64,000 nucleotides of DNA from Rubripirellula sp. (lineage in GTDB: Bacteria > Planctomycetota > Planctomycetia > Pirellulales > Pirellulaceae): contig OZ244207.1 in assembly GCA_965216875.1 (NCBI GenBank), positions 5,280,001-5,344,000 on the forward strand, written 5' to 3'. Both the position numbers and the translations under genes were made by a program. The notes beneath the pieces are model-generated. The model saw nothing but the letters and a program-made list of their open reading frames with translations, was not told where the DNA came from and did not search any database. Below, piece by piece: positions 1 to 64,000 of this stretch (position 1 is the stretch's first letter; each line of letters opens with the position of its first letter).

Positions 1-1194
1 TTGGTTGCGATTTTGACCTTTTGGGCTGGCGGTTTGGCGCGTGGGCGTCGCAGCATGCGTCACATCGCAGCGCGCCTGGGTCCGACCATTGTTGGTTTCA
101 TCGTGATCGCATCGATCCTGACCAATTCTCTGCTGCGCATCGCCCACACCACTTCCATCGAACGCAGCATCCAAATCACGCTCAGCGAGACACTCGCCGA
201 AACCTACGGCGCCTCGTTGATGGATGTCACGTATGCGGAAACCAATGAAAGCGTCCAAGTGCTCGCGACCGTTCGCTCCTACCGCACCATTTCGCCCGCT
301 TGGGTCACTGCGATTCAAACCAAGTTGCGTGCTTCCATCGACCAACCGGTCGACTTGGCGGTACGCACGATTCGCTCGCGAGATGTTTATCCGCTCGGTT
401 CGGCATATCAAATTGTCCAGCCGGATCTGAACGGCCGCTTGATCGAAAAAGTGCCCAGCACCAACGTGTCGCGCGAATCGCTCGCCTCGCAGGTGATTCG
501 CGAATACTTCGATGACGAACCGGGATTCGAACTGACGCGAATCGAGCATGGGTCAATCACCGATGACTCGACCGTCGTGGTCGCGTACGTCAATGCGATA
601 CGGCGGATCAGTGCGGAAGAGATGTTTGCGGTTGAAACGCTGCTCAGAGACCGACTGCAATCACCCGGGCTTCGCTTTTTGATCCGCGTCAACTCGGCGA
701 CATTGCACGGACGCGAGGGAGATGTGCTGACCGAATGGACCAACTTCACGATGGCTGGAAAAGATCGGGTGCCGGACGTCCCAAAGCTCGATGCAAAGAT
801 TCGCTCGGCGATTAGCAAAATCGAGGGACTCGTCCTGCTTCAGAACCACTTTCATTGGTCGGGCAAGGGATGGCGAGTCCTTTCGGCCGTCGCGGGCCCC
901 TCTTCAGCCGACGCCTCGATCGTCAAGCAAATCGAAGACTCACTGGGGGAGACGAACGATCCCGTCGAAGTCCTGTTGTGGAAACAGAACGACTACATCA
1001 TTGCCCACGACGGCATCACGACCTACGACCAGTTGACCGCTCCGCTGATCAACGATCGCCGAGCCTACCTGCGGCGTTTCTTTCAATCAAACGTCGAAGC
1101 GAGCTCGGACCGTTTTGAAACAGCAGGCTTGGAAACGAACGCAAATTCCGCGAAAATAATCGACTTACAGGACCGTCCATCCTCAACGGAATGA
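1..1194 (+). CDS. 5'-truncated membrane-anchored protein, possibly the C-terminal part of a DUF389-type protein
   Basis: ORF is open from the window edge. Two hydrophobic segments are followed by a long soluble region, and the stop lies 7 nt before kdsB. The family guess is from general resemblance only. Confidence 0.45.
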   Translation: MVAILTFWAGGLARGRRSMRHIAARLGPTIVGFIVIASILTNSLLRIAHTTSIERSIQITLSETLAETYGASLMDVTYAETNESVQVLATVRSYRTISPAWVTAIQTKLRASIDQPVDLAVRTIRSRDVYPLGSAYQIVQPDLNGRLIEKVPSTNVSRESLASQVIREYFDDEPGFELTRIEHGSITDDSTVVVAYVNAIRRISAEEMFAVETLLRDRLQSPGLRFLIRVNSATLHGREGDVLTEWTNFTMAGKDRVPDVPKLDAKIRSAISKIEGLVLLQNHFHWSGKGWRVLSAVAGPSSADASIVKQIEDSLGETNDPVEVLLWKQNDYIIAHDGITTYDQLTAPLINDRRAYLRRFFQSNVEASSDRFETAGLETNANSAKIIDLQDRPSSTE

Positions 1195-1201
1195 GTCGCC
1201 A

Positions 1202-1999
1202 ATGACGCGTTGCCAAATCGTCATCCCCGCCAGACTTGCCTCAACGCGTTTGCCAGAAAAACTGCTGCTCAAAGCTGGCGGCAAGTCCGTCTTGCAACAC
1301 ACCTACGAAGCCGCCTGCAAAGTCACGGTCGCGGAAGGGGTGATCGTCGCTGTCGATCACGAACGATTGGCCGAAGAAGTGGAGCGGTTTGGCGGCCGGT
1401 CGATCATGACCAGCCCCGACTGTGCCAGTGGCACCGACCGGATTGCCGAAGTCGCATCGGCATTGCCGGACATCGACATCTTTGTGAACGTCCAAGGCGA
1501 TGAACCAGAAATTGAACCGAGTGCGATTGAGCTGGTTGCGAAAACGCTAGACGAACATCCTGGCGCCGACATCGCGACCATTGCCACGCCCATTCGCGAT
1601 CCCGGACGCTTGGACGACCCGGCGTGCGTCAAAATCGTGATGGCACCGACCGACGCCGATGCAACGGGGCACGCTGATGCAATGGGGCAGGGGAGGGCGG
1701 TTTATTTTTCTCGCTCGCCCGTGCCTCATCCGCGTGGCGGAATCGACGACGTTCTGTTGCAGGCCGAGCCACCCCATTTTTGGCACCACCTGGGACTGTA
1801 CGCCTATCGGCGTGATTTCCTCGATTGGTTCACCAACCAACCTGCCAGTCCGCTGGAAAAAATCGAAGGTCTCGAGCAGTTGAGAGCGCTCGAAGCGGGA
1901 AAAGCAATCGTGGTCGCAAGAGTGGAACGTGCGGCCCCCGGAATCGACACCAAAGGAGATTTCGACGCCTTTCAGTCACGCGTCGAACAAAATTCTTAG
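1202..1999 (+). CDS. kdsB: 3-deoxy-manno-octulosonate cytidylyltransferase (CMP-KDO synthetase)
   Basis: Motifs IPARLASTRLPEK, SGTDR, VNVQGDEP, YFSRSPVP, HLGLYAYR and LEQLRALE. Confidence 0.95.
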   Translation: MTRCQIVIPARLASTRLPEKLLLKAGGKSVLQHTYEAACKVTVAEGVIVAVDHERLAEEVERFGGRSIMTSPDCASGTDRIAEVASALPDIDIFVNVQGDEPEIEPSAIELVAKTLDEHPGADIATIATPIRDPGRLDDPACVKIVMAPTDADATGHADAMGQGRAVYFSRSPVPHPRGGIDDVLLQAEPPHFWHHLGLYAYRRDFLDWFTNQPASPLEKIEGLEQLRALEAGKAIVVARVERAAPGIDTKGDFDAFQSRVEQNS

Positions 2000-2091
2000 C
2001 GGCACGAGCCTGGAAAAACCGTTCTGCGTCTGCAAACCGCAGACGCGAGAGGGGAAACCGTCACTTTCACAATCGAACCGGCGCGGTATGA

Positions 2092-3744
<1,653 letters not shown>

Positions 3745-3757
3745 CGGTTCGGCCAAC

Positions 3758-3814
3758 CGTAGTGGACGAGGCCACGAGTCCCTTCTAAGGGACTTCACCA
3801 ACTCATCGACTGCG
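3758..3814. repeat. REP-like element (CGTAGTGGACGAGG family) with a degenerate inverted partner
   Basis: cgtagtggacgaggccacgagtccct at 3758-3783 is followed by a degenerate reverse complement (agggact...actgcg). A near-identical copy lies at 61704-61729. Confidence 0.7.
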
Positions 3815-3848
3815 ACAGTTTTTTCATCGCTGTTTGAAAGTTGACAAC

Positions 3849-4268
3849 ATGAGCGAGTCTGAAAAAGACAACGATCAGGAAGAACCCAAGATCATCGTCG
3901 ATGATGATTGGAAAGAGCAGGTCGCCAAAGAAAAAGAGGCTGCCAGCCAGAGCGAATCGGAAGACGATTTGACGCCAGCCGATCCGCCGTCGGACGACGC
4001 AGCGGCAGACGACATGCCGCCGCCTCCACCGGCGACTTTCGACGTCTTGATCTCGATGCTCTTTACCCAGGCAATGGCGATGCTCGGCCAAATGCCTGAC
4101 CCCACAACCGGCGAGCCGAAGGTCAACAAGGCCTACGCCAAACACTACATCGATACACTCGATATGCTGTCCGAAAAAACGGAAGGCAACTTGAGTGACG
4201 ACGAGAAGAAGATGCTCTCCGAAGCACTTCACGCCCTGCGCATGATGTACGTCAATGTCAAAGGTTGA
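3849..4268 (+). CDS. DUF1844-type small acidic protein
   Basis: Segments IVDDDWKEQV, AMAMLGQMPDP and AKHYIDTLDMLSEKTEGNLSDDEKKML. ATG at 3849 is preferred over the track's start at 3834. Confidence 0.8.
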   Translation: MSESEKDNDQEEPKIIVDDDWKEQVAKEKEAASQSESEDDLTPADPPSDDAAADDMPPPPPATFDVLISMLFTQAMAMLGQMPDPTTGEPKVNKAYAKHYIDTLDMLSEKTEGNLSDDEKKMLSEALHALRMMYVNVKG

Positions 4269-4315
4269 GCCTTCAGGCCTTGCAGGTTTGGTGCATTGAA
4301 AAACCGGCGGCCGCT

Positions 4316-4464
4316 CACCTGTGAGCCGAACGCGCTAGCGTCGGGCCTTTGCTCGTAGCTACGCTCGCCAGAGCGTGGTGATGATGGAAAGCAATCTACC
4401 GATGGAATCCACCTTCTGACGAAGGTAGCTACAAGCAAAAGCCCGAGACCTGACGGCGGCTCAC
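4316..4464. repeat. Nested REPIN-like element: an outer GTGAGCCG pair enclosing an inner GTAGCTAC pair
   Basis: Outer copies: gtgagccgaacgcgctagcgtcgggcct at 4321-4348 and a degenerate inverse at 4439-4464. Inner copies: cgtagctacgctcgccagagcgtgg at 4354-4378 and ccaccttctgacgaaggtagctac at 4409-4432. Confidence 0.75.
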
Positions 4465-5078
4465 GGACCGCCTTCAAGTTTCACCGTCTCGGCGCGGAGT
4501 CGCTCGAGGGCGCGGACCCACAGCATTCGCACGGCTCCTTCACTGCGATTCATCTTTTCAGCCACTTCGGCATGGGAAAGCTCTTGCAGATTCCGCAGCA
4601 CAATCACTTGCCGGTATTCGGGCGGCAAGCGTTGCAAGATGCTTGCCACTTGCACGTGCCGCTCTTCGGTCATCAACTGGGCACTCGGCGAAGTGGCATC
4701 GGCGGGCAACAGTCTCCCGAGTTGCATCGACGACTGCGCGAGTGATTGCTCGATCGACACTTCGCGTTTCACATCGCGTTTCTGTGTCCCCGCGTATCGG
4801 CGCGCAAGATGCGCGAGTTGGTGCGCGAGAATCTTGCGCAGCCAAGCGAGACGTTGCGGGTGATCGGTCGCCCTGCATCCTTCCCAACCACGCCAGGCCT
4901 CCATCAGCGTTTGCTGCACTGCATCCGAAGGCGAAAACTTGCCCTGAAAGCGACTGTCGATTTCCATCCGAGCCAACAGCTGCAACCACGACTCCTGCTC
5001 CAGCAACCATTCGGTTTTGGGATCCCCATCCTGGAAGGCATCGCCGACTTGATGATCCTTGGTTGAGTCGTCTGTCAT
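4461..5078 (-). CDS. ECF-type sigma-70 factor (planctomycete type), about 205 aa
   Basis: Region 2 (SPSDAVQQTLMEAW, AWLRKILAH) and region 4 (LPPEYRQVIVLRNLQELSHAEVAEKMNRSEGAVRMLWVRAL). The ATG at 5078 overlaps the kinase TGA; the track's extension to 5585 lies inside the kinase gene. Confidence 0.92.
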   Translation of the reverse strand: MTDDSTKDHQVGDAFQDGDPKTEWLLEQESWLQLLARMEIDSRFQGKFSPSDAVQQTLMEAWRGWEGCRATDHPQRLAWLRKILAHQLAHLARRYAGTQKRDVKREVSIEQSLAQSSMQLGRLLPADATSPSAQLMTEERHVQVASILQRLPPEYRQVIVLRNLQELSHAEVAEKMNRSEGAVRMLWVRALERLRAETVKLEGGP

Positions 5079-8000
5079 ACCGCCACCCTCGCTGGCCGCC
5101 GCCAACGACGAACCGTGCCGATCAAGCCCTGGATCATCAATAGGAAGAACATGCCCCAGCTCACCAGAATCGCTGCTGGGAACCCAAACCGGTAAACCCC
5201 GGGATAGGAATATCGCTCGCCTGGAATGGGATGATGGCTCGATGCGATCGATGGGCCGACAACGAACATCACGATCAGAACTCCCGTCACGATCACGGTC
5301 ACACCGAGCGTGATCGCCAATCGGCGCCAACGTTGTTGCAGCACCCACCATAGAAGCAGCAACGTGATCACCGTCGGCGGCGTTGCAAAGAACGCCAACA
5401 TCAGCCGCATCACGAGCGTCCGGACTTCGCCGTTGGGCCCCGTCTGTGACAGTCCAAAAACGAAGATCGACAACACGACCGGTGCTAGCAACAACGACCG
5501 CAGCCCGAACTGTCGATTCCAAACCAAGTAGAGAACGAACCCGAGTGGGATGATCATCAGCGTCACGCTGTAGAGCGCCATCCACAGAAACCCACGGACT
5601 TCACGCCATCGCAATTCCCCTGGCATCCCCGGCAGCGGACGCACCAGTCGCGGATCAACTTGATCGGTCGCAGCCACCGGGTCGGTGACTTCCTCGATTC
5701 CCCGGGCCGCCCTGCCAACGATCGCCCCCGTCGCGTGATCCGAAAAACGCACGATCGGGACGCCACTCGGTTTCGCTTGGCCTGCAGCCCGATGGCCGCT
5801 TAGGAGGTCGATCCCGGCGATGTTGCTCGGATCGACTTTGGGTCCGTCACAATGCCAAAGCAGACGTCCCGTTTTCAAGTCAATCGCCTCGCAGCGATTC
5901 GTCTTTTGCGTTCGCCGAAAGAGCGTTTTCGAATCGACTCCGAAGACTTGGTCAAACAAGCTCTCGGAAGTGATCGCGTACTCCCAGAGGTGCGTCGACG
6001 GATCGTTCGGGGAAACCGCGACGAGCTTATTGCCCGTTGGAAAGATCAACTCCTCACCATCGCCACCGTCAACATCGGCTGTCCATAGACGGATACGCCG
6101 CTGAGCGCGGTCGGTGAACTGAATCGGAACGGAGGCAAGTTTCTTGAGATCCGTGCCAAGAACTTCGATGCTCGAAGTGTGATCGTGATGACGGACCACA
6201 ATCGCAACCGCGTCGCTGCCCGCATGCTTCATCGCTTCAAGACGCGGTCGTGTGGTGCGATACCATGAATAGCCATAGCCGCTTGAGTTCGCATAGCCAT
6301 GTTCGATCTGGTAGTCATGCTGGGCGAGTTCTTGACCGCTGGTCGCATCGATCGCATACAACCTGAGCTGCTCTTTTCCGGTGCCAAATTGGCCACAGAC
6401 AGGTTGCACTAACACCGGCCGACCATCTTTGTCGCTCACTAGCGCGCCGTGAAGCCACGTCGCAAACGAACGTGATGGGTCGCTGGTTCGAGGCAAGCCG
6501 AAGGCCCACATTTGCTCGCCACTTCGACCATCGAGTGCACGCAACTCGAGATGCGAGCCCTGCTTCTCAGGATCGCTGGAATCACCTGGCAAGACGAGAT
6601 CAAGAACGCCGTCACGATTGGCATCAAGCCAAATCGGCTCAAGCGTGGCGGTTTGGAATCGATAGGAAGTCATTGTCGATTGGTCGAAGGCCGGCGTGAG
6701 CGGTTTGGCCCAGCGAACGCGCCCCGATCGGGACGACAGGACGAGGCACCAAAGTTGTTTGTCGGCGCTACTGATCGACTGGTCGTCGGGATAGAGGTAA
6801 TCCATCGATGCAACCATCACCACTTCATGACGATCATCACCGTCGAGATCACGCATTTCCAACCAGACAAGCTGGTCCATGTTGGAACACTGAACCGGCG
6901 AGATCCACAGCAAGCGACCTTCGCGTCCCGAGATCGCAATCAGCAAATCTTGGTTTTGACGACTGGCACGTGAAACGCCAACCACCAAGTCGTTGAAACC
7001 ATCCCCGTTGATGTCGATGGCGGCCGGTCCGTTTCCGAGCAAATGCAAGTCGTCGCCCGACTCGGTCAACAATGATGAGTCGGCCGAAGCAACGACCAAC
7101 TCGGACGAAACGTCTCGTGGCAGGTCGGTTTCCCAAAGTGGATCACCCGTTGCTCCCGAGTAGGCGTTCAGAGTTCCACCTTGCTTGGAGATCAGATCGC
7201 GCACGTCATCGCCATCAAGATCAGCGACGGCGATTGTGGAGGGTTGAAGACGACGCCAGCGTTCACCGGTGACACCCTGGTAGATCGACAGTTTTCCGCC
7301 AGCATCTCGCCCCAGGTTCTCGCCAGCCTTTTCGACGATCGCAAGTTCTTCGACCCCATCACGATCCAGGTCGGACAAGATCGTCTCGTCGGCATTGCGA
7401 ACCACATTTGCGAATCGACAAGTCCGCGGTTCGACCATCCAACACCATCGAAAATCTCCGGCGTGCCTTGGTGCCGCCGAGATCATTAGCTGTGGCACGT
7501 CCCCGCCGCCGCGCCACCAACCAATCCGATCGAGAACGTACTCGCGACCGCTACGACGATTGCGACGTAGCGAGGTCTTTCCAAACTGCACGGTTGCCCC
7601 ATCGGCTCCACTCAAACAATCGGCATAGAGTTCGTATTCGGGGCCCCAAAGGGTTGCTGCGTAAATCTCTTTCGCACCATCGCCATCGACGTCGGGGCCA
7701 ATCGCGAGGTGTTCGACACACTGGTCCATGTTCGGCAACATGCGATTCCAAATTGGTTTTCCGGTTTTGCCATCGACCAGCTCAACCCCACCCCACGGCA
7801 GCGCGCTGTAGTTGCCTTTTTCTGATGTCCCGTTGGGAACAATCACGTCACAGCATCCGTCACCGTCGATGTCGTCAAGCATCAACCAGTCGGGCGGATC
7901 GATCGTCCAGGAATCGCGTCGCTGAGGTCGTGTGGTGATTTCATGCTGCCACAACATCTTGTTTGTCGCGACCGACCACGCGGTGACCCGCGATCGCGGC

Positions 8001-10681
8001 ACCGAAACGTTTCGCGGCGGATAGCCCGCCATCGCCATCTGTTTTCCAAGATCTTCCAGAACAATTGCATCGCGTCTGCCATCGCCATCGACATCGCCCC
8101 ACTTGACGCTGCTGGACGGGTTCACGTGCAAGTCGACCTTCGTTTTGACTTGGCCATTGCTTGAATCAATGGAAACAATCTGCTGGCCAGCGAGACAAAC
8201 GATGTCACCGTCGACTCGGCGAGGGCGGTCGGGCATGTAACGGTGTTCGCCACCTCGATAGCTTCTGCTGCTGCGTTCGCGTTTCAAGACACCTCGTGAA
8301 ATCGAACTACTACCACCGCCGCCCGAACTGACCGACCCCATCCCTTTCACGAACCACCGAAATTTATACGGCACCTCGACGCCAGGAAGCATCGCAAACG
8401 AGTCTTCGCTAAAGTCGTGTCGCCAAAGCGTGTCCCCGCTCGCACCCGAAATCGCCTCGGCCCACAACGTCACCTTGGCCGGAGGCAACTTACTCAGAAA
8501 CGTTGTGTCGAGAACGGGCGCGGAATTGCCTGGTTGGCCTTGGTCCGAAATATCACCAAAGATTGCGCACCAGTCTTCGACGCCATCTCCATCGAGATCG
8601 CCCAGCGAAATCGGCTCGTAGAGTGTCGCGCTAAGCACTTGTTGCCGTGGTGGATTCGCCTTCTCGAGGTCGGCGCCTCGCGGAGCAAACCAGAGCACGC
8701 TCATGTCTTTGCCAGACAATGCCAACAACCACGCTTGATGCTGGCCAGCCAAAACAAAATCAGCAACTCCGTCGTCGTTGATATCCGTGGCTAAGGTTTG
8801 GTCGTCCGAATACTCATCGGCCTGCCCGACCACGAACGGTCGCATGTCGAATTTTCCGTAGCCCGTGTGTGACGAGCTGTAGACCGCTTGATCAGTCCAC
8901 CAGCGAAATCCGGGAGAGTCGGCCACCCACTGGGGAGCGTCCTCGGGATTTTTGAGGTCGTTTTGACTTGGAATCGCACAGACTTGCATCACCGATTCGT
9001 TTGCATTGCCATCACGGAGCAGTCGGTCAAGCTGGACTCCTGTTTTGTCAAAGCGGATTGCAAATGCAGTGTGTTGTTGCGGCCCCTCGAGTGTTCCTTT
9101 GCAACGAACGACTCGCATTGCACGATCGAACTGGATCTGTTTGCCGATCGCGATATCTTGCAGATTGACTTGAAAGTCACGCCATTGGCCCGCAATCAAA
9201 CTTGTTCTGAACGTCTGACTAAGCTTTCCGTCGCCGGAAACTTGTAGTCGAACGTCTCCGGATGGCACTTCGATCGGTTGTTGCATCGGGATCGTGAACG
9301 GACCGACGACAACGTTGTCGTCGGCGTCAACCAATTCGCCCACAAGTGGCGGTGTGTCCGTTTGGATTTGCAACTCGGCGAGTTGGGCCTGTTGGATCCC
9401 AAAGTAACTAAAGAGGCTCGCCGTGATCAGAAGCGTCGTGACCGCAACGCTACCAAGAGCCAACTTGAAGCTCTGTTTTTGTCGTTTGATCGAGCGAACC
9501 AGCAGCTCAATCGGGCTCGGACGGCGAGCGCGAATCGGACGCATTTCGGCAAAGGCTCGAAGATCATCGGCTAGCTCTTGCGCCGTTTCGTACCGATCCT
9601 CGGGATCTTTCGCCAAGCAGGTCATCACGATCGTTTCGAGATCACGAGAAATGGCGGGACGCACAGCGCTGATCGGCTTGGGCCTGTCCGACAGAATCTG
9701 TTGCAACACACCATGCGGCGTGTCCGATTCAAACACCGGTTGCCTTGTTAGCAGTTCATAAAGCGTCGCCCCGAGACTGTAGATATCGGTCCGATGATCG
9801 ATGCTGCGGAGCTTCGAGACCGACGCTTGCTCGGGGCTCATGTAACGGGGCGTTCCGAGCAACGCACCGGTCATGCTGAGGGAAACATCGTCGAGCCGTT
9901 TGGCCAACCCAAAGTCAGTCAGCCAAACTCGATGGTCATCATCAAGAATCAAGTTGGACGGTTTTACATCGCGATGAATCACGTTGCGACGGTGAGCATG
10001 TTCCAATGCTTCGGCCGCCTGCAATCCCCAATCGGCAATCGTGTCATCATCGAGTCGGCGCGACGCGCGCGTCTTGTCTTCGGAAACGTCTTTGCGCAAC
10101 ACGCGATCGAGGCTCTCGCCTTCGATGTATTGCATCGCGTAGTAGTTGACACCTTTGTCGGTGCCGACCGAAAAGATCGGAACAATATTCGTATGGTGAA
10201 GGTTGGCGACCGTTTCGGCTTCGCGCTGAAATCGGTCGACTGCGTCGGAATCGCTGCCGCCGCCGTAGCGCATGATCTTCAGCGCAACGCGCCGACCGAG
10301 AGAGACTTGGTTCGCCTCGTAAACCGCCCCCATGCCGCCACGCCCGATTTCACGGCCGATTTCAAAGTCGCCAATGCGTTTGGGTTCAGCTTGTGACTCG
10401 CGCCCATGCAACTCGGGCCCATGCAAGAACTCGATCCCGGCCAAACATGCCTCCAACCGATCGGCCAAATCGGGATGCTCGGCAAGGAGCTGCTCGCGCG
10501 AGACTGCTTTTCCGGCGGCCTGGTCAGCGACGTACTTGTCCAGAATCTCGACCAGTCGCACCGCCTCGGCGTCAGCTGCAAAATCGTCGGTCGTCGCCAG
10601 TCCATCGCTCGGCAGTCCATCGCTCGGCAGTCCATTACTGGGCTCGGGCGGGGGGTCGGTCGATTGGGGCTGCTCGGCCAT
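5075..10681 (-). CDS. Hanks-type Ser/Thr protein kinase with a TM helix, a large FG-GAP/PQQ-like beta-propeller region and a C-terminal multi-TM segment
   Basis: Kinase motifs GRGGMGAVY, VALK, HRDVKPSN, DFG and GTPRYMSPE. Many D[LIV][DN]GDG repeats and GxxLW blade motifs. Several hydrophobic helices at the C-terminus. Confidence 0.93.
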   Translation of the reverse strand: MAEQPQSTDPPPEPSNGLPSDGLPSDGLATTDDFAADAEAVRLVEILDKYVADQAAGKAVSREQLLAEHPDLADRLEACLAGIEFLHGPELHGRESQAEPKRIGDFEIGREIGRGGMGAVYEANQVSLGRRVALKIMRYGGGSDSDAVDRFQREAETVANLHHTNIVPIFSVGTDKGVNYYAMQYIEGESLDRVLRKDVSEDKTRASRRLDDDTIADWGLQAAEALEHAHRRNVIHRDVKPSNLILDDDHRVWLTDFGLAKRLDDVSLSMTGALLGTPRYMSPEQASVSKLRSIDHRTDIYSLGATLYELLTRQPVFESDTPHGVLQQILSDRPKPISAVRPAISRDLETIVMTCLAKDPEDRYETAQELADDLRAFAEMRPIRARRPSPIELLVRSIKRQKQSFKLALGSVAVTTLLITASLFSYFGIQQAQLAELQIQTDTPPLVGELVDADDNVVVGPFTIPMQQPIEVPSGDVRLQVSGDGKLSQTFRTSLIAGQWRDFQVNLQDIAIGKQIQFDRAMRVVRCKGTLEGPQQHTAFAIRFDKTGVQLDRLLRDGNANESVMQVCAIPSQNDLKNPEDAPQWVADSPGFRWWTDQAVYSSSHTGYGKFDMRPFVVGQADEYSDDQTLATDINDDGVADFVLAGQHQAWLLALSGKDMSVLWFAPRGADLEKANPPRQQVLSATLYEPISLGDLDGDGVEDWCAIFGDISDQGQPGNSAPVLDTTFLSKLPPAKVTLWAEAISGASGDTLWRHDFSEDSFAMLPGVEVPYKFRWFVKGMGSVSSGGGGSSSISRGVLKRERSSRSYRGGEHRYMPDRPRRVDGDIVCLAGQQIVSIDSSNGQVKTKVDLHVNPSSSVKWGDVDGDGRRDAIVLEDLGKQMAMAGYPPRNVSVPRSRVTAWSVATNKMLWQHEITTRPQRRDSWTIDPPDWLMLDDIDGDGCCDVIVPNGTSEKGNYSALPWGGVELVDGKTGKPIWNRMLPNMDQCVEHLAIGPDVDGDGAKEIYAATLWGPEYELYADCLSGADGATVQFGKTSLRRNRRSGREYVLDRIGWWRGGGDVPQLMISAAPRHAGDFRWCWMVEPRTCRFANVVRNADETILSDLDRDGVEELAIVEKAGENLGRDAGGKLSIYQGVTGERWRRLQPSTIAVADLDGDDVRDLISKQGGTLNAYSGATGDPLWETDLPRDVSSELVVASADSSLLTESGDDLHLLGNGPAAIDINGDGFNDLVVGVSRASRQNQDLLIAISGREGRLLWISPVQCSNMDQLVWLEMRDLDGDDRHEVVMVASMDYLYPDDQSISSADKQLWCLVLSSRSGRVRWAKPLTPAFDQSTMTSYRFQTATLEPIWLDANRDGVLDLVLPGDSSDPEKQGSHLELRALDGRSGEQMWAFGLPRTSDPSRSFATWLHGALVSDKDGRPVLVQPVCGQFGTGKEQLRLYAIDATSGQELAQHDYQIEHGYANSSGYGYSWYRTTRPRLEAMKHAGSDAVAIVVRHHDHTSSIEVLGTDLKKLASVPIQFTDRAQRRIRLWTADVDGGDGEELIFPTGNKLVAVSPNDPSTHLWEYAITSESLFDQVFGVDSKTLFRRTQKTNRCEAIDLKTGRLLWHCDGPKVDPSNIAGIDLLSGHRAAGQAKPSGVPIVRFSDHATGAIVGRAARGIEEVTDPVAATDQVDPRLVRPLPGMPGELRWREVRGFLWMALYSVTLMIIPLGFVLYLVWNRQFGLRSLLLAPVVLSIFVFGLSQTGPNGEVRTLVMRLMLAFFATPPTVITLLLLWWVLQQRWRRLAITLGVTVIVTGVLIVMFVVGPSIASSHHPIPGERYSYPGVYRFGFPAAILVSWGMFFLLMIQGLIGTVRRWRRPARVAV

Positions 10682-10817
10682 CTCGGTGTTCTTTCACTCG
10701 TCACATCGGTCGCGGCGCTGCGGCGATGCAGCGTTCCACTGTACCAAGTGCCGAGTCTGATCGGTTCGTTACTGAGATTCTCGAGAATTTCGAAGACAAT
10801 GCGTGAGACGCCGTGTT

Positions 10818-11438
10818 TTATCGACTAACCTGCACGCGGCCATCGTAGTGGATCGCCTTTTGGCGCCCGGCGACCATGTCCCAATCCATTCGGTGCGGCG
10901 GATGGAGGTAGTGACGGTACGCCACCGCCATCTGCCGAGCCACCTCGGAATAAGCCACCCCACCGAATCCAGCGCCCATCGCAGGAAAAACAACGGTGCC
11001 GATCTGATCGGGGTTGGCAACCTTGTGTTGGTAAACCGCAATCAAAGATGCCCATGTCGCGGCATAGACCTTGTCCGTCCCCGCGATCGAACCAGGGACA
11101 CGCATCGTCGGCGAGTGTGCGATGAACGGATAATCCGCAGTGCCGGTTGACTCGATAAACGAAGTGCCGATCGGTTGTTCACCAAGGTATTCGTTCAACA
11201 CTCGATGCTGCACGCGAGCCATCAAGTCTTCGCCGTGAAACCGAACAACGGCCGCGTCGATACCGGCATTCATGATGCCAAAGGAGTTGGCCGCCGTCAC
11301 AAAACAGTCGTGTGGCGGCAAGTCCTCAAAACGGCTTTCAATCACCGTCACATTCGGCAATCCCTCGAAGCGTTGACGAAACGCATCGCACATTTCAGGC
11401 TCGGGATGAATAAGCCATAGATCAATTGGCAGTGCCAT
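10818..11438 (-). CDS. Macro domain (ADP-ribose-binding or processing) protein
   Basis: Segments DCFVTAANSFGIMNAGIDAA, IAHSPTMRVP and VFPAMGAGFGG. Likely start MALPIDL at 11438. Confidence 0.8.
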   Translation of the reverse strand: MALPIDLWLIHPEPEMCDAFRQRFEGLPNVTVIESRFEDLPPHDCFVTAANSFGIMNAGIDAAVVRFHGEDLMARVQHRVLNEYLGEQPIGTSFIESTGTADYPFIAHSPTMRVPGSIAGTDKVYAATWASLIAVYQHKVANPDQIGTVVFPAMGAGFGGVAYSEVARQMAVAYRHYLHPPHRMDWDMVAGRQKAIHYDGRVQVSR

Positions 11439-11513
11439 AGGGTTTTGGAAGTCTCCGTTTACTGAACGACCATCGTAGCCGATCAACTTCGGGAAACCAA
11501 ATCCGAAAGCGTC

Positions 11514-12500
11514 CTAGGCCTGCCGTTGACTCGCTGCGACCGCATCGATGATCGCATCGAGATCTTTGGTCGGGGCGTAGCCAATCGCTTCGCGAATGCG
11601 CGTCAGGTCAGGGACGCGGCGACGAATGTCTTCGAACGATTCATCGTAGGCATCCGCGTAGCTCTGGAATTCGACCTTCGCCTCGGGATTCACTCGTTCG
11701 ATCACTCGCTCTGCCAATTCGAGAATCGACACGGGCACATCCGAGCCAATGTTGTAAACACGTCCGGCGGCCGCTGGCGTTTCAACCAACGTGACAACCG
11801 CATTGATCACATCAGCCACATGCGCGAAACAGCGAACCTGCGCACCGTCGTCGTGCACCACAAGCGACTTGCCTTGGATCGCGGCATCAACGAATCGCGG
11901 CAGCACCATGCCGTAGGCGCCGGTTTGGCGTGGGCCGACGACGTTAAAGAAGCGGCCAACCACCACGGGCAATTGTTTCTCTTTGTGAAACGCGAGCGCA
12001 AGAAACTCGTCGATCGCTTTGGAAACACCGTAGCTCCACCGCGGCTTGGTCGTTGCACCAAAGACCAAGTCGTCTTCTTCGGTCCAAGTCTCCTTCGGGT
12101 TTTTTCCATAGACTTCGCTGGTACTTGCGATAAAGCAGGGAACGAAGTCGCCCTTTTCGGCGCGCTGGCCAAGTCGATCCAAAATCAGCTGCGTTGGATA
12201 GACGTTGCGCTCGATCGTTTGAATCGGCTGCTTTGCGATCAGGGCAACGCCGACAGCGGCCGCAAGGTGATAAACACGGTCGGCGCGATCCACCACATCG
12301 GCCACCAGCTGCTCGTCCTCAACTGTCCCTTCGACATATTCCAATCGCTCGTGGGAAATAATGTCCTTGAGGTTGCCTTTTTGGCCGGTCGACAAATCAT
12401 CAACAATGATGACTCGGTGTCCGTCATCCAACAGACGCGAAGCCAGATGCGATCCGATAAAACCAGCCCCACCGGTAATCAGACAAGTTTGTGATGTCAC
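11514..12500 (-). CDS. NAD-dependent nucleotide-sugar epimerase/dehydratase (extended SDR)
   Basis: Motifs LITGGAGFIGSHL, STSEVYG, YGVSK (YxxxK) and RFFNVVGPRQ. Confidence 0.92.
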   Translation of the reverse strand: MTSQTCLITGGAGFIGSHLASRLLDDGHRVIIVDDLSTGQKGNLKDIISHERLEYVEGTVEDEQLVADVVDRADRVYHLAAAVGVALIAKQPIQTIERNVYPTQLILDRLGQRAEKGDFVPCFIASTSEVYGKNPKETWTEEDDLVFGATTKPRWSYGVSKAIDEFLALAFHKEKQLPVVVGRFFNVVGPRQTGAYGMVLPRFVDAAIQGKSLVVHDDGAQVRCFAHVADVINAVVTLVETPAAAGRVYNIGSDVPVSILELAERVIERVNPEAKVEFQSYADAYDESFEDIRRRVPDLTRIREAIGYAPTKDLDAIIDAVAASQRQA

Positions 12501-12878
12501 AACAATTCAGACGAGTATCAAGGAATGGTGATCAAGGCCAGCGTTATGCCCGGTCGTTCACTGCCGTGGACCTGCGGCCGCCCGCCAATCCATGGCGGCT
12601 TGTGGCAACAGGGTAGTGGGGAGAGTCGATGGAGCACCAGTGGGCGATGTTAGGGGAGAAAAGCCCTCCGTAGAGGGAACGTACGTGAGACGACAAGTGA
12701 CAGTTCAGCTGGTTCGTCTCGATCGGTGCAAATGACCGCAAAATCCAGTGTTGGGCAGAGTTTAACGAATGGGTAAGGTGAACGGACGAACTATCAAGTC
12801 TTTTCAACCACCGCTAAACTAATTGGTTCTTTCGGGTCCGCGACTGGCAACGCGAAGGTTGTTTGATCGTGTGGAAAC

Positions 12879-15800
12879 ATGTCCTCTTTTTGTCTCCTCT
12901 GGAGTGTTCGTGTGATAAGGCAGATCGCGTGCCTTGAAAGTCGCCCTAACTCAATCCCCGCCGGCCGCTGCTGGCTAGGTCTTTGGGCGTTGGTCGTTTT
13001 GTCTTTTTGCAGTACCGAAGTACGCGCACAGCAAGATCAAGGCAAATCGAGCGAAGAAGCGATGGCGGCTTATGCCGATGCCGCCAACTTCCAAACCAAC
13101 GGTGCCATCGCTCTAGCGATTGATGCATGGGATGACTATTTGGACAAATACCCAGATGACCCGATGGCATCGATGGCTGCGCATTACTTGGGCGTCTGCC
13201 ACATGCAAAAAGAGTCACCCGATCTGGTTGCTGCCGCCAACGCGTTCGCTCGCGCGCTCAAAGACCCCGACTACGATCTCCGCGAAGAGAGTCTCGCCAA
13301 CCATGGCTGGTGCCTGTACTCATCCGCTGGCGAAGGCCAACAGCGCGACGCCGGTCGCTTGCAGCAAGCGCTCGCGGTTTTCACCAAGCTCAAGCAAGAG
13401 TCGCCCGAGAGTCCCTACCTTGATCGAGCCCTCTTTTACAGCGGGGAAGCTTCGTACGGTCTTGGCAAGGCGAGCGACGCGATTGAATTCTACAACGACT
13501 TCCTAGCGCTCAAAGACGCAAAGGACTCGCCACTTCGCTGCGATGCCTTTTACGCGCGCGGTGTTGCTCAGGAAGAGTTGAAGCAGTTCGACAAAGCGGT
13601 CAACTCCTACAAGCAACTTCTTGACGTTTGCGACGATCGACCTGGGCTTGTCACGGATGTCCACATCCGAATGGGTGACCTTGCGATCCTGCAAAAAAAA
13701 TACGACGAGGCGATCACTGCATTTGGCTCCGCGATTGAATCGACCGAATCGCCCGACGATCAAGCCTACGCAATGTTCCGCCAAGCCTATGCGTTGGTCC
13801 AAAACGGAAAACCGGGCCAAGCCTCTGCGATGTACGACTCCCTAGTCAGTCAGTACCCCAAATCACCGTATGCAGCAAACGCCACGCTTGCGTCGGCGCA
13901 AAGTTCCTATCGCAGCGGCGACCTTGATCGTGCCGCAGATCGATTTCGCCAAGTCTTGAAACAAAACAACGCCGAAGCGGCAACCGAAGCAGCGCACTGG
14001 ATCGCGCGGATCGAGTTCTCTCGCGGCAAACCAACCGAAGCCGAAAAAGTAGCCAAACAACAGCTCGATTCGGGTGCAACCGGCCCCTACACGATGGCAT
14101 TGAATCTCGATCTGGCAGAAGCCTATTCGATGGATCCAGCCAAAGTCGAACAATCGATCACGCTTTTCGAAAAAGCCTATCGGCAAAGCCCACGCGACCC
14201 GCTGGCGCCTCGCGCACTCTACAACGCAGCCTTCTCGGCATTGCAAACAGGCAAGTCGGAACAGGCACTTAAACTCGCTACGGAGTTCATCCGTGCCTTT
14301 CCGAGTGACACACTTGTTCCGGACGTCCGCTTCGTTGCGGCCGAAAGCCAGCTGCTAACGGGCAACCCGTCTGACGCAGCCGACACCTACAAGCAGCTAC
14401 TCAATACCACCCAAGCATCCAACAGCCAGCGTCCGATGTGGTTGCTTCGCGCCGCAGCTGCTTGTAATTCGGCGCGAAAGTTCGACGACACGATCAAACT
14501 GATTCGTGACAACCGCCAAACACTCAAACAACCTGCGCAGCGCGCCGAAGCCCAGTTCATGCTTGGCCAGGCCTTGCTGTATTCGAACCGCGCCTCCGAA
14601 GCAGTCAATGCGTTTCAAGCGAGTCGCAATGCCGACTCCTCTTGGGCTCGATCCGACGAAGCGGCACTCATGACAGGCCAAGCTCAACTTACCTCTGGCG
14701 ATGCCGCTGCCGCGCAAACGACATGGACGTCCCTGGTCAAGCAATCGCCAACAACCGCCGCAGCCGATCAGGCACGCTATCGATTGGCTCAGCGAGCCAA
14801 CGCAAGCGGGCGGTTCGCCGACGCGGTGAGCTACTACGACCAGATCCTGCAATCACGCAAATCCGCTGGGACCGTTCCCTTTGCTCTATACGGCAAGGGT
14901 TGGTCGCTCATCCAAATCGGCAGACACCGCGACGCATTGAAGCCACTTAACGAAGTGCTTGATCAATACCAACAACACTCCGTTCGCAACGACGCAACAC
15001 TCGCTCGCGGCATCGCACTTCGAAACCTCGATCAACTTGATCAAGCGAAACTCGACCTCGAAAACTACCTCGCGATTCCACCGCAAGGTACCAATCTCGG
15101 GCATGCTCTTTACGAACTTGCTTTGATCGACCAACAACAAGATTCGCCTGGCAGCGCCGCGAAACGGCTCAAACGACTCGTCAATGAAGTCCCCGACTAT
15201 CCTGGACTTGAAAAAGTGTTGTATGAACTCGGATGGTCGCTCAAGGAGAGTGGCGATGCCGAAGGCGCGATCGAGCAGTTCGATGTTTTGATTTCTCGCT
15301 ACGGCGAGTCACCCTTGGCGTCGGAAGCTGCCTACTTCGTTGGCCAACGACAATACTCAGAAAGCCAATGGCAAGAAGCCGCCAAGAGCTTCCAGGTCGC
15401 GGCAAGCTATACCGACGATGCCACCCTTTCTGAAAAAGCGCTCTATCGGCTCGGCTGGTCGCACTTCAAGTCGGGTGACTTTGATGCGGCAAGCAATGCG
15501 TTCCAACAACAGTCGTCCAAACATCCCGATGGAAAGCTGACGCTCGATGCGTTGATGATGGTGGGCGAATGCCAATTCAAACAAGCAAACTACCAAGCCG
15601 CCCTTGCAGCGTTTGTTCCGGCGAGACAGCGTATCCGAGCGGCGGGTGACAACTCGAAAACGATTCGTGATTCGGCCGAACGCCAAGTCCGCGAACTGAT
15701 TCTGCTACACGGTGGCCAAAGCGCCGGACAACTCAAACAATGGCAAGACGCGATCGGTTGGTTTGACGAACTGAGAGAGCGTTTTCCGGCAACCGTCTAT

Positions 15801-16229
15801 TTGCCGCAAACATTCTACGAAACCGGCTTTGCCTATCAGCAAAAAGGGGACGACGAAAACGCCCTCAAGTTCTTTGGCGAAGTCGCCGCCAATTACCGCA
15901 ACGAAGTGGCGGCGCGGGCGAGATTCATGATGGGCGAAATCCATTTCGGCCAACAAGCGTTTGACAAGGCGATCCCCGAATTCCAACGGGTCATGTACGG
16001 CTTTGGTGCCGACAAGGCTCCCGATTCCATCAAGAACTGGCAAGCAAAAAGCGGCTTTGAAGCCGGTCGGTGCAGCGAATTGCTCGTCCAGCAAGCAACC
16101 AACAAACAACGCCAACAAAAAGCGATCAACATCGCGAAGGGCTTCTTTGAATACGTGATCGAAAAACACCCTAACCATGAATTGGTCGACAAGTCTCGCC
16201 AACGCCTGGAGGCTTTGACGAAGCAGTGA
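12879..16229 (+). CDS. Exported long tetratricopeptide-repeat protein (YbgF/BamD-like repeats)
   Basis: A hydrophobic segment ending ...EVRA/QQ resembles a signal peptide, followed by many TPR-like repeats (ALYRLGWS, ALFYSGEA, YPKSPYAANA). The true start may lie downstream of 12879. Confidence 0.88.
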   Translation: MSSFCLLWSVRVIRQIACLESRPNSIPAGRCWLGLWALVVLSFCSTEVRAQQDQGKSSEEAMAAYADAANFQTNGAIALAIDAWDDYLDKYPDDPMASMAAHYLGVCHMQKESPDLVAAANAFARALKDPDYDLREESLANHGWCLYSSAGEGQQRDAGRLQQALAVFTKLKQESPESPYLDRALFYSGEASYGLGKASDAIEFYNDFLALKDAKDSPLRCDAFYARGVAQEELKQFDKAVNSYKQLLDVCDDRPGLVTDVHIRMGDLAILQKKYDEAITAFGSAIESTESPDDQAYAMFRQAYALVQNGKPGQASAMYDSLVSQYPKSPYAANATLASAQSSYRSGDLDRAADRFRQVLKQNNAEAATEAAHWIARIEFSRGKPTEAEKVAKQQLDSGATGPYTMALNLDLAEAYSMDPAKVEQSITLFEKAYRQSPRDPLAPRALYNAAFSALQTGKSEQALKLATEFIRAFPSDTLVPDVRFVAAESQLLTGNPSDAADTYKQLLNTTQASNSQRPMWLLRAAAACNSARKFDDTIKLIRDNRQTLKQPAQRAEAQFMLGQALLYSNRASEAVNAFQASRNADSSWARSDEAALMTGQAQLTSGDAAAAQTTWTSLVKQSPTTAAADQARYRLAQRANASGRFADAVSYYDQILQSRKSAGTVPFALYGKGWSLIQIGRHRDALKPLNEVLDQYQQHSVRNDATLARGIALRNLDQLDQAKLDLENYLAIPPQGTNLGHALYELALIDQQQDSPGSAAKRLKRLVNEVPDYPGLEKVLYELGWSLKESGDAEGAIEQFDVLISRYGESPLASEAAYFVGQRQYSESQWQEAAKSFQVAASYTDDATLSEKALYRLGWSHFKSGDFDAASNAFQQQSSKHPDGKLTLDALMMVGECQFKQANYQAALAAFVPARQRIRAAGDNSKTIRDSAERQVRELILLHGGQSAGQLKQWQDAIGWFDELRERFPATVYLPQTFYETGFAYQQKGDDENALKFFGEVAANYRNEVAARARFMMGEIHFGQQAFDKAIPEFQRVMYGFGADKAPDSIKNWQAKSGFEAGRCSELLVQQATNKQRQQKAINIAKGFFEYVIEKHPNHELVDKSRQRLEALTKQ

Positions 16230-17224
16230 AACCGATGACGCCATACCTTCGAAAACCGTCGAAAACAACTTTTACGATGATGCGCTGTGCAATCCTGTGC
16301 ATCTGCGCCGCGTCGATTGCGATGACGTTGTGGGTCCAACCGTCCGCAGCGCAGGATGGTCCACAACCAATCAACGCAGCCGACATCCAAGACATTGTCC
16401 AACAGGATCCCGTGGACGAGGCTAGCGCGCCGCCTCCAAGCGGCATCGATCTACTGACGCTGATCGCACGCGGCGGCAGCTTCATGATCCCGATTGGACT
16501 GATGAGCTTCCTGGTCGTCGCCCTTGCCGCCGAGCGCATGATCAGCCTTCGGCTTAACAAAGTGATGCCGAAAGGCTTGGTAGATGAATTGGAAGAATGC
16601 GCCGATCCCATTGACCGCTTCAATCCAAGTCGCGCCTATCAAGCATGCCTCAATTATCCGTCGTCGGCCTCTCGAGTGATCACGTCGATGCTGATGCGAA
16701 CGGGGCAACCACTCGGCGAAATCGAACGGACCGCCAATGAATCGATTCAACGCGAAGCCGACCAACAATCCTCGGCCATTCGCTGGTTAACCCTGGCCGC
16801 GGCCGCCACGCCGCTAATGGGTTTGCTGGGAACAGTGTGGGGCATGATCGTTGCCTTCCACGAGGCAACCTCACTCACGCCCGACCGCAGTCGCAGCGAG
16901 CAGCTTAGCGAAGGGATTTACACGGCGCTCGTCACCACCTTGGCCGGACTCGTCGTCGCCATCCCCGCGGCGATCCTCGCGTTGTACCTGGAAAACCGTC
17001 TTTCCAAGTTGTTCCACCATGTCGAACAACTCGCCTTTGACATCGCACCGGGACTCGACCGATTCACGGGGCGTCGTCGATTGGATGCCGAAGGAACGAT
17101 GCACTCGATCGAAAGCGCGGCGGCGTCAAAAGCACCGCCGCCTGTCAATTCAGGTGCCCCTCAGCCTCCACCACCTCCGCCCGTCCCATCGAACAAGTCA
17201 CGCGGTGGCGCAAAGGCAGGGTAG
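16226..17224 (+). CDS. exbB: MotA/TolQ/ExbB proton-channel family protein
   Basis: Motifs ATPLMGLLGTVWGMI and GIYTALVTTLAGLVVAIPA. GTGA overlap with the upstream TPR gene. Confidence 0.9.
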   Translation: MKPMTPYLRKPSKTTFTMMRCAILCICAASIAMTLWVQPSAAQDGPQPINAADIQDIVQQDPVDEASAPPPSGIDLLTLIARGGSFMIPIGLMSFLVVALAAERMISLRLNKVMPKGLVDELEECADPIDRFNPSRAYQACLNYPSSASRVITSMLMRTGQPLGEIERTANESIQREADQQSSAIRWLTLAAAATPLMGLLGTVWGMIVAFHEATSLTPDRSRSEQLSEGIYTALVTTLAGLVVAIPAAILALYLENRLSKLFHHVEQLAFDIAPGLDRFTGRRRLDAEGTMHSIESAAASKAPPPVNSGAPQPPPPPPVPSNKSRGGAKAG

Positions 17225-17226
17225 CG

Positions 17227-17649
17227 ATGGCTGTCAAAATCAAACGCTCGAGCGTCGCAAGTACGCTCAGCTTGACACCGCTGATCGACGTCGTCTTCTT
17301 GCTGTTGATTTTCTTTCTGGTCACCAGCGAGTTCGAAGAGGAAGAACGCCGACTCGACATCGTGTTGCCCACGGCAACCAGTGCTGCGCCGATGGTCAAC
17401 AAGCCTCGCGAAATCGTTGTCGACATCGATTCAGAAGGCCAGACTTATCTGGGCGGACAACCCACCAGCCTGGGTGAACTGCAGAAGCTGCTACAAAATG
17501 CGGTAGCAAGCAATCCAACAAACCAAACGGTGGTGATTCGAGCGGATCACACCACAACGTTTCAGCCTGTCGTCAACGTCATGGATCTTTGCAACAAGAC
17601 GGGTGTCAGCGACTATTCCGTCACGACACAAGAAGGTCCCGAAGGCTAA
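17227..17649 (+). CDS. exbD: ExbD/TolR biopolymer transport protein
   Basis: LTPLIDVVFLLLIFFLV with the conserved TM Asp, plus VVIRAD and VVNVMD. Confidence 0.93.
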   Translation: MAVKIKRSSVASTLSLTPLIDVVFLLLIFFLVTSEFEEEERRLDIVLPTATSAAPMVNKPREIVVDIDSEGQTYLGGQPTSLGELQKLLQNAVASNPTNQTVVIRADHTTTFQPVVNVMDLCNKTGVSDYSVTTQEGPEG

Positions 17650-17727
17650 AAGCACACAGGCTAGACAGCACGAAGGCCCGACAACACGCAGGTTCCAAAG
17701 CGTGCAGGTAAAAGAGCCCGAAGCTTA
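17643..17727. repeat. Degenerate tandem repeat of about 16 bp
   Basis: AGG-initiated units start at 17643, 17658, 17674, 17690 and 17706, with AGC at 17722. Confidence 0.45.
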
Positions 17728-17770
17728 GTAAGTCCCAGGGTTATCAAACCGTCACGATTGATCACAAACC

Positions 17771-20554
17771 ATGCCCCGTTCATCGCCACCACCGAAAGCA
17801 ACGCGTTCGAATGAACCCGAGCGTATGTGGGCGCTTGATACGTGCTTGGTCACGCTCTCGGGCTTGGTTCTTTACCTGATCATCACGCGGCTGAGCTTCG
17901 AGGACCCGCGTTGGTTGTACAACGCGTGGACCTACGCCGTCGCTGTACCTGCGATCGCGATCCTGCTGGCAATTTCCTTGCGAGCCTTCGCGAATCGTTT
18001 CGTTCAAAAGTCGGTGCAAATCGGCTTTTTATTCAGTGTCTGTCTGCACTTGGTTTTGTTGATCTTGGCGATCAATGTCGTGATCTTCGCAAAGTACTTT
18101 CCCGACGCGTTCGCGGGTGTGAAGCCAGAGCGGTCTCCGATTCACAAAACCGTTCCCGAACACATCTTCAAGTCACCACGTGAGACCGCGACGGCGCCCG
18201 ATTGGTCCGAACCTGTCGAATCTCAAACCGCTTCGCGGGTGATGCCAGAAGAGCAAAGGCAACTCCCACCGCTCGAGCAGACGCGTCCGCGTTTGGAAAT
18301 GCCCAAGCCACAACCTCAGCGACAACGCATTATCAAGCGAACCTTGATGCGACGCGTTCGGCCCGCGCAGACAAGACCGCAGCCAGCCAATACGCCATCG
18401 ATGCGTGCACGCCAGCAAGCCAATGACAGCCAGCAGGCGCAACCGCTTGAAGCTCCCAATGCTCCCGTCGTTCCGATTCAAGCGCAGGCCCAAGCGAGAA
18501 GCGTTGAGCGCGAGTTGACTCGCAGCGACCGCCGGCAAGCTTCATCCAACGCCGCGGCAATGCGATCGATGATGGCCGATCCATCACCTTCATCGATGTC
18601 GCTTCGCGTCCCCAACACAACGCCACTTTCAGAAGCTCGCAGCCGAACAACCGAATTACCCCAGGTCGGCGAAGTCGGCTTGAGTCAACAGCGTCGCCAA
18701 CGAACACGAGCCAACCAAATGCAACCGGCCGGCGCTGCCCCATCGCCACAAACGGTTGCGGTCGCGCGCTCCGACGCCTCGGCCGAGCGGATGCTCTCGC
18801 CCGTCGAAGTCCCGATGACTCAGCGTGGTCGCACTGCGGGAGCACAATTGCTCGCAGGAGAGAATGCAAGCTCCATGCTTGAATCGACAAGTGTGGCAAC
18901 GAGCGGCGCAGACCTCGCACGGAACAACGTTGCTGCACGAGCAGGCATCCCTAGTATCAGCGCGGGTGACGCAATGCGCGCGCCAGGACGCAGCCCGCGA
19001 GCGTCAACAGGAATTGGTTTTGCGCCAGCCGGCACACCAACGCCGGGAAGCTTGGCAAGCAACGCCAGCGGTGACGCGGCCATCGGAAATCAAGGCACCG
19101 GCAACCAGGCCACGGGGCAAGCGACATCGCAAGATTCAATGGGAACCGGTGACGTCGCAATCCAAGATCGCACCGGCAGCGGCGATCTGGATGCCAGTCG
19201 AAGTGCTCGACGTGGCGGCCGTGGTGCTTCACCCAATCTTTCGGATGTGGTCGCGGCCGGTCCCGCATTCGAAATCGACGCTCCCCTTGGGATGGCCGGC
19301 ATCGGTAATCGTGTCAGTCCCACGGCCGGGTTGATGCCCGCACCTGACATTCCGGACGTCACGGCGATGGAACTGAGCGATGCGCCCCGACCTCGACGCG
19401 AAGTCGGTGGACCAGCAGTCCCCGCCGGCACCGAAATCGCCGCTGTGGAATCGTTCAATCGCCGCATGATGCGGACACAAGGCGGCGCGCTCCCGACCCC
19501 CGCTGGCAAAGTCTTGCCGCCAACCGAGCAAGCGATCGAGCGTGGACTCGCCTATCTGGCAAGCACACAAAACGACGATGGAAGCTGGTCCCTCCAAGGT
19601 CATGGTGAGGAGGTATTGCTGCAAAGTGATACCGCCGCGACCGGACTCTGTTTGCTTGCCTTCCAAGGCGCTGGCTACACGCACCGTCAACATCAGTACG
19701 CCGATACCGTTAGCAAAGGGCTGCGTTTCCTTTTAAAGAACCAGCGCACGACCGGTGACTTGTTCCGCCCCGAAAACGCGTTGAGCAATCGAAACGTCGC
19801 ACTCTACAGCCACGGGATCGCCGCCTTGGCCCTTTCCGAAGCGTATGGGATGACCCAGGATCCTGAGCTGAAACCTGCCGCACAACTCGCACTCGATTTC
19901 ATTGCTGAAACGCAACACCCACAGCGCGGCGGTTGGCGTTACACGCCGGGCATCAGCTCGGACACGAGTGTGAGTGGGTGGATGATGATGTCGCTCAAAA
20001 GTGGTGAACTCGCCGGTTTGGAAGTTCCGCCACAAACTTATGATGGCGTCAACGATTGGTTGGCGCTTGCACAAAGCCCCGATCGCCCGGACCGGTATCG
20101 GTACAACCCGTTCGCTCCCAACACACCTTCACAGCGTCACGGTCGGATCCCAACTCCTACGATGACAGCCGTTGGGATGTTGATGCGGATGTACTCGGGG
20201 TGGCGACGCGAGCGCGAAGAGATGCAGTCGGCCGCCGACTATCTGCTCGACTTCCGTCCCAGTCTCGGCGACACCGATGATCCCAAGCGGGACGGCTACT
20301 ATTGGTACTACGCTACCCAAGTGATGTTCCACATGGGCGGCGATCATTGGGAAAAGTGGAACGAAGCGCTCAATCCGCTGCTGATCGAAGGCCAAATCCG
20401 CGACGGCGCGATGGCTGGAAGCTGGGATCCCGTTCGCCCCGTTCCTGACCGCTGGAGCCCACACGCCGGACGTTTGTACGTCACGACGATGAACCTGCTC
20501 AACCTCGAAGTCTTCTATCGGCATCTGCCAATCTACGACGACACCGCCGAGTGA
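17771..20554 (+). CDS. Membrane-anchored protein with a TonB/TolA-like SxxxH helix, a long low-complexity linker and a C-terminal prenyltransferase/squalene-oxidase-repeat alpha/alpha barrel
   Basis: Three N-terminal hydrophobic segments including FLFSVCLHLVLL, about 450 aa rich in P/Q/R/A/S/G, then AIERGLAYLASTQNDDGSW, GGWRY, YYWYYATQVMF and GSWDP. Confidence 0.82.
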   Translation: MPRSSPPPKATRSNEPERMWALDTCLVTLSGLVLYLIITRLSFEDPRWLYNAWTYAVAVPAIAILLAISLRAFANRFVQKSVQIGFLFSVCLHLVLLILAINVVIFAKYFPDAFAGVKPERSPIHKTVPEHIFKSPRETATAPDWSEPVESQTASRVMPEEQRQLPPLEQTRPRLEMPKPQPQRQRIIKRTLMRRVRPAQTRPQPANTPSMRARQQANDSQQAQPLEAPNAPVVPIQAQAQARSVERELTRSDRRQASSNAAAMRSMMADPSPSSMSLRVPNTTPLSEARSRTTELPQVGEVGLSQQRRQRTRANQMQPAGAAPSPQTVAVARSDASAERMLSPVEVPMTQRGRTAGAQLLAGENASSMLESTSVATSGADLARNNVAARAGIPSISAGDAMRAPGRSPRASTGIGFAPAGTPTPGSLASNASGDAAIGNQGTGNQATGQATSQDSMGTGDVAIQDRTGSGDLDASRSARRGGRGASPNLSDVVAAGPAFEIDAPLGMAGIGNRVSPTAGLMPAPDIPDVTAMELSDAPRPRREVGGPAVPAGTEIAAVESFNRRMMRTQGGALPTPAGKVLPPTEQAIERGLAYLASTQNDDGSWSLQGHGEEVLLQSDTAATGLCLLAFQGAGYTHRQHQYADTVSKGLRFLLKNQRTTGDLFRPENALSNRNVALYSHGIAALALSEAYGMTQDPELKPAAQLALDFIAETQHPQRGGWRYTPGISSDTSVSGWMMMSLKSGELAGLEVPPQTYDGVNDWLALAQSPDRPDRYRYNPFAPNTPSQRHGRIPTPTMTAVGMLMRMYSGWRREREEMQSAADYLLDFRPSLGDTDDPKRDGYYWYYATQVMFHMGGDHWEKWNEALNPLLIEGQIRDGAMAGSWDPVRPVPDRWSPHAGRLYVTTMNLLNLEVFYRHLPIYDDTAE

Positions 20555-20560
20555 TTTCAA

Positions 20561-20675
20561 CGTCGCGTGTGTACTTGAACGCACCGCGGGAGGGCGAGGC
20601 TCCCGCCGAGCTGTAGGGTGTGTGCTTGCACGCACCAAGAACAAATTCCCCCACGTGAGTTCGGTGCGTACACGT
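20561..20675. repeat. REP-like palindrome cluster between convergent genes
   Basis: gtagggtgtgtgcttgcacgcacc, a degenerate copy cgtcgcgtgtgtacttgaacgcacc, an inverse remnant ggtgcgtacacg, and gggagggcgaggctcccgccgagc. Confidence 0.6.
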
Positions 20676-23600
20676 CTACTTCGACAGTGCACTCACGAGA
20701 TCGCGAAGCGCTGACTGCTTCTGTTGGCCGTCATGAAAATCGAACGCGCGATAGTAGCGTAGATCGAGTCGCTTGTCCGCAACGTCTTTTGCGATGATCT
20801 GGCCGAGATATCCCGCCGCATTGGGCGTCCGAGCGCGCCAGATGATGTCTCGCCCCGCTGGCGAATCCCAGTCTTCACCCACGGTTTCGAGCCACGCGTC
20901 CAAACACTCGGACCAACGATGTTCGGCTGCGATACCGAGCGCCTCGAGGTACCATCGGTCTTGGCCGTCATGTGCCTGAGCAAGACTTGCCCATACCTTC
21001 GGCATCTCGGCCGACGTGTCATGTCGCAATGCGATCGCGGCCTCACGTCGAACCTGGGCTGATCCGTCACTGGCGAGCATCTTCGCTACCGGCAAGCCAT
21101 TACCGAACTGACTTGCCATGCGAACACCCACACAGCGAATGTCCACATCGTCATCGCTAACGGCGAGTGCCACGGCCGCCGACGCGTCCACTTTAGAAAG
21201 AACCCAAAGCAATCGAGCCTTGTATCGCTCGTTGGTGGCACGTCGAATCTTTTGCAAGAGAACAAGCTTGGCAGAGTCGCCCATGTTCGTCACCGCGCGT
21301 CGAGCCAGAAATCGGGTGGCGAGGTTGGGACTTTCCAACGCTGCGACCGCACCTTCGGGTGACGCCAGATCGAGTTCGCCAACGTCGTACCCGCGATGAG
21401 ATGTCGGAACAATTCGAAAGATTCGACCGCGCGACAGATCGCCCATCCGATGACCGCCCACGCCCGGATCATACCAGTCGGCAACAAATAGCGATCCATC
21501 GGGCCCCACGCAAACGTCCGACGGTCGAAACCATTTATCAGCTACCCCAACCAACAACGGTTCGATACTCGCCTCGTAGCCCGCACCCGACTTGGTGGAC
21601 GGATAGGCACGAACAACGTTTGGCCCTGCATCACAATGGACGACTTGATTGCGAAAACGCTCGGGAAGCAACGTTCCTTCGTAGACAGTGATTCCCGTTG
21701 GGGACCCAGCGCCGGTTTGCAGCAAATTGGGAACGACACCCGGATCATTCAAATGCCAATGACGACGCGAAACGTCCTCAATCGCTCCGGTCCGTGCGGC
21801 ACGCCATCCCGCGCCGTTGATCTCACTTTGGTACCCATAATTTCCATAAGGCATCACGTAATTGATTCGGACGGCACGGTTGCCATCGTCATCGTTATCT
21901 GACTGCCACATCGTCCCAAAGGAATCGACGCAAACTTCCCAGTTGTTGCGGAAGTTCCAACCAAGCGTTTCAACTTCGCTGCCGTCCAAGTTGCAGCGAA
22001 AGACCATACCTTGTCGGTAAGCCGCGGAACCTTCGGCGACAACGTTGCCAGCTTGATCGATGACGGGCTTTCCATCAGCGTCACAGAGCTGCTTGCCTTC
22101 GTTTCCAAAGTTGAAATAGAGCTTGCCGTCGGGCCCAGCGTTGAAGGCGTGGATCCCATGATCGTGCTGGACGCCACCAATCCCTGAAAAGAGCACACGT
22201 TTTTCATCGGCTTTCAAGTCTCCGTCTCTATCGGTAAAGACGAAAACGTTGCTTCCCGCAGAGACGATCACCTGGTCGCCTAGAACGCAAACGCCATGTG
22301 GCGAATCGATATCGCGTCCCTGATAGAAGACGGTTGATGTCTCGGCACGTCCGTCCCCATCACGGTCTTCGAGGACGAGGATCCGGTCTCCCTCTTCGCG
22401 AATCTTGTTGTACGGATTTCGAAAATTTCGGTAGTTGACTGCCTCACAAACCCAAACACGTCCCTTTGCATCGACGTCGATGCTCGTCGGGCTATGCATC
22501 ATCGGTTCGGCAGCGAACAACTGAACCTCGGTCCCCTCCGCGGCCTGCAGACCAGCGACGGCAGACTCAACCGATCGCTGATCGCCGACTTTGGCCGTCT
22601 CGTTCGCCGCAATCTGATGAAACGCGGTTTGATCGGGACTCTTTAGAAGTACCAAGTAGTCGATCAAATCCAACAACTGTTGCACGGACAGGTTTGAGTG
22701 CAAGTTCTCGGGCATCAATGAGATCGACTGCTTCGCCAACACATCGACATCGTCCGACGCGACATTCTTGTCGATTCCCTCGGCCGTGCGCAGGTGTACC
22801 TCGTCATCCGTCTTGCTGATCAACAACCCCGAGATGACGACACCGTCCAACGTAAGCAGCTGGTAGGTTTCGTAGTTGTGACTGATGCCTGCGCTCGGAT
22901 CGAGGATTGCGGTGTAGAGTGCTTCGCGCGAAAGCTTGCTGCCAATCTCTGAAAGGTCTGGTCCGACGTTCTTACCCTTGCCTTTGACTTGGTGGCAATT
23001 CGCGCAGGTTCCGACAGTATCAAAAACCTTCTTGCCAGCTTTGCCATCACCGCGCCGGCGGACAAGTTGGGAAATCGGAGGAAGCGGCTCGCTCTTGCCA
23101 GCCTGCGGGCGTTTGATGACCTGAGCTGCCTCGTCACGAATCTTTGCGTCCGCCGAACCGAGCAGCGCATTGGCTGCTGCAAATTGCACCTCCTCGGGCA
23201 GCTTTCCTTCGCGAGCAAGTGACAAGAGATAACGCTGTGAATCGAGCGAATGGCCAAGTGCCGCGGTTGCCGTTCGTTTGACCGACCGCGGTGCGGATGT
23301 CGACGTAACGAGCGGCTTCAACAGCTCGATCGATTGGCGATCGCGGACTCGACTCATCGCTTGCACAACCGCGAGGACGACCTTGGGATCATCCGCTTGA
23401 AGCAAGGCTCTGAGGCGTCCTGGCTGGGTTTTTAATAACCGGCGGGCGGCCGCCGTGCCCAGTGTGGATTCGGGATCGGCAAGCATCAATTGTTCCAACT
23501 GGTCGCCGCGATCGCGCACGTCAAAACGCTCGATCAGATCAACATACGCATCGGTTCCGACGATCGAATCGAGATATCGATCCATCGCCTCGGCCACAGC

Positions 23601-23822
23601 GGCATTCTCAGCCAGCTCAAAACCTGGAATTCGGGTGATCGCTTCGACGATCGCCTGGTCTGCCGGATCTGGCGTCGAAGGCTCGTTGGCAGTAACAAAC
23701 CGACTACCCATCGTGAAGCAAGAGAAAGCGGTTGCAGCGCAGAAGGCCAACCGGCACGCGCGGCGTAGGAAGTGGACCATCGAGTCCCTTTCAATCTTGG
23801 TGGTGGAGGTAAGATCCGACAC
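20676..23822 (-). CDS. PVC-type heme-binding (CxxCH) protein with a membrane-bound-dehydrogenase-like beta-propeller and HEAT repeats
   Basis: CANCH at 22992-23006, GPDLS and SLMPE; propeller motifs LFAAEPM, GRVWVCEAVNY, NFRNNWE and WFRPSDVCVGPDGSLFVADWYDPGVGGH. An alternative ATG lies at 23780. Confidence 0.9.
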   Translation of the reverse strand: MSDLTSTTKIERDSMVHFLRRACRLAFCAATAFSCFTMGSRFVTANEPSTPDPADQAIVEAITRIPGFELAENAAVAEAMDRYLDSIVGTDAYVDLIERFDVRDRGDQLEQLMLADPESTLGTAAARRLLKTQPGRLRALLQADDPKVVLAVVQAMSRVRDRQSIELLKPLVTSTSAPRSVKRTATAALGHSLDSQRYLLSLAREGKLPEEVQFAAANALLGSADAKIRDEAAQVIKRPQAGKSEPLPPISQLVRRRGDGKAGKKVFDTVGTCANCHQVKGKGKNVGPDLSEIGSKLSREALYTAILDPSAGISHNYETYQLLTLDGVVISGLLISKTDDEVHLRTAEGIDKNVASDDVDVLAKQSISLMPENLHSNLSVQQLLDLIDYLVLLKSPDQTAFHQIAANETAKVGDQRSVESAVAGLQAAEGTEVQLFAAEPMMHSPTSIDVDAKGRVWVCEAVNYRNFRNPYNKIREEGDRILVLEDRDGDGRAETSTVFYQGRDIDSPHGVCVLGDQVIVSAGSNVFVFTDRDGDLKADEKRVLFSGIGGVQHDHGIHAFNAGPDGKLYFNFGNEGKQLCDADGKPVIDQAGNVVAEGSAAYRQGMVFRCNLDGSEVETLGWNFRNNWEVCVDSFGTMWQSDNDDDGNRAVRINYVMPYGNYGYQSEINGAGWRAARTGAIEDVSRRHWHLNDPGVVPNLLQTGAGSPTGITVYEGTLLPERFRNQVVHCDAGPNVVRAYPSTKSGAGYEASIEPLLVGVADKWFRPSDVCVGPDGSLFVADWYDPGVGGHRMGDLSRGRIFRIVPTSHRGYDVGELDLASPEGAVAALESPNLATRFLARRAVTNMGDSAKLVLLQKIRRATNERYKARLLWVLSKVDASAAVALAVSDDDVDIRCVGVRMASQFGNGLPVAKMLASDGSAQVRREAAIALRHDTSAEMPKVWASLAQAHDGQDRWYLEALGIAAEHRWSECLDAWLETVGEDWDSPAGRDIIWRARTPNAAGYLGQIIAKDVADKRLDLRYYRAFDFHDGQQKQSALRDLVSALSK

Positions 23823-23864
23823 ATCGCCGCAAACGTGTCGCCCACCATCTTATACAGGCCGCCA

Positions 23865-23915
23865 CACTTTCCTAGTGACGGGCACTTTCCTAGTGACGGG
23901 CACTTTCCGAGTGAC
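23865..23915. repeat. 18-bp tandem repeat (about 2.8 copies)
   Basis: cactttcctagtgacggg twice, then cactttccgagtgac. Confidence 0.9.
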
Positions 23916-24104
23916 CTTGTCGGCTGGCCGCCGCGCTCACCAGAGCGTGGATCCGAACCGCAGTTTGCAGTCACAAGCTCTGGCGGAATCTTCAAGCCCT
24001 TCCAACGAAAGCCGGGCCGGCAAACGGGAACCCGCCCCCTGTATCGGGTAGGATGTTTGTTCTCATACCCGAACGATCTCCCCACCTCGCGACCGTGACA
24101 TCCA

Positions 24105-25904
<1,800 letters not shown>

Positions 25905-25914
25905 TCATCGCCCC

Positions 25915-25978
25915 GTTTGTAGTACCGAGCTTTAGCCGGAATCTTCAGTCTTTCCCGCCAAAAGGCTGTCCTACAAAC
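25915..25978. repeat. REPIN-like inverted pair (GTTTGTAGT family)
   Basis: gtttgtagtaccgagctttagccggaat ... ccgccaaaaggctgtcctacaaac; related copies at about 23963, 40683 and 60194. Confidence 0.75.
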
Positions 25979-25988
25979 GTGATTGCAA

Positions 25989-26399
25989 CTAGCGGCTCGC
26001 GAAACGATTCGAGTCAGTCGTCTCCGCCACAGGGACTTTTTCCTCTGCCGAATGCAGTCCGTTCACGTCCAATTCTTCGGGCAGTGAGCGCGGCACAAAC
26101 GGCTCGAATAGATCTCGCGCTGCGACCCACAGGAGTTTTCCGGCTGCGATCACCACGGCAATCAAGAGCGCAACCAGAAAGGCGTCGACCAACCCGAATC
26201 GTGCCGTTTTCACGATCGCGAAGTAGACCGCCGCGATTCCGACGAAACCGCACAGCCGCGCGATGCTGAATCGCCTAAGCCGCTTGATCAATCGAGGCTC
26301 GAAGATCACCTTCAAATCGCCAGCCGTGTCACGGACCGATACGAAAAGGTAAATCGCCGCGAACGCCGCTAGGATGACTGCTAAGACGAGCCTCGCCAA
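25989..26399 (-). CDS. Hypothetical small membrane protein
   Basis: 136-aa ORF with three hydrophobic segments. It fills the gap downstream of xylA and has GGAG upstream. Confidence 0.6.
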   Translation of the reverse strand: MARLVLAVILAAFAAIYLFVSVRDTAGDLKVIFEPRLIKRLRRFSIARLCGFVGIAAVYFAIVKTARFGLVDAFLVALLIAVVIAAGKLLWVAARDLFEPFVPRSLPEELDVNGLHSAEEKVPVAETTDSNRFASR

Positions 26400-26464
26400 T
26401 GGATGTCTCCTCGATCGTGAATGCCTTCTCTCAAGGTCGAAAACTCAACCTCATGAGGGCGCAC

Positions 26465-26498
26465 AAAAAACGACCGAACGCATCGCGGCGTCCGGTCG
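26465..26498 (-). terminator. Intrinsic terminator after xylA
   Basis: Minus strand reads cgaccggacgc-loop-gcgttcggtcg followed by T6. Confidence 0.75.
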
Positions 26499-26521
26499 AA
26501 GTGTAACGCTTCACGGGCGAA

Positions 26522-27841
26522 CTAGACGCGGTCGATGTATTTGTTGACCACGCTCTCGAGCAATTCTTGGCGGCCGCTTTTGTTTGCGTCGACTTCGCCT
26601 TTTTCAAGCATGTAGGCTTCGAGTTCTTTGAAGCCCACTTCGCCCGCTTCGATCTTGGCACCGATGCCACTATCAAAACTGCTGTATCGCTCGGAAACAA
26701 AGCCTTCGAGCGCGTTGTCAGCACGAATCGCGGCGGCAATTTTCAAGCCTTTGGCAAACGCGTCGATGCTGCCGATGTGAGCGTGGAACAAATCGATTGG
26801 CTCGAATGACTCACGACGAACCTTGGCGTCGAAGTTGACCCCACCGCTGCCGAGACCACCGTGCTTGAGGATGTAATACATCATCTGGGTTGTCAGGTAG
26901 TAGTCGGTTCCGAACTGGTCAGTGTCCCAACCCAACAGCATGTCACCAGTATTTGCGTCGATGCTGCCAAGTGCACCCTGTGAGCCTGCGTAGTCAAGCT
27001 CGTGCATCATGGTGTGACCGGCCAAAGTGGCGTGGTTCGTTTCGAGGTTCAACTTGAAGTGATCGGTCAAGTCGTAAGCACGCAAGAAGTTCAAGCACGC
27101 CGCAGCGTCGCTGTCGTATTGGTGCTTGGTTGGCTCCTTTGGCTTTGGCTCGATCAGGAACTGACCGGTGAATCCGATCTCTTTGGCATAGTCGACCGCC
27201 ATGTGAAAGAACTTGGCCAAGTGGTCGAGTTCTCGTTTCATGTCAGTGTTGTAAAGGTTTTGGTAACCTTCGCGGCCACCCCAAAAGACGTAGTTCTCGC
27301 CACCAAGTCGCTTGGTGACTTCCATGGCTTTCTTAACTTGAGCGGCTGAGTAAGCGAACACGTCCGCATTGCAACTTGTTGCTGCACCGTGCATGAAGCG
27401 AGGGTTGCTGAACATGTTGGCGGTACCCCAAAGCAGCTTCACGCCACTTCGGTTTTGCTCTTCTTCCAACACGTCGGCAACCGCGTCAAAGTTGCTGTGT
27501 GACTCGGCCAGCGTTGCACCCTCGGGAGCGACGTCGCGATCGTGAAACGCATAGTAGGGAGCTTGCAGTTTTTCGAAGAGTTCGAATGCGGCACGCGCGC
27601 GGTTCTGAGCATTTTCTACCGACTCGGTGCCATCGTCCCATGGGCGGACCATTGTGCCCGCACCAAAAGGGTCCGCTCCGGTGCCACGGAATGTGTGCCA
27701 GTAGACGATCGAAAAGCGGAAGTGATCCTTCATCGACTTGCCTTCGATCATTTCGTCGGGGTTGTACCAACGAAAAGCAAGGGGGTTGTCGCTGCTGGGG
27801 CCTTCGTACTTGATGACAGGAACGTCAGGGAATGCACTCAT
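26522..27841 (-). CDS. xylA: Xylose isomerase (class II), 439 aa
   Basis: Motifs [39 protein letters not shown] and NFDAK. Start MSAFPDVP at 27841; the track's 5' extension runs through REP DNA. Confidence 0.97.
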
Positions 27842-28045
27842 CGTGGGCGCGTCCAATCTCTCTATATCTATTGGTTCGGTCAGTGGAATGTGCCCGTAGT
27901 ATCCGGCGGATTCAAAACATCGACAAGCGGTCGTCAATTGAGAATGAGCCGCAAAACTTTGAGATCTGTCACCACAAATTGGGGCATTTCCCTCGTTACG
28001 CCGCTCCGGCCGCGTACGCGATCGTGGCCCACAGGAGCGCGCATC

Positions 28046-28159
28046 CGTAGCTACCTTCGCCAGAAGGTGGGATGTGCTGAGAAAGGCGATCGACCACACC
28101 ACGCTCGGACCGAGCGTAACGACGTTGGGTGCAAGGCTAGCGCGTTCGGCTCACAGGTG
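28046..28159. repeat. REPIN-like GTAGCTAC pair plus a GTGAGCCG-family copy
   Basis: cgtagctaccttcgccagaaggtgg at 28046-28070, ccacgctcggaccgagcgtaacgacg at 28099-28124, and gctagcgcgttcggctcacaggtg at 28136-28159. Confidence 0.75.
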
Positions 28160-28247
28160 GGCAACACGGCGCCAAACCCTGAGGCCACTCAACTATGATG
28201 ATTCTCCTCTCCCTCCAAACTGCCCCACCGACCGAGACCCACTCCTC

Positions 28248-29678
28248 ATGCTGCGTTCCGCTCTCTTTGCGTTTCTCGCCCTGTTGTCAGCACCTGCCTT
28301 GTCGGTAGCCAATCCGACATCGCATCCGCAAGACACTCGTCCCAACTTTGTCGTCATCTTTTGCGACGATCTGGGCTGGGGCGATCTCTCCTGTTACGGG
28401 CATCCGACCATCGCAACTCCGCACTTGGACGCGATGGCCGCCGAGGGAATGAAGATGACCCAATTCTATGTGGCTTCAAGCGTCTGCACGCCAAGCCGCG
28501 CGGCGTTGTTGACGGGACGCTATCCCGCTCGAACGGGCATGTGCGGCAGGCGTCGCGTCCTGTTTCCCGACTCGGTGGGTGGGATTCAAAAGAGCGAACT
28601 CACGATCGCGGAAATGCTCCAATCCAATGGCTACCGCACGGGAATGGTCGGCAAATGGCACCTCGGCCACCTGCCCGAGTTTTTGCCCACCGAACATGGA
28701 TTCGACAGTTACTACGGAATCCCCTACAGCAACGACATGGACAACGTTGCGCCGAAATCAAAACGTGGCCGAGCCGTTTTCATCGACCCTGACTTTCGAC
28801 ATTTCAATGTTCCGCTTCTGAAAGGCATCCGTGGCAAAGAGGTCCAACAAATTGAACGTCCGACCGACCAGCGCACGATCACTCGCCGATATGCCAACGA
28901 AGCGGTCGACTTCATCCGTGACGCGGCCGATTCGAAACAACCCTTCTTCCTTTACTTGGCTCACTCGTTGCCTCACGTTCCGCTGTTTCGCCACGAGGAC
29001 TTTGCTGGTCATTCGCGCGCAGGCCTCTATGGCGATGTGATCGAAGAGATCGATTGGAGTGTTGGACAAATTCTTGATGAATTACGTGATCGAAACCTGG
29101 CTGAAAACACTCTTGTCGTTTTCACGAGTGACAATGGACCTTGGTTGACGTTCGGCGACCAAGGCGGTTCGGCCGGCCCTCTCCGCAATGGCAAAGGAAC
29201 AACCTTCGAAGGCGGCATGCGCGTGCCGGGAATCTTTTGGATGCCAGGTACTGTTCCGACCGGCGCAACGAACACCGAACTCGCCAGCACACTTGATTTG
29301 TTGCCCACGTTCGCGGCGATGAGCAGCACAAACCTTCCCAGTGACTTGGTGCTCGATGGTTTCGATTTGTCAGCGATGTTGTCCGGAAATGCGCCAAGCC
29401 CGCGCAAGTCAATGTTCTTCTATCGCGACTACAGACTAATGGCGATCCGGCACGGACGTTTCAAGGCGCACTACATCACGCAAGACAGTTACGTCCCGGG
29501 GGCAAACAAAGCGACCAATCACCAGCCGCCTCTTCTGTACGACTTGGAGATTGATCTTGGTGAAAAACGAAACCTGGCCAAGACCAAACTCGACGTGCTT
29601 GCCGACATCGAACGGGTCCGCACCGAGCATCAATCGCAGATGAAGTTTGCAGACAGTCAACTCGACCGCAAACCGTAA
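28248..29678 (+). CDS. Exported Cys-type (formylglycine-dependent) sulfatase, arylsulfatase A-like
   Basis: Signal peptide MLRSALFAFLALLSAPALS; motifs PNFVVIFCDDLG, CTPSRAALLTGR, GKWHLG and TSDNG. Confidence 0.95.
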   Translation: MLRSALFAFLALLSAPALSVANPTSHPQDTRPNFVVIFCDDLGWGDLSCYGHPTIATPHLDAMAAEGMKMTQFYVASSVCTPSRAALLTGRYPARTGMCGRRRVLFPDSVGGIQKSELTIAEMLQSNGYRTGMVGKWHLGHLPEFLPTEHGFDSYYGIPYSNDMDNVAPKSKRGRAVFIDPDFRHFNVPLLKGIRGKEVQQIERPTDQRTITRRYANEAVDFIRDAADSKQPFFLYLAHSLPHVPLFRHEDFAGHSRAGLYGDVIEEIDWSVGQILDELRDRNLAENTLVVFTSDNGPWLTFGDQGGSAGPLRNGKGTTFEGGMRVPGIFWMPGTVPTGATNTELASTLDLLPTFAAMSSTNLPSDLVLDGFDLSAMLSGNAPSPRKSMFFYRDYRLMAIRHGRFKAHYITQDSYVPGANKATNHQPPLLYDLEIDLGEKRNLAKTKLDVLADIERVRTEHQSQMKFADSQLDRKP

Positions 29679-29713
29679 GTTGATTCGAGAAAGAGTCCTG
29701 AAGCCAGTTTCGG

Positions 29714-30562
29714 CTAAGACTCTTTTGACGAGGTGAATTTCAGCAGCAACCAATCGCCAAGCTTGGGAACTGCGTGGCCCAGCGCGATCAGCAATCGCAT
29801 ATGTCGAGGCAAGACCAGGTCGGGCAGCCGTCGTGTGGCGGCGCGATACACGGCATCGGCCACGACCTGCGGATCGAGCCCTTTGATGGTCGTTCCACCG
29901 CCTGGTTGTGACGCCTGTGCTGGAAGCGATTCGTCCATCTGCTTCTGGTAGCGATTACCCGCGTCATCGCGACGAATCGGACCTGGGCTAACCAGGCCGA
30001 CGTGAACGCCTTTGGGTTTCAATTCCAATCGCATCTGCTGACTCAAACCAGCAATCGCGTGCTTGGCTGCTGCGTATCCGCCGATGTAGCGTGCCCCAAC
30101 CTTGGAAGCGAGCGATCCAATGTTGATGATCGCGCCGCGGCTCTTTTCCAAAAGTGGAAGTGCAGCCTGGGAACAGAGCAGGGCAGTGGTGACGTTTTGC
30201 GTAAACAACTCTTGCAGCCGCTCGGGCGACAGCGTCTCGCCAAGACCGCGATCACTCATGCCCACGCAATTGACCAGAACATCGATACGCCCCCACTCGT
30301 CGTGAATCTGCTCGAACAGACGCACGACCTCGGCATTGATCGCCAAGTCACCGACGACGGCAAGAACGTCGCGGTCGCTTCGACCTTCGACCAGATGATC
30401 CCTGGCTTCGGATAGCCGAACGGAATCGCGACCGGTCACCACCACACGATACGAGTTCCGCAAAAAGGTCTCAGCGATGACCAGTCCCAATCCAGCTGAG
30501 CTACCGGTCACCACGGCGACTGGCTGCGGCGACGAGGCTGGGGGGGCAGAATCCGATTGCAT
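29714..30562 (-). CDS. Short-chain dehydrogenase/reductase
   Basis: Motifs VVTGSSAGLG, NIGS and YAAAK. Confidence 0.9.
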   Translation of the reverse strand: MQSDSAPPASSPQPVAVVTGSSAGLGLVIAETFLRNSYRVVVTGRDSVRLSEARDHLVEGRSDRDVLAVVGDLAINAEVVRLFEQIHDEWGRIDVLVNCVGMSDRGLGETLSPERLQELFTQNVTTALLCSQAALPLLEKSRGAIINIGSLASKVGARYIGGYAAAKHAIAGLSQQMRLELKPKGVHVGLVSPGPIRRDDAGNRYQKQMDESLPAQASQPGGGTTIKGLDPQVVADAVYRAATRRLPDLVLPRHMRLLIALGHAVPKLGDWLLLKFTSSKES

Positions 30563-30783
30563 TCGTATCGTGAGAATTGAAATGGACGCGAGGGGAGAAA
30601 TCCGAACAATGAAAGTTTAGCGAGATCTCCTATTGGCAACCAACAGGCCTCGCATCTGACAACGAACTTCGTACATTCAGCGTAGGAATCGACACTTTCC
30701 ATTGGCGGCAGACAGTGCGCGGCACCTAGGGCTCTTAATGCCCCCTTATCACCAAAGCCCCCTCATTGGTTGACAAGTCACGT

Positions 30784-32217
30784 ATGCCAAGACCTTCATT
30801 ACTAGAAGCATGTACAAAAATCGTTGCTACCGTCGGACCGGCGTGTAGCTCACCCGAGCAACTGGCGGAGCTCATCCTGGCCGGTGCCGATATCTTCCGC
30901 ATCAACACGGCCCATGGCACTCGCGACGAGCACGAGGTAACACTCGCCAACATTCGCCAAGCATCCAAGGCGACAGGCTTCCCGGTGGGCGTCCTTCTCG
31001 ATTTGGCCGGCCCCAAGATTCGTCTTGGTCAACTGGTCGACGACGAACTGCACTGCAACATCGGCATGAAGGTCCGGTTCATCCGGGGCGATGAATCGAA
31101 CGATCCATGCGACCTGACAAGTTCCTATTCGAAATTGGTTGACGAACTTAGCGTTGAAGATCGCGTCCTGTTAGCCGACGGTGCGGTCACTTTGAAAGTC
31201 ACCGCTGTCTCCGACGACTGTGCCGAGTGCGAAGTGGTTGCAAAGGGACGCATCAAGAGTCGCCAGGGAATCAACCTTCCCGACGTGCAACTATCGGTCT
31301 CGTCGATGTTGCCTCGCGACGTTGACAACGCAATTTGGGCCGCGAACAACGATGTTGATTTCATCAGTTTGTCGTTCGTTCGCTCGGCCGAAGATGTCCA
31401 GGCACTCAAGAAGCTGCTCGTCAGCTACGAATCGGATGCTCTGGTAATCGCCAAGATCGAAAAGCCAGAAGCGATCCGCAATCTTGAGTCCATCGTTGAT
31501 GCGACCGACGGCGTGATGGTCGCGCGCGGTGACCTTGGCGTCGAAATCGATGTTGCCGAAACCGCTGTCGCACAGAAGCGAATCATTCGCGTTTGCAAAG
31601 AAAAAATGAAGCCGGTGATCGTGGCGACCCAGATGCTCGAATCGATGCATCAGAGTGTTCGTCCGACCCGAGCGGAAGTCAGTGACGTCTCCAATGCAAT
31701 CTTGGATGGAACAGACGCCTGCATGTTGAGCGGCGAAACCGCGGTGGGCGAGCATCCGGCCAAGGCTGTCGAAACCATGAACCGCATCATGCGGATCACC
31801 GAACGCGAAATGCTCGAGCATCGTCGCGAAGACATTCGGCGATCGAGCCGCGTCCACCCGATCACGAGTGCCGTCACCATCGCCGGTACAAATATCGCAG
31901 AATCGATCGGTGCAAAACTGATCGTGATCATGACGCGAAGCGGCAACACCGCCTGGATCAAAAGCTCGACACGCAGCCTGATCCCAACGGTCGGCGTCAG
32001 TGACTCCGATTCAACGCTTCGCCGGATGAACCTGTTGTGGGGGATCAAGCCGATCACATCAACGCAGTTTTCCGACCCCGAAAACCTGATCGACGAAGTC
32101 GACCAATGGGGCCGCAAGCATGCCGAGCTCGTCTCGGGCGATCATGTCGTCTTCGTGACCGGAACGGGCGTCGTCAAGAAAGCCCACAACCAACTGCTCA
32201 TCCACACCGTCGAGTAG
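30784..32217 (+). CDS. pyk: Pyruvate kinase
   Basis: Motifs TKIVATVGP, DLAGPKIR, IAKIEK, MVARGDLGVE, ATQMLESM and MLSGETA. Confidence 0.97.
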   Translation: MPRPSLLEACTKIVATVGPACSSPEQLAELILAGADIFRINTAHGTRDEHEVTLANIRQASKATGFPVGVLLDLAGPKIRLGQLVDDELHCNIGMKVRFIRGDESNDPCDLTSSYSKLVDELSVEDRVLLADGAVTLKVTAVSDDCAECEVVAKGRIKSRQGINLPDVQLSVSSMLPRDVDNAIWAANNDVDFISLSFVRSAEDVQALKKLLVSYESDALVIAKIEKPEAIRNLESIVDATDGVMVARGDLGVEIDVAETAVAQKRIIRVCKEKMKPVIVATQMLESMHQSVRPTRAEVSDVSNAILDGTDACMLSGETAVGEHPAKAVETMNRIMRITEREMLEHRREDIRRSSRVHPITSAVTIAGTNIAESIGAKLIVIMTRSGNTAWIKSSTRSLIPTVGVSDSDSTLRRMNLLWGIKPITSTQFSDPENLIDEVDQWGRKHAELVSGDHVVFVTGTGVVKKAHNQLLIHTVE

Positions 32218-32306
32218 CGTTGGGCACACAGTCGAGTAGCCCACAGTTGACTGGGCACAGGGTCGAGTAACGACAGACGCGTCCAGGAGCGGCGACGCGT
32301 CTCCGA

Positions 32307-32678
32307 TCAGGTTTCGATTTGCAGAGTCACTTCGCCACTCAAGCGTGCCGGCGAGTCGGTGCCTCCCGCGAGTGTGATGGCAAGCACATTGTGAAGCTCG
32401 AGATGTGGGGTGATCTCAGCGCGCAGTGGGCGTTTGTCATCATGCTCAATCACGTTGTCGTTGATCGCAATCTGCTCAAGCTTCCCTTCCCAATCGGAGA
32501 TGGTGATCGAGACTCGATCTTGCCCGGTGAGTCCCGTCGGTCGGTTGAAGTTGCGTTTGTAGGTCGCACTCTCGCCGAGACCGTCACCGTGCTGAGTCTC
32601 GGGAACGGTCACGCGAGTCGCTGTCGAATCCGAACCTTCGACTTTTTGCCACGGGCCTCGTAGTCGAATCGTATGCAT
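32307..32678 (-). CDS. Hypothetical protein resembling a stand-alone GH2 N-terminal (jelly-roll) domain
   Basis: Segments IRLRGPW, YKRNFNRPTGL and AEITPHLELHNVLAI; upstream GGAGG RBS. Confidence 0.6.
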   Translation of the reverse strand: MHTIRLRGPWQKVEGSDSTATRVTVPETQHGDGLGESATYKRNFNRPTGLTGQDRVSITISDWEGKLEQIAINDNVIEHDDKRPLRAEITPHLELHNVLAITLAGGTDSPARLSGEVTLQIET

Positions 32679-32848
32679 CTGTTCTCGGCCTCCTCACGCC
32701 TGATCACCTGCCGTTGGTGCTACAACAAGGAAGGCTAGACAAAAAGATGGGAGGACAAAAGAGAAGGTCGATCAGAGCTCAGCGTTCTCGCAAAGCATCG
32801 AAGAAAGCCGCGACCACTCTCGAGCGGTCGCGGCGGTACCGATTGGCC

Positions 32849-32998
32849 TTAGGCTGTATCGCTCTCCTGCTGAACGGCATCCTTGAATTCGCGGATACTC
32901 TCGCCGAGTGACCTGGCCCGTTTGGGCAAACAGGACCCGAACAGCAACAGGGCAACCAATCCAACGACCATCATTTCCATCGGACCAAAACCAAACAT
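32849..32998 (-). CDS. tatA: TatA/TatE-family twin-arginine translocase subunit (49 aa)
   Basis: MFGFGPMEMMVVGLVALLLFG-xxLP-xxARSLGESIREFK: TM helix, FG hinge and amphipathic helix. Confidence 0.75.
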   Translation of the reverse strand: MFGFGPMEMMVVGLVALLLFGSCLPKRARSLGESIREFKDAVQQESDTA

Positions 32999-33163
32999 CT
33001 CTCGCTCCATTTGGGAGAAGTGGAAAAACCACAATTGGCGAGAGCATCGCGGTCACCAAGCGTCGGCACCGGCTGAACCAATTGAATGAACATTCAATGG
33101 TCCCAACCTAACGGCTCCTGTAGGCTGAAGCAATGGAAACTGCGACGAGAGGAAGCCACCACG

Positions 33164-33195
33164 AAAAAAGGCCTCAGCAGTGAATGCCGAGGCCT
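33164..33195 (-). terminator. Intrinsic terminator after the dockerin/Ig-repeat gene
   Basis: Minus strand reads aggcctcggca-ttcac-tgctgaggcct followed by a T run. Confidence 0.8.
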
Positions 33196-33226
33196 GTTGA
33201 GTTTTCGATCGAGGATCGGGCTTCGA

Positions 33227-36200
33227 CTAGTCGTCGAGATCGATCACACCGGCGTCACGAGCGGCTGCGATCGTGTCGAGGTACTCGGGAAATTCGCCCG
33301 ACAATCCGCTGCTGACATCGTGGAAGTCGAGGTCATCGATTCCGCCGAAGAACTGGACGCCAAAGCCGTCGCCATTGGCAACAACAAAGTCGTCGGCCGA
33401 CAGGCGAGCCGTTCGCACGGTGTTCTCTTCGACAATCGTCAACAGTGCTGCATCGCGATCTTCGTTGAGCACGAGCTCGGCGAAGTCAACGCCTTCGAAT
33501 CCAGCACCCAGAATAATGAAGTTCTGGCTGCCATCGGATGCCAGCGAAACCAAGCCGCCTTCGCGGCCACCATCCGAGATGGTGTTCATGTCTTGGTTGG
33601 TACGCAGGTAGCTGCTGGCCAAGATGTCGACGGTGTTCAGAGCGTTGCCTGCCGTGCCCAGCAGCGGGAAGTTCAAGCCGCTGATGTTCTCGCCACCGTT
33701 GGTGCCGATGTCAACGTGGAAGCTTCCGCCGCCAAGGTAGATCACTTTTTCCGAGTGGTTCAGTGGCGAACCATCAATCATCGGCATGACGGTGTAGTCG
33801 CCTGGGGCGATACCGTCGACGTTGAAGCTACCGTGTGAGTTGGTCCAGGTCACGAGGTTAATGTCTTCGCCAGTGACGTTTTCCGCTGCAGGCGAAAAGA
33901 CGTGAACTTCGACCCCACCAACACCAGGTTCATCGCTGTCGTGGATACCATTTCGAATTGGATCCGCACCGCCAAGCAGGTCGCTCAGGTTTTCGATGTG
34001 ATCGATGAAGATCGAACCACCGATGCTTGATGGATTGAAGTCTTGGACGTTGACGCTAGCGACAGCCGAATCTTCCAAACCTTGAGCGTCACGAATGGTG
34101 TAAGTGAAGCTGGTTGGTCCAGAGAACCCTGGATCAGGCGTGAAGGAGATGGTGTTGTCGGCGTTGACCGAAACGGTCGCATTTCCATCATCGGAAGTGA
34201 CCGAGACCACCGAGAAACTCTGTCCCGATTCGTCTTCCCCAGCATCATCGTTTCCGATCACGCTCAGGTTCTGGGTGATGTCGACAAAGGCGATCAAGCC
34301 ACTGTCGTCGTTGGCTCGTGGCGCGTCATTGACGCCATTGATCGTGATCGTGACGGTTGCACTGACAGGATCATTGACGCTGTCGGTCACGGTGTAGGTG
34401 TAAACCGACTGAGCCGCGTCGCCGTCGGTCAAAGCTCCGACAGCCGCACTGCGTGGGTCGACGGTCACAGTGGTGCCGTCAACGGTAACACCCAAACCAG
34501 GCCCTGAGACGAGCACAGGTGAGGAGGCAACAGTGACGGTGTCGCCACTATTGGAATCGCTCACGTTTTGCAGCAGGTTGACCGTCGCACTTTGGTCACC
34601 TTCGGTGTAGGAGACCGAAAGTGGTGTCGCGGTCGGTGGCACGTTCACTTCACTGATCGTGATCGAGATCGTGCCGGTGTCGCTGCCGGTCGAGTTGGAT
34701 GCGGTGTAGACCAGGGTGTCGCTACCAGGACCTTGAGCGTTGTAGGTCAACGTCGTGCCGGAGATCGACGCGGAACCCGAAGCCGGGTCGGTCGTGATCG
34801 TCAGCGAGTCAGGAGTTCCTCCCGAAAGCAAAGTCGAAAGATCGATTTGCCCGCTGCTGTTTTGCGAAACCAGCAAGCTTCCGTCAGCCGCAACCGGTGC
34901 GATTTCGTTGACCGTGATGGTCACGGTCGCAGTATCGGTGTCGGTACCGTCGCTGAGCGTGTAGGTGAAGGTGTCGTTACCGGTGTAGCCAGGTTCTGGC
35001 GTGTAGGTGACGACTCCATTGAGGCTTGTCGATGCGTTCGGATTGTTTGGTTGACTGACGCTCACGATCGTCAACGTGTCGGCCTCATTCGCCGCACCCG
35101 TCGTGTCGCCGTCCAACAGGTCGGCAAGCGAAATCGTCAGCGTCGTGTTTTGATCGGCGCTGAAGCTGTCGTCATCTGCTACCGGTGGATCGTTCACAGC
35201 AGCAACGCTCACGGTGATCGTTCCCGTATCGCTGCCACCGTTGTTCGATGCGGTGTAGACAATCGTGTCGCTACCGTTTTCGTCAGCGTTAGGCGTGTAA
35301 GTCAGGATCGTGCCAGAAATGCTTGCCGAACCAATCGAACCGTTGGTGGTGACCGAAAGTGTGTCGGTGGCACCGCCCGAAAGAAGCGTTGCCAAATCAA
35401 TCGTGTTGGCGATGTCTTCGGTCACGCTCAAGTTCGCGTTGCCAGCAACAGGCGAGGGCTGGACGCCAATGTTGACCGTGACGGTTGCCGAGCCTTCGTC
35501 GCTGCCATCACCGATGGTGTAGGTGAAGGTATCGGTGCCGGTGAATCCAGATGGTGGCGTGTAGGTGACCACACCGTTCAAATCGGTCGTCGCACCGGCT
35601 TGGGTTGGATCACCAATGCTGTTGACCATCAACGAATCAGCTTCGTTGGCTGCACCGGTCGAAGCTCCTTCGAGCAGATCGGCAAGCTGGATGGTTAGCG
35701 TTTGATCTTGAATGATGCTGAAGTTCTTGTTGACCGGAACGGGTGGGTCGTTGACCGCAGCAATGTCGATTGTGATCGTCCCGGTGTCAGAACCGAATGT
35801 GTTTGACGCCGTATAGACGATCGTGTCGGCACCAAATTCATCCGCCGCTGGCGTGTAGGTCAACGTCGTTCCCGAAATCGAAGCGCTGCCGCGCGAACCA
35901 TTGGTCGTCACCGTCAAAGAATCAGGTGTGCCGCCAGAAAGCAGCGAAGCAAGATCGAGTGTGTTGGCGATGTCTTCGGTGACCGCAAGCGATGCGTTAT
36001 CAGCAACGGGTGGCTCAGGCTGCGCGGTCACGTTGAAGGTGACCCGGGCGTCTTCGTCGATCAGTACCTGAGCTTGGTCAATCGGATTGTCACGACCATA
36101 AAGCAGGATATGTTCCTCGATTTCACCTGGATTGACATCGACGACAAAGTCGGACGCCGGCTCGGTGAACTGCACCAAAATGCTGAACGAATCGAACGGC

Positions 36201-37363
36201 GTGATAAATCCGCCATCGTCGGTCAATTGAGGCACACCGCCGCCTTCGGCTGGCACCAAGCCGAGACCACCAACTGTGGTAAAGCCATCAACGGGATCAA
36301 ACTCACCGCGGTTTTGGCCAGAGAAGAACTGTTCGTTGTTGTTGAAGGTGCGACTAAAGCTATTGATGTTGAATCGCATCGCGTCGGAATTGGCGCTACC
36401 ATCCGGATTGCGTGGATTAAACGGAATCGTTTGCGTCGGGAAATCGACGGGAGCGCTGTCTCCATCAACAATGTTATTCGTGATCATGATGTCCGGCAAA
36501 TTGACATCACGAAACGCTGCGTCCTTGAAGAAGACCTGGAACCCGATGTCATCGTTTCCGAAATCGAGTGGATCAAGGTCGTATTGATCCGACGTAAACC
36601 CAAACGCGTCGAGAGCGTTCCTTATTTCGTTATTGGTGTTGGTCGCAAAGTCGGCCCACTGCGAAACGTAGGTCCCAAATCCGTCCATCGTGAAGGTGAA
36701 GTTACCAGAGAACGAGCCGATATCGGGGCGAGAAATTGAGTCACCACCAATGATCAACCGTTGAGCTTCGTTAAGAACTGGCTCGAGGTTGTTCCCTTCG
36801 CTCACACCCAAGTCGGAATAGATTTGGAAGACGCCCAAACGATCGTTGAACAACCGAAGTTCGTTGTAACTCACTTCAAGGAAGAACGGCTCGTCCACAC
36901 CGATGCTGATGCTGCCGTCGGGCTCTGGAGTGATCAGTTCGTCGTTAAGGTCACGCGCGTTCAGGGTCAATTCGACCAGCTCGCCAACGCCCTCAACTCG
37001 GTTCAATGCATTGATGACGCTCAATGCATCCGCAGCTGAAATCCGATGGTCCGCGTTGACGTCGTAGAACATCTCCGGCTGTTCGGAGTTGGCAGTGTCC
37101 CCAACCGCTTGCGAGCGATTGAGATAGTTGATCACTGCAAGTGCGTCACGTGCGGTGACCTTCTGGTCATCGTTCACGTCGGCGCCATGCCAATAATTGT
37201 GATTGGAAGCGAGCACGTCCCCGGCCAACAATTCGCGCTTTTCCAACGCTTCATTACTGAGGCGACGCGAGACATTCGTGCGGCAAGAATTCTCAGAGCG
37301 TCCACGCCGCTTATTGGAGCTTTGCGAGCCGGAGCGACGAAGCAATTGACGCAGATTTTTCAT
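33227..37363 (-). CDS. Large extracellular protein: LExRxLLA leader, dockerin-like pair, tandem cadherin/Big_9-like Ig repeats and an SdrD-B-like domain
   Basis: EALEKRELLAG; DVNDDQKVTARDALAVIN and DVNADHRISAADALSVIN; repeated VNDPPVA...TYTP...DTFTYT; SIGGSIFID...NGIHDSDEPG. Start MKNLRQ at 37363 is preferred. Confidence 0.88.
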   Translation of the reverse strand: MKNLRQLLRRSGSQSSNKRRGRSENSCRTNVSRRLSNEALEKRELLAGDVLASNHNYWHGADVNDDQKVTARDALAVINYLNRSQAVGDTANSEQPEMFYDVNADHRISAADALSVINALNRVEGVGELVELTLNARDLNDELITPEPDGSISIGVDEPFFLEVSYNELRLFNDRLGVFQIYSDLGVSEGNNLEPVLNEAQRLIIGGDSISRPDIGSFSGNFTFTMDGFGTYVSQWADFATNTNNEIRNALDAFGFTSDQYDLDPLDFGNDDIGFQVFFKDAAFRDVNLPDIMITNNIVDGDSAPVDFPTQTIPFNPRNPDGSANSDAMRFNINSFSRTFNNNEQFFSGQNRGEFDPVDGFTTVGGLGLVPAEGGGVPQLTDDGGFITPFDSFSILVQFTEPASDFVVDVNPGEIEEHILLYGRDNPIDQAQVLIDEDARVTFNVTAQPEPPVADNASLAVTEDIANTLDLASLLSGGTPDSLTVTTNGSRGSASISGTTLTYTPAADEFGADTIVYTASNTFGSDTGTITIDIAAVNDPPVPVNKNFSIIQDQTLTIQLADLLEGASTGAANEADSLMVNSIGDPTQAGATTDLNGVVTYTPPSGFTGTDTFTYTIGDGSDEGSATVTVNIGVQPSPVAGNANLSVTEDIANTIDLATLLSGGATDTLSVTTNGSIGSASISGTILTYTPNADENGSDTIVYTASNNGGSDTGTITVSVAAVNDPPVADDDSFSADQNTTLTISLADLLDGDTTGAANEADTLTIVSVSQPNNPNASTSLNGVVTYTPEPGYTGNDTFTYTLSDGTDTDTATVTITVNEIAPVAADGSLLVSQNSSGQIDLSTLLSGGTPDSLTITTDPASGSASISGTTLTYNAQGPGSDTLVYTASNSTGSDTGTISITISEVNVPPTATPLSVSYTEGDQSATVNLLQNVSDSNSGDTVTVASSPVLVSGPGLGVTVDGTTVTVDPRSAAVGALTDGDAAQSVYTYTVTDSVNDPVSATVTITINGVNDAPRANDDSGLIAFVDITQNLSVIGNDDAGEDESGQSFSVVSVTSDDGNATVSVNADNTISFTPDPGFSGPTSFTYTIRDAQGLEDSAVASVNVQDFNPSSIGGSIFIDHIENLSDLLGGADPIRNGIHDSDEPGVGGVEVHVFSPAAENVTGEDINLVTWTNSHGSFNVDGIAPGDYTVMPMIDGSPLNHSEKVIYLGGGSFHVDIGTNGGENISGLNFPLLGTAGNALNTVDILASSYLRTNQDMNTISDGGREGGLVSLASDGSQNFIILGAGFEGVDFAELVLNEDRDAALLTIVEENTVRTARLSADDFVVANGDGFGVQFFGGIDDLDFHDVSSGLSGEFPEYLDTIAAARDAGVIDLDD

Positions 37364-37614
37364 CTGTACTCTCGGGAATGATGCAGTGGACTTCGTGGGG
37401 AATGGTTCGCCGATCAAATCGACGCTGCTATGACCCAAACGGGGGAATTAGCGGTAATGGGTTTGGGTGTCCGGGATTCCGGTAATCTGGGTCGGAATTC
37501 GAACGATCCAAAAAATGCGAGTAGTGGCCCTATCTTATCTGGTCTTCCCGCTTTATCAATCTTCTGGCGAGAATGATAACCAAACGGGATTGCTGCCGGC
37601 GGTTAGACCACCGA

Positions 37615-40299
37615 TCAGGCTAAAGGTTCCTGTAATTCGCTTTGGAATGGTTGGAACGATTGTGCCAAATCTCTCGCATTGACCTCACTTTCGGATTTCG
37701 TTTGATGGGAATCAGGTTGTGAATCGATGGAAAATACCGAAAAAACAGGTGTTTTTGCCGCAATCACTGCCCCTACAGACGGCATGCCTTTCCTATCGGC
37801 ACCAAATGTACTGTTGCTTTCATCAGGGGTATCCTGACCCGCAGAGTCCAACAATTGGAACTGCTCGGGCTCAGGAAGTCTTGCGAGTGGGTGTGCGGTT
37901 GTATCGTGGTTCGCCTCGCCTTGGCCGAAGATGGCTCCAATGGCTTGGTCGGTCGCTTGTTCGTTGCCATCGGCCGGCTGACTTGCCGTCTCGGGTGTGC
38001 TGGCTGCGAAGACCAATTCGCCTTCGACGGGGGGCTGGCGATTGAGCGAATTGATCACCAGAAGAGCGTCCAGAGCCGTGGCCGAACCGTCGTTATTGAC
38101 GTCAACATCGAAGCCGGTCGTCTCATCGGGACCCAGGATCCTGGTATCAAATCGAGTGATGTCGTTGATGATGACCAGAGCATCGCGGGCGGTCACGATT
38201 CCGTCTCCGTTGGCGTCCTCGGCGATCACCAAGTTGTGGCGCGGACTATCGACCACTTGGGCAGCGGCTGCAACGAAATCGCTGACCCCACCGACGACGC
38301 TAAATGGAATCTCGCTCTGGTCATATTGATGGATCAGCCGCTGTGGCGTGAGCTCGGCAACGTATTGACCATCGGGCAGATTCGGCAGGGACCAGGCCCC
38401 GGTTGCATCGATCGTGGTCGTCGTCACGAATCCAAACTCGACTCGGCTCACCGCGATTCCGGTGACCGTATGCCCCAGACCGAAGGCACGAATCGACCGA
38501 ATCGAGCTCGTGGGATCTTGGACAACGAGAGTCGCGACATCGCGAAAGCGAACAATTTCCGTGACGCGAGTGACGAGGTTGCCATGTTCGTCGAGCGCCT
38601 CAACGCGTGCGTAGCTTTCGTCGTTCAAACCGATGACGTCGACACTCACTTGCCCGACGGCTTGGTCGAAGTTGGCGATGAACTTGCGTTCGTACCATCG
38701 CTCACGGGCGGCACCTTCGATCCCATTGTCGATTTCTTGAGCGAAAAAGACATTCCGGTTTCCTGCTGCCGATGAATTCAGTGCCCGCAATTGATCATCA
38801 TATTCGGGACCGATTTCCATCTCGGGAACTTCGAGTGTCAGAGTGACTCCGTCCAGGTTTTCAACGACTCCGTCGAGATCCGCGGCGTCGACAACGCCAC
38901 CAAACATCGCCTCGTTGTCGGCGCGTCGAACGACGACCTCCGTTGTGGCCAACGCACTCTCACCAAGATCGCGTTGGCCGTTGGCGTTGTCGTCAAGGAA
39001 GGAAAGACCACGATGACTCGAAACAGACATCGCGGGGGTTGTCCGAGTCCCTTCGACGAGATTACTTGTAATGCCCGTCGCTGCATCAACAGCGCGCCAC
39101 CGAATCGTCTCGAACGGGCTGGCTAGCGTGATCGTTAGATCCACATCAACCACTTGCTGATCAGGACTAGCCGCCGTCACCCACGGTCCATCGTCCAAAC
39201 TGTACTGCAATTGGCTGATTCGGTTCAGCGTGATGTCGGAATTCGTGCCGGTGATGCTGGGGTGTTCGCCATACGAATTCAGGTTTGGCAGAGCGACCGC
39301 CTGGGCAGTGCCTTGCAAACGGTAGGTCGATGAAGATGAATCGAACGAGCCGACGACGTTCAAGTCCAGTGGCACATCAAGCACGTCAAAGACGCCATCA
39401 CCATCCGAATCTTGCCAACCGACCAGTGCCAGTGTTGAAGCAGGACTGGTCAGATCATCGTAGGCCTCCGCGAGCGGCGCCCCACCGAGCATGATGCTGT
39501 TTTCTTGCTGGCTGATATCGGGATGGTTATCGGTCGCGTTGAAGTTTTGCGTGTCGTAGTAGCCACGTTTCGCTTGGTAGGGACTTCCGCCTGGGTATTC
39601 GTCAAACGCCCAGAAGATGTGCCCCATTTCGTGGGCCACGGTCGATGCCGACCGGCTTGTCGGGACGACCATATAGAGGCCACCGCTCAGTGCAAACGCA
39701 CCAGGCAACCCGCCATTGAAGAGTCCGTCGGGATCATCCGACGCATCGACGACAAAGATCGTGAATCCCCAATCGGCTTCTTCTCTCAAACGGAGCGCAT
39801 GATTGTATTCCCAGACCGCGTCTTCAAGACTCGATGCCCCCGTGAATCCCTGTGCAGCGAGGAATTCGCTGATGTAGAGATGATGTCCGTGTACGGGATC
39901 GGTACTTGGGCGATCGATCGGTTCGTATCGCGTCTCGAACGGTTGCTCGGCAAAGGTCGTGTCAAAGACGAACTCAAGCTCATGAACCGAATTGAGCGTG
40001 TCAAGCAAGTCGCCCCACCAGTTCACACCTTCCTTGACCTTTTCAATCTCCGAGTCGATCTCGGCTGGCGTCCAGTTCTGGCTCTGCGGATCAAGTTGGC
40101 CATTGCTTTCGAAAAAGACCACCTGGACGGCGACCTTGCCCAACAAGTACTCGCCGGTGTCTTTCCAAGTCGCCCCGAGCGGTGCCGCCGCGAGCAGTTG
40201 CCGCGTTTCAAGCTGCTCAAGCATGGAATGCCGGCGCATGCGATCGCGGAAACCTCGCGATGGCTTGGCTGACTTGCGTTTGGAAGAGCGGCGAAACAT
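37615..40299 (-). CDS. Extracellular zinc metalloprotease with an LExRxLLA leader and a C-terminal dockerin-like pair
   Basis: LEQLETRQLLAA; AHEMGHIFWAFDEY with NSIM (Met-turn-like); DANGDGIVTARDALVIIN and DVNNDGSATALDALLVIN. Confidence 0.85.
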   Translation of the reverse strand: MFRRSSKRKSAKPSRGFRDRMRRHSMLEQLETRQLLAAAPLGATWKDTGEYLLGKVAVQVVFFESNGQLDPQSQNWTPAEIDSEIEKVKEGVNWWGDLLDTLNSVHELEFVFDTTFAEQPFETRYEPIDRPSTDPVHGHHLYISEFLAAQGFTGASSLEDAVWEYNHALRLREEADWGFTIFVVDASDDPDGLFNGGLPGAFALSGGLYMVVPTSRSASTVAHEMGHIFWAFDEYPGGSPYQAKRGYYDTQNFNATDNHPDISQQENSIMLGGAPLAEAYDDLTSPASTLALVGWQDSDGDGVFDVLDVPLDLNVVGSFDSSSSTYRLQGTAQAVALPNLNSYGEHPSITGTNSDITLNRISQLQYSLDDGPWVTAASPDQQVVDVDLTITLASPFETIRWRAVDAATGITSNLVEGTRTTPAMSVSSHRGLSFLDDNANGQRDLGESALATTEVVVRRADNEAMFGGVVDAADLDGVVENLDGVTLTLEVPEMEIGPEYDDQLRALNSSAAGNRNVFFAQEIDNGIEGAARERWYERKFIANFDQAVGQVSVDVIGLNDESYARVEALDEHGNLVTRVTEIVRFRDVATLVVQDPTSSIRSIRAFGLGHTVTGIAVSRVEFGFVTTTTIDATGAWSLPNLPDGQYVAELTPQRLIHQYDQSEIPFSVVGGVSDFVAAAAQVVDSPRHNLVIAEDANGDGIVTARDALVIINDITRFDTRILGPDETTGFDVDVNNDGSATALDALLVINSLNRQPPVEGELVFAASTPETASQPADGNEQATDQAIGAIFGQGEANHDTTAHPLARLPEPEQFQLLDSAGQDTPDESNSTFGADRKGMPSVGAVIAAKTPVFSVFSIDSQPDSHQTKSESEVNARDLAQSFQPFQSELQEPLA

Positions 40300-40682
40300 G
40301 CAGTCCTACGGCAGAGGATGAATGGTGGTCCGGTTGCACGGGATTTCTGTCGTGCCGTGCATCGGGCTATCGCTTAGACTCCGAAACCCCAGAAAAGTCC
40401 CCCAGTTGGAGGACAATTGACTCAGGTAACCGATGCGCGATCGGGATGACCACACCCTATACGCGGATTTGCCTAACGATTGACGTCCTGCTTTATCTCA
40501 ATCGGAATCAATCCTTTTTATAGGCGCTGGATGCCTATCTCCCCTAGATAGGGGCAATTCCGATCCGAAAGCGCACGGTATATCGGTTCGCCAGGGGCGA
40601 TGATGCCAGAATGCATCATCCACCCCCCCGAGATTTCGTAGTCCTGGGCGGACATTCCTACTAGAGGCGGAACGTCGAACCA

Positions 40683-40745
40683 GTTCGTCGTACCGAGCTT
40701 CAGCCGGAATCTTCAGGCATTCCGGCTGAGGGCGGAACGACGAAC
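40683..40745. repeat. REPIN-like inverted pair (GTTCGTxGT family)
   Basis: gttcgtcgtaccgagcttcagccggaat ... attccggctgagggcggaacgacgaac, with a degenerate unit at about 40636-40680. Confidence 0.7.
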
Positions 40746-40765
40746 GGTGTCTGGACTCGCGGGGT

Positions 40766-43700
40766 CTACAGCGATGCGAACAGCTGATCGAGTGCAGACG
40801 TTTCGTCATCGTCACTCGCGTTGGCGGTATCTTCGGCAATTGCATCCACGACAGAATCGAGAGCTTGCACGGCCGGATGATCAAAGACGCTAACTTGATC
40901 CTCTTGCTCACCGTCGATGGTCGAAACCTCATCCTCGGGCTGATCGTTTTCAGCAAGAGCTTCGTTGATCAGCACATCGCCAACCACCGTTGCACTCGAG
41001 GCGAAGACTCCACCAGTCGCTTCAACGAACCCGGTAATCAGCTCCGGACTTGGGGTGCTCACGATGTTGTTGAGGCGTCCAAGTTCGGTGATGACCTGTG
41101 AAGCGTCGTTGATGGTCACCATGCTGTTGCCATCGACGTCGGGGAACGCTGGCAAGTTTGGTGGCAACGGCGGATCGGCAAGGTCGATGCCAAAGGCGTT
41201 CGGGTTACCGTTGTTTTGGAACCGCGTGATCGCATTGATGATCTGCAGTGCATCAATCGCCGAAACGAATCCACTGTTGTTCACGTCGTGACGCAAGTCG
41301 GGGTTCTGGAACGGGTTGTTGTTGATCACCAAACGCACGTCTTCGACTTCGCCGCTGGAAGCATCACCAACAGGACCAAGGTTTGCCTGTTCGCTCAATC
41401 GGAAGCGAGCGTAGACTTCGCCCAAAGCAGCGTCGTCAGGAACGTTCACGCCAATAAGAGCGCCGGTGTTGTCAAGCAATCCAAGTGAGTTGCCTCCTGG
41501 CAGTGCACGTGCGGCTGCCGAACCAAATCGTTGGACCTGTTCGAATTCACCGTCACCATTCCAGTCAAACCAAGCATCCAGATAGAAGACGCTACGAGCC
41601 AGATCGGTGTTGGTGATTCGGACGTCGAAGTTGGCCAAGAAACCTCGGTTCAAGGCATCGTGAGTGATGCCATCGCCATCGTCGCCATCTGGGATGATCG
41701 CGTCGGACTCTGGCGAGACGACACTGCCGATCGCGAAGGTCGAATCGACACGATGGCGTGGCCCACCGTCAAAGTCGGTGGTCACATAAGGTGCAGGTGC
41801 GTCACCATAGTCGAATCCGCCACCAATAAAGATGACCAACTCGGTACGGCCGTTGGGCTGGTTGCTTTGCAATTGGTTTCCGACTTCATCCGAAATCGTC
41901 ACCAACTCAACCGCTCCGACACCTGAGACGCCGCCAGTGCCTTCGACAAAGACGCGCGTGTCGACCACAGTGGTCAGCACACCTGGAAGGGCTGCGTCAT
42001 CGATCGATTGGGCAATTGCTCGTGCGACGAGGTCTGCCGACTCGTCGATGTTCACTGGAATCGCGACGGTCGGATCATCGCCGGGAACACCAATCTGAGT
42101 CAGCGTGCTGCCGGTCAGGTCCATGCTGTAGGTGATGTCGCCGCCGATAAAGACACGACCTTCGCCAACGTTTTCGGGGCTCAAGCCAAGTCCGGCTCCA
42201 CCCACGGCACGAACGATCGCGTCGGCAATGTCATCGAGTGTGGCATTGAATGGAATCCCCACGGCGACAGCGTTGTCGTTTTCGAGGAAGCCATCGACGT
42301 CGATTTCGAAGAGCACTTCTTGGATCGCACCGCGTCGAACGATGAAGGTATCACCGTCGTCAATCGATGCATCTGGGCGAGCACCATCGGCAGGGATTTG
42401 GATTCCGTATCCGATCGATGTTCCCACTTGACCTTCAATCGTGACGAACTGGTTGTTCGTTTCTGCAAAGGCCAGCGAATTAGTGCCTTGAAGCTGAACC
42501 ACATTTCCGGAAACGTTGACATCCAGATTCAACGCTGGGATGGAAGCGATGGCGTCGCGAACCGCCTGGGCGATTTCGTCAGCCGTGCCGATCTCGGGAA
42601 TCTCGATCGCGATGCGATCGGGGTCCGAATCGCCGGTGTTGTCGAGTTCGAACTCGACCAACGCCGCACCGTCAAAGATATCGAGCGTGATGCCGTCGGC
42701 GAACTGACCATTCAGGCTTTCGCTGAAGCTGATCGTCACGCCGGTATCGTATTCGAACGGCGTGCTCTCACCGGCTTGGTCAACAATGTTGACGCGAGTT
42801 GCATCGGTGTAGCTAACACCTTCGCTCGCTGCGATGATCGCATCTGTGTCATCGATCATGCGGATCAAGTAGGTCGAGTCGGTTTCCCAAACACCTGCGA
42901 TCGGCGTCAAGCGAATCACGTTAGTGCTTGGGTTGTAGCCGAATCGATAATCAATGCCCTCGACCAACGCGACGTTGTCTTTCAACAACAGGATCGAGCT
43001 ACTGAGGACGGTTTGGTCATCCAAGCCGGTGCCTGGCGTGACGTCAGCGGGTGCAATTCCGTCAATCAGTTGAATTTCGAAGAACGCGGGTGCGTCGCCA
43101 AAGACGCTCACCACACCGGCGTCCGTTCCAATGTTCGGAGCCATCGGCGACAGTAGTACCGCACGCGGTCCTTCCAAATCGCCGCGGTCCGAAGCCCCGC
43201 GATCCTTGAAGACTCGTTCACCGAGACCACTTGGCGTTTCAACGTTCGGATCGTCAACACGAAGCTGACCATTGACGTCGAGACGTGGTGCCAAGATCGG
43301 CGACGGAGGCAGTCCAAGTGGATTCTTGACCGTGGTCAAACTTGGGCGATCTTCCAACGAGTCGATCGAGCTGTCGATGATGCTTGCACCGGCTGATGGT
43401 GCGAAGACCAATTGGGCCGGAGCGGTGAAGACCGATTCCGAGTCTGCAAGAATCTGCGAGAACTCGCCAAGCGGCACACCCTGGGAAACATCGTTGGTGT
43501 TTCGGTAGTAGCTGTTACCACCAAGCACCAAGTTTGCGACATCGTTATTCGGATCGACTGCCAAACCCGTGTCGGAGTTGGCAATGACATTGTTCAACAA
43601 CGCAGGTGCTGCGTTGCCGTTAATCGTGATGGCGTTTCCGCCAGGCGTGAAGATGTCAACAGGAACGGTGCTGAGTGCACCGACTGCGTCAATATCGGCA

Positions 43701-46700
43701 CCGAGCGATGCTCCGGCGTTGCCACCTTGGCCAACGTCCGTCAGCCGGACAAAGGCGAAGCGATCTTGTTGGTCAAACCCAGCAGCATCGATATCCAACA
43801 GAGCGGTCAAGCCGCCGATGATACCGACTTCGAAGAACGACAAGCCGTCACGGCTAACTTCAACTCGCACCGATTCGACGGCACCGGTTTCGAAGATCGC
43901 CAAGTCAGGCCGGGCGTCGCCGCTGCCGGTCAACAAGTTATCGGTGAACTGAACCGTAATCGATCCGCGAATACCAAGCGAAACTTCGGTGGTTCCATCA
44001 ATGGGCTCGGGCCCACGTCCCACACCATCGGGTGCTCCCAGCGCCGAGTCAGGCGTTTGATGCACAAGCGTCGGTGCCGCCCCGCCTGCGTCTGGCAGGT
44101 AGGAGGCGATCGCGTCAGCGAATGACAACTGACCATGCTCGAACAAGATTCCTTCGAACGTTGCTGCTGGGCTTGTGGTACCCGGCTGGACGCTGCCACC
44201 GATGAAGGTGTTGTTGACGATCCGCTCGAATGGAACAGGGTCGTTACCCGATTCTTGGAGGTTCGGATCGAAACCGGACACCTGCAGGCCACCGGTGCCG
44301 TTGAAGGAGAAGACGTTGCTTTGCACGACAACGCCTGGCTTCAAGCTCTCGGTGTTCAGTTCAACAAGGTTGCGAGCGTATCGCACGGCCGAAGGTGTGG
44401 TGACACCATCAACCACCGCGTTTACATCGTGTGAAATGTCGAGACCGAAGTTCTCGTTGAACAAGAACCGGCTGTTTTCAACCAGGATAATGCCTTGGCT
44501 TTCGCGTTCGCGGTTATCGTCCCCGCGAAGCGAATTGCGTTGGACGTCCGCAAGGGCATCCGTCGCATCTTCGATCAAGACATCCGCAAACAAGTTGATG
44601 GTCGCGTCAGTCGATCCGTCCACGCCGCTGCGTCGCAGTGCAGGAACTTCGATCACCAACTGGACATCTTCGCGGTTGATCGAGTCCACGATGGTCTGAG
44701 CAACTTCAGGTGCCGTTTGCGGTCGAATCGTTCCCGATCCTGGCACAATCTCGCCGGTGATCGGATCGATTTGTTCGCTACCGGGCTCGAGAGCCTGCAG
44801 CGTGAATGGAATCCGGACGTTTCCTGGGGTCACACCCGTTCCCGATTCAACCAAGTCGAACTCGAACGTCACCGTTGAGCGACCGTCATTGATCGAGAAG
44901 GTTTGGCCGTCACGAATCTGATCCGCCGAACGAGCAACGATCGTTCGCGATTCGGTCATTCGCTCGTTGGTATCAAACGTGCGGAATGGCGTGTTCGCAA
45001 GTGAGTCGATGTACTCACTACCGTCACGAATCTCGACCTGATAAGCACCGGTCAACAGGTTGCTGGTCGGATCCGCAGGCACTGGGAACTGTGGACTCAA
45101 ATCGGTGGTGAACGGTTGGTCAACCACGTTCGAGTCGGTCGCGATTTCACCACGCTCGGCAAAGCCGATGATGAAGTCGTCGAGGTAGATCCCTTCAAAG
45201 TTGTTGTCGGCAACACCCGAAAGCGGGCCGCCACCGAACAATTCACCATAGCGGTCGGCTTCGTTTGCAAACGGTCCGGAATCGTCCAATTGCAAGCCTG
45301 GCAGTCGGATCGAAGATCCACTGGTTGGAATCTTCTCCAGCACACCGCCCGTAAAGCGAGTCGCAATGACGTGTTGGGCCTGGGCAGCAACTTCATCGGC
45401 AGTCATGAAGCGACTGACGCGAATCGGCAGCCCTTCAATGTTGCCTTGAGCCGAGGTGCTGAACAGGTTCGAAGGCGTCGCGACAATCTGGGTCAACCCG
45501 CTGACTTCAACGATGTTGCTATCCGACATCACGCTGACAGGCTGGTTGATTGCGATCGACGCGGTGTAGCTATCGGTTTGGCCGATCACTGCCGAACCAG
45601 GAACGCGAGGATCATAATTGTCGTTCAACGTGCCGCTGATACCGATGAAGATCGGGCCATCAACGGTCGCGGTGTATTGCAACATTCCAGTGGTGATATT
45701 GACGACTGGATTCACTTCATCGCCAAGAGCGTCGAAGAAGCGAATCACAGGTTCCAACGCACCGACGTTGTCGAACGTTGCGTTGATACCCACTGTCGTG
45801 CCACGAGCAACATTGACTCGCAACAGGTCGACATCATCCAAGTTGGTCTGTACACCAAACTCGTCGATCGATCCGACACGACCACTGCCGTTGATCGTCA
45901 GGTTACCGGTGCCGTCGTACGGCAACTCAGTTGCTTCGAAGATCAAATCGTTGCGTTGATCCAAGCCGTTGGGGTCATCCGAAGGATCGGAGAAGCTGAC
46001 ACCCGAGATGGTCGGATTGGTTGGCGGGTTCAATCGCACCGCTTCTGCCAACGAAACGGCGACCTGGTCAGCGGTCAAATCACTGAGAGTGATTCCGATA
46101 CCCACATTGGCCAGCAGGTCGATCTCGACATGTCCCGGTGGGATCTGGCGTGTGCCGTCGTTGAAGGTATAGGCTTGGCCATCGATATTGATCGTTGCCA
46201 GGGCGTTAGGATCTTGGAACAGCTGATCAAGTTCGACACCTGATGGCACAGTAACCGTCGGTGCCAAGTCGATCGTGAACGCCTCGCCGTTGATCACCAA
46301 CTGCTCGCCTTCAACCAACAGATCGCCTGGAAGAGCACGAACTGAATCAGACGAACTGTTTGTCGAACCACCGGTCGAGTACTCGACGCGAATCATCAGG
46401 CCTTCTTCGCCTGCGAATTCGTCAAGTGGAATGCGAGCTTGACGCCACGAACCGGTGTTGTCGAACAACTGTTGCACGTCGACATCGATTTCGTCGTTGT
46501 ACACGCCCGCTTGTGCTGGATCATCAAACTCGTCGTCCGAGTCGGTGATTCCGCGTCGGGTTGTATTGGAGGCAACCAGATGCTCGACGCCGTTTTCGGT
46601 GATGACGTAAACACGTAACCGGTCGTTGTCACCGTCGTTTTCGGCAAAGTAGTTGAAGTACATCGTTGGTTGGTCGTCGGAACCGAAACCAACAAGGCTG

Positions 46701-49700
46701 AATGGGTTACTTTGAACAACACCCTTGGAACCACCAGGATTGTTGAACGTGTCTTCGACACCCTGACCATCGACACGTGGCGAGAACGTCGGACGCTCGA
46801 CAACCGATGGGTAGTTGCCGTTGAAGGCACTGGCCTCGTAGCTAAAGGCAAGGCTGTTGCCACCCTCTGACCCGGGACGAGCACCATGGTGCAATGCGTT
46901 GATGCCGTGGCCTGGATCCGCACCACGCTGGCCGGTCACGTGCCACAGGTTGAAGTCCATCGTGCTGAAGTCCAAACCTTGGGCTCCAGCGATTCCTGTG
47001 GAAATAACGGAACGATTGCCGGCGAAGACAGGCTGAAGTTCACCACGTGTGTTGAACGCATAGATGTCGCCGTTGCCGGTGATACCGAACAGCAGGTTCT
47101 GGAGCGAACCGTCTTCAACACTCACTGGACCGGCTCGCAAACCGGTGAAGTTGATGCCGACCAAGTCGGTTGCCGTACGAACGTACTGGCCAACTTGACG
47201 GTTGCCATTGCTATCGAGTTCCGATGCGTTGACAACAAACATGCCACCACGGTTGGTGACTGCGTAAAGCTGGCTGTTGATCAGCTCGATACCGGTCACA
47301 ATCGGAATGTCACCATTGCCAATGTTTGGCGAAACACCACCCGCAACCAGGTTACCGGTCGCTTGAGAAATGATGCCGTTGGTGATTCGCAATGAATGCC
47401 CATCAGGGATCGCGGCGACATCAGGCAAGTTGCCCGCATCATCTTCCGCTTGAACCGCAGTCGTGATGCGTTGCGCGATGATGTCGACGGTGTCCGTTGG
47501 CAGCAACAGGATCGGCACATTGCTGCCCGTGACTCCTGGCGTACCGCTCAATGTCAGTGGCGCGATATCCGGATCGGTGACAGGGTCTGGTGAAACCCGA
47601 ACCGAGGATGCGGTTGGCAAGGCAAGCTGAGTTCCCTTAGCCGAAACGGGGATGCCAGCGCCACGCATTGCCGCAGCCAATCGGGCGATCAGCAGCTCAG
47701 GTGCGATGTCTTCGCTGACATCAATTCCAATCGCTCCTGCGTTCAGCAACGTGTTATCACCTTCGATGGTGACGCCAGCTCCAGCAGACGTTGTGAGCTG
47801 GGCAGGTCGAGCACCAGTGAAGAAGACTTCGTTGACGTTGGAAATCGCGTCCAACCCAAACAGGTTGGCATTGATCGCGGCTGCAAGATTTGCGGCGATT
47901 TGATCGGAAGGAATCGCTTGGCCATCAGGCAGAACGGTCGCAATTGCAATGTTGCCTGTGGTCGCTGGGTCAAGCCGCACGAACTCGAAGGTTGCGGTTT
48001 GGCCGTCAACACCTTCAATGGTCAGTCGGTCGCCCTGGTTCAGTGCTCCCAGCGGAGCGGCTTCGTCGACGACGAGTCGTTCGCCCGTATTGAACTCGAA
48101 TGGCACTTCGCCACTTCCGAGGTTCACAAAGACGGCATCACCGTCTCGAACGGGGTTCGCACCATCGGCGAGGAGCGTGAAACCTTGGTCGAATTCAAAG
48201 GTGACCGTTTCGCTGAGGTTGGTCAGGGTGAATCGGTCCCCATCAACGAGGCTTGGCACAGCGATGCCAGCTGCGTTGATCACCGTCGCATCCGTGATCC
48301 CCAGCTGAGTTGCCGTTCCGACCTGCGGAGCAACGGTGTTGATCTGGCCGACTTCACGGCGCGAAGTACCAGCACCTGGGAACTGCTCATCCAAGTCGTA
48401 GACTGGGCCAGTCGACAATCCAGTCGCATCGTCGAAGTCATACAGGACGTTGCGAATGTACTCGAGTGCTCCGAAGTTACCGAAGCGTTCGAACGGACGA
48501 CTTCCGATGAAGAAACCAACTTCGTCCGATTGTTGCAGCGGGTTGGTGAACTCGCGAATCGCAATTCCTTCGACGATGAACCCGTCGTCACTGTTGGCCT
48601 CAAGGATCAGGTCACCAACCAGGTCATGATGAGTCGTCATACCGGCGCCAACGCTGATCGGTGCACCGGCACTGCCGTCTTCAGTACTGATCTGTCGGTA
48701 GAACCAGTTTGCGTCGCCTGGAATGCCGTTTTGGTAGCCCGAGTAGGCGAACAGTTCACCATTCGCACGGAACGCGATGTCTCGGATGAGCTCGCCGCCA
48801 GAGAGGCCAAAGTTGCCGACGGTGCCGTAGGTCTGGCCGGTAAACGGATTGACCAACAAGAGTCCGTTGGCAGTATTGACGTACAGCAACGTGTCGTCGA
48901 ACGAGTACTCGATAATCGAATCGCCGTCGAACAGAACAGGCGTTGTTGGCCCCGTCGCCGTGCCTCCGCCAGTGCTGCCGATACGATCTTCCGCAATTCG
49001 CTGGACCGAGTCGATCGGCTCAAGGCGAAGCAGCGGATTGGCACTGTTTGGATTGAAGAATTGGTCCAATGGCAGTGGCACTTGCGATTGGTTCGCGACG
49101 GCGACGAAGTAAGTACCTTCGGCAAGCTCGGTCGCACCAATGTACGGGTCTTCGGTTCCGGCGCTACCGCGGCTCAAGTCAGCGGTATCGTTGCCATCGG
49201 TAATGCCTGGCAAGTCATCAGCAACGTTGCTGTCACCACCAACAAGGATGAGTTCGCCAGCAGCATTGAAGACGTACAACGCCATGTCGCTGCGAGCGAA
49301 GTTGCTGGCGTAATCGAGGTCGAAGACCGTCGACAGGTGCAGAGCGGCTGCATCACGTGTCAGGTTTTCGTAGGTCACTTCGAAGCGATACCAGTCGACA
49401 TCGGTTGCCGAGCTGATTTCGCCAGCAAACGCCTTGGACAAGCGATCACTTTGCAGTGGGCCGGCTTCCGAAACGGTCGCGTCTTCGCCAACGGAGAAGT
49501 ATCCAAGCGGTTGTGCGTTGGCCAAGCTGTCGTTGTCGGCCGAAGTCTCGTGCTCGTCACCCAACAAAGGCGAGTGGAAGGGTTGCCCGATGATCTGCAA
49601 ACCATTGGTTGCATAGCGAATGTCCGACAGACGGACTTGAGTACCTGGCGATTCGTCAGCTTCTTGCAAGCGAATCTGCAGTTCATAGCGACCTCGCGAC

Positions 49701-52700
49701 AAACCGTCTTGCAAACGATCGGGGTCGTTAAGCGTGGCAAAGTCGAGTGGGTCCTGCGTGTTGGCACTGCGGACACGGACGTGGTAGAGGTTGCGTGTTC
49801 CCGCTTCGCCTGGAAGCTGGATTCGCATCCCCGCATCTTTCGGATTGGTCGAGAACTCGTCCTGAATCTGAGCACCGGTCAAGGTTTGAGCAGTGCTTGC
49901 ATCCACAACCGCACCGAGAACGGCGCTGGTGTCGACGTTGACCGTCGGGGCACTTCGACCAACGAAGCGGTCTTCGTCAAACCGAAGACGAATCACAAAA
50001 TCTTCGCCATCGCGAACGATCACGTTCGGATCGTTGGCATCGACTTGGCGTGGCGTACGACGGAGCAACGTCGCCTCGACAACACCAAGATCAGCGCCGT
50101 AGTTCAGATTCAACGCATTGGCGATCGCCTCCGCGGGATTGGCCAAGAAGGTATCGACTGGCACCGCGATCGCGTCGTTCGCACCTGGGATCGAAACGGC
50201 AAGTTCGCCTGTTGCTTCTACGATCGACTCGCTGACGGTGATGTCTTGAACGGGGAGTCGCTCTGGCACGACCGACAGCGGGCGTGCTGCTTCAGGGTTG
50301 ATTCCCGTATTGATAAACAACGCGTTGGGATCGGTTTCCGCCAAGATCGAATCGTTCGACGATGCCAAGACACGTCCGTTGGCGTCGATCAACTCGACGA
50401 CCGTATCGAGACTGTTGCTTGTTCGGTCGATGTCCAACCAAACTTCGGTGTTACTTTCGCCAATGAAGGAGTAGACGTCGATGTCGTTGCGTTGCGTCAG
50501 AGCACCATCAACGATGAAGCCGAGTCGGCGGTTCTCGTCGCCGGAAGCCAAGTCGGGTGCGATTTCACCCAAGAATTGAGACTGGCTTGGAATCGAGTTG
50601 GTGTTGAAGACGGATGTGCGAACTGGTTCTTGCTCAGGAATGGCCGCAACATTGCGATCATCCGCTGCTTCGCGAACCACGACGCCGTTCCACAACCCGG
50701 GCTCGATGGCGTTGAATCCAGCGCGATCGATCACCTCGGGGTCAGCCGGGATCAATTCCAGGAAACTGGTGATGGTCGCAGCATTAGCCGTCGAAAGCGT
50801 GTCCCATGCGAACGCAGTGGTCACATCGTTCGGCCCAAACTGCAGTGGGTTGTTCGGATCGGGTGGAAGATCGCCAAGGTCGATGGTGCCGGGAACGGTA
50901 AACGGAGCACCGCCACCAATGATCGCTTGTTCGAGATCATTGAATTGGTCCGCCGACCAACCAGCGTAAGTCGCATTGATCAGATTGGCGCCGTCTTCGA
51001 CGTAGAAACCACCATGCGAGAAACCGACACGACGGACGCTATCGATCGTCAGGGCACGGAAATCGGCTTGGCCAGGAGTGCCTTCGACGATCAAAACATC
51101 GTCCGAGGGGCCTTCAACATCCTCATCCAAGTAGCTGATGACACGAACATCACCGAGTTCGGCACCAACATCTGCGAACAACTCAAGTCCCGTAAACAAG
51201 ACAGGGACACCATCAAGGAATTGCGAGGTCGCAACCCAAGTGACCGTACCGTTGGGTCCAACAAACGTCCCGCGGCTTTCGACCACATCGTCTGCGATCA
51301 AGGTCGCAGGTTGAGTGATCGTGCTCGCCGACAAGTTGATCACCGCGCCGTTGGTTTCGATGTAGGTTCGGTAGGCGAAGATGTAGTTTTGATTGATGAG
51401 CAATTGGCCAAGCGTCAAATCTTCGACAGTCACGCCACTTGCGAGGATCTCGTTACCGTCGCCAGGTGTTGCTTCGAAGTAGCCTGGTTCAACGGTGCTG
51501 ACATCGTTGTCGATGATATTGCCACGATTGATTTCATTACCGGCCGGCAGGACGGGGAAGCTCGGTCCGCCAACGCCGATCGAACCACCAGGCGATGCAT
51601 TCAACCGTTGCTCGGACAGAGCACCCGCGATCACACCGTCATTGTTGGTATCGACCTGCGGGAGTCCTTCGCGAGTGAATCCGGCACCGGCGAAGTCGTC
51701 GGCCAAGGTCGTCAATACGACCGGGAAGTCAGGATGTCCAGCCAACTGGAGCGAACCACCGATTCGATCGGGGATATCACGCAGTTGATCCGCTGCGGTG
51801 GCTAAAGAACCACCGACAACGATGCCTGCGGTATCGCCATTGGTGTCTTCAAATTTCACAACCAGGCTACCGCGAGCGTCACTTTGCAATCGCAAGCCAC
51901 CAAAGATGTGTTTGTTTGGCACTTCGATCGTGTCGCGAACCACGTGAACGATGTTCACGTCGTCCCAAACACCTTCGGTCGCCAACTCACCACCACGAAC
52001 TTCAAGGCCATTGATGGAGTTGTTCGTCAGTGAGTTATCTTCGATCAGTGGACCGCTGTTTCCGATCACGTCGACGGCGTCAAGGCGACCAGTGGCGCGA
52101 CCGTAGTCCGAAACATCAAGAGCATTCAGCGAGTTGATGTCGAACGTCATCGCAGGTCCATCACCGTCAGCGAAATCGTTGCCGACAATGATTGGCTGGG
52201 AAGCTCGCGCGAACAGCGTACCAGTCGCGTTGTCACCACGACCAACGCGGGTGCCGTTAGGATCAACTCGACCGTCCGCGTTCTGGTCGAACGTCGTGTT
52301 GGCAAGACGCAGGTCGGCCTGGTGAACTTCCAAAGCGTTGAAGGAGGCAAACCCACCTTCGATACGCGTGGTACCACCACCACCGGCGATCACGGCATTG
52401 TCGATGCTTGCCGACGAACCATGACCGATGTAGATACCGCCCCAGTCACCTGGAGTCAGTTGACCCGATTGGCCACGTCCATTGGTGTCGAAGGTTCCAC
52501 CGCCACCATAGCGTTGGTCATCCAAGCTGGTGAAGATGATTGGACGTCCAGGTGCACCTTCGGCGATCAGCGTGGCACCAAAACGGGCTTCGATGCGCGA
52601 GCCCTTCAATTTGACGACCGTACCTGGGTCGATCGACAACCGTCCATCCAAGCGACTTCGCAGGACGACGTCATCGTCGGACAGCGCCAATGTACCTTCA

Positions 52701-55700
52701 GCTTCGCGATCTACGTGTGTGCTCGAGCTCGCGTTGAGCTGTGCAACCAATCGAAACTCGCCGGGCAAGCCGGTCCCGGGATCGACGGGAGCGCGATAGA
52801 GACGACGCGACACAAAGTTCGAACCGTTGGGAACCAGCGGCAACTGGTTCAGCACAATGCCGCCGGTGGCACCGAGAGTGGCCGAAACGGTCGGTTGGCT
52901 GGCAGCCGATTCCAAACCATCGACGTCAACATTCGTCAGTCGATAAACATAGGTGCCTGGATCGATATCACCCACGACACTGGTCGTGAGGCGAACCAAC
53001 AGCGACGAAGGTGCCGACGATTGTAGGATTGGACCACCTGGCGTACCGCGAACAACCAAGTTCTCAGGCACGATGTGAGGAATGTCGGTATCGTCGAAGC
53101 GAGCCGCGGTCGTGATCGGCTCGAGGAATTCACCGGTCCGCGTCGCAACGCGAACAAACAATCCATTGAAGCTGTTGTCGGCAACCGTGTTGCCGAAGAT
53201 GTTTGGACCAACACGGGTGTAATCCGGCGTGAAGATCTCGGCAGCTTGGAACTCGGTGCTGGTGAAGCGAGTTTCTTCGAAAGTGTCTGGCGTCGCAGCG
53301 ATTGCGGCGTCAGCGCTTAGCGTGATTCGCGAGTTGATAATGGTCGGACGCGTGATCGCCATGTCGATAGGCGAAACAACCACCTGTTGACCACCGATCG
53401 AAACGCTACCACCACCGAAACGAATATCAGCGTTTTGGATGTGGTTAAGGAAGACGCCTTCGAGTTCGCGATTTCGACGCGACTCATCAGCCGTATCCAA
53501 GTCACCGCGGAAATCGATACCGCCCCAGTCGCCTGCACCCGCCGTCGGAGTAAAGACTGGCGAGTTGCCGGCACCGATGGTGTCGTCGTTGAAACTGGTC
53601 AGGTAGACGCTACCAGGAATGATCGCGTTCGTCGCATCACGTGCGGGCAAGCCGCTTGGCGTGATGATCGACGGCAGACCCAAGATTTGGAGAGCCGAAT
53701 CGCTCAGATCGATTTCTGGGGAAACACTTCCCACGCCGATTCGCGAACCGCTGAACTTCAACACAGCACCCGAATCGATGATGACTCGAACGCCCTGCGG
53801 CAAGTCCATCGTCGAACCGTCATCAAGCGGCAAGCCGTTGTTGTCGAATCCGATTTGATAGCTGAAGTTGTCTTGAACCGTTTCGACGCGATTGTCGATA
53901 CCGCCGTTGCCGACGATGCGGATCGTTGTGAAGCCAGGCTGCGCTGCTGCGCGAGCTAACGCGTCGTCGATTTCGTTGTATGGATTGCCAACCTGTCCAA
54001 AGAGCGAGAACGCTGGTGCGAGCACCTGGCCATCTGGAACCAAGTCTTGGGTTTGGCCATTGACGAACGGACCAGCAGCCTTGTCGACGTAAAGCGTGTT
54101 GTTGGCATCGTTCGGGACGAACCAAAAATCAAAAATGCCACCCGGACGATTGTCGCCATCGCCGTCCATCGGAACACCGGTCGTATCCGTGATCGCCGTT
54201 GTGATCGTGGGACGGAAGTCGAGCCGCAGTTCGTATTCGCCTTCGGTCAAACCACCGAAGCCGGAACCGACAATATTTGGATCGTAGTCGTCGTTGCCGC
54301 GAGCACTGACGCCGACGACGTAGTTGCCGGCCAAGACATCAATGTCGATCAGCGAATCGTTACTGAAGTAGTTGTCGTTCTGCGCGATCTCTGTAAACGA
54401 ACCGTCGGGGTTCTCTTGGTACAGACGCAGAGTCGTGTTCAACAGGCTTGGATCGCCCAATCGCTCTGCAAGCGTTTCGATCGCCAATCGACCAGGGGAA
54501 TCAAGTGTGAACTTGTAGAGGTCAATGTCGGTACTATCAGGGCGATAGAGGTATTGACCGTGAACAATGTCTGCAACGCTTGGGAAAGCGGGTTCGTTGT
54601 CCGTGCCCGGTGCGAAGATGAAGCTCGTACTTTGCGTCACAGGCTGGGGCAAGTCGTCGGCATAGCCGTAACCGAGCAATTGCCCAACGACAAACATGGC
54701 ACCGCGGAAGAATTCGCCGCCAAATTGGTCGTCGGTAGATTCGTCGAAGTCTTGGAAGTCCATCACTCCCAAGTCATCGATTCCGTCACCATCACGGTCG
54801 CGCGTGACGACAGCCAAGCCACCTGCACCGCTGGTCGCCGTTTCATCGCCACCATAGAGGTCGCCCACTGCGATCGAGATAAACGCGTCGCTGGTCGGTT
54901 CACCTTCGACTTCGACGAAGCTGATACCGAGATATTGGCTGTACAACTGCAACACTTCGCGAACACGCGTCTTCTGCTGTTCGCTGATGATGTTGAAGTA
55001 GGTCGTGTCTTCGAGAATGCCAGGACGGTTCGGGTCGTCGCCCAACCACGATGGCGCGAAGTTGTATTGGATGATCGAAATACCATCGACAACGTCAGCA
55101 CCGTTGCGGAGGTAGTCCAGCGGTACGGTACGATTGAGACGCGATGGATCGTCTGGGCGAATGTCGCGCGTTCCGGCCGCATCAGGACCTGGAAGGTCCA
55201 ATTCGAACGCCGTTTCGTTGAAGATCTCGGACGTCAAGCGAGCCGATTGAGTGGTGTTCGACCCAATCGTCCACTGCGTGTTCAAATCGAACGCGGTGCC
55301 AAACGAGTCGCCAGGCTCGATCGGGTTGTTCGGATCCTGGATCAACGAGACTTCCGTCGGCGGCGAAGGCAAGTTTTCGCTGGTGCCGATTCGTAGCCGC
55401 GCTGCACCTTCGTAGAACTGGGTCGGATTGCCGGCGATTGGAATCCGCGACAGCGGACGCTCAAAGTCAAGCGTCGCAATGTTGGTGATGTTGTTGTAGT
55501 CGACCGAAGCGGGATTGATGACCGCGTCATCAACGTTGCTGACCGTGTCACCGGTGAAGATCAACTGATAGAAGGAAGGATCTTCAGCCAGCGTTGGATC
55601 GAGATCGTCGTCATTGAAGTGAACTTCGACCTTGCCCGTTTCGGGGCTCAGCGCACCGGTGGTCGAGTTGCGGCGAATCGGCTCCGGAACAACCGCGACC

Positions 55701-56905
55701 ACTTGAGGGCCAAGGTTGATATTGAAGACACGCGTCAGATCTTCGCCGTCCTGGAACAACTCGCCATCGACGTTGCGAAGAGCAAACGGGCCAGTGCCAA
55801 GAATGTCGATCTGGTAAATGTCGTCCGGAAGTGGCTCTGCAAATCGGAAGACGACCTCACGTGACGAATCACCCAAGCCCACAAAACCGGGCTCGACAAC
55901 AACGTCACTGACACCACTTAGCGACAGCGGCGAGTAGGTGACTTCGCGATTACCGATTCGCGTTTCGATGTCGCCTTGCTCGTGATAAGCAAGCACAAGC
56001 TGCGATGCCTCGCGATTGCCATTGATCGCTGCAATCAGATCTTCGGCAGTCGTTTCGACCGTCGGAGCACTGTTGAGTTGGATGCGAATCGTTTGGTCGT
56101 TGACAACGACCACGGGATTGGCCTGGGCACCAAAGTTGCGTCGCTCGACTTGAATCTCAATCCCGCGTCCGTCGACGCCTGGAAGTTGAGACACCAATCG
56201 GACGGTCACTTCGCCCGCAGTATTGAAGTCGGTCACGGCTTGAGCCGCGTTGGCCCCGGTCAACGTCAACACGCGGCCATCAACATCTCGCGAACCAATG
56301 TCGCCAAGCGACGGACCGCTTACCTGGATCACCTCGAGCAAAGTCGATGCTTCCGGGTGGTTGGCGACCGCCGTCACCAAGTCGCGAACGCGCGTCACTC
56401 GGTTAGGGTTCGAATTCAGATCAATCGTGACCTGTTTGCCGTCGACCGAAATGTCTGGCAAGCTCGATCCAGCGCGGTCGGTGGTCGTGAACTCAACCTC
56501 GATCCCATTGCCGAGACTTCCGGGTTGAATCGCGCGGAACTCCAGCAACACCTCTCCATCGCTGGCCATGTCGGAAGTTGCCGTTGCCGATTCGAAGACA
56601 GCGTCATCACCCGCTCGGGTGATGCGAATCGACGAGAGCGAATCGGGATCGATGTCAGCATTGTCGTCAAAACGGAACACCAACTCGCGCGGTGAAACGC
56701 TCAACGTGGTGTTGTCGAACAGCAACGAGCCTTCGTTGGGTTGAATCCCAATCAAATCGGGACCAGCCAATAATTGGCGGTTCTCGAGTGTTTCGAGCAA
56801 CGAATGGCGTTTCTCACGCTTCTTACGCAGTCGATCACGCTCGGCGCGTTGATTCGAACGTGAAGCGGGCTGCGATAAGTTGCGCTGAGGATTTCGGAGG
56901 GTCAT
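40766..56905 (-). CDS. Giant (5379 aa) extracellular multidomain protein: LExRxLLA leader, degenerate M10-like module, PPC-like domains, beta-helix-like regions, GEVED domain and C-terminal dockerin-like pair
   Basis: LETLENRQLLAG; DIDLYKF, DIDVYSF and DVDWYRF (PPC-like); GDWGGI twice; DYGDAP...DAWFDWNGDG...YARFRL...SGEVED; DVNNSGFVSAIDALQIIN. The 16.1-kb frame is uninterrupted. Confidence 0.9.
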   Translation of the reverse strand: MTLRNPQRNLSQPASRSNQRAERDRLRKKREKRHSLLETLENRQLLAGPDLIGIQPNEGSLLFDNTTLSVSPRELVFRFDDNADIDPDSLSSIRITRAGDDAVFESATATSDMASDGEVLLEFRAIQPGSLGNGIEVEFTTTDRAGSSLPDISVDGKQVTIDLNSNPNRVTRVRDLVTAVANHPEASTLLEVIQVSGPSLGDIGSRDVDGRVLTLTGANAAQAVTDFNTAGEVTVRLVSQLPGVDGRGIEIQVERRNFGAQANPVVVVNDQTIRIQLNSAPTVETTAEDLIAAINGNREASQLVLAYHEQGDIETRIGNREVTYSPLSLSGVSDVVVEPGFVGLGDSSREVVFRFAEPLPDDIYQIDILGTGPFALRNVDGELFQDGEDLTRVFNINLGPQVVAVVPEPIRRNSTTGALSPETGKVEVHFNDDDLDPTLAEDPSFYQLIFTGDTVSNVDDAVINPASVDYNNITNIATLDFERPLSRIPIAGNPTQFYEGAARLRIGTSENLPSPPTEVSLIQDPNNPIEPGDSFGTAFDLNTQWTIGSNTTQSARLTSEIFNETAFELDLPGPDAAGTRDIRPDDPSRLNRTVPLDYLRNGADVVDGISIIQYNFAPSWLGDDPNRPGILEDTTYFNIISEQQKTRVREVLQLYSQYLGISFVEVEGEPTSDAFISIAVGDLYGGDETATSGAGGLAVVTRDRDGDGIDDLGVMDFQDFDESTDDQFGGEFFRGAMFVVGQLLGYGYADDLPQPVTQSTSFIFAPGTDNEPAFPSVADIVHGQYLYRPDSTDIDLYKFTLDSPGRLAIETLAERLGDPSLLNTTLRLYQENPDGSFTEIAQNDNYFSNDSLIDIDVLAGNYVVGVSARGNDDYDPNIVGSGFGGLTEGEYELRLDFRPTITTAITDTTGVPMDGDGDNRPGGIFDFWFVPNDANNTLYVDKAAGPFVNGQTQDLVPDGQVLAPAFSLFGQVGNPYNEIDDALARAAAQPGFTTIRIVGNGGIDNRVETVQDNFSYQIGFDNNGLPLDDGSTMDLPQGVRVIIDSGAVLKFSGSRIGVGSVSPEIDLSDSALQILGLPSIITPSGLPARDATNAIIPGSVYLTSFNDDTIGAGNSPVFTPTAGAGDWGGIDFRGDLDTADESRRNRELEGVFLNHIQNADIRFGGGSVSIGGQQVVVSPIDMAITRPTIINSRITLSADAAIAATPDTFEETRFTSTEFQAAEIFTPDYTRVGPNIFGNTVADNSFNGLFVRVATRTGEFLEPITTAARFDDTDIPHIVPENLVVRGTPGGPILQSSAPSSLLVRLTTSVVGDIDPGTYVYRLTNVDVDGLESAASQPTVSATLGATGGIVLNQLPLVPNGSNFVSRRLYRAPVDPGTGLPGEFRLVAQLNASSSTHVDREAEGTLALSDDDVVLRSRLDGRLSIDPGTVVKLKGSRIEARFGATLIAEGAPGRPIIFTSLDDQRYGGGGTFDTNGRGQSGQLTPGDWGGIYIGHGSSASIDNAVIAGGGGTTRIEGGFASFNALEVHQADLRLANTTFDQNADGRVDPNGTRVGRGDNATGTLFARASQPIIVGNDFADGDGPAMTFDINSLNALDVSDYGRATGRLDAVDVIGNSGPLIEDNSLTNNSINGLEVRGGELATEGVWDDVNIVHVVRDTIEVPNKHIFGGLRLQSDARGSLVVKFEDTNGDTAGIVVGGSLATAADQLRDIPDRIGGSLQLAGHPDFPVVLTTLADDFAGAGFTREGLPQVDTNNDGVIAGALSEQRLNASPGGSIGVGGPSFPVLPAGNEINRGNIIDNDVSTVEPGYFEATPGDGNEILASGVTVEDLTLGQLLINQNYIFAYRTYIETNGAVINLSASTITQPATLIADDVVESRGTFVGPNGTVTWVATSQFLDGVPVLFTGLELFADVGAELGDVRVISYLDEDVEGPSDDVLIVEGTPGQADFRALTIDSVRRVGFSHGGFYVEDGANLINATYAGWSADQFNDLEQAIIGGGAPFTVPGTIDLGDLPPDPNNPLQFGPNDVTTAFAWDTLSTANAATITSFLELIPADPEVIDRAGFNAIEPGLWNGVVVREAADDRNVAAIPEQEPVRTSVFNTNSIPSQSQFLGEIAPDLASGDENRRLGFIVDGALTQRNDIDVYSFIGESNTEVWLDIDRTSNSLDTVVELIDANGRVLASSNDSILAETDPNALFINTGINPEAARPLSVVPERLPVQDITVSESIVEATGELAVSIPGANDAIAVPVDTFLANPAEAIANALNLNYGADLGVVEATLLRRTPRQVDANDPNVIVRDGEDFVIRLRFDEDRFVGRSAPTVNVDTSAVLGAVVDASTAQTLTGAQIQDEFSTNPKDAGMRIQLPGEAGTRNLYHVRVRSANTQDPLDFATLNDPDRLQDGLSRGRYELQIRLQEADESPGTQVRLSDIRYATNGLQIIGQPFHSPLLGDEHETSADNDSLANAQPLGYFSVGEDATVSEAGPLQSDRLSKAFAGEISSATDVDWYRFEVTYENLTRDAAALHLSTVFDLDYASNFARSDMALYVFNAAGELILVGGDSNVADDLPGITDGNDTADLSRGSAGTEDPYIGATELAEGTYFVAVANQSQVPLPLDQFFNPNSANPLLRLEPIDSVQRIAEDRIGSTGGGTATGPTTPVLFDGDSIIEYSFDDTLLYVNTANGLLLVNPFTGQTYGTVGNFGLSGGELIRDIAFRANGELFAYSGYQNGIPGDANWFYRQISTEDGSAGAPISVGAGMTTHHDLVGDLILEANSDDGFIVEGIAIREFTNPLQQSDEVGFFIGSRPFERFGNFGALEYIRNVLYDFDDATGLSTGPVYDLDEQFPGAGTSRREVGQINTVAPQVGTATQLGITDATVINAAGIAVPSLVDGDRFTLTNLSETVTFEFDQGFTLLADGANPVRDGDAVFVNLGSGEVPFEFNTGERLVVDEAAPLGALNQGDRLTIEGVDGQTATFEFVRLDPATTGNIAIATVLPDGQAIPSDQIAANLAAAINANLFGLDAISNVNEVFFTGARPAQLTTSAGAGVTIEGDNTLLNAGAIGIDVSEDIAPELLIARLAAAMRGAGIPVSAKGTQLALPTASSVRVSPDPVTDPDIAPLTLSGTPGVTGSNVPILLLPTDTVDIIAQRITTAVQAEDDAGNLPDVAAIPDGHSLRITNGIISQATGNLVAGGVSPNIGNGDIPIVTGIELINSQLYAVTNRGGMFVVNASELDSNGNRQVGQYVRTATDLVGINFTGLRAGPVSVEDGSLQNLLFGITGNGDIYAFNTRGELQPVFAGNRSVISTGIAGAQGLDFSTMDFNLWHVTGQRGADPGHGINALHHGARPGSEGGNSLAFSYEASAFNGNYPSVVERPTFSPRVDGQGVEDTFNNPGGSKGVVQSNPFSLVGFGSDDQPTMYFNYFAENDGDNDRLRVYVITENGVEHLVASNTTRRGITDSDDEFDDPAQAGVYNDEIDVDVQQLFDNTGSWRQARIPLDEFAGEEGLMIRVEYSTGGSTNSSSDSVRALPGDLLVEGEQLVINGEAFTIDLAPTVTVPSGVELDQLFQDPNALATINIDGQAYTFNDGTRQIPPGHVEIDLLANVGIGITLSDLTADQVAVSLAEAVRLNPPTNPTISGVSFSDPSDDPNGLDQRNDLIFEATELPYDGTGNLTINGSGRVGSIDEFGVQTNLDDVDLLRVNVARGTTVGINATFDNVGALEPVIRFFDALGDEVNPVVNITTGMLQYTATVDGPIFIGISGTLNDNYDPRVPGSAVIGQTDSYTASIAINQPVSVMSDSNIVEVSGLTQIVATPSNLFSTSAQGNIEGLPIRVSRFMTADEVAAQAQHVIATRFTGGVLEKIPTSGSSIRLPGLQLDDSGPFANEADRYGELFGGGPLSGVADNNFEGIYLDDFIIGFAERGEIATDSNVVDQPFTTDLSPQFPVPADPTSNLLTGAYQVEIRDGSEYIDSLANTPFRTFDTNERMTESRTIVARSADQIRDGQTFSINDGRSTVTFEFDLVESGTGVTPGNVRIPFTLQALEPGSEQIDPITGEIVPGSGTIRPQTAPEVAQTIVDSINREDVQLVIEVPALRRSGVDGSTDATINLFADVLIEDATDALADVQRNSLRGDDNRERESQGIILVENSRFLFNENFGLDISHDVNAVVDGVTTPSAVRYARNLVELNTESLKPGVVVQSNVFSFNGTGGLQVSGFDPNLQESGNDPVPFERIVNNTFIGGSVQPGTTSPAATFEGILFEHGQLSFADAIASYLPDAGGAAPTLVHQTPDSALGAPDGVGRGPEPIDGTTEVSLGIRGSITVQFTDNLLTGSGDARPDLAIFETGAVESVRVEVSRDGLSFFEVGIIGGLTALLDIDAAGFDQQDRFAFVRLTDVGQGGNAGASLGADIDAVGALSTVPVDIFTPGGNAITINGNAAPALLNNVIANSDTGLAVDPNNDVANLVLGGNSYYRNTNDVSQGVPLGEFSQILADSESVFTAPAQLVFAPSAGASIIDSSIDSLEDRPSLTTVKNPLGLPPSPILAPRLDVNGQLRVDDPNVETPSGLGERVFKDRGASDRGDLEGPRAVLLSPMAPNIGTDAGVVSVFGDAPAFFEIQLIDGIAPADVTPGTGLDDQTVLSSSILLLKDNVALVEGIDYRFGYNPSTNVIRLTPIAGVWETDSTYLIRMIDDTDAIIAASEGVSYTDATRVNIVDQAGESTPFEYDTGVTISFSESLNGQFADGITLDIFDGAALVEFELDNTGDSDPDRIAIEIPEIGTADEIAQAVRDAIASIPALNLDVNVSGNVVQLQGTNSLAFAETNNQFVTIEGQVGTSIGYGIQIPADGARPDASIDDGDTFIVRRGAIQEVLFEIDVDGFLENDNAVAVGIPFNATLDDIADAIVRAVGGAGLGLSPENVGEGRVFIGGDITYSMDLTGSTLTQIGVPGDDPTVAIPVNIDESADLVARAIAQSIDDAALPGVLTTVVDTRVFVEGTGGVSGVGAVELVTISDEVGNQLQSNQPNGRTELVIFIGGGFDYGDAPAPYVTTDFDGGPRHRVDSTFAIGSVVSPESDAIIPDGDDGDGITHDALNRGFLANFDVRITNTDLARSVFYLDAWFDWNGDGEFEQVQRFGSAAARALPGGNSLGLLDNTGALIGVNVPDDAALGEVYARFRLSEQANLGPVGDASSGEVEDVRLVINNNPFQNPDLRHDVNNSGFVSAIDALQIINAITRFQNNGNPNAFGIDLADPPLPPNLPAFPDVDGNSMVTINDASQVITELGRLNNIVSTPSPELITGFVEATGGVFASSATVVGDVLINEALAENDQPEDEVSTIDGEQEDQVSVFDHPAVQALDSVVDAIAEDTANASDDDETSALDQLFASL

Positions 56906-57602
56906 CCAGGGGGCCTCGTCTAAATGCCACGAACGGGCAGTTGATACGTAGGGGTCGAGTTGTTTTCTTCAGCTTGTACGCCTGTCACCATCACCCTGTC
57001 TGATGCATCGCCCGCCAACTTGATCCGTCGATCAAGCCAAATGAGCGATTCGTCAGTGTGAAATGCCGGTGATTCAAAGCAATTTCGATAAGCAGGGGCG
57101 CCTAGGCAATTTGCGTAGACACGTGATTTGGAGTGTAGTTGGACCTGGCCGTTTCGCAACGAAATTCGTCTGTGGTACGGGGTTTAGGTCGGTTTAAGCC
57201 GAATGTTATGGTCGTCCGGGCACCCCGGACGGCAGCGATCTTTGATGGAGTGGCCTCGATAAAAGTTCCTCTCTTGCACGGTTTCCCCGAGCGTTGCTAA
57301 CGTCCAACCGTTAGACGGGCCCGCCAAGCCGATGCACGCCCCCCGTCAGCAGCTGTGATGAACGGAGTATTCCGAACCATCCGGACACCTCACCCCCCCA
57401 CCCGGAGTGTGGCGAACGGAACAATCAGCAGCGACGGATTTGGACGTGATTCAAGGATTTGGCGGACCATGACTCGCTTTTGGTCAAACCATTGGTCAGG
57501 AAGACTCATCTCATGACCCCTTCGACGCGCATGGCACGAAAAATCGTTTCAGCCGCCCCAGTTTCAATCGAAATTGCCAGTCACCCCCATGGCAGAGGCA
57601 TC

Positions 57603-58322
57603 ATGAAGGCCCCGCTGATTGGGATTCTCGCGATTTGTGTGGCAACCATTTGCGGTGGGTGCCGTTTTGCCTCAAACGGCCAAAACTCAGTCGGCGCCCA
57701 GCTGTACGAACAGGGGCAATACACCGCTGCACTTCAGCATTTCCAAAAGGCACTCGACAACGATCCAACCGATCCTGATTCCTATTACAACATGGCGGCC
57801 AGCAAGCACCGGCTTGGCGTCCAGCGCGGTGATTCGCAGCTGATCAGCGAAGCGGAAGCTCTGTACAACCAATGCCTTGATTTTGCGCCCGATCATGTGG
57901 AATGTCACCGTGGACTTGCCGTCCTCCTTTCCGACACCGGCCGACCGGACAAAGCGTTCCTGCTGATGAAGAATTGGGCAGCGGAAAACCCGCAATTCGC
58001 TGAGCCACGCGTGGAGCTGGCCCGACTGTATGAGGAAGCCAACGACCCTCAGCAGGCCCTGAAAAACCTTGAAGACGCCGTTCAGATCGATGGCAACAAC
58101 GCGCGAGCTTGGCTTGCCCTTGGCCAGCTGCGTCACAAACAAGGCGACCTGATTCAGGCAAAGAGCAACTACGAAATGTCCTTGGCCCTGAACAACCAAT
58201 CAGCCTCCGAGCGGATCGCGGCGGTCAATCGCGAAATCACCGCCCGCAACAACGCGGCCATCTCGACCGGCACACAGATCGCCGCACCGGCCAGCTTCCA
58301 AAGCGGCATCATTCGTCGCTAG
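57603..58322 (+). CDS. TPR-repeat protein, probable lipoprotein
   Basis: MKAPLIGILAICVATICGGC is lipobox-like and is followed by TPR repeats. The start is uncertain (the track gives 57459). Confidence 0.78.
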   Translation: MKAPLIGILAICVATICGGCRFASNGQNSVGAQLYEQGQYTAALQHFQKALDNDPTDPDSYYNMAASKHRLGVQRGDSQLISEAEALYNQCLDFAPDHVECHRGLAVLLSDTGRPDKAFLLMKNWAAENPQFAEPRVELARLYEEANDPQQALKNLEDAVQIDGNNARAWLALGQLRHKQGDLIQAKSNYEMSLALNNQSASERIAAVNREITARNNAAISTGTQIAAPASFQSGIIRR

Positions 58323-58533
58323 TCACCTGGCCCGACTGCTTCTTGAAGGGCTCTGTGCCGTCCGCACCTCGTGCTGGGCGGGAAAAACGCCTAATATGCC
58401 TCGCCAGCCGCCCCTCCAACCGGGCGGCTTTCGTTGCTTGGCAAACCTGCCACCGGCAAATGGTGTCTGGTCCATCAATCGGCAACCCAATCCAAATCTC
58501 CGTTTTCGTCCTCCAGCCCAAACTTCCCCTCTG

Positions 58534-60162
<1,629 letters not shown>

Positions 60163-60193
60163 CGACGCGTTTCGGAAGCTCCACGTCACCGTC

Positions 60194-60342
60194 GTTTGTA
60201 GTCCAGCCTTTAGGCGGTCCGTGAGAAGATTCCGGCTGAAGCTCGGTACTACGAACTAGGCGGTCCGTGAGAAGATTCCGGCTAAAGCTCGGTACTACGA
60301 ACGGCCTCGGTGCAAGGCCCGACGCTAGCGCGTTCGGCTCAC
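60194..60342. repeat. REP cluster containing a 46-bp tandem duplication
   Basis: taggcggtccgtgagaagattccggctRaagctcggtactacgaac at 60211-60256 and 60257-60302 (1 mismatch); aggcccgacgctagcgcgttcggctcac at 60315-60342. Confidence 0.88.
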
Positions 60343-60361
60343 GAAAGACGCGGACACCGAT

Positions 60362-61633
60362 TCAGCTTCCGACCAAATACAGGCGGTCACCGCTGCGGAT
60401 CACAAACCCGGATTCGGTCGGCGCGACTCCGTACAGCACGCGTCCGCCGAATCGGCCGGCATCTTTCGCTGGCGTCCACAACTTGTTTTCGGCAAGTGAC
60501 TTCTTCTCGGCCCCTGAGGCGATCACGAAAGTCGTTCCGGACTTTCCAAAGATGTAGACGCGATCATCCACTCCGATCGGCGTCGCCCAGTTGCTGTCGC
60601 CAACGCGATCGGTGTAGATCGTTTCGCCCGTCTCGACGTCAATGCAAAACAAGACTCCGGCGCGGTTGGTGTAGTACGCGTGACCGCCATGGACGATCGG
60701 CGTACCGAAGGAGCTGGTCGCTTTGTCGTTGCGCCAGAGCACGTTCGTAGTATAAGCGTCGCCCTGTTTGACAACTTCCACAGCCATGTTCGACTGCTTT
60801 GCCATCTCAGCGTTTTCACCATTTCGTCCTGGCGAAGCGCCCACCAGAAACTTGCCATCCCCAAACGGCAACGGCGATGAAACGGTGTTGCCTCCCACTT
60901 CATCGATCGTCCACAGCAGATCGCCGGTCGAAGGATCATAGCCGTCAATACTGCCGCTACTGCTGACAACCACATGAGACTTTCCACCAACATCAAGGAT
61001 CATCGGCGATGACCACGACGTGCGGCTTGACCGATCCACCTTCCAAATCGGTTCTCCATCTTTCTTGTTGAATGCCGCCAGGTAGGAAGGACCTTCGTTG
61101 TCAGCCAAGACGAAGATGCGGTCATCCAGCTGCGCGACCGATCCGCCGAGACCGAAACGTCCGACAAACTTGCCGTAGTCGGAAATCAAATCGCGTTGCC
61201 AGCGAACATCACCGCTGGGCGTCAATGCAATCAGGTTCCCGCTTTCAAAAAAAGCGTAGACACCCTCGGCGTCCGCCACGGGCGTCGGCGCGGCGCGGCT
61301 GGTGTATACATCATTCTTCGCCAGCAAGCTGCTGTCACTTTCGTGCTTCCACAGTTCGTTGCCCGTTTTCAGATCGATCGCGATGACCAGATTCGTTTCT
61401 TTGTTGGGTCCGTCGATCGCCGTCAAATAAATATGGTCGTCAATCTGCACCGGACTCGACTGGCCGTAACCGGTCAAGTCAACTTGCCAGCGTACGCCTT
61501 CCTCTTCCGACCACTGAAGTGGCACATCCGATGGAACGCTTGAACGCAATTGACCTCCCAGGAACGCGGGCCAATCCGCGTGGCTTGAATGGACACCGCA
61601 CAACACGCAAAGACAGCAGAGCCAGCGTTTCAT
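60362..61633 (-). CDS. Exported PQQ-binding-like (BamB-like) beta-propeller protein
   Basis: Signal peptide followed by ADWPAFLG, GQSSP, GxxxW blades and SWSSP. Confidence 0.88.
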   Translation of the reverse strand: MKRWLCCLCVLCGVHSSHADWPAFLGGQLRSSVPSDVPLQWSEEEGVRWQVDLTGYGQSSPVQIDDHIYLTAIDGPNKETNLVIAIDLKTGNELWKHESDSSLLAKNDVYTSRAAPTPVADAEGVYAFFESGNLIALTPSGDVRWQRDLISDYGKFVGRFGLGGSVAQLDDRIFVLADNEGPSYLAAFNKKDGEPIWKVDRSSRTSWSSPMILDVGGKSHVVVSSSGSIDGYDPSTGDLLWTIDEVGGNTVSSPLPFGDGKFLVGASPGRNGENAEMAKQSNMAVEVVKQGDAYTTNVLWRNDKATSSFGTPIVHGGHAYYTNRAGVLFCIDVETGETIYTDRVGDSNWATPIGVDDRVYIFGKSGTTFVIASGAEKKSLAENKLWTPAKDAGRFGGRVLYGVAPTESGFVIRSGDRLYLVGS

Positions 61634-61703
61634 TTTCTTTTCCTTTCGCGACGAATCGTGCAACACGCATCTAGCATGAGTTTAACGCGGTGGCAAACCT
61701 CAT

Positions 61704-61729
61704 CGTAGTGGACGAGGCAACGAGTCCCT
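61704..61729. repeat. REP-like element (CGTAGTGGACGAGG family)
   Basis: 25 of 26 positions identical to 3758-3783. Confidence 0.75.
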
Positions 61730-61761
61730 CGCATCTGCTCACTCGCCATTCACCCAAATCC

Positions 61762-63189
61762 CTAGGACTTGATGAGCAATTTCGCGATCGTGCCACGCCG
61801 GAGGCCCTGATGGACCTTCGGTGGATTCCATCGCTCGTTTTTACAGACGCTCGCAGCGGCCATACGTCCGCTGATGACTGCTCCTTCCATGGTGGCGGGC
61901 CAACCTGTCGCAATCCAATCGCCCGCCAAGTGAAAGCAGGGCAGGGCAGTGGACGCCGAGGGCCGCTGTCGTTGGACATTCGGCGAAACGGAAAAGACGG
62001 CGTGCGGATCTAGCACCACTCGACTTCGCAGTAACTTGACGTGCCGCGCCGCAGGAAAGGCCTTCGCAAGATCGCAAACAATCTCTGTCACCAGTTCATC
62101 TCGATCGAGCATCAGGTGTCGTCCCGACGCGCTGATGACGACTTGGTAGTAATACCCGGTCGCATCACCTCGCTGCTGAAACGGCGGACGAAACACCCAT
62201 TGCGCTAGCGAGTCGACAAGCACCACGTGCGCCGCGTCGGTGATCGGTTCATCAAACCAAAGATGGACGCCCATGATGGGTGAGGAATCAATGTCCGCGG
62301 CATGCGCCAAGTCGATCTCATTCACGTTCGCAGTCAGTTTGCCAACCGAGTTCCAAGGAACGGCAGCGATCACATGATCAAAACCGATCGCTTCGTCCGC
62401 CGTATGCACTCTCCCCGCATGCCCCTGCTTCGCCCGTCGCTCAACGTCGATGCCACTGACGCGACACTCGTTTTTCACCTCGACACCAAGCTCCGCTACA
62501 GCCTGACAAAGCTGTTGGCCTACCAATTCGGAAAGAGGAACTTTGGGAACGTACACATCCGAAGCACCGCGTGCGGCGGCAAACCCGTCGATCAACACCT
62601 TTCTCGCCGCCGCCATCGAAACCACTTCCGAGCGTTCACCAAGCGCACTGACCAAAATGACGTCCCAGAACATTCGAATCGTCTCGTCGTCTTGTCCTAT
62701 TTGCTCGAGCCATTGCAAGGCGTTGAGCTCGCAAATCGATTCGCTTGTCGCACGCATCAACTGTTGCATCGCGTAGCGGATGGAATTCCTCTGACCCTTC
62801 GACAAATAGTCCAGCGCGTCGATTGCCTGCGAGAGATGGAAGGGCGCGGGAAGCCACGATGATGGCTCGAACGAACTGACATGGTGCTGTCGCTGAAACA
62901 CCAAAGAAGAAAAGCGAGTGAATGCCTCTGCGAGACCACATCGGTGCATCAGCCGCAAGAAGTTGGTGCAACAACCCATTGCCACATGCTGGCAATAATC
63001 GACCGTCTCGCCAGAGGCGGGATCGGAAAAGGAACCAACGCGACCTCCCACACGACGTTTCGACTCGAGCAGGGTGACCTCGACGCGATCGCCAACGGTT
63101 CGCGCCAAACACTCGGCCGCCGAAAGGCCTGCAAGCCCTCCGCCGACGATCACCACTCGTTTCTTTTTCGCGGATCCATCCGTCGTCAC
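61762..63189 (-). CDS. hpnE: Hydroxysqualene dehydroxylase / squalene-associated FAD-dependent reductase
   Basis: Motifs VIVGGGLAGLSAA, GGRVGSF, DYCQHVAMGCC and LAGDWIATGWPATMEGAVISG; coupled to the upstream synthase. Confidence 0.88.
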   Translation of the reverse strand: MTTDGSAKKKRVVIVGGGLAGLSAAECLARTVGDRVEVTLLESKRRVGGRVGSFSDPASGETVDYCQHVAMGCCTNFLRLMHRCGLAEAFTRFSSLVFQRQHHVSSFEPSSWLPAPFHLSQAIDALDYLSKGQRNSIRYAMQQLMRATSESICELNALQWLEQIGQDDETIRMFWDVILVSALGERSEVVSMAAARKVLIDGFAAARGASDVYVPKVPLSELVGQQLCQAVAELGVEVKNECRVSGIDVERRAKQGHAGRVHTADEAIGFDHVIAAVPWNSVGKLTANVNEIDLAHAADIDSSPIMGVHLWFDEPITDAAHVVLVDSLAQWVFRPPFQQRGDATGYYYQVVISASGRHLMLDRDELVTEIVCDLAKAFPAARHVKLLRSRVVLDPHAVFSVSPNVQRQRPSASTALPCFHLAGDWIATGWPATMEGAVISGRMAAASVCKNERWNPPKVHQGLRRGTIAKLLIKS

Positions 63190-64000
63190 GACTCAGCCAA
63201 CCCCATTTCACGTGGAGGCACCGGTAGTCGTCGAAAAAAGGGAGGGACAAAGTGTTGCGAAACCAGCCCCAGACGCTCGCCCGTTGAAAGACTAATGCGC
63301 TTTTGGACCACCAAGCCCGGATCTTCGGCGATGCGTTCGAGCAAGCGACGATACGTTCGCCACATCATGCTGAACATTGGCTGACCATCAGGATGCAACG
63401 AATCCCAAACGTCCCAACCCGAATCAAACAATCTCTTGGCGCGTTCCACTTCGTCCACGATCAAGCAGCGCAAACGATCGTCTGGGCGAGGCTCAAGAAG
63501 ATCGTCCTCGCTCAAACCATGCTGCTCGTAGTGTTGGCGAGGCAAATAGATCCGTCCTCGTGCGGCATCTTCCGAAATGTCGCGCAAGATATTGGTGAGC
63601 TGAAACGCGAGCCCACAATCGACGGCCGGAGCAACGGGAAGGGGTGGCTCGAACTGCCAGATATGTAGACAAGCCAGACCGACCGCCGACGCAACCAGAT
63701 AACAATAGTGTTCGACCTGCTCGTAGGTATCAAAACGAGTCTTTTGCTGATCCGCCAACACGCCGTCGACGATTTCGAGCAGGTAGCGAGATGGGATCTC
63801 GTATTTCTGCGTCGTGTCTTTGAGTGCCGGCAAAATCTCCTTTGCCTTCTGATGCAAATCAATCGGCCCACCAGCGCGCGACTTGGAATCAGCCGCCAAC
63901 GCCCCCTCGGGGAAGACGACGCGTTGCAACGGGCCATCGCCGATCATGTTCATCGCCGTTGTCTGACGCCACCAGTCAAGCCATTGCTTTCGCAAACTTG
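63186..64000 (-). CDS. hpnD: Phytoene/squalene synthase family protein (HpnD-like), 5'-truncated by the window edge
   Basis: Motifs YCYLVASAVGL and AFQLTNILRDISEDAARGRIYLP; GTGA overlap with hpnE. Confidence 0.78.
   Translation of the reverse strand, partial: SLRKQWLDWWRQTTAMNMIGDGPLQRVVFPEGALAADSKSRAGGPIDLHQKAKEILPALKDTTQKYEIPSRYLLEIVDGVLADQQKTRFDTYEQVEHYCYLVASAVGLACLHIWQFEPPLPVAPAVDCGLAFQLTNILRDISEDAARGRIYLPRQHYEQHGLSEDDLLEPRPDDRLRCLIVDEVERAKRLFDSGWDVWDSLHPDGQPMFSMMWRTYRRLLERIAEDPGLVVQKRISLSTGERLGLVSQHFVPPFFRRLPVPPREMGLAES

Follow-up and report, generated by a model that had tools for sequence, protein, structure and literature searches.

A predicted TonB/TolA-type partner of a planctomycete ExbB-ExbD motor that ends in a helical toroid

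A four-gene operon in the 64-kb stretch of DNA analyzed here (the window) encodes a TPR protein, an ExbB-ExbD proton motor, and a 927-aa protein that is very probably coupled to this motor. Coupling had been proposed in a first-pass annotation, and it is well supported by the conservation of an S-x3-H motif and of the motor residues and by the gene order. The complete account, in which the 927-aa protein is a force transducer of the TonB/TolA type that places its third transmembrane helix (TM3) on the motor and grips an envelope target with a C-terminal toroid, is favored with only modest confidence. The protein is TonB/TolA-like by prediction, yet it lies outside the Ton, Tol-Pal, and vWA families and outside the cyclases. 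The features of the locus are as follows.

11514..12500, - strand, divergent gene for a NAD-dependent sugar epimerase/dehydratase (PF01370)
12879..16229, + strand, gene for the TPR protein, 1116 aa (open reading frame and Pfam TPR matches)
16226..17224, + strand, exbB, 332 aa (PF01618 MotA_ExbB, E 2e-24)
17227..17649, + strand, exbD, 140 aa (PF02472 ExbD, E 2e-31)
17287..17289, + strand, transmembrane Asp21 of the ExbD/TolR-family subunit (PF02472)
17771..20554, + strand, predicted force transducer, 927 aa, with three TM helices, an unstructured linker of ~460 aa, and a C-terminal toroid
18035..18049, + strand, S89-x3-H93 (S-V-C-L-H) in TM3 (sequence and alignment)
18104..19510, + strand, linker, residues 112-580 (composition and model)
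18149..18169, + strand, hydrophobic block, residues 127-133, 34-40 residues past the His, a candidate D-box (ExbD-binding strand) (conservation)
19517..20524, + strand, predicted (alpha/alpha)6 toroid with QW-type repeats, residues 583-918 (AlphaFold2, fold searches, and conservation)

The host genome is 8.26 Mb in one contig and 99% complete, and the homologs and related loci are labeled Pirellulaceae and relatives. All four open reading frames are on the + strand, letters 16226-16229 spell the GTGA overlap between the TPR gene and exbB, and exbD follows exbB after 2 nt, as the first-pass annotation had described. Its statement that the window is without a TonB-dependent receptor, TolB, or Pal also holds, because profile searches of the 64 kb matched none of them. 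A sigma-70-like promoter was not found upstream of the operon.

The gene order was compared in a close set of 80 loci, 71 of which matched at the N-terminus, and counts were restricted to loci with room for the neighbor in question. The exbB-exbD pair is directly upstream of the transducer gene in 66 of 66 loci, and the TPR gene adjoins exbB on its upstream side in 57 of 57. The divergent epimerase/dehydratase gene is a frequent neighbor (39 of 52) and at most a candidate member of the motor system. With the threshold set at E 1e-85, the barrel was matched once in 33 of 36 additional genomes from the order and in 1 of 114 additional genomes from the class. Of the 34 order-wide loci, 31 leave room for the motor genes; exbD is adjacent in 30 of these and exbB in 25, and the TPR gene is present in 23 of the 29 loci with space for it; exbD alone is upstream in five loci, four of them from one genus, and neither gene is upstream in one. 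The compared loci and genomes are kin, and these counts are not independent trials. At a threshold of 1e-30, 128 of 151 phylum genomes contain a barrel match. A TM S-x3-H is present in 40 of 54 barrel open reading frames phylum-wide, compared to ~1% of hydrophobic segments. In 40 phylum-wide loci around the top matches, some of which end at contig ends, exbB was found in none and exbD in three. This absence was rechecked by tblastn because gene picks in these GC-rich loci were crude (shadow ORFs). One relative (L133) has an ExbD-like domain fused to the barrel (PF02472, E 4e-11), and another phylum-wide barrel open reading frame is fused to a YfbK-type vWA domain. Most S-x3-H barrels outside of the long-linker subfamily are not beside exbBD, which counts against the transducer reading; homologs unlinked to exbBD, one of the refuting outcomes named in the first-pass annotation, are thus partly what is seen.

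The S-V-C-L-H motif assigned earlier to a TM helix is present at 18035-18049, but the full-length model and the sequence place three N-terminal TM helices at residues 20-40, 52-74, and 78-109, with the motif in the third. Of the 111 aligned rows, 110 have both Ser89 and His93 and one is gapped; the SxxxH conservation on which the first-pass annotation hung its proposal is therefore present. In the same alignment, the majority identity of several 25-residue linker windows falls to 0.17-0.29. A background count in a crude gene set of 5737 ORFs found S-x3-H 63 times in 5788 hydrophobic segments of the host genome (~1%), and the control spacings occurred 53-66 times. A lone S-x3-H match means little because its frequency resembles that of the control spacings. 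All six proteins of the host genome with a TM-linker-barrel layout have the motif. A distant set was assembled from the best 150 representatives at 50% identity; 18 without an alignable third helix were left out and 132 were kept. The third-helix pairs in this set are S-H 77, S-N 26, C-H 19, G-H 6, A-H 2, N-H 1, and A-Y 1, so a small residue always takes the first motif position, and His or Asn takes the second in 131 of 132. The Asn that replaces the motif His in 26 of 132 relatives counts against the transducer reading. E. coli TonB is reported to tolerate a His to Asn change at its motif His. The full SHLS motif is incomplete: the Leu (H+7) is replaced by A100 in 110 of 111 rows, and the second Ser (H+11) by V/I104. 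This Leu and Ser are the less conserved positions of SHLS in Ton (PMC12215075).

The loop ahead of TM3 is basic, with a mean of 2.58 K/R and 0.11 D/E. This basic, acid-poor loop suggests that TM3 has the N-in/C-out orientation of TonB, which would make the linker and barrel periplasmic. T127, P129, and F133 in the hydrophobic block are conserved at ≥90% in alignment A1, and comparable blocks occur in distant rows. The block may be a D-box, the ExbD-binding strand defined in PMC10907165; its fit to the published hydrophobic/polar pattern is inexact, and the model confidence at this place is low. Pfam and NCBIfam profiles for TonB_C and TolA domain III did not match the 927-aa protein. A profile match to E. 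coli TolA (E 3e-6) was rejected as compositional, with a bias of 41 and the helix out of register.

The first-pass annotation had reported that the ExbD transmembrane Asp is intact, and D21 is present here and in 73 of 73 rows. T203, T238, and P247 of ExbB are conserved in 71 of 71 rows and S94 in 70 of 71. In E. coli ExbB, the corresponding features are the Thr ring, Pro190, and Ser34, and Trp38 contacts the Ser and His of TonB (PMC12215075); S94 matches Ser34, T203/T238 the Thr ring, and P247 Pro190 by motif. From their sequences, the motor residues (ExbD Asp, ExbB Thr ring and Pro) look intact. Position 98, the inferred place of the E. coli docking Trp when the register is set by motif, is Val in 68 of 71 rows. 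In this inferred register, Val98 in place of the docking Trp is a real difference from E. coli and counts against the transducer reading.

The following mechanism is proposed by analogy with the E. coli Ton and Tol systems. TM3 would dock on the neighboring ExbB-ExbD with His93 packed on ExbB TM1, the motor would have an ExbB5-ExbD2 stoichiometry, and the ExbD dimer would capture residues 127-133 and pull on the linker. The helical ring would grip an envelope target across the periplasm. More tentatively, the toroid may use its conserved face to bind a peptide- or lipid-like portion of a component in the outer envelope, the TPR protein of the operon may serve as an adaptor, and the job may be envelope upkeep, that is, positioning or remodeling between the inner membrane and the outer one. 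Envelope upkeep is preferred over uptake through receptors of the classical kind, given that the gene occurs as a single copy throughout the order and has no receptor linked to it.

The linker is rich in P/Q/R/A/S, as noted earlier, and these residues make up 52.7% of positions 112-580 compared to 32.3% in the long ORFs of the genome. The full-length model has no confident fold in the linker, with pLDDT <50 across almost all of residues 116-579. Linker length ranges from 340 to 1839 aa among the 132 relatives, and the linkers of 20 long relatives had no Pfam domain besides barrel matches. A long linker would fit the planctomycete periplasm, which is enlarged (PMC5394234). It is also a weak point of the transducer account, being disordered and far longer than domain II of E. 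coli; in E. coli, force passes poorly through a disordered domain II, which retains colicin import and loses outer-membrane stabilization (PMC10666116).

The TPR protein matches Pfam TPR_6 (E 6e-52) along with further TPR profiles, and its N-terminus is signal-peptide-like when read by eye. It resembles CpoB/YbgF of Tol-Pal in that its TPR repeats exceed the TIGR02795 YbgF cut-off, a score that is the sum of 10 short stretches. A CpoB identity was rejected because the match sums generic TPR repeats. The protein also differs from CpoB/YbgF in size (1116 aa versus ~260), in preceding exbB, and in its setting without tolB or pal. Complex prediction with TPR residues 517-1116 and the barrel gave a score of 0.00, using 57-row same-locus alignments and the C-terminal TPR half only, and this score speaks neither for nor against an association.

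The barrel begins at residue 583 in the full-length model, and its AlphaFold2 model is a helical toroid with a pLDDT of 93.0 and a pTM of 0.92. Fold searches place it closest to class II terpene cyclases, with 8PAJ (Z 25.8, rmsd 2.9, 286 aligned) and the squalene-hopene cyclase (SHC) 1GSZ (Z 25.4) tied; sugar epimerases and hydrolases come next, at Z 20-23. Pfam gives only traces of SQHop_cyclase_C and Pec_lyase under the cut-off for the 927-aa protein, and ESM Atlas matches are confined to uncharacterized Planctomycetota/Verrucomicrobiota clusters. Identity as a PL10 pectate lyase or GH88 protein was rejected, the Pfam traces being under the cut-off here and weak elsewhere. The monodomain cyclases (MstE 6SBB, 8PAJ, 6IJ1) and the SHC beta domain share the QW toroid at Z 22-26 and 16-19% identity, whereas the head described here lacks the DxD/DxDD acid, is fused to a predicted motor-docking helix, and is predicted to be periplasmic.

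Class II cyclases require DxD or DxDD (PMC12414744). The first-pass annotation saw a QW barrel without DxDD; the barrel and the lack of a conserved acid stand, but a literal D-T-D-D is present at residues 834-837 (20270-20281). This tetrad sits in a variable loop and was rejected as a cyclase motif because it is not conserved; a wide barrel alignment of 96 rows, with identity down to 29%, has a DxDD of any kind in only five. The family profile reads D-T-S-V opposite the 6IJ1 DxD in sequence register, and the helix that matches the cyclase acid helix by order reads A-L-Y-S-H; therefore, the general acid is missing. The barrel is not decayed and has a conserved Tyr/His/Asp/Ser/Trp set of its own: Y679, W722, Y724, D731, W737, and Y843 are found in 96 of 96 rows and H681, S733, E690, and R901 in 95. 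Because they sit where the inner helices begin, the polar members of this set probably line the cavity. Protein prenyltransferase beta subunits carry Asp, Cys, and His zinc ligands. These are missing from the barrel: the only column of the wide alignment with ≥60% Cys is 689, which is mid-helix and Ser in this protein, and the last position of D731-x-S733 is Ser in 95 of 96 rows.

The host genome has eleven proteins with this barrel, and six consist of a TM S-x3-H helix, a linker, and the barrel. A second cluster in the order TPR-exbB-exbD-(S-x3-H)-barrel is present, and its TPR protein is weakly similar. The other five of the eleven have no S-x3-H helix, and most of the pocket residues are retained in them, which argues for a motor-independent role of the barrel. 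Three of these five come last in DUF58/BatA-vWA clusters, and in two of the clusters the proteins scanned include a MoxR. The genome also encodes six S-x3-H proteins with a vWA-like C-terminal domain, matched by Pfam in four of them, and one that ends in a domain without assignment. The genome gives 9 ExbD and 8 MotA_ExbB matches, two TonB-dependent receptors over the Pfam cut-off, two OmpA-domain matches, both outside of the window, and no match to TonB_C or TolB_N; the Pfam TonB_2 profile, silent in all controls, is uninformative.

The main rival to the transducer account is that the toroid is a new type of enzyme, not a terpene cyclase, whose substrate is a lipid, glycan, or protein of the envelope and which is positioned, moved, or switched by the motor. 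We consider this unlikely, and we rank uptake, motility, and an ordinary cyclase below it. The enzyme reading draws on the near-invariant polar residues H681, D731, S733, E690, and R901 at the inner-helix starts, on the free, apparently exported barrels that keep Y679/H681/W722/Y724/D731/S733, and on the fact that every close solved fold is an enzyme. None of the known catalytic motifs is matched, however, and helical repeats may conserve residues for structural reasons or as a binding site; the clustering of these residues at the cavity is deduced from helix positions. It is very improbable that the protein is a class II terpene cyclase or protein prenyltransferase beta subunit of the ordinary kind, anchored in the membrane and placed behind exbBD by accident. 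Databases do name the homologs 'prenyltransferase/squalene oxidase repeat', the best folds are cyclases, and prenyltransferase alpha subunits are TPR-like solenoids. The D-T-S-V and A-L-Y-S-H readings, the rarity of DxDD, and the lack of a conserved Cys at the zinc-ligand position all speak against this identity, as do the Pfam scores, the predicted periplasmic side, and the tight synteny with exbBD. The genome also has a separate two-domain cyclase-like protein of 732 aa with DxDD after an aromatic repeat.

An uptake energizer that stands in for TonB and drives either TonB-dependent receptors or the planctomycete macromolecule uptake machinery is improbable. The two receptors, nine ExbD matches, and absent TonB_C of the host would suit it, one survey of planctomycete genomes found TonB in only four of them (PMC3422733), and the entry of GFP and dextran into the periplasm is CCCP-sensitive (PMC5394234). 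However, CCCP is not specific for an ExbB-ExbD motor, a head built of helices alone has no strand to offer a TonB box, and no receptor matched in the window or among 35 upstream neighbors of phylum-wide barrels. TonB_C occurs in 112 of 151 genomes of the phylum, and barrels are found in many of these too, so toroid arms are not a general TonB replacement. A part in a moving envelope machine for surface motility, adhesion, or budding, comparable to myxobacterial AglRQS, is more doubtful still. In myxobacteria, a TolA-like protein and TPR proteins are the partners of the AglRQS motor, and the combination of TPR protein, motor, and S-x3-H protein is shared with Agl-Glt. A possible gliding role has been proposed for the sister vWA transducers (PMC12204202), but a conserved adhesin or outer-membrane track gene was not present beside the operon among the neighbors tested in the close loci.

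The force transducer reading is best placed next to the TPR-tolQ-tolR-tolR operons predicted in PVC bacteria, which encode a protein with an SHLS helix, a linker, and a vWA head; transducers headed by vWA are also described from bacteria outside PVC (Williams-Jones et al. 2025, PMC12204202). Both arrangements have an SHLS-type helix, a disordered linker, and a head unrelated to TonB_C, encoded behind TPR, tolQ-like, and tolR-like genes. They differ in the head ((alpha/alpha)6 toroid versus vWA), in the single exbD compared to a heterologous tolR pair, in the three TM helices found here, and in linker length (~460 residues, range 340-1839, versus ~100). The first-pass annotation knew of no characterized system with this architecture; this holds for the toroid head, but the plan is already described with a vWA head (PMC12204202). 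The main text of that paper does not mention prenyl, squalene, toroid, or cyclase, nor does one supplement file mention prenyl or squalene. A description of the toroid-headed form was not found in a literature search that left aside subscription papers and bioRxiv supplements. The operon follows the vWA-transducer plan with another head; it is real and conserved, and it is apparently unpublished. With TonB-ExbB-ExbD and TolA-TolQ-TolR it shares the S-x3-H helix, the motor Asp and Thr ring, the ExbB TM1 Ser and TM3 Pro, and a periplasm-spanning linker (PMC12215075). It differs from them by the Val at the inferred place of the docking Trp, the two extra TM helices, the unstructured linker, and the lack of a TonB_C/TolA-III head and of a linked receptor, tolB, or pal.

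A broader proposal, which we regard as speculative and unlikely to hold in full, is that motor arms are interchangeable parts across the phylum, with this genome alone encoding at least six with a toroid head and six of vWA-like type. A cyclase-derived ring with its own conserved His/Asp/Ser site would use the proton motive force to carry out chemistry on the outer envelope or to pull on it. The single-copy operon, with linkers of 340 to >1800 residues, would work across the enlarged periplasm, possibly as the CCCP-sensitive macromolecule uptake or membrane-invagination apparatus.

To our knowledge, characterized TonB/TolA arms all have the same terminal fold, and this fold contributes a beta-strand to the target. 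If the transducer account is true, the toroid would be the second predicted alternative head after vWA, derived from an enzyme fold and expanded across the phylum, and ExbBD motors would drive a modular set of effectors. The finding corrects the common database label of prenyltransferase/squalene oxidase repeat protein, and it provides named genes for asking by what route energy crosses an enlarged periplasm to the outer envelope and how the cell takes in macromolecules.

The Rubripirellula genome that holds the window contains a second copy of the operon's gene layout, and more motor genes and S-x3-H proteins lie elsewhere on its single contig (G000:C1):

2008151-2013573 (L185), TPR-exbB-exbD-barrel cluster
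5548168-5560562 (L197), cluster of exbB and three exbD genes
1551599, 6444018, 1736427, 8115320, 1431599 and 6138891 (L189-L194), six single-pass S-x3-H proteins with vWA-like heads
1076426-1077349 (L195:429-1349), 307-aa S-x3-H protein

The L185 TPR protein (710 aa) resembles the window's TPR protein only weakly, and the last protein of the cluster (601 aa) has two TM helices, S-x3-H and the barrel. The L197 cluster includes two single-pass linker proteins of 305 and 310 aa, both lacking the motif His, and also encodes a protein with a PQQ-type propeller, along with a solute-binding protein of family 5.

The L189-L194 proteins fit the class of predicted transducers described in PMC12204202, and no motor genes lie beside them in the regions listed. 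The S-x3-H helix of the 307-aa protein is TolA-like and is followed by a Pro-rich linker; its C-terminal domain has no Pfam match and possibly represents a third head type.

Two TonB-dependent receptors are encoded in this genome (G000:C1:6909997-6912195 and 837033-839552), which has no TonB_C match. A 732-aa SHC-like two-domain protein with DxDD (G000:C1:3243870-3246068) scored under the TIGR01507 cut-off. The window itself holds these other features:

4461-11486 (-), sigma-70 region 4 protein, Ser/Thr kinase (1868 aa, FG-GAP repeats) and macro-domain gene
23865-23918, intergenic, ahead of a C45 acyltransferase gene, an 18-bp unit repeated three times in tandem, with two of the copies identical
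33227-40299, two Planctomycete-extracellular/dockerin proteins, adjoining the next
40766-56905 (-), 5379-aa protein matching PPC, beta-helix, GEVED and dockerin-like domains
61762-63995 (-), genes for a squalene/phytoene synthase-like and a flavin amine-oxidase-like protein, at a distance of 41 kb from the operon

Across the phylum, S-x3-H barrel genes frequently occur as tandem pairs. A SurA/parvulin-like gene lies immediately 5' of them at 8 of the 24 loci with scanned neighbors (L114, L116, L117, L123, L127, L142, L144 and L146), a count based on Pfam runs on 35 of 109 upstream ORFs. An ExbD-like domain and a barrel share one protein at L133:7433-9694. A YfbK-type vWA domain is fused to a barrel at L130:9691-12405, a gene flanked on both sides by S-x3-H barrel genes. 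In the Rubripirellula genome, three DUF58/BatA-vWA clusters end in free barrels without S-x3-H (L186, L187 and L188), with MoxR detected in L186 and L188. These motif-free barrels are a second recurrent association of barrel and vWA domains.
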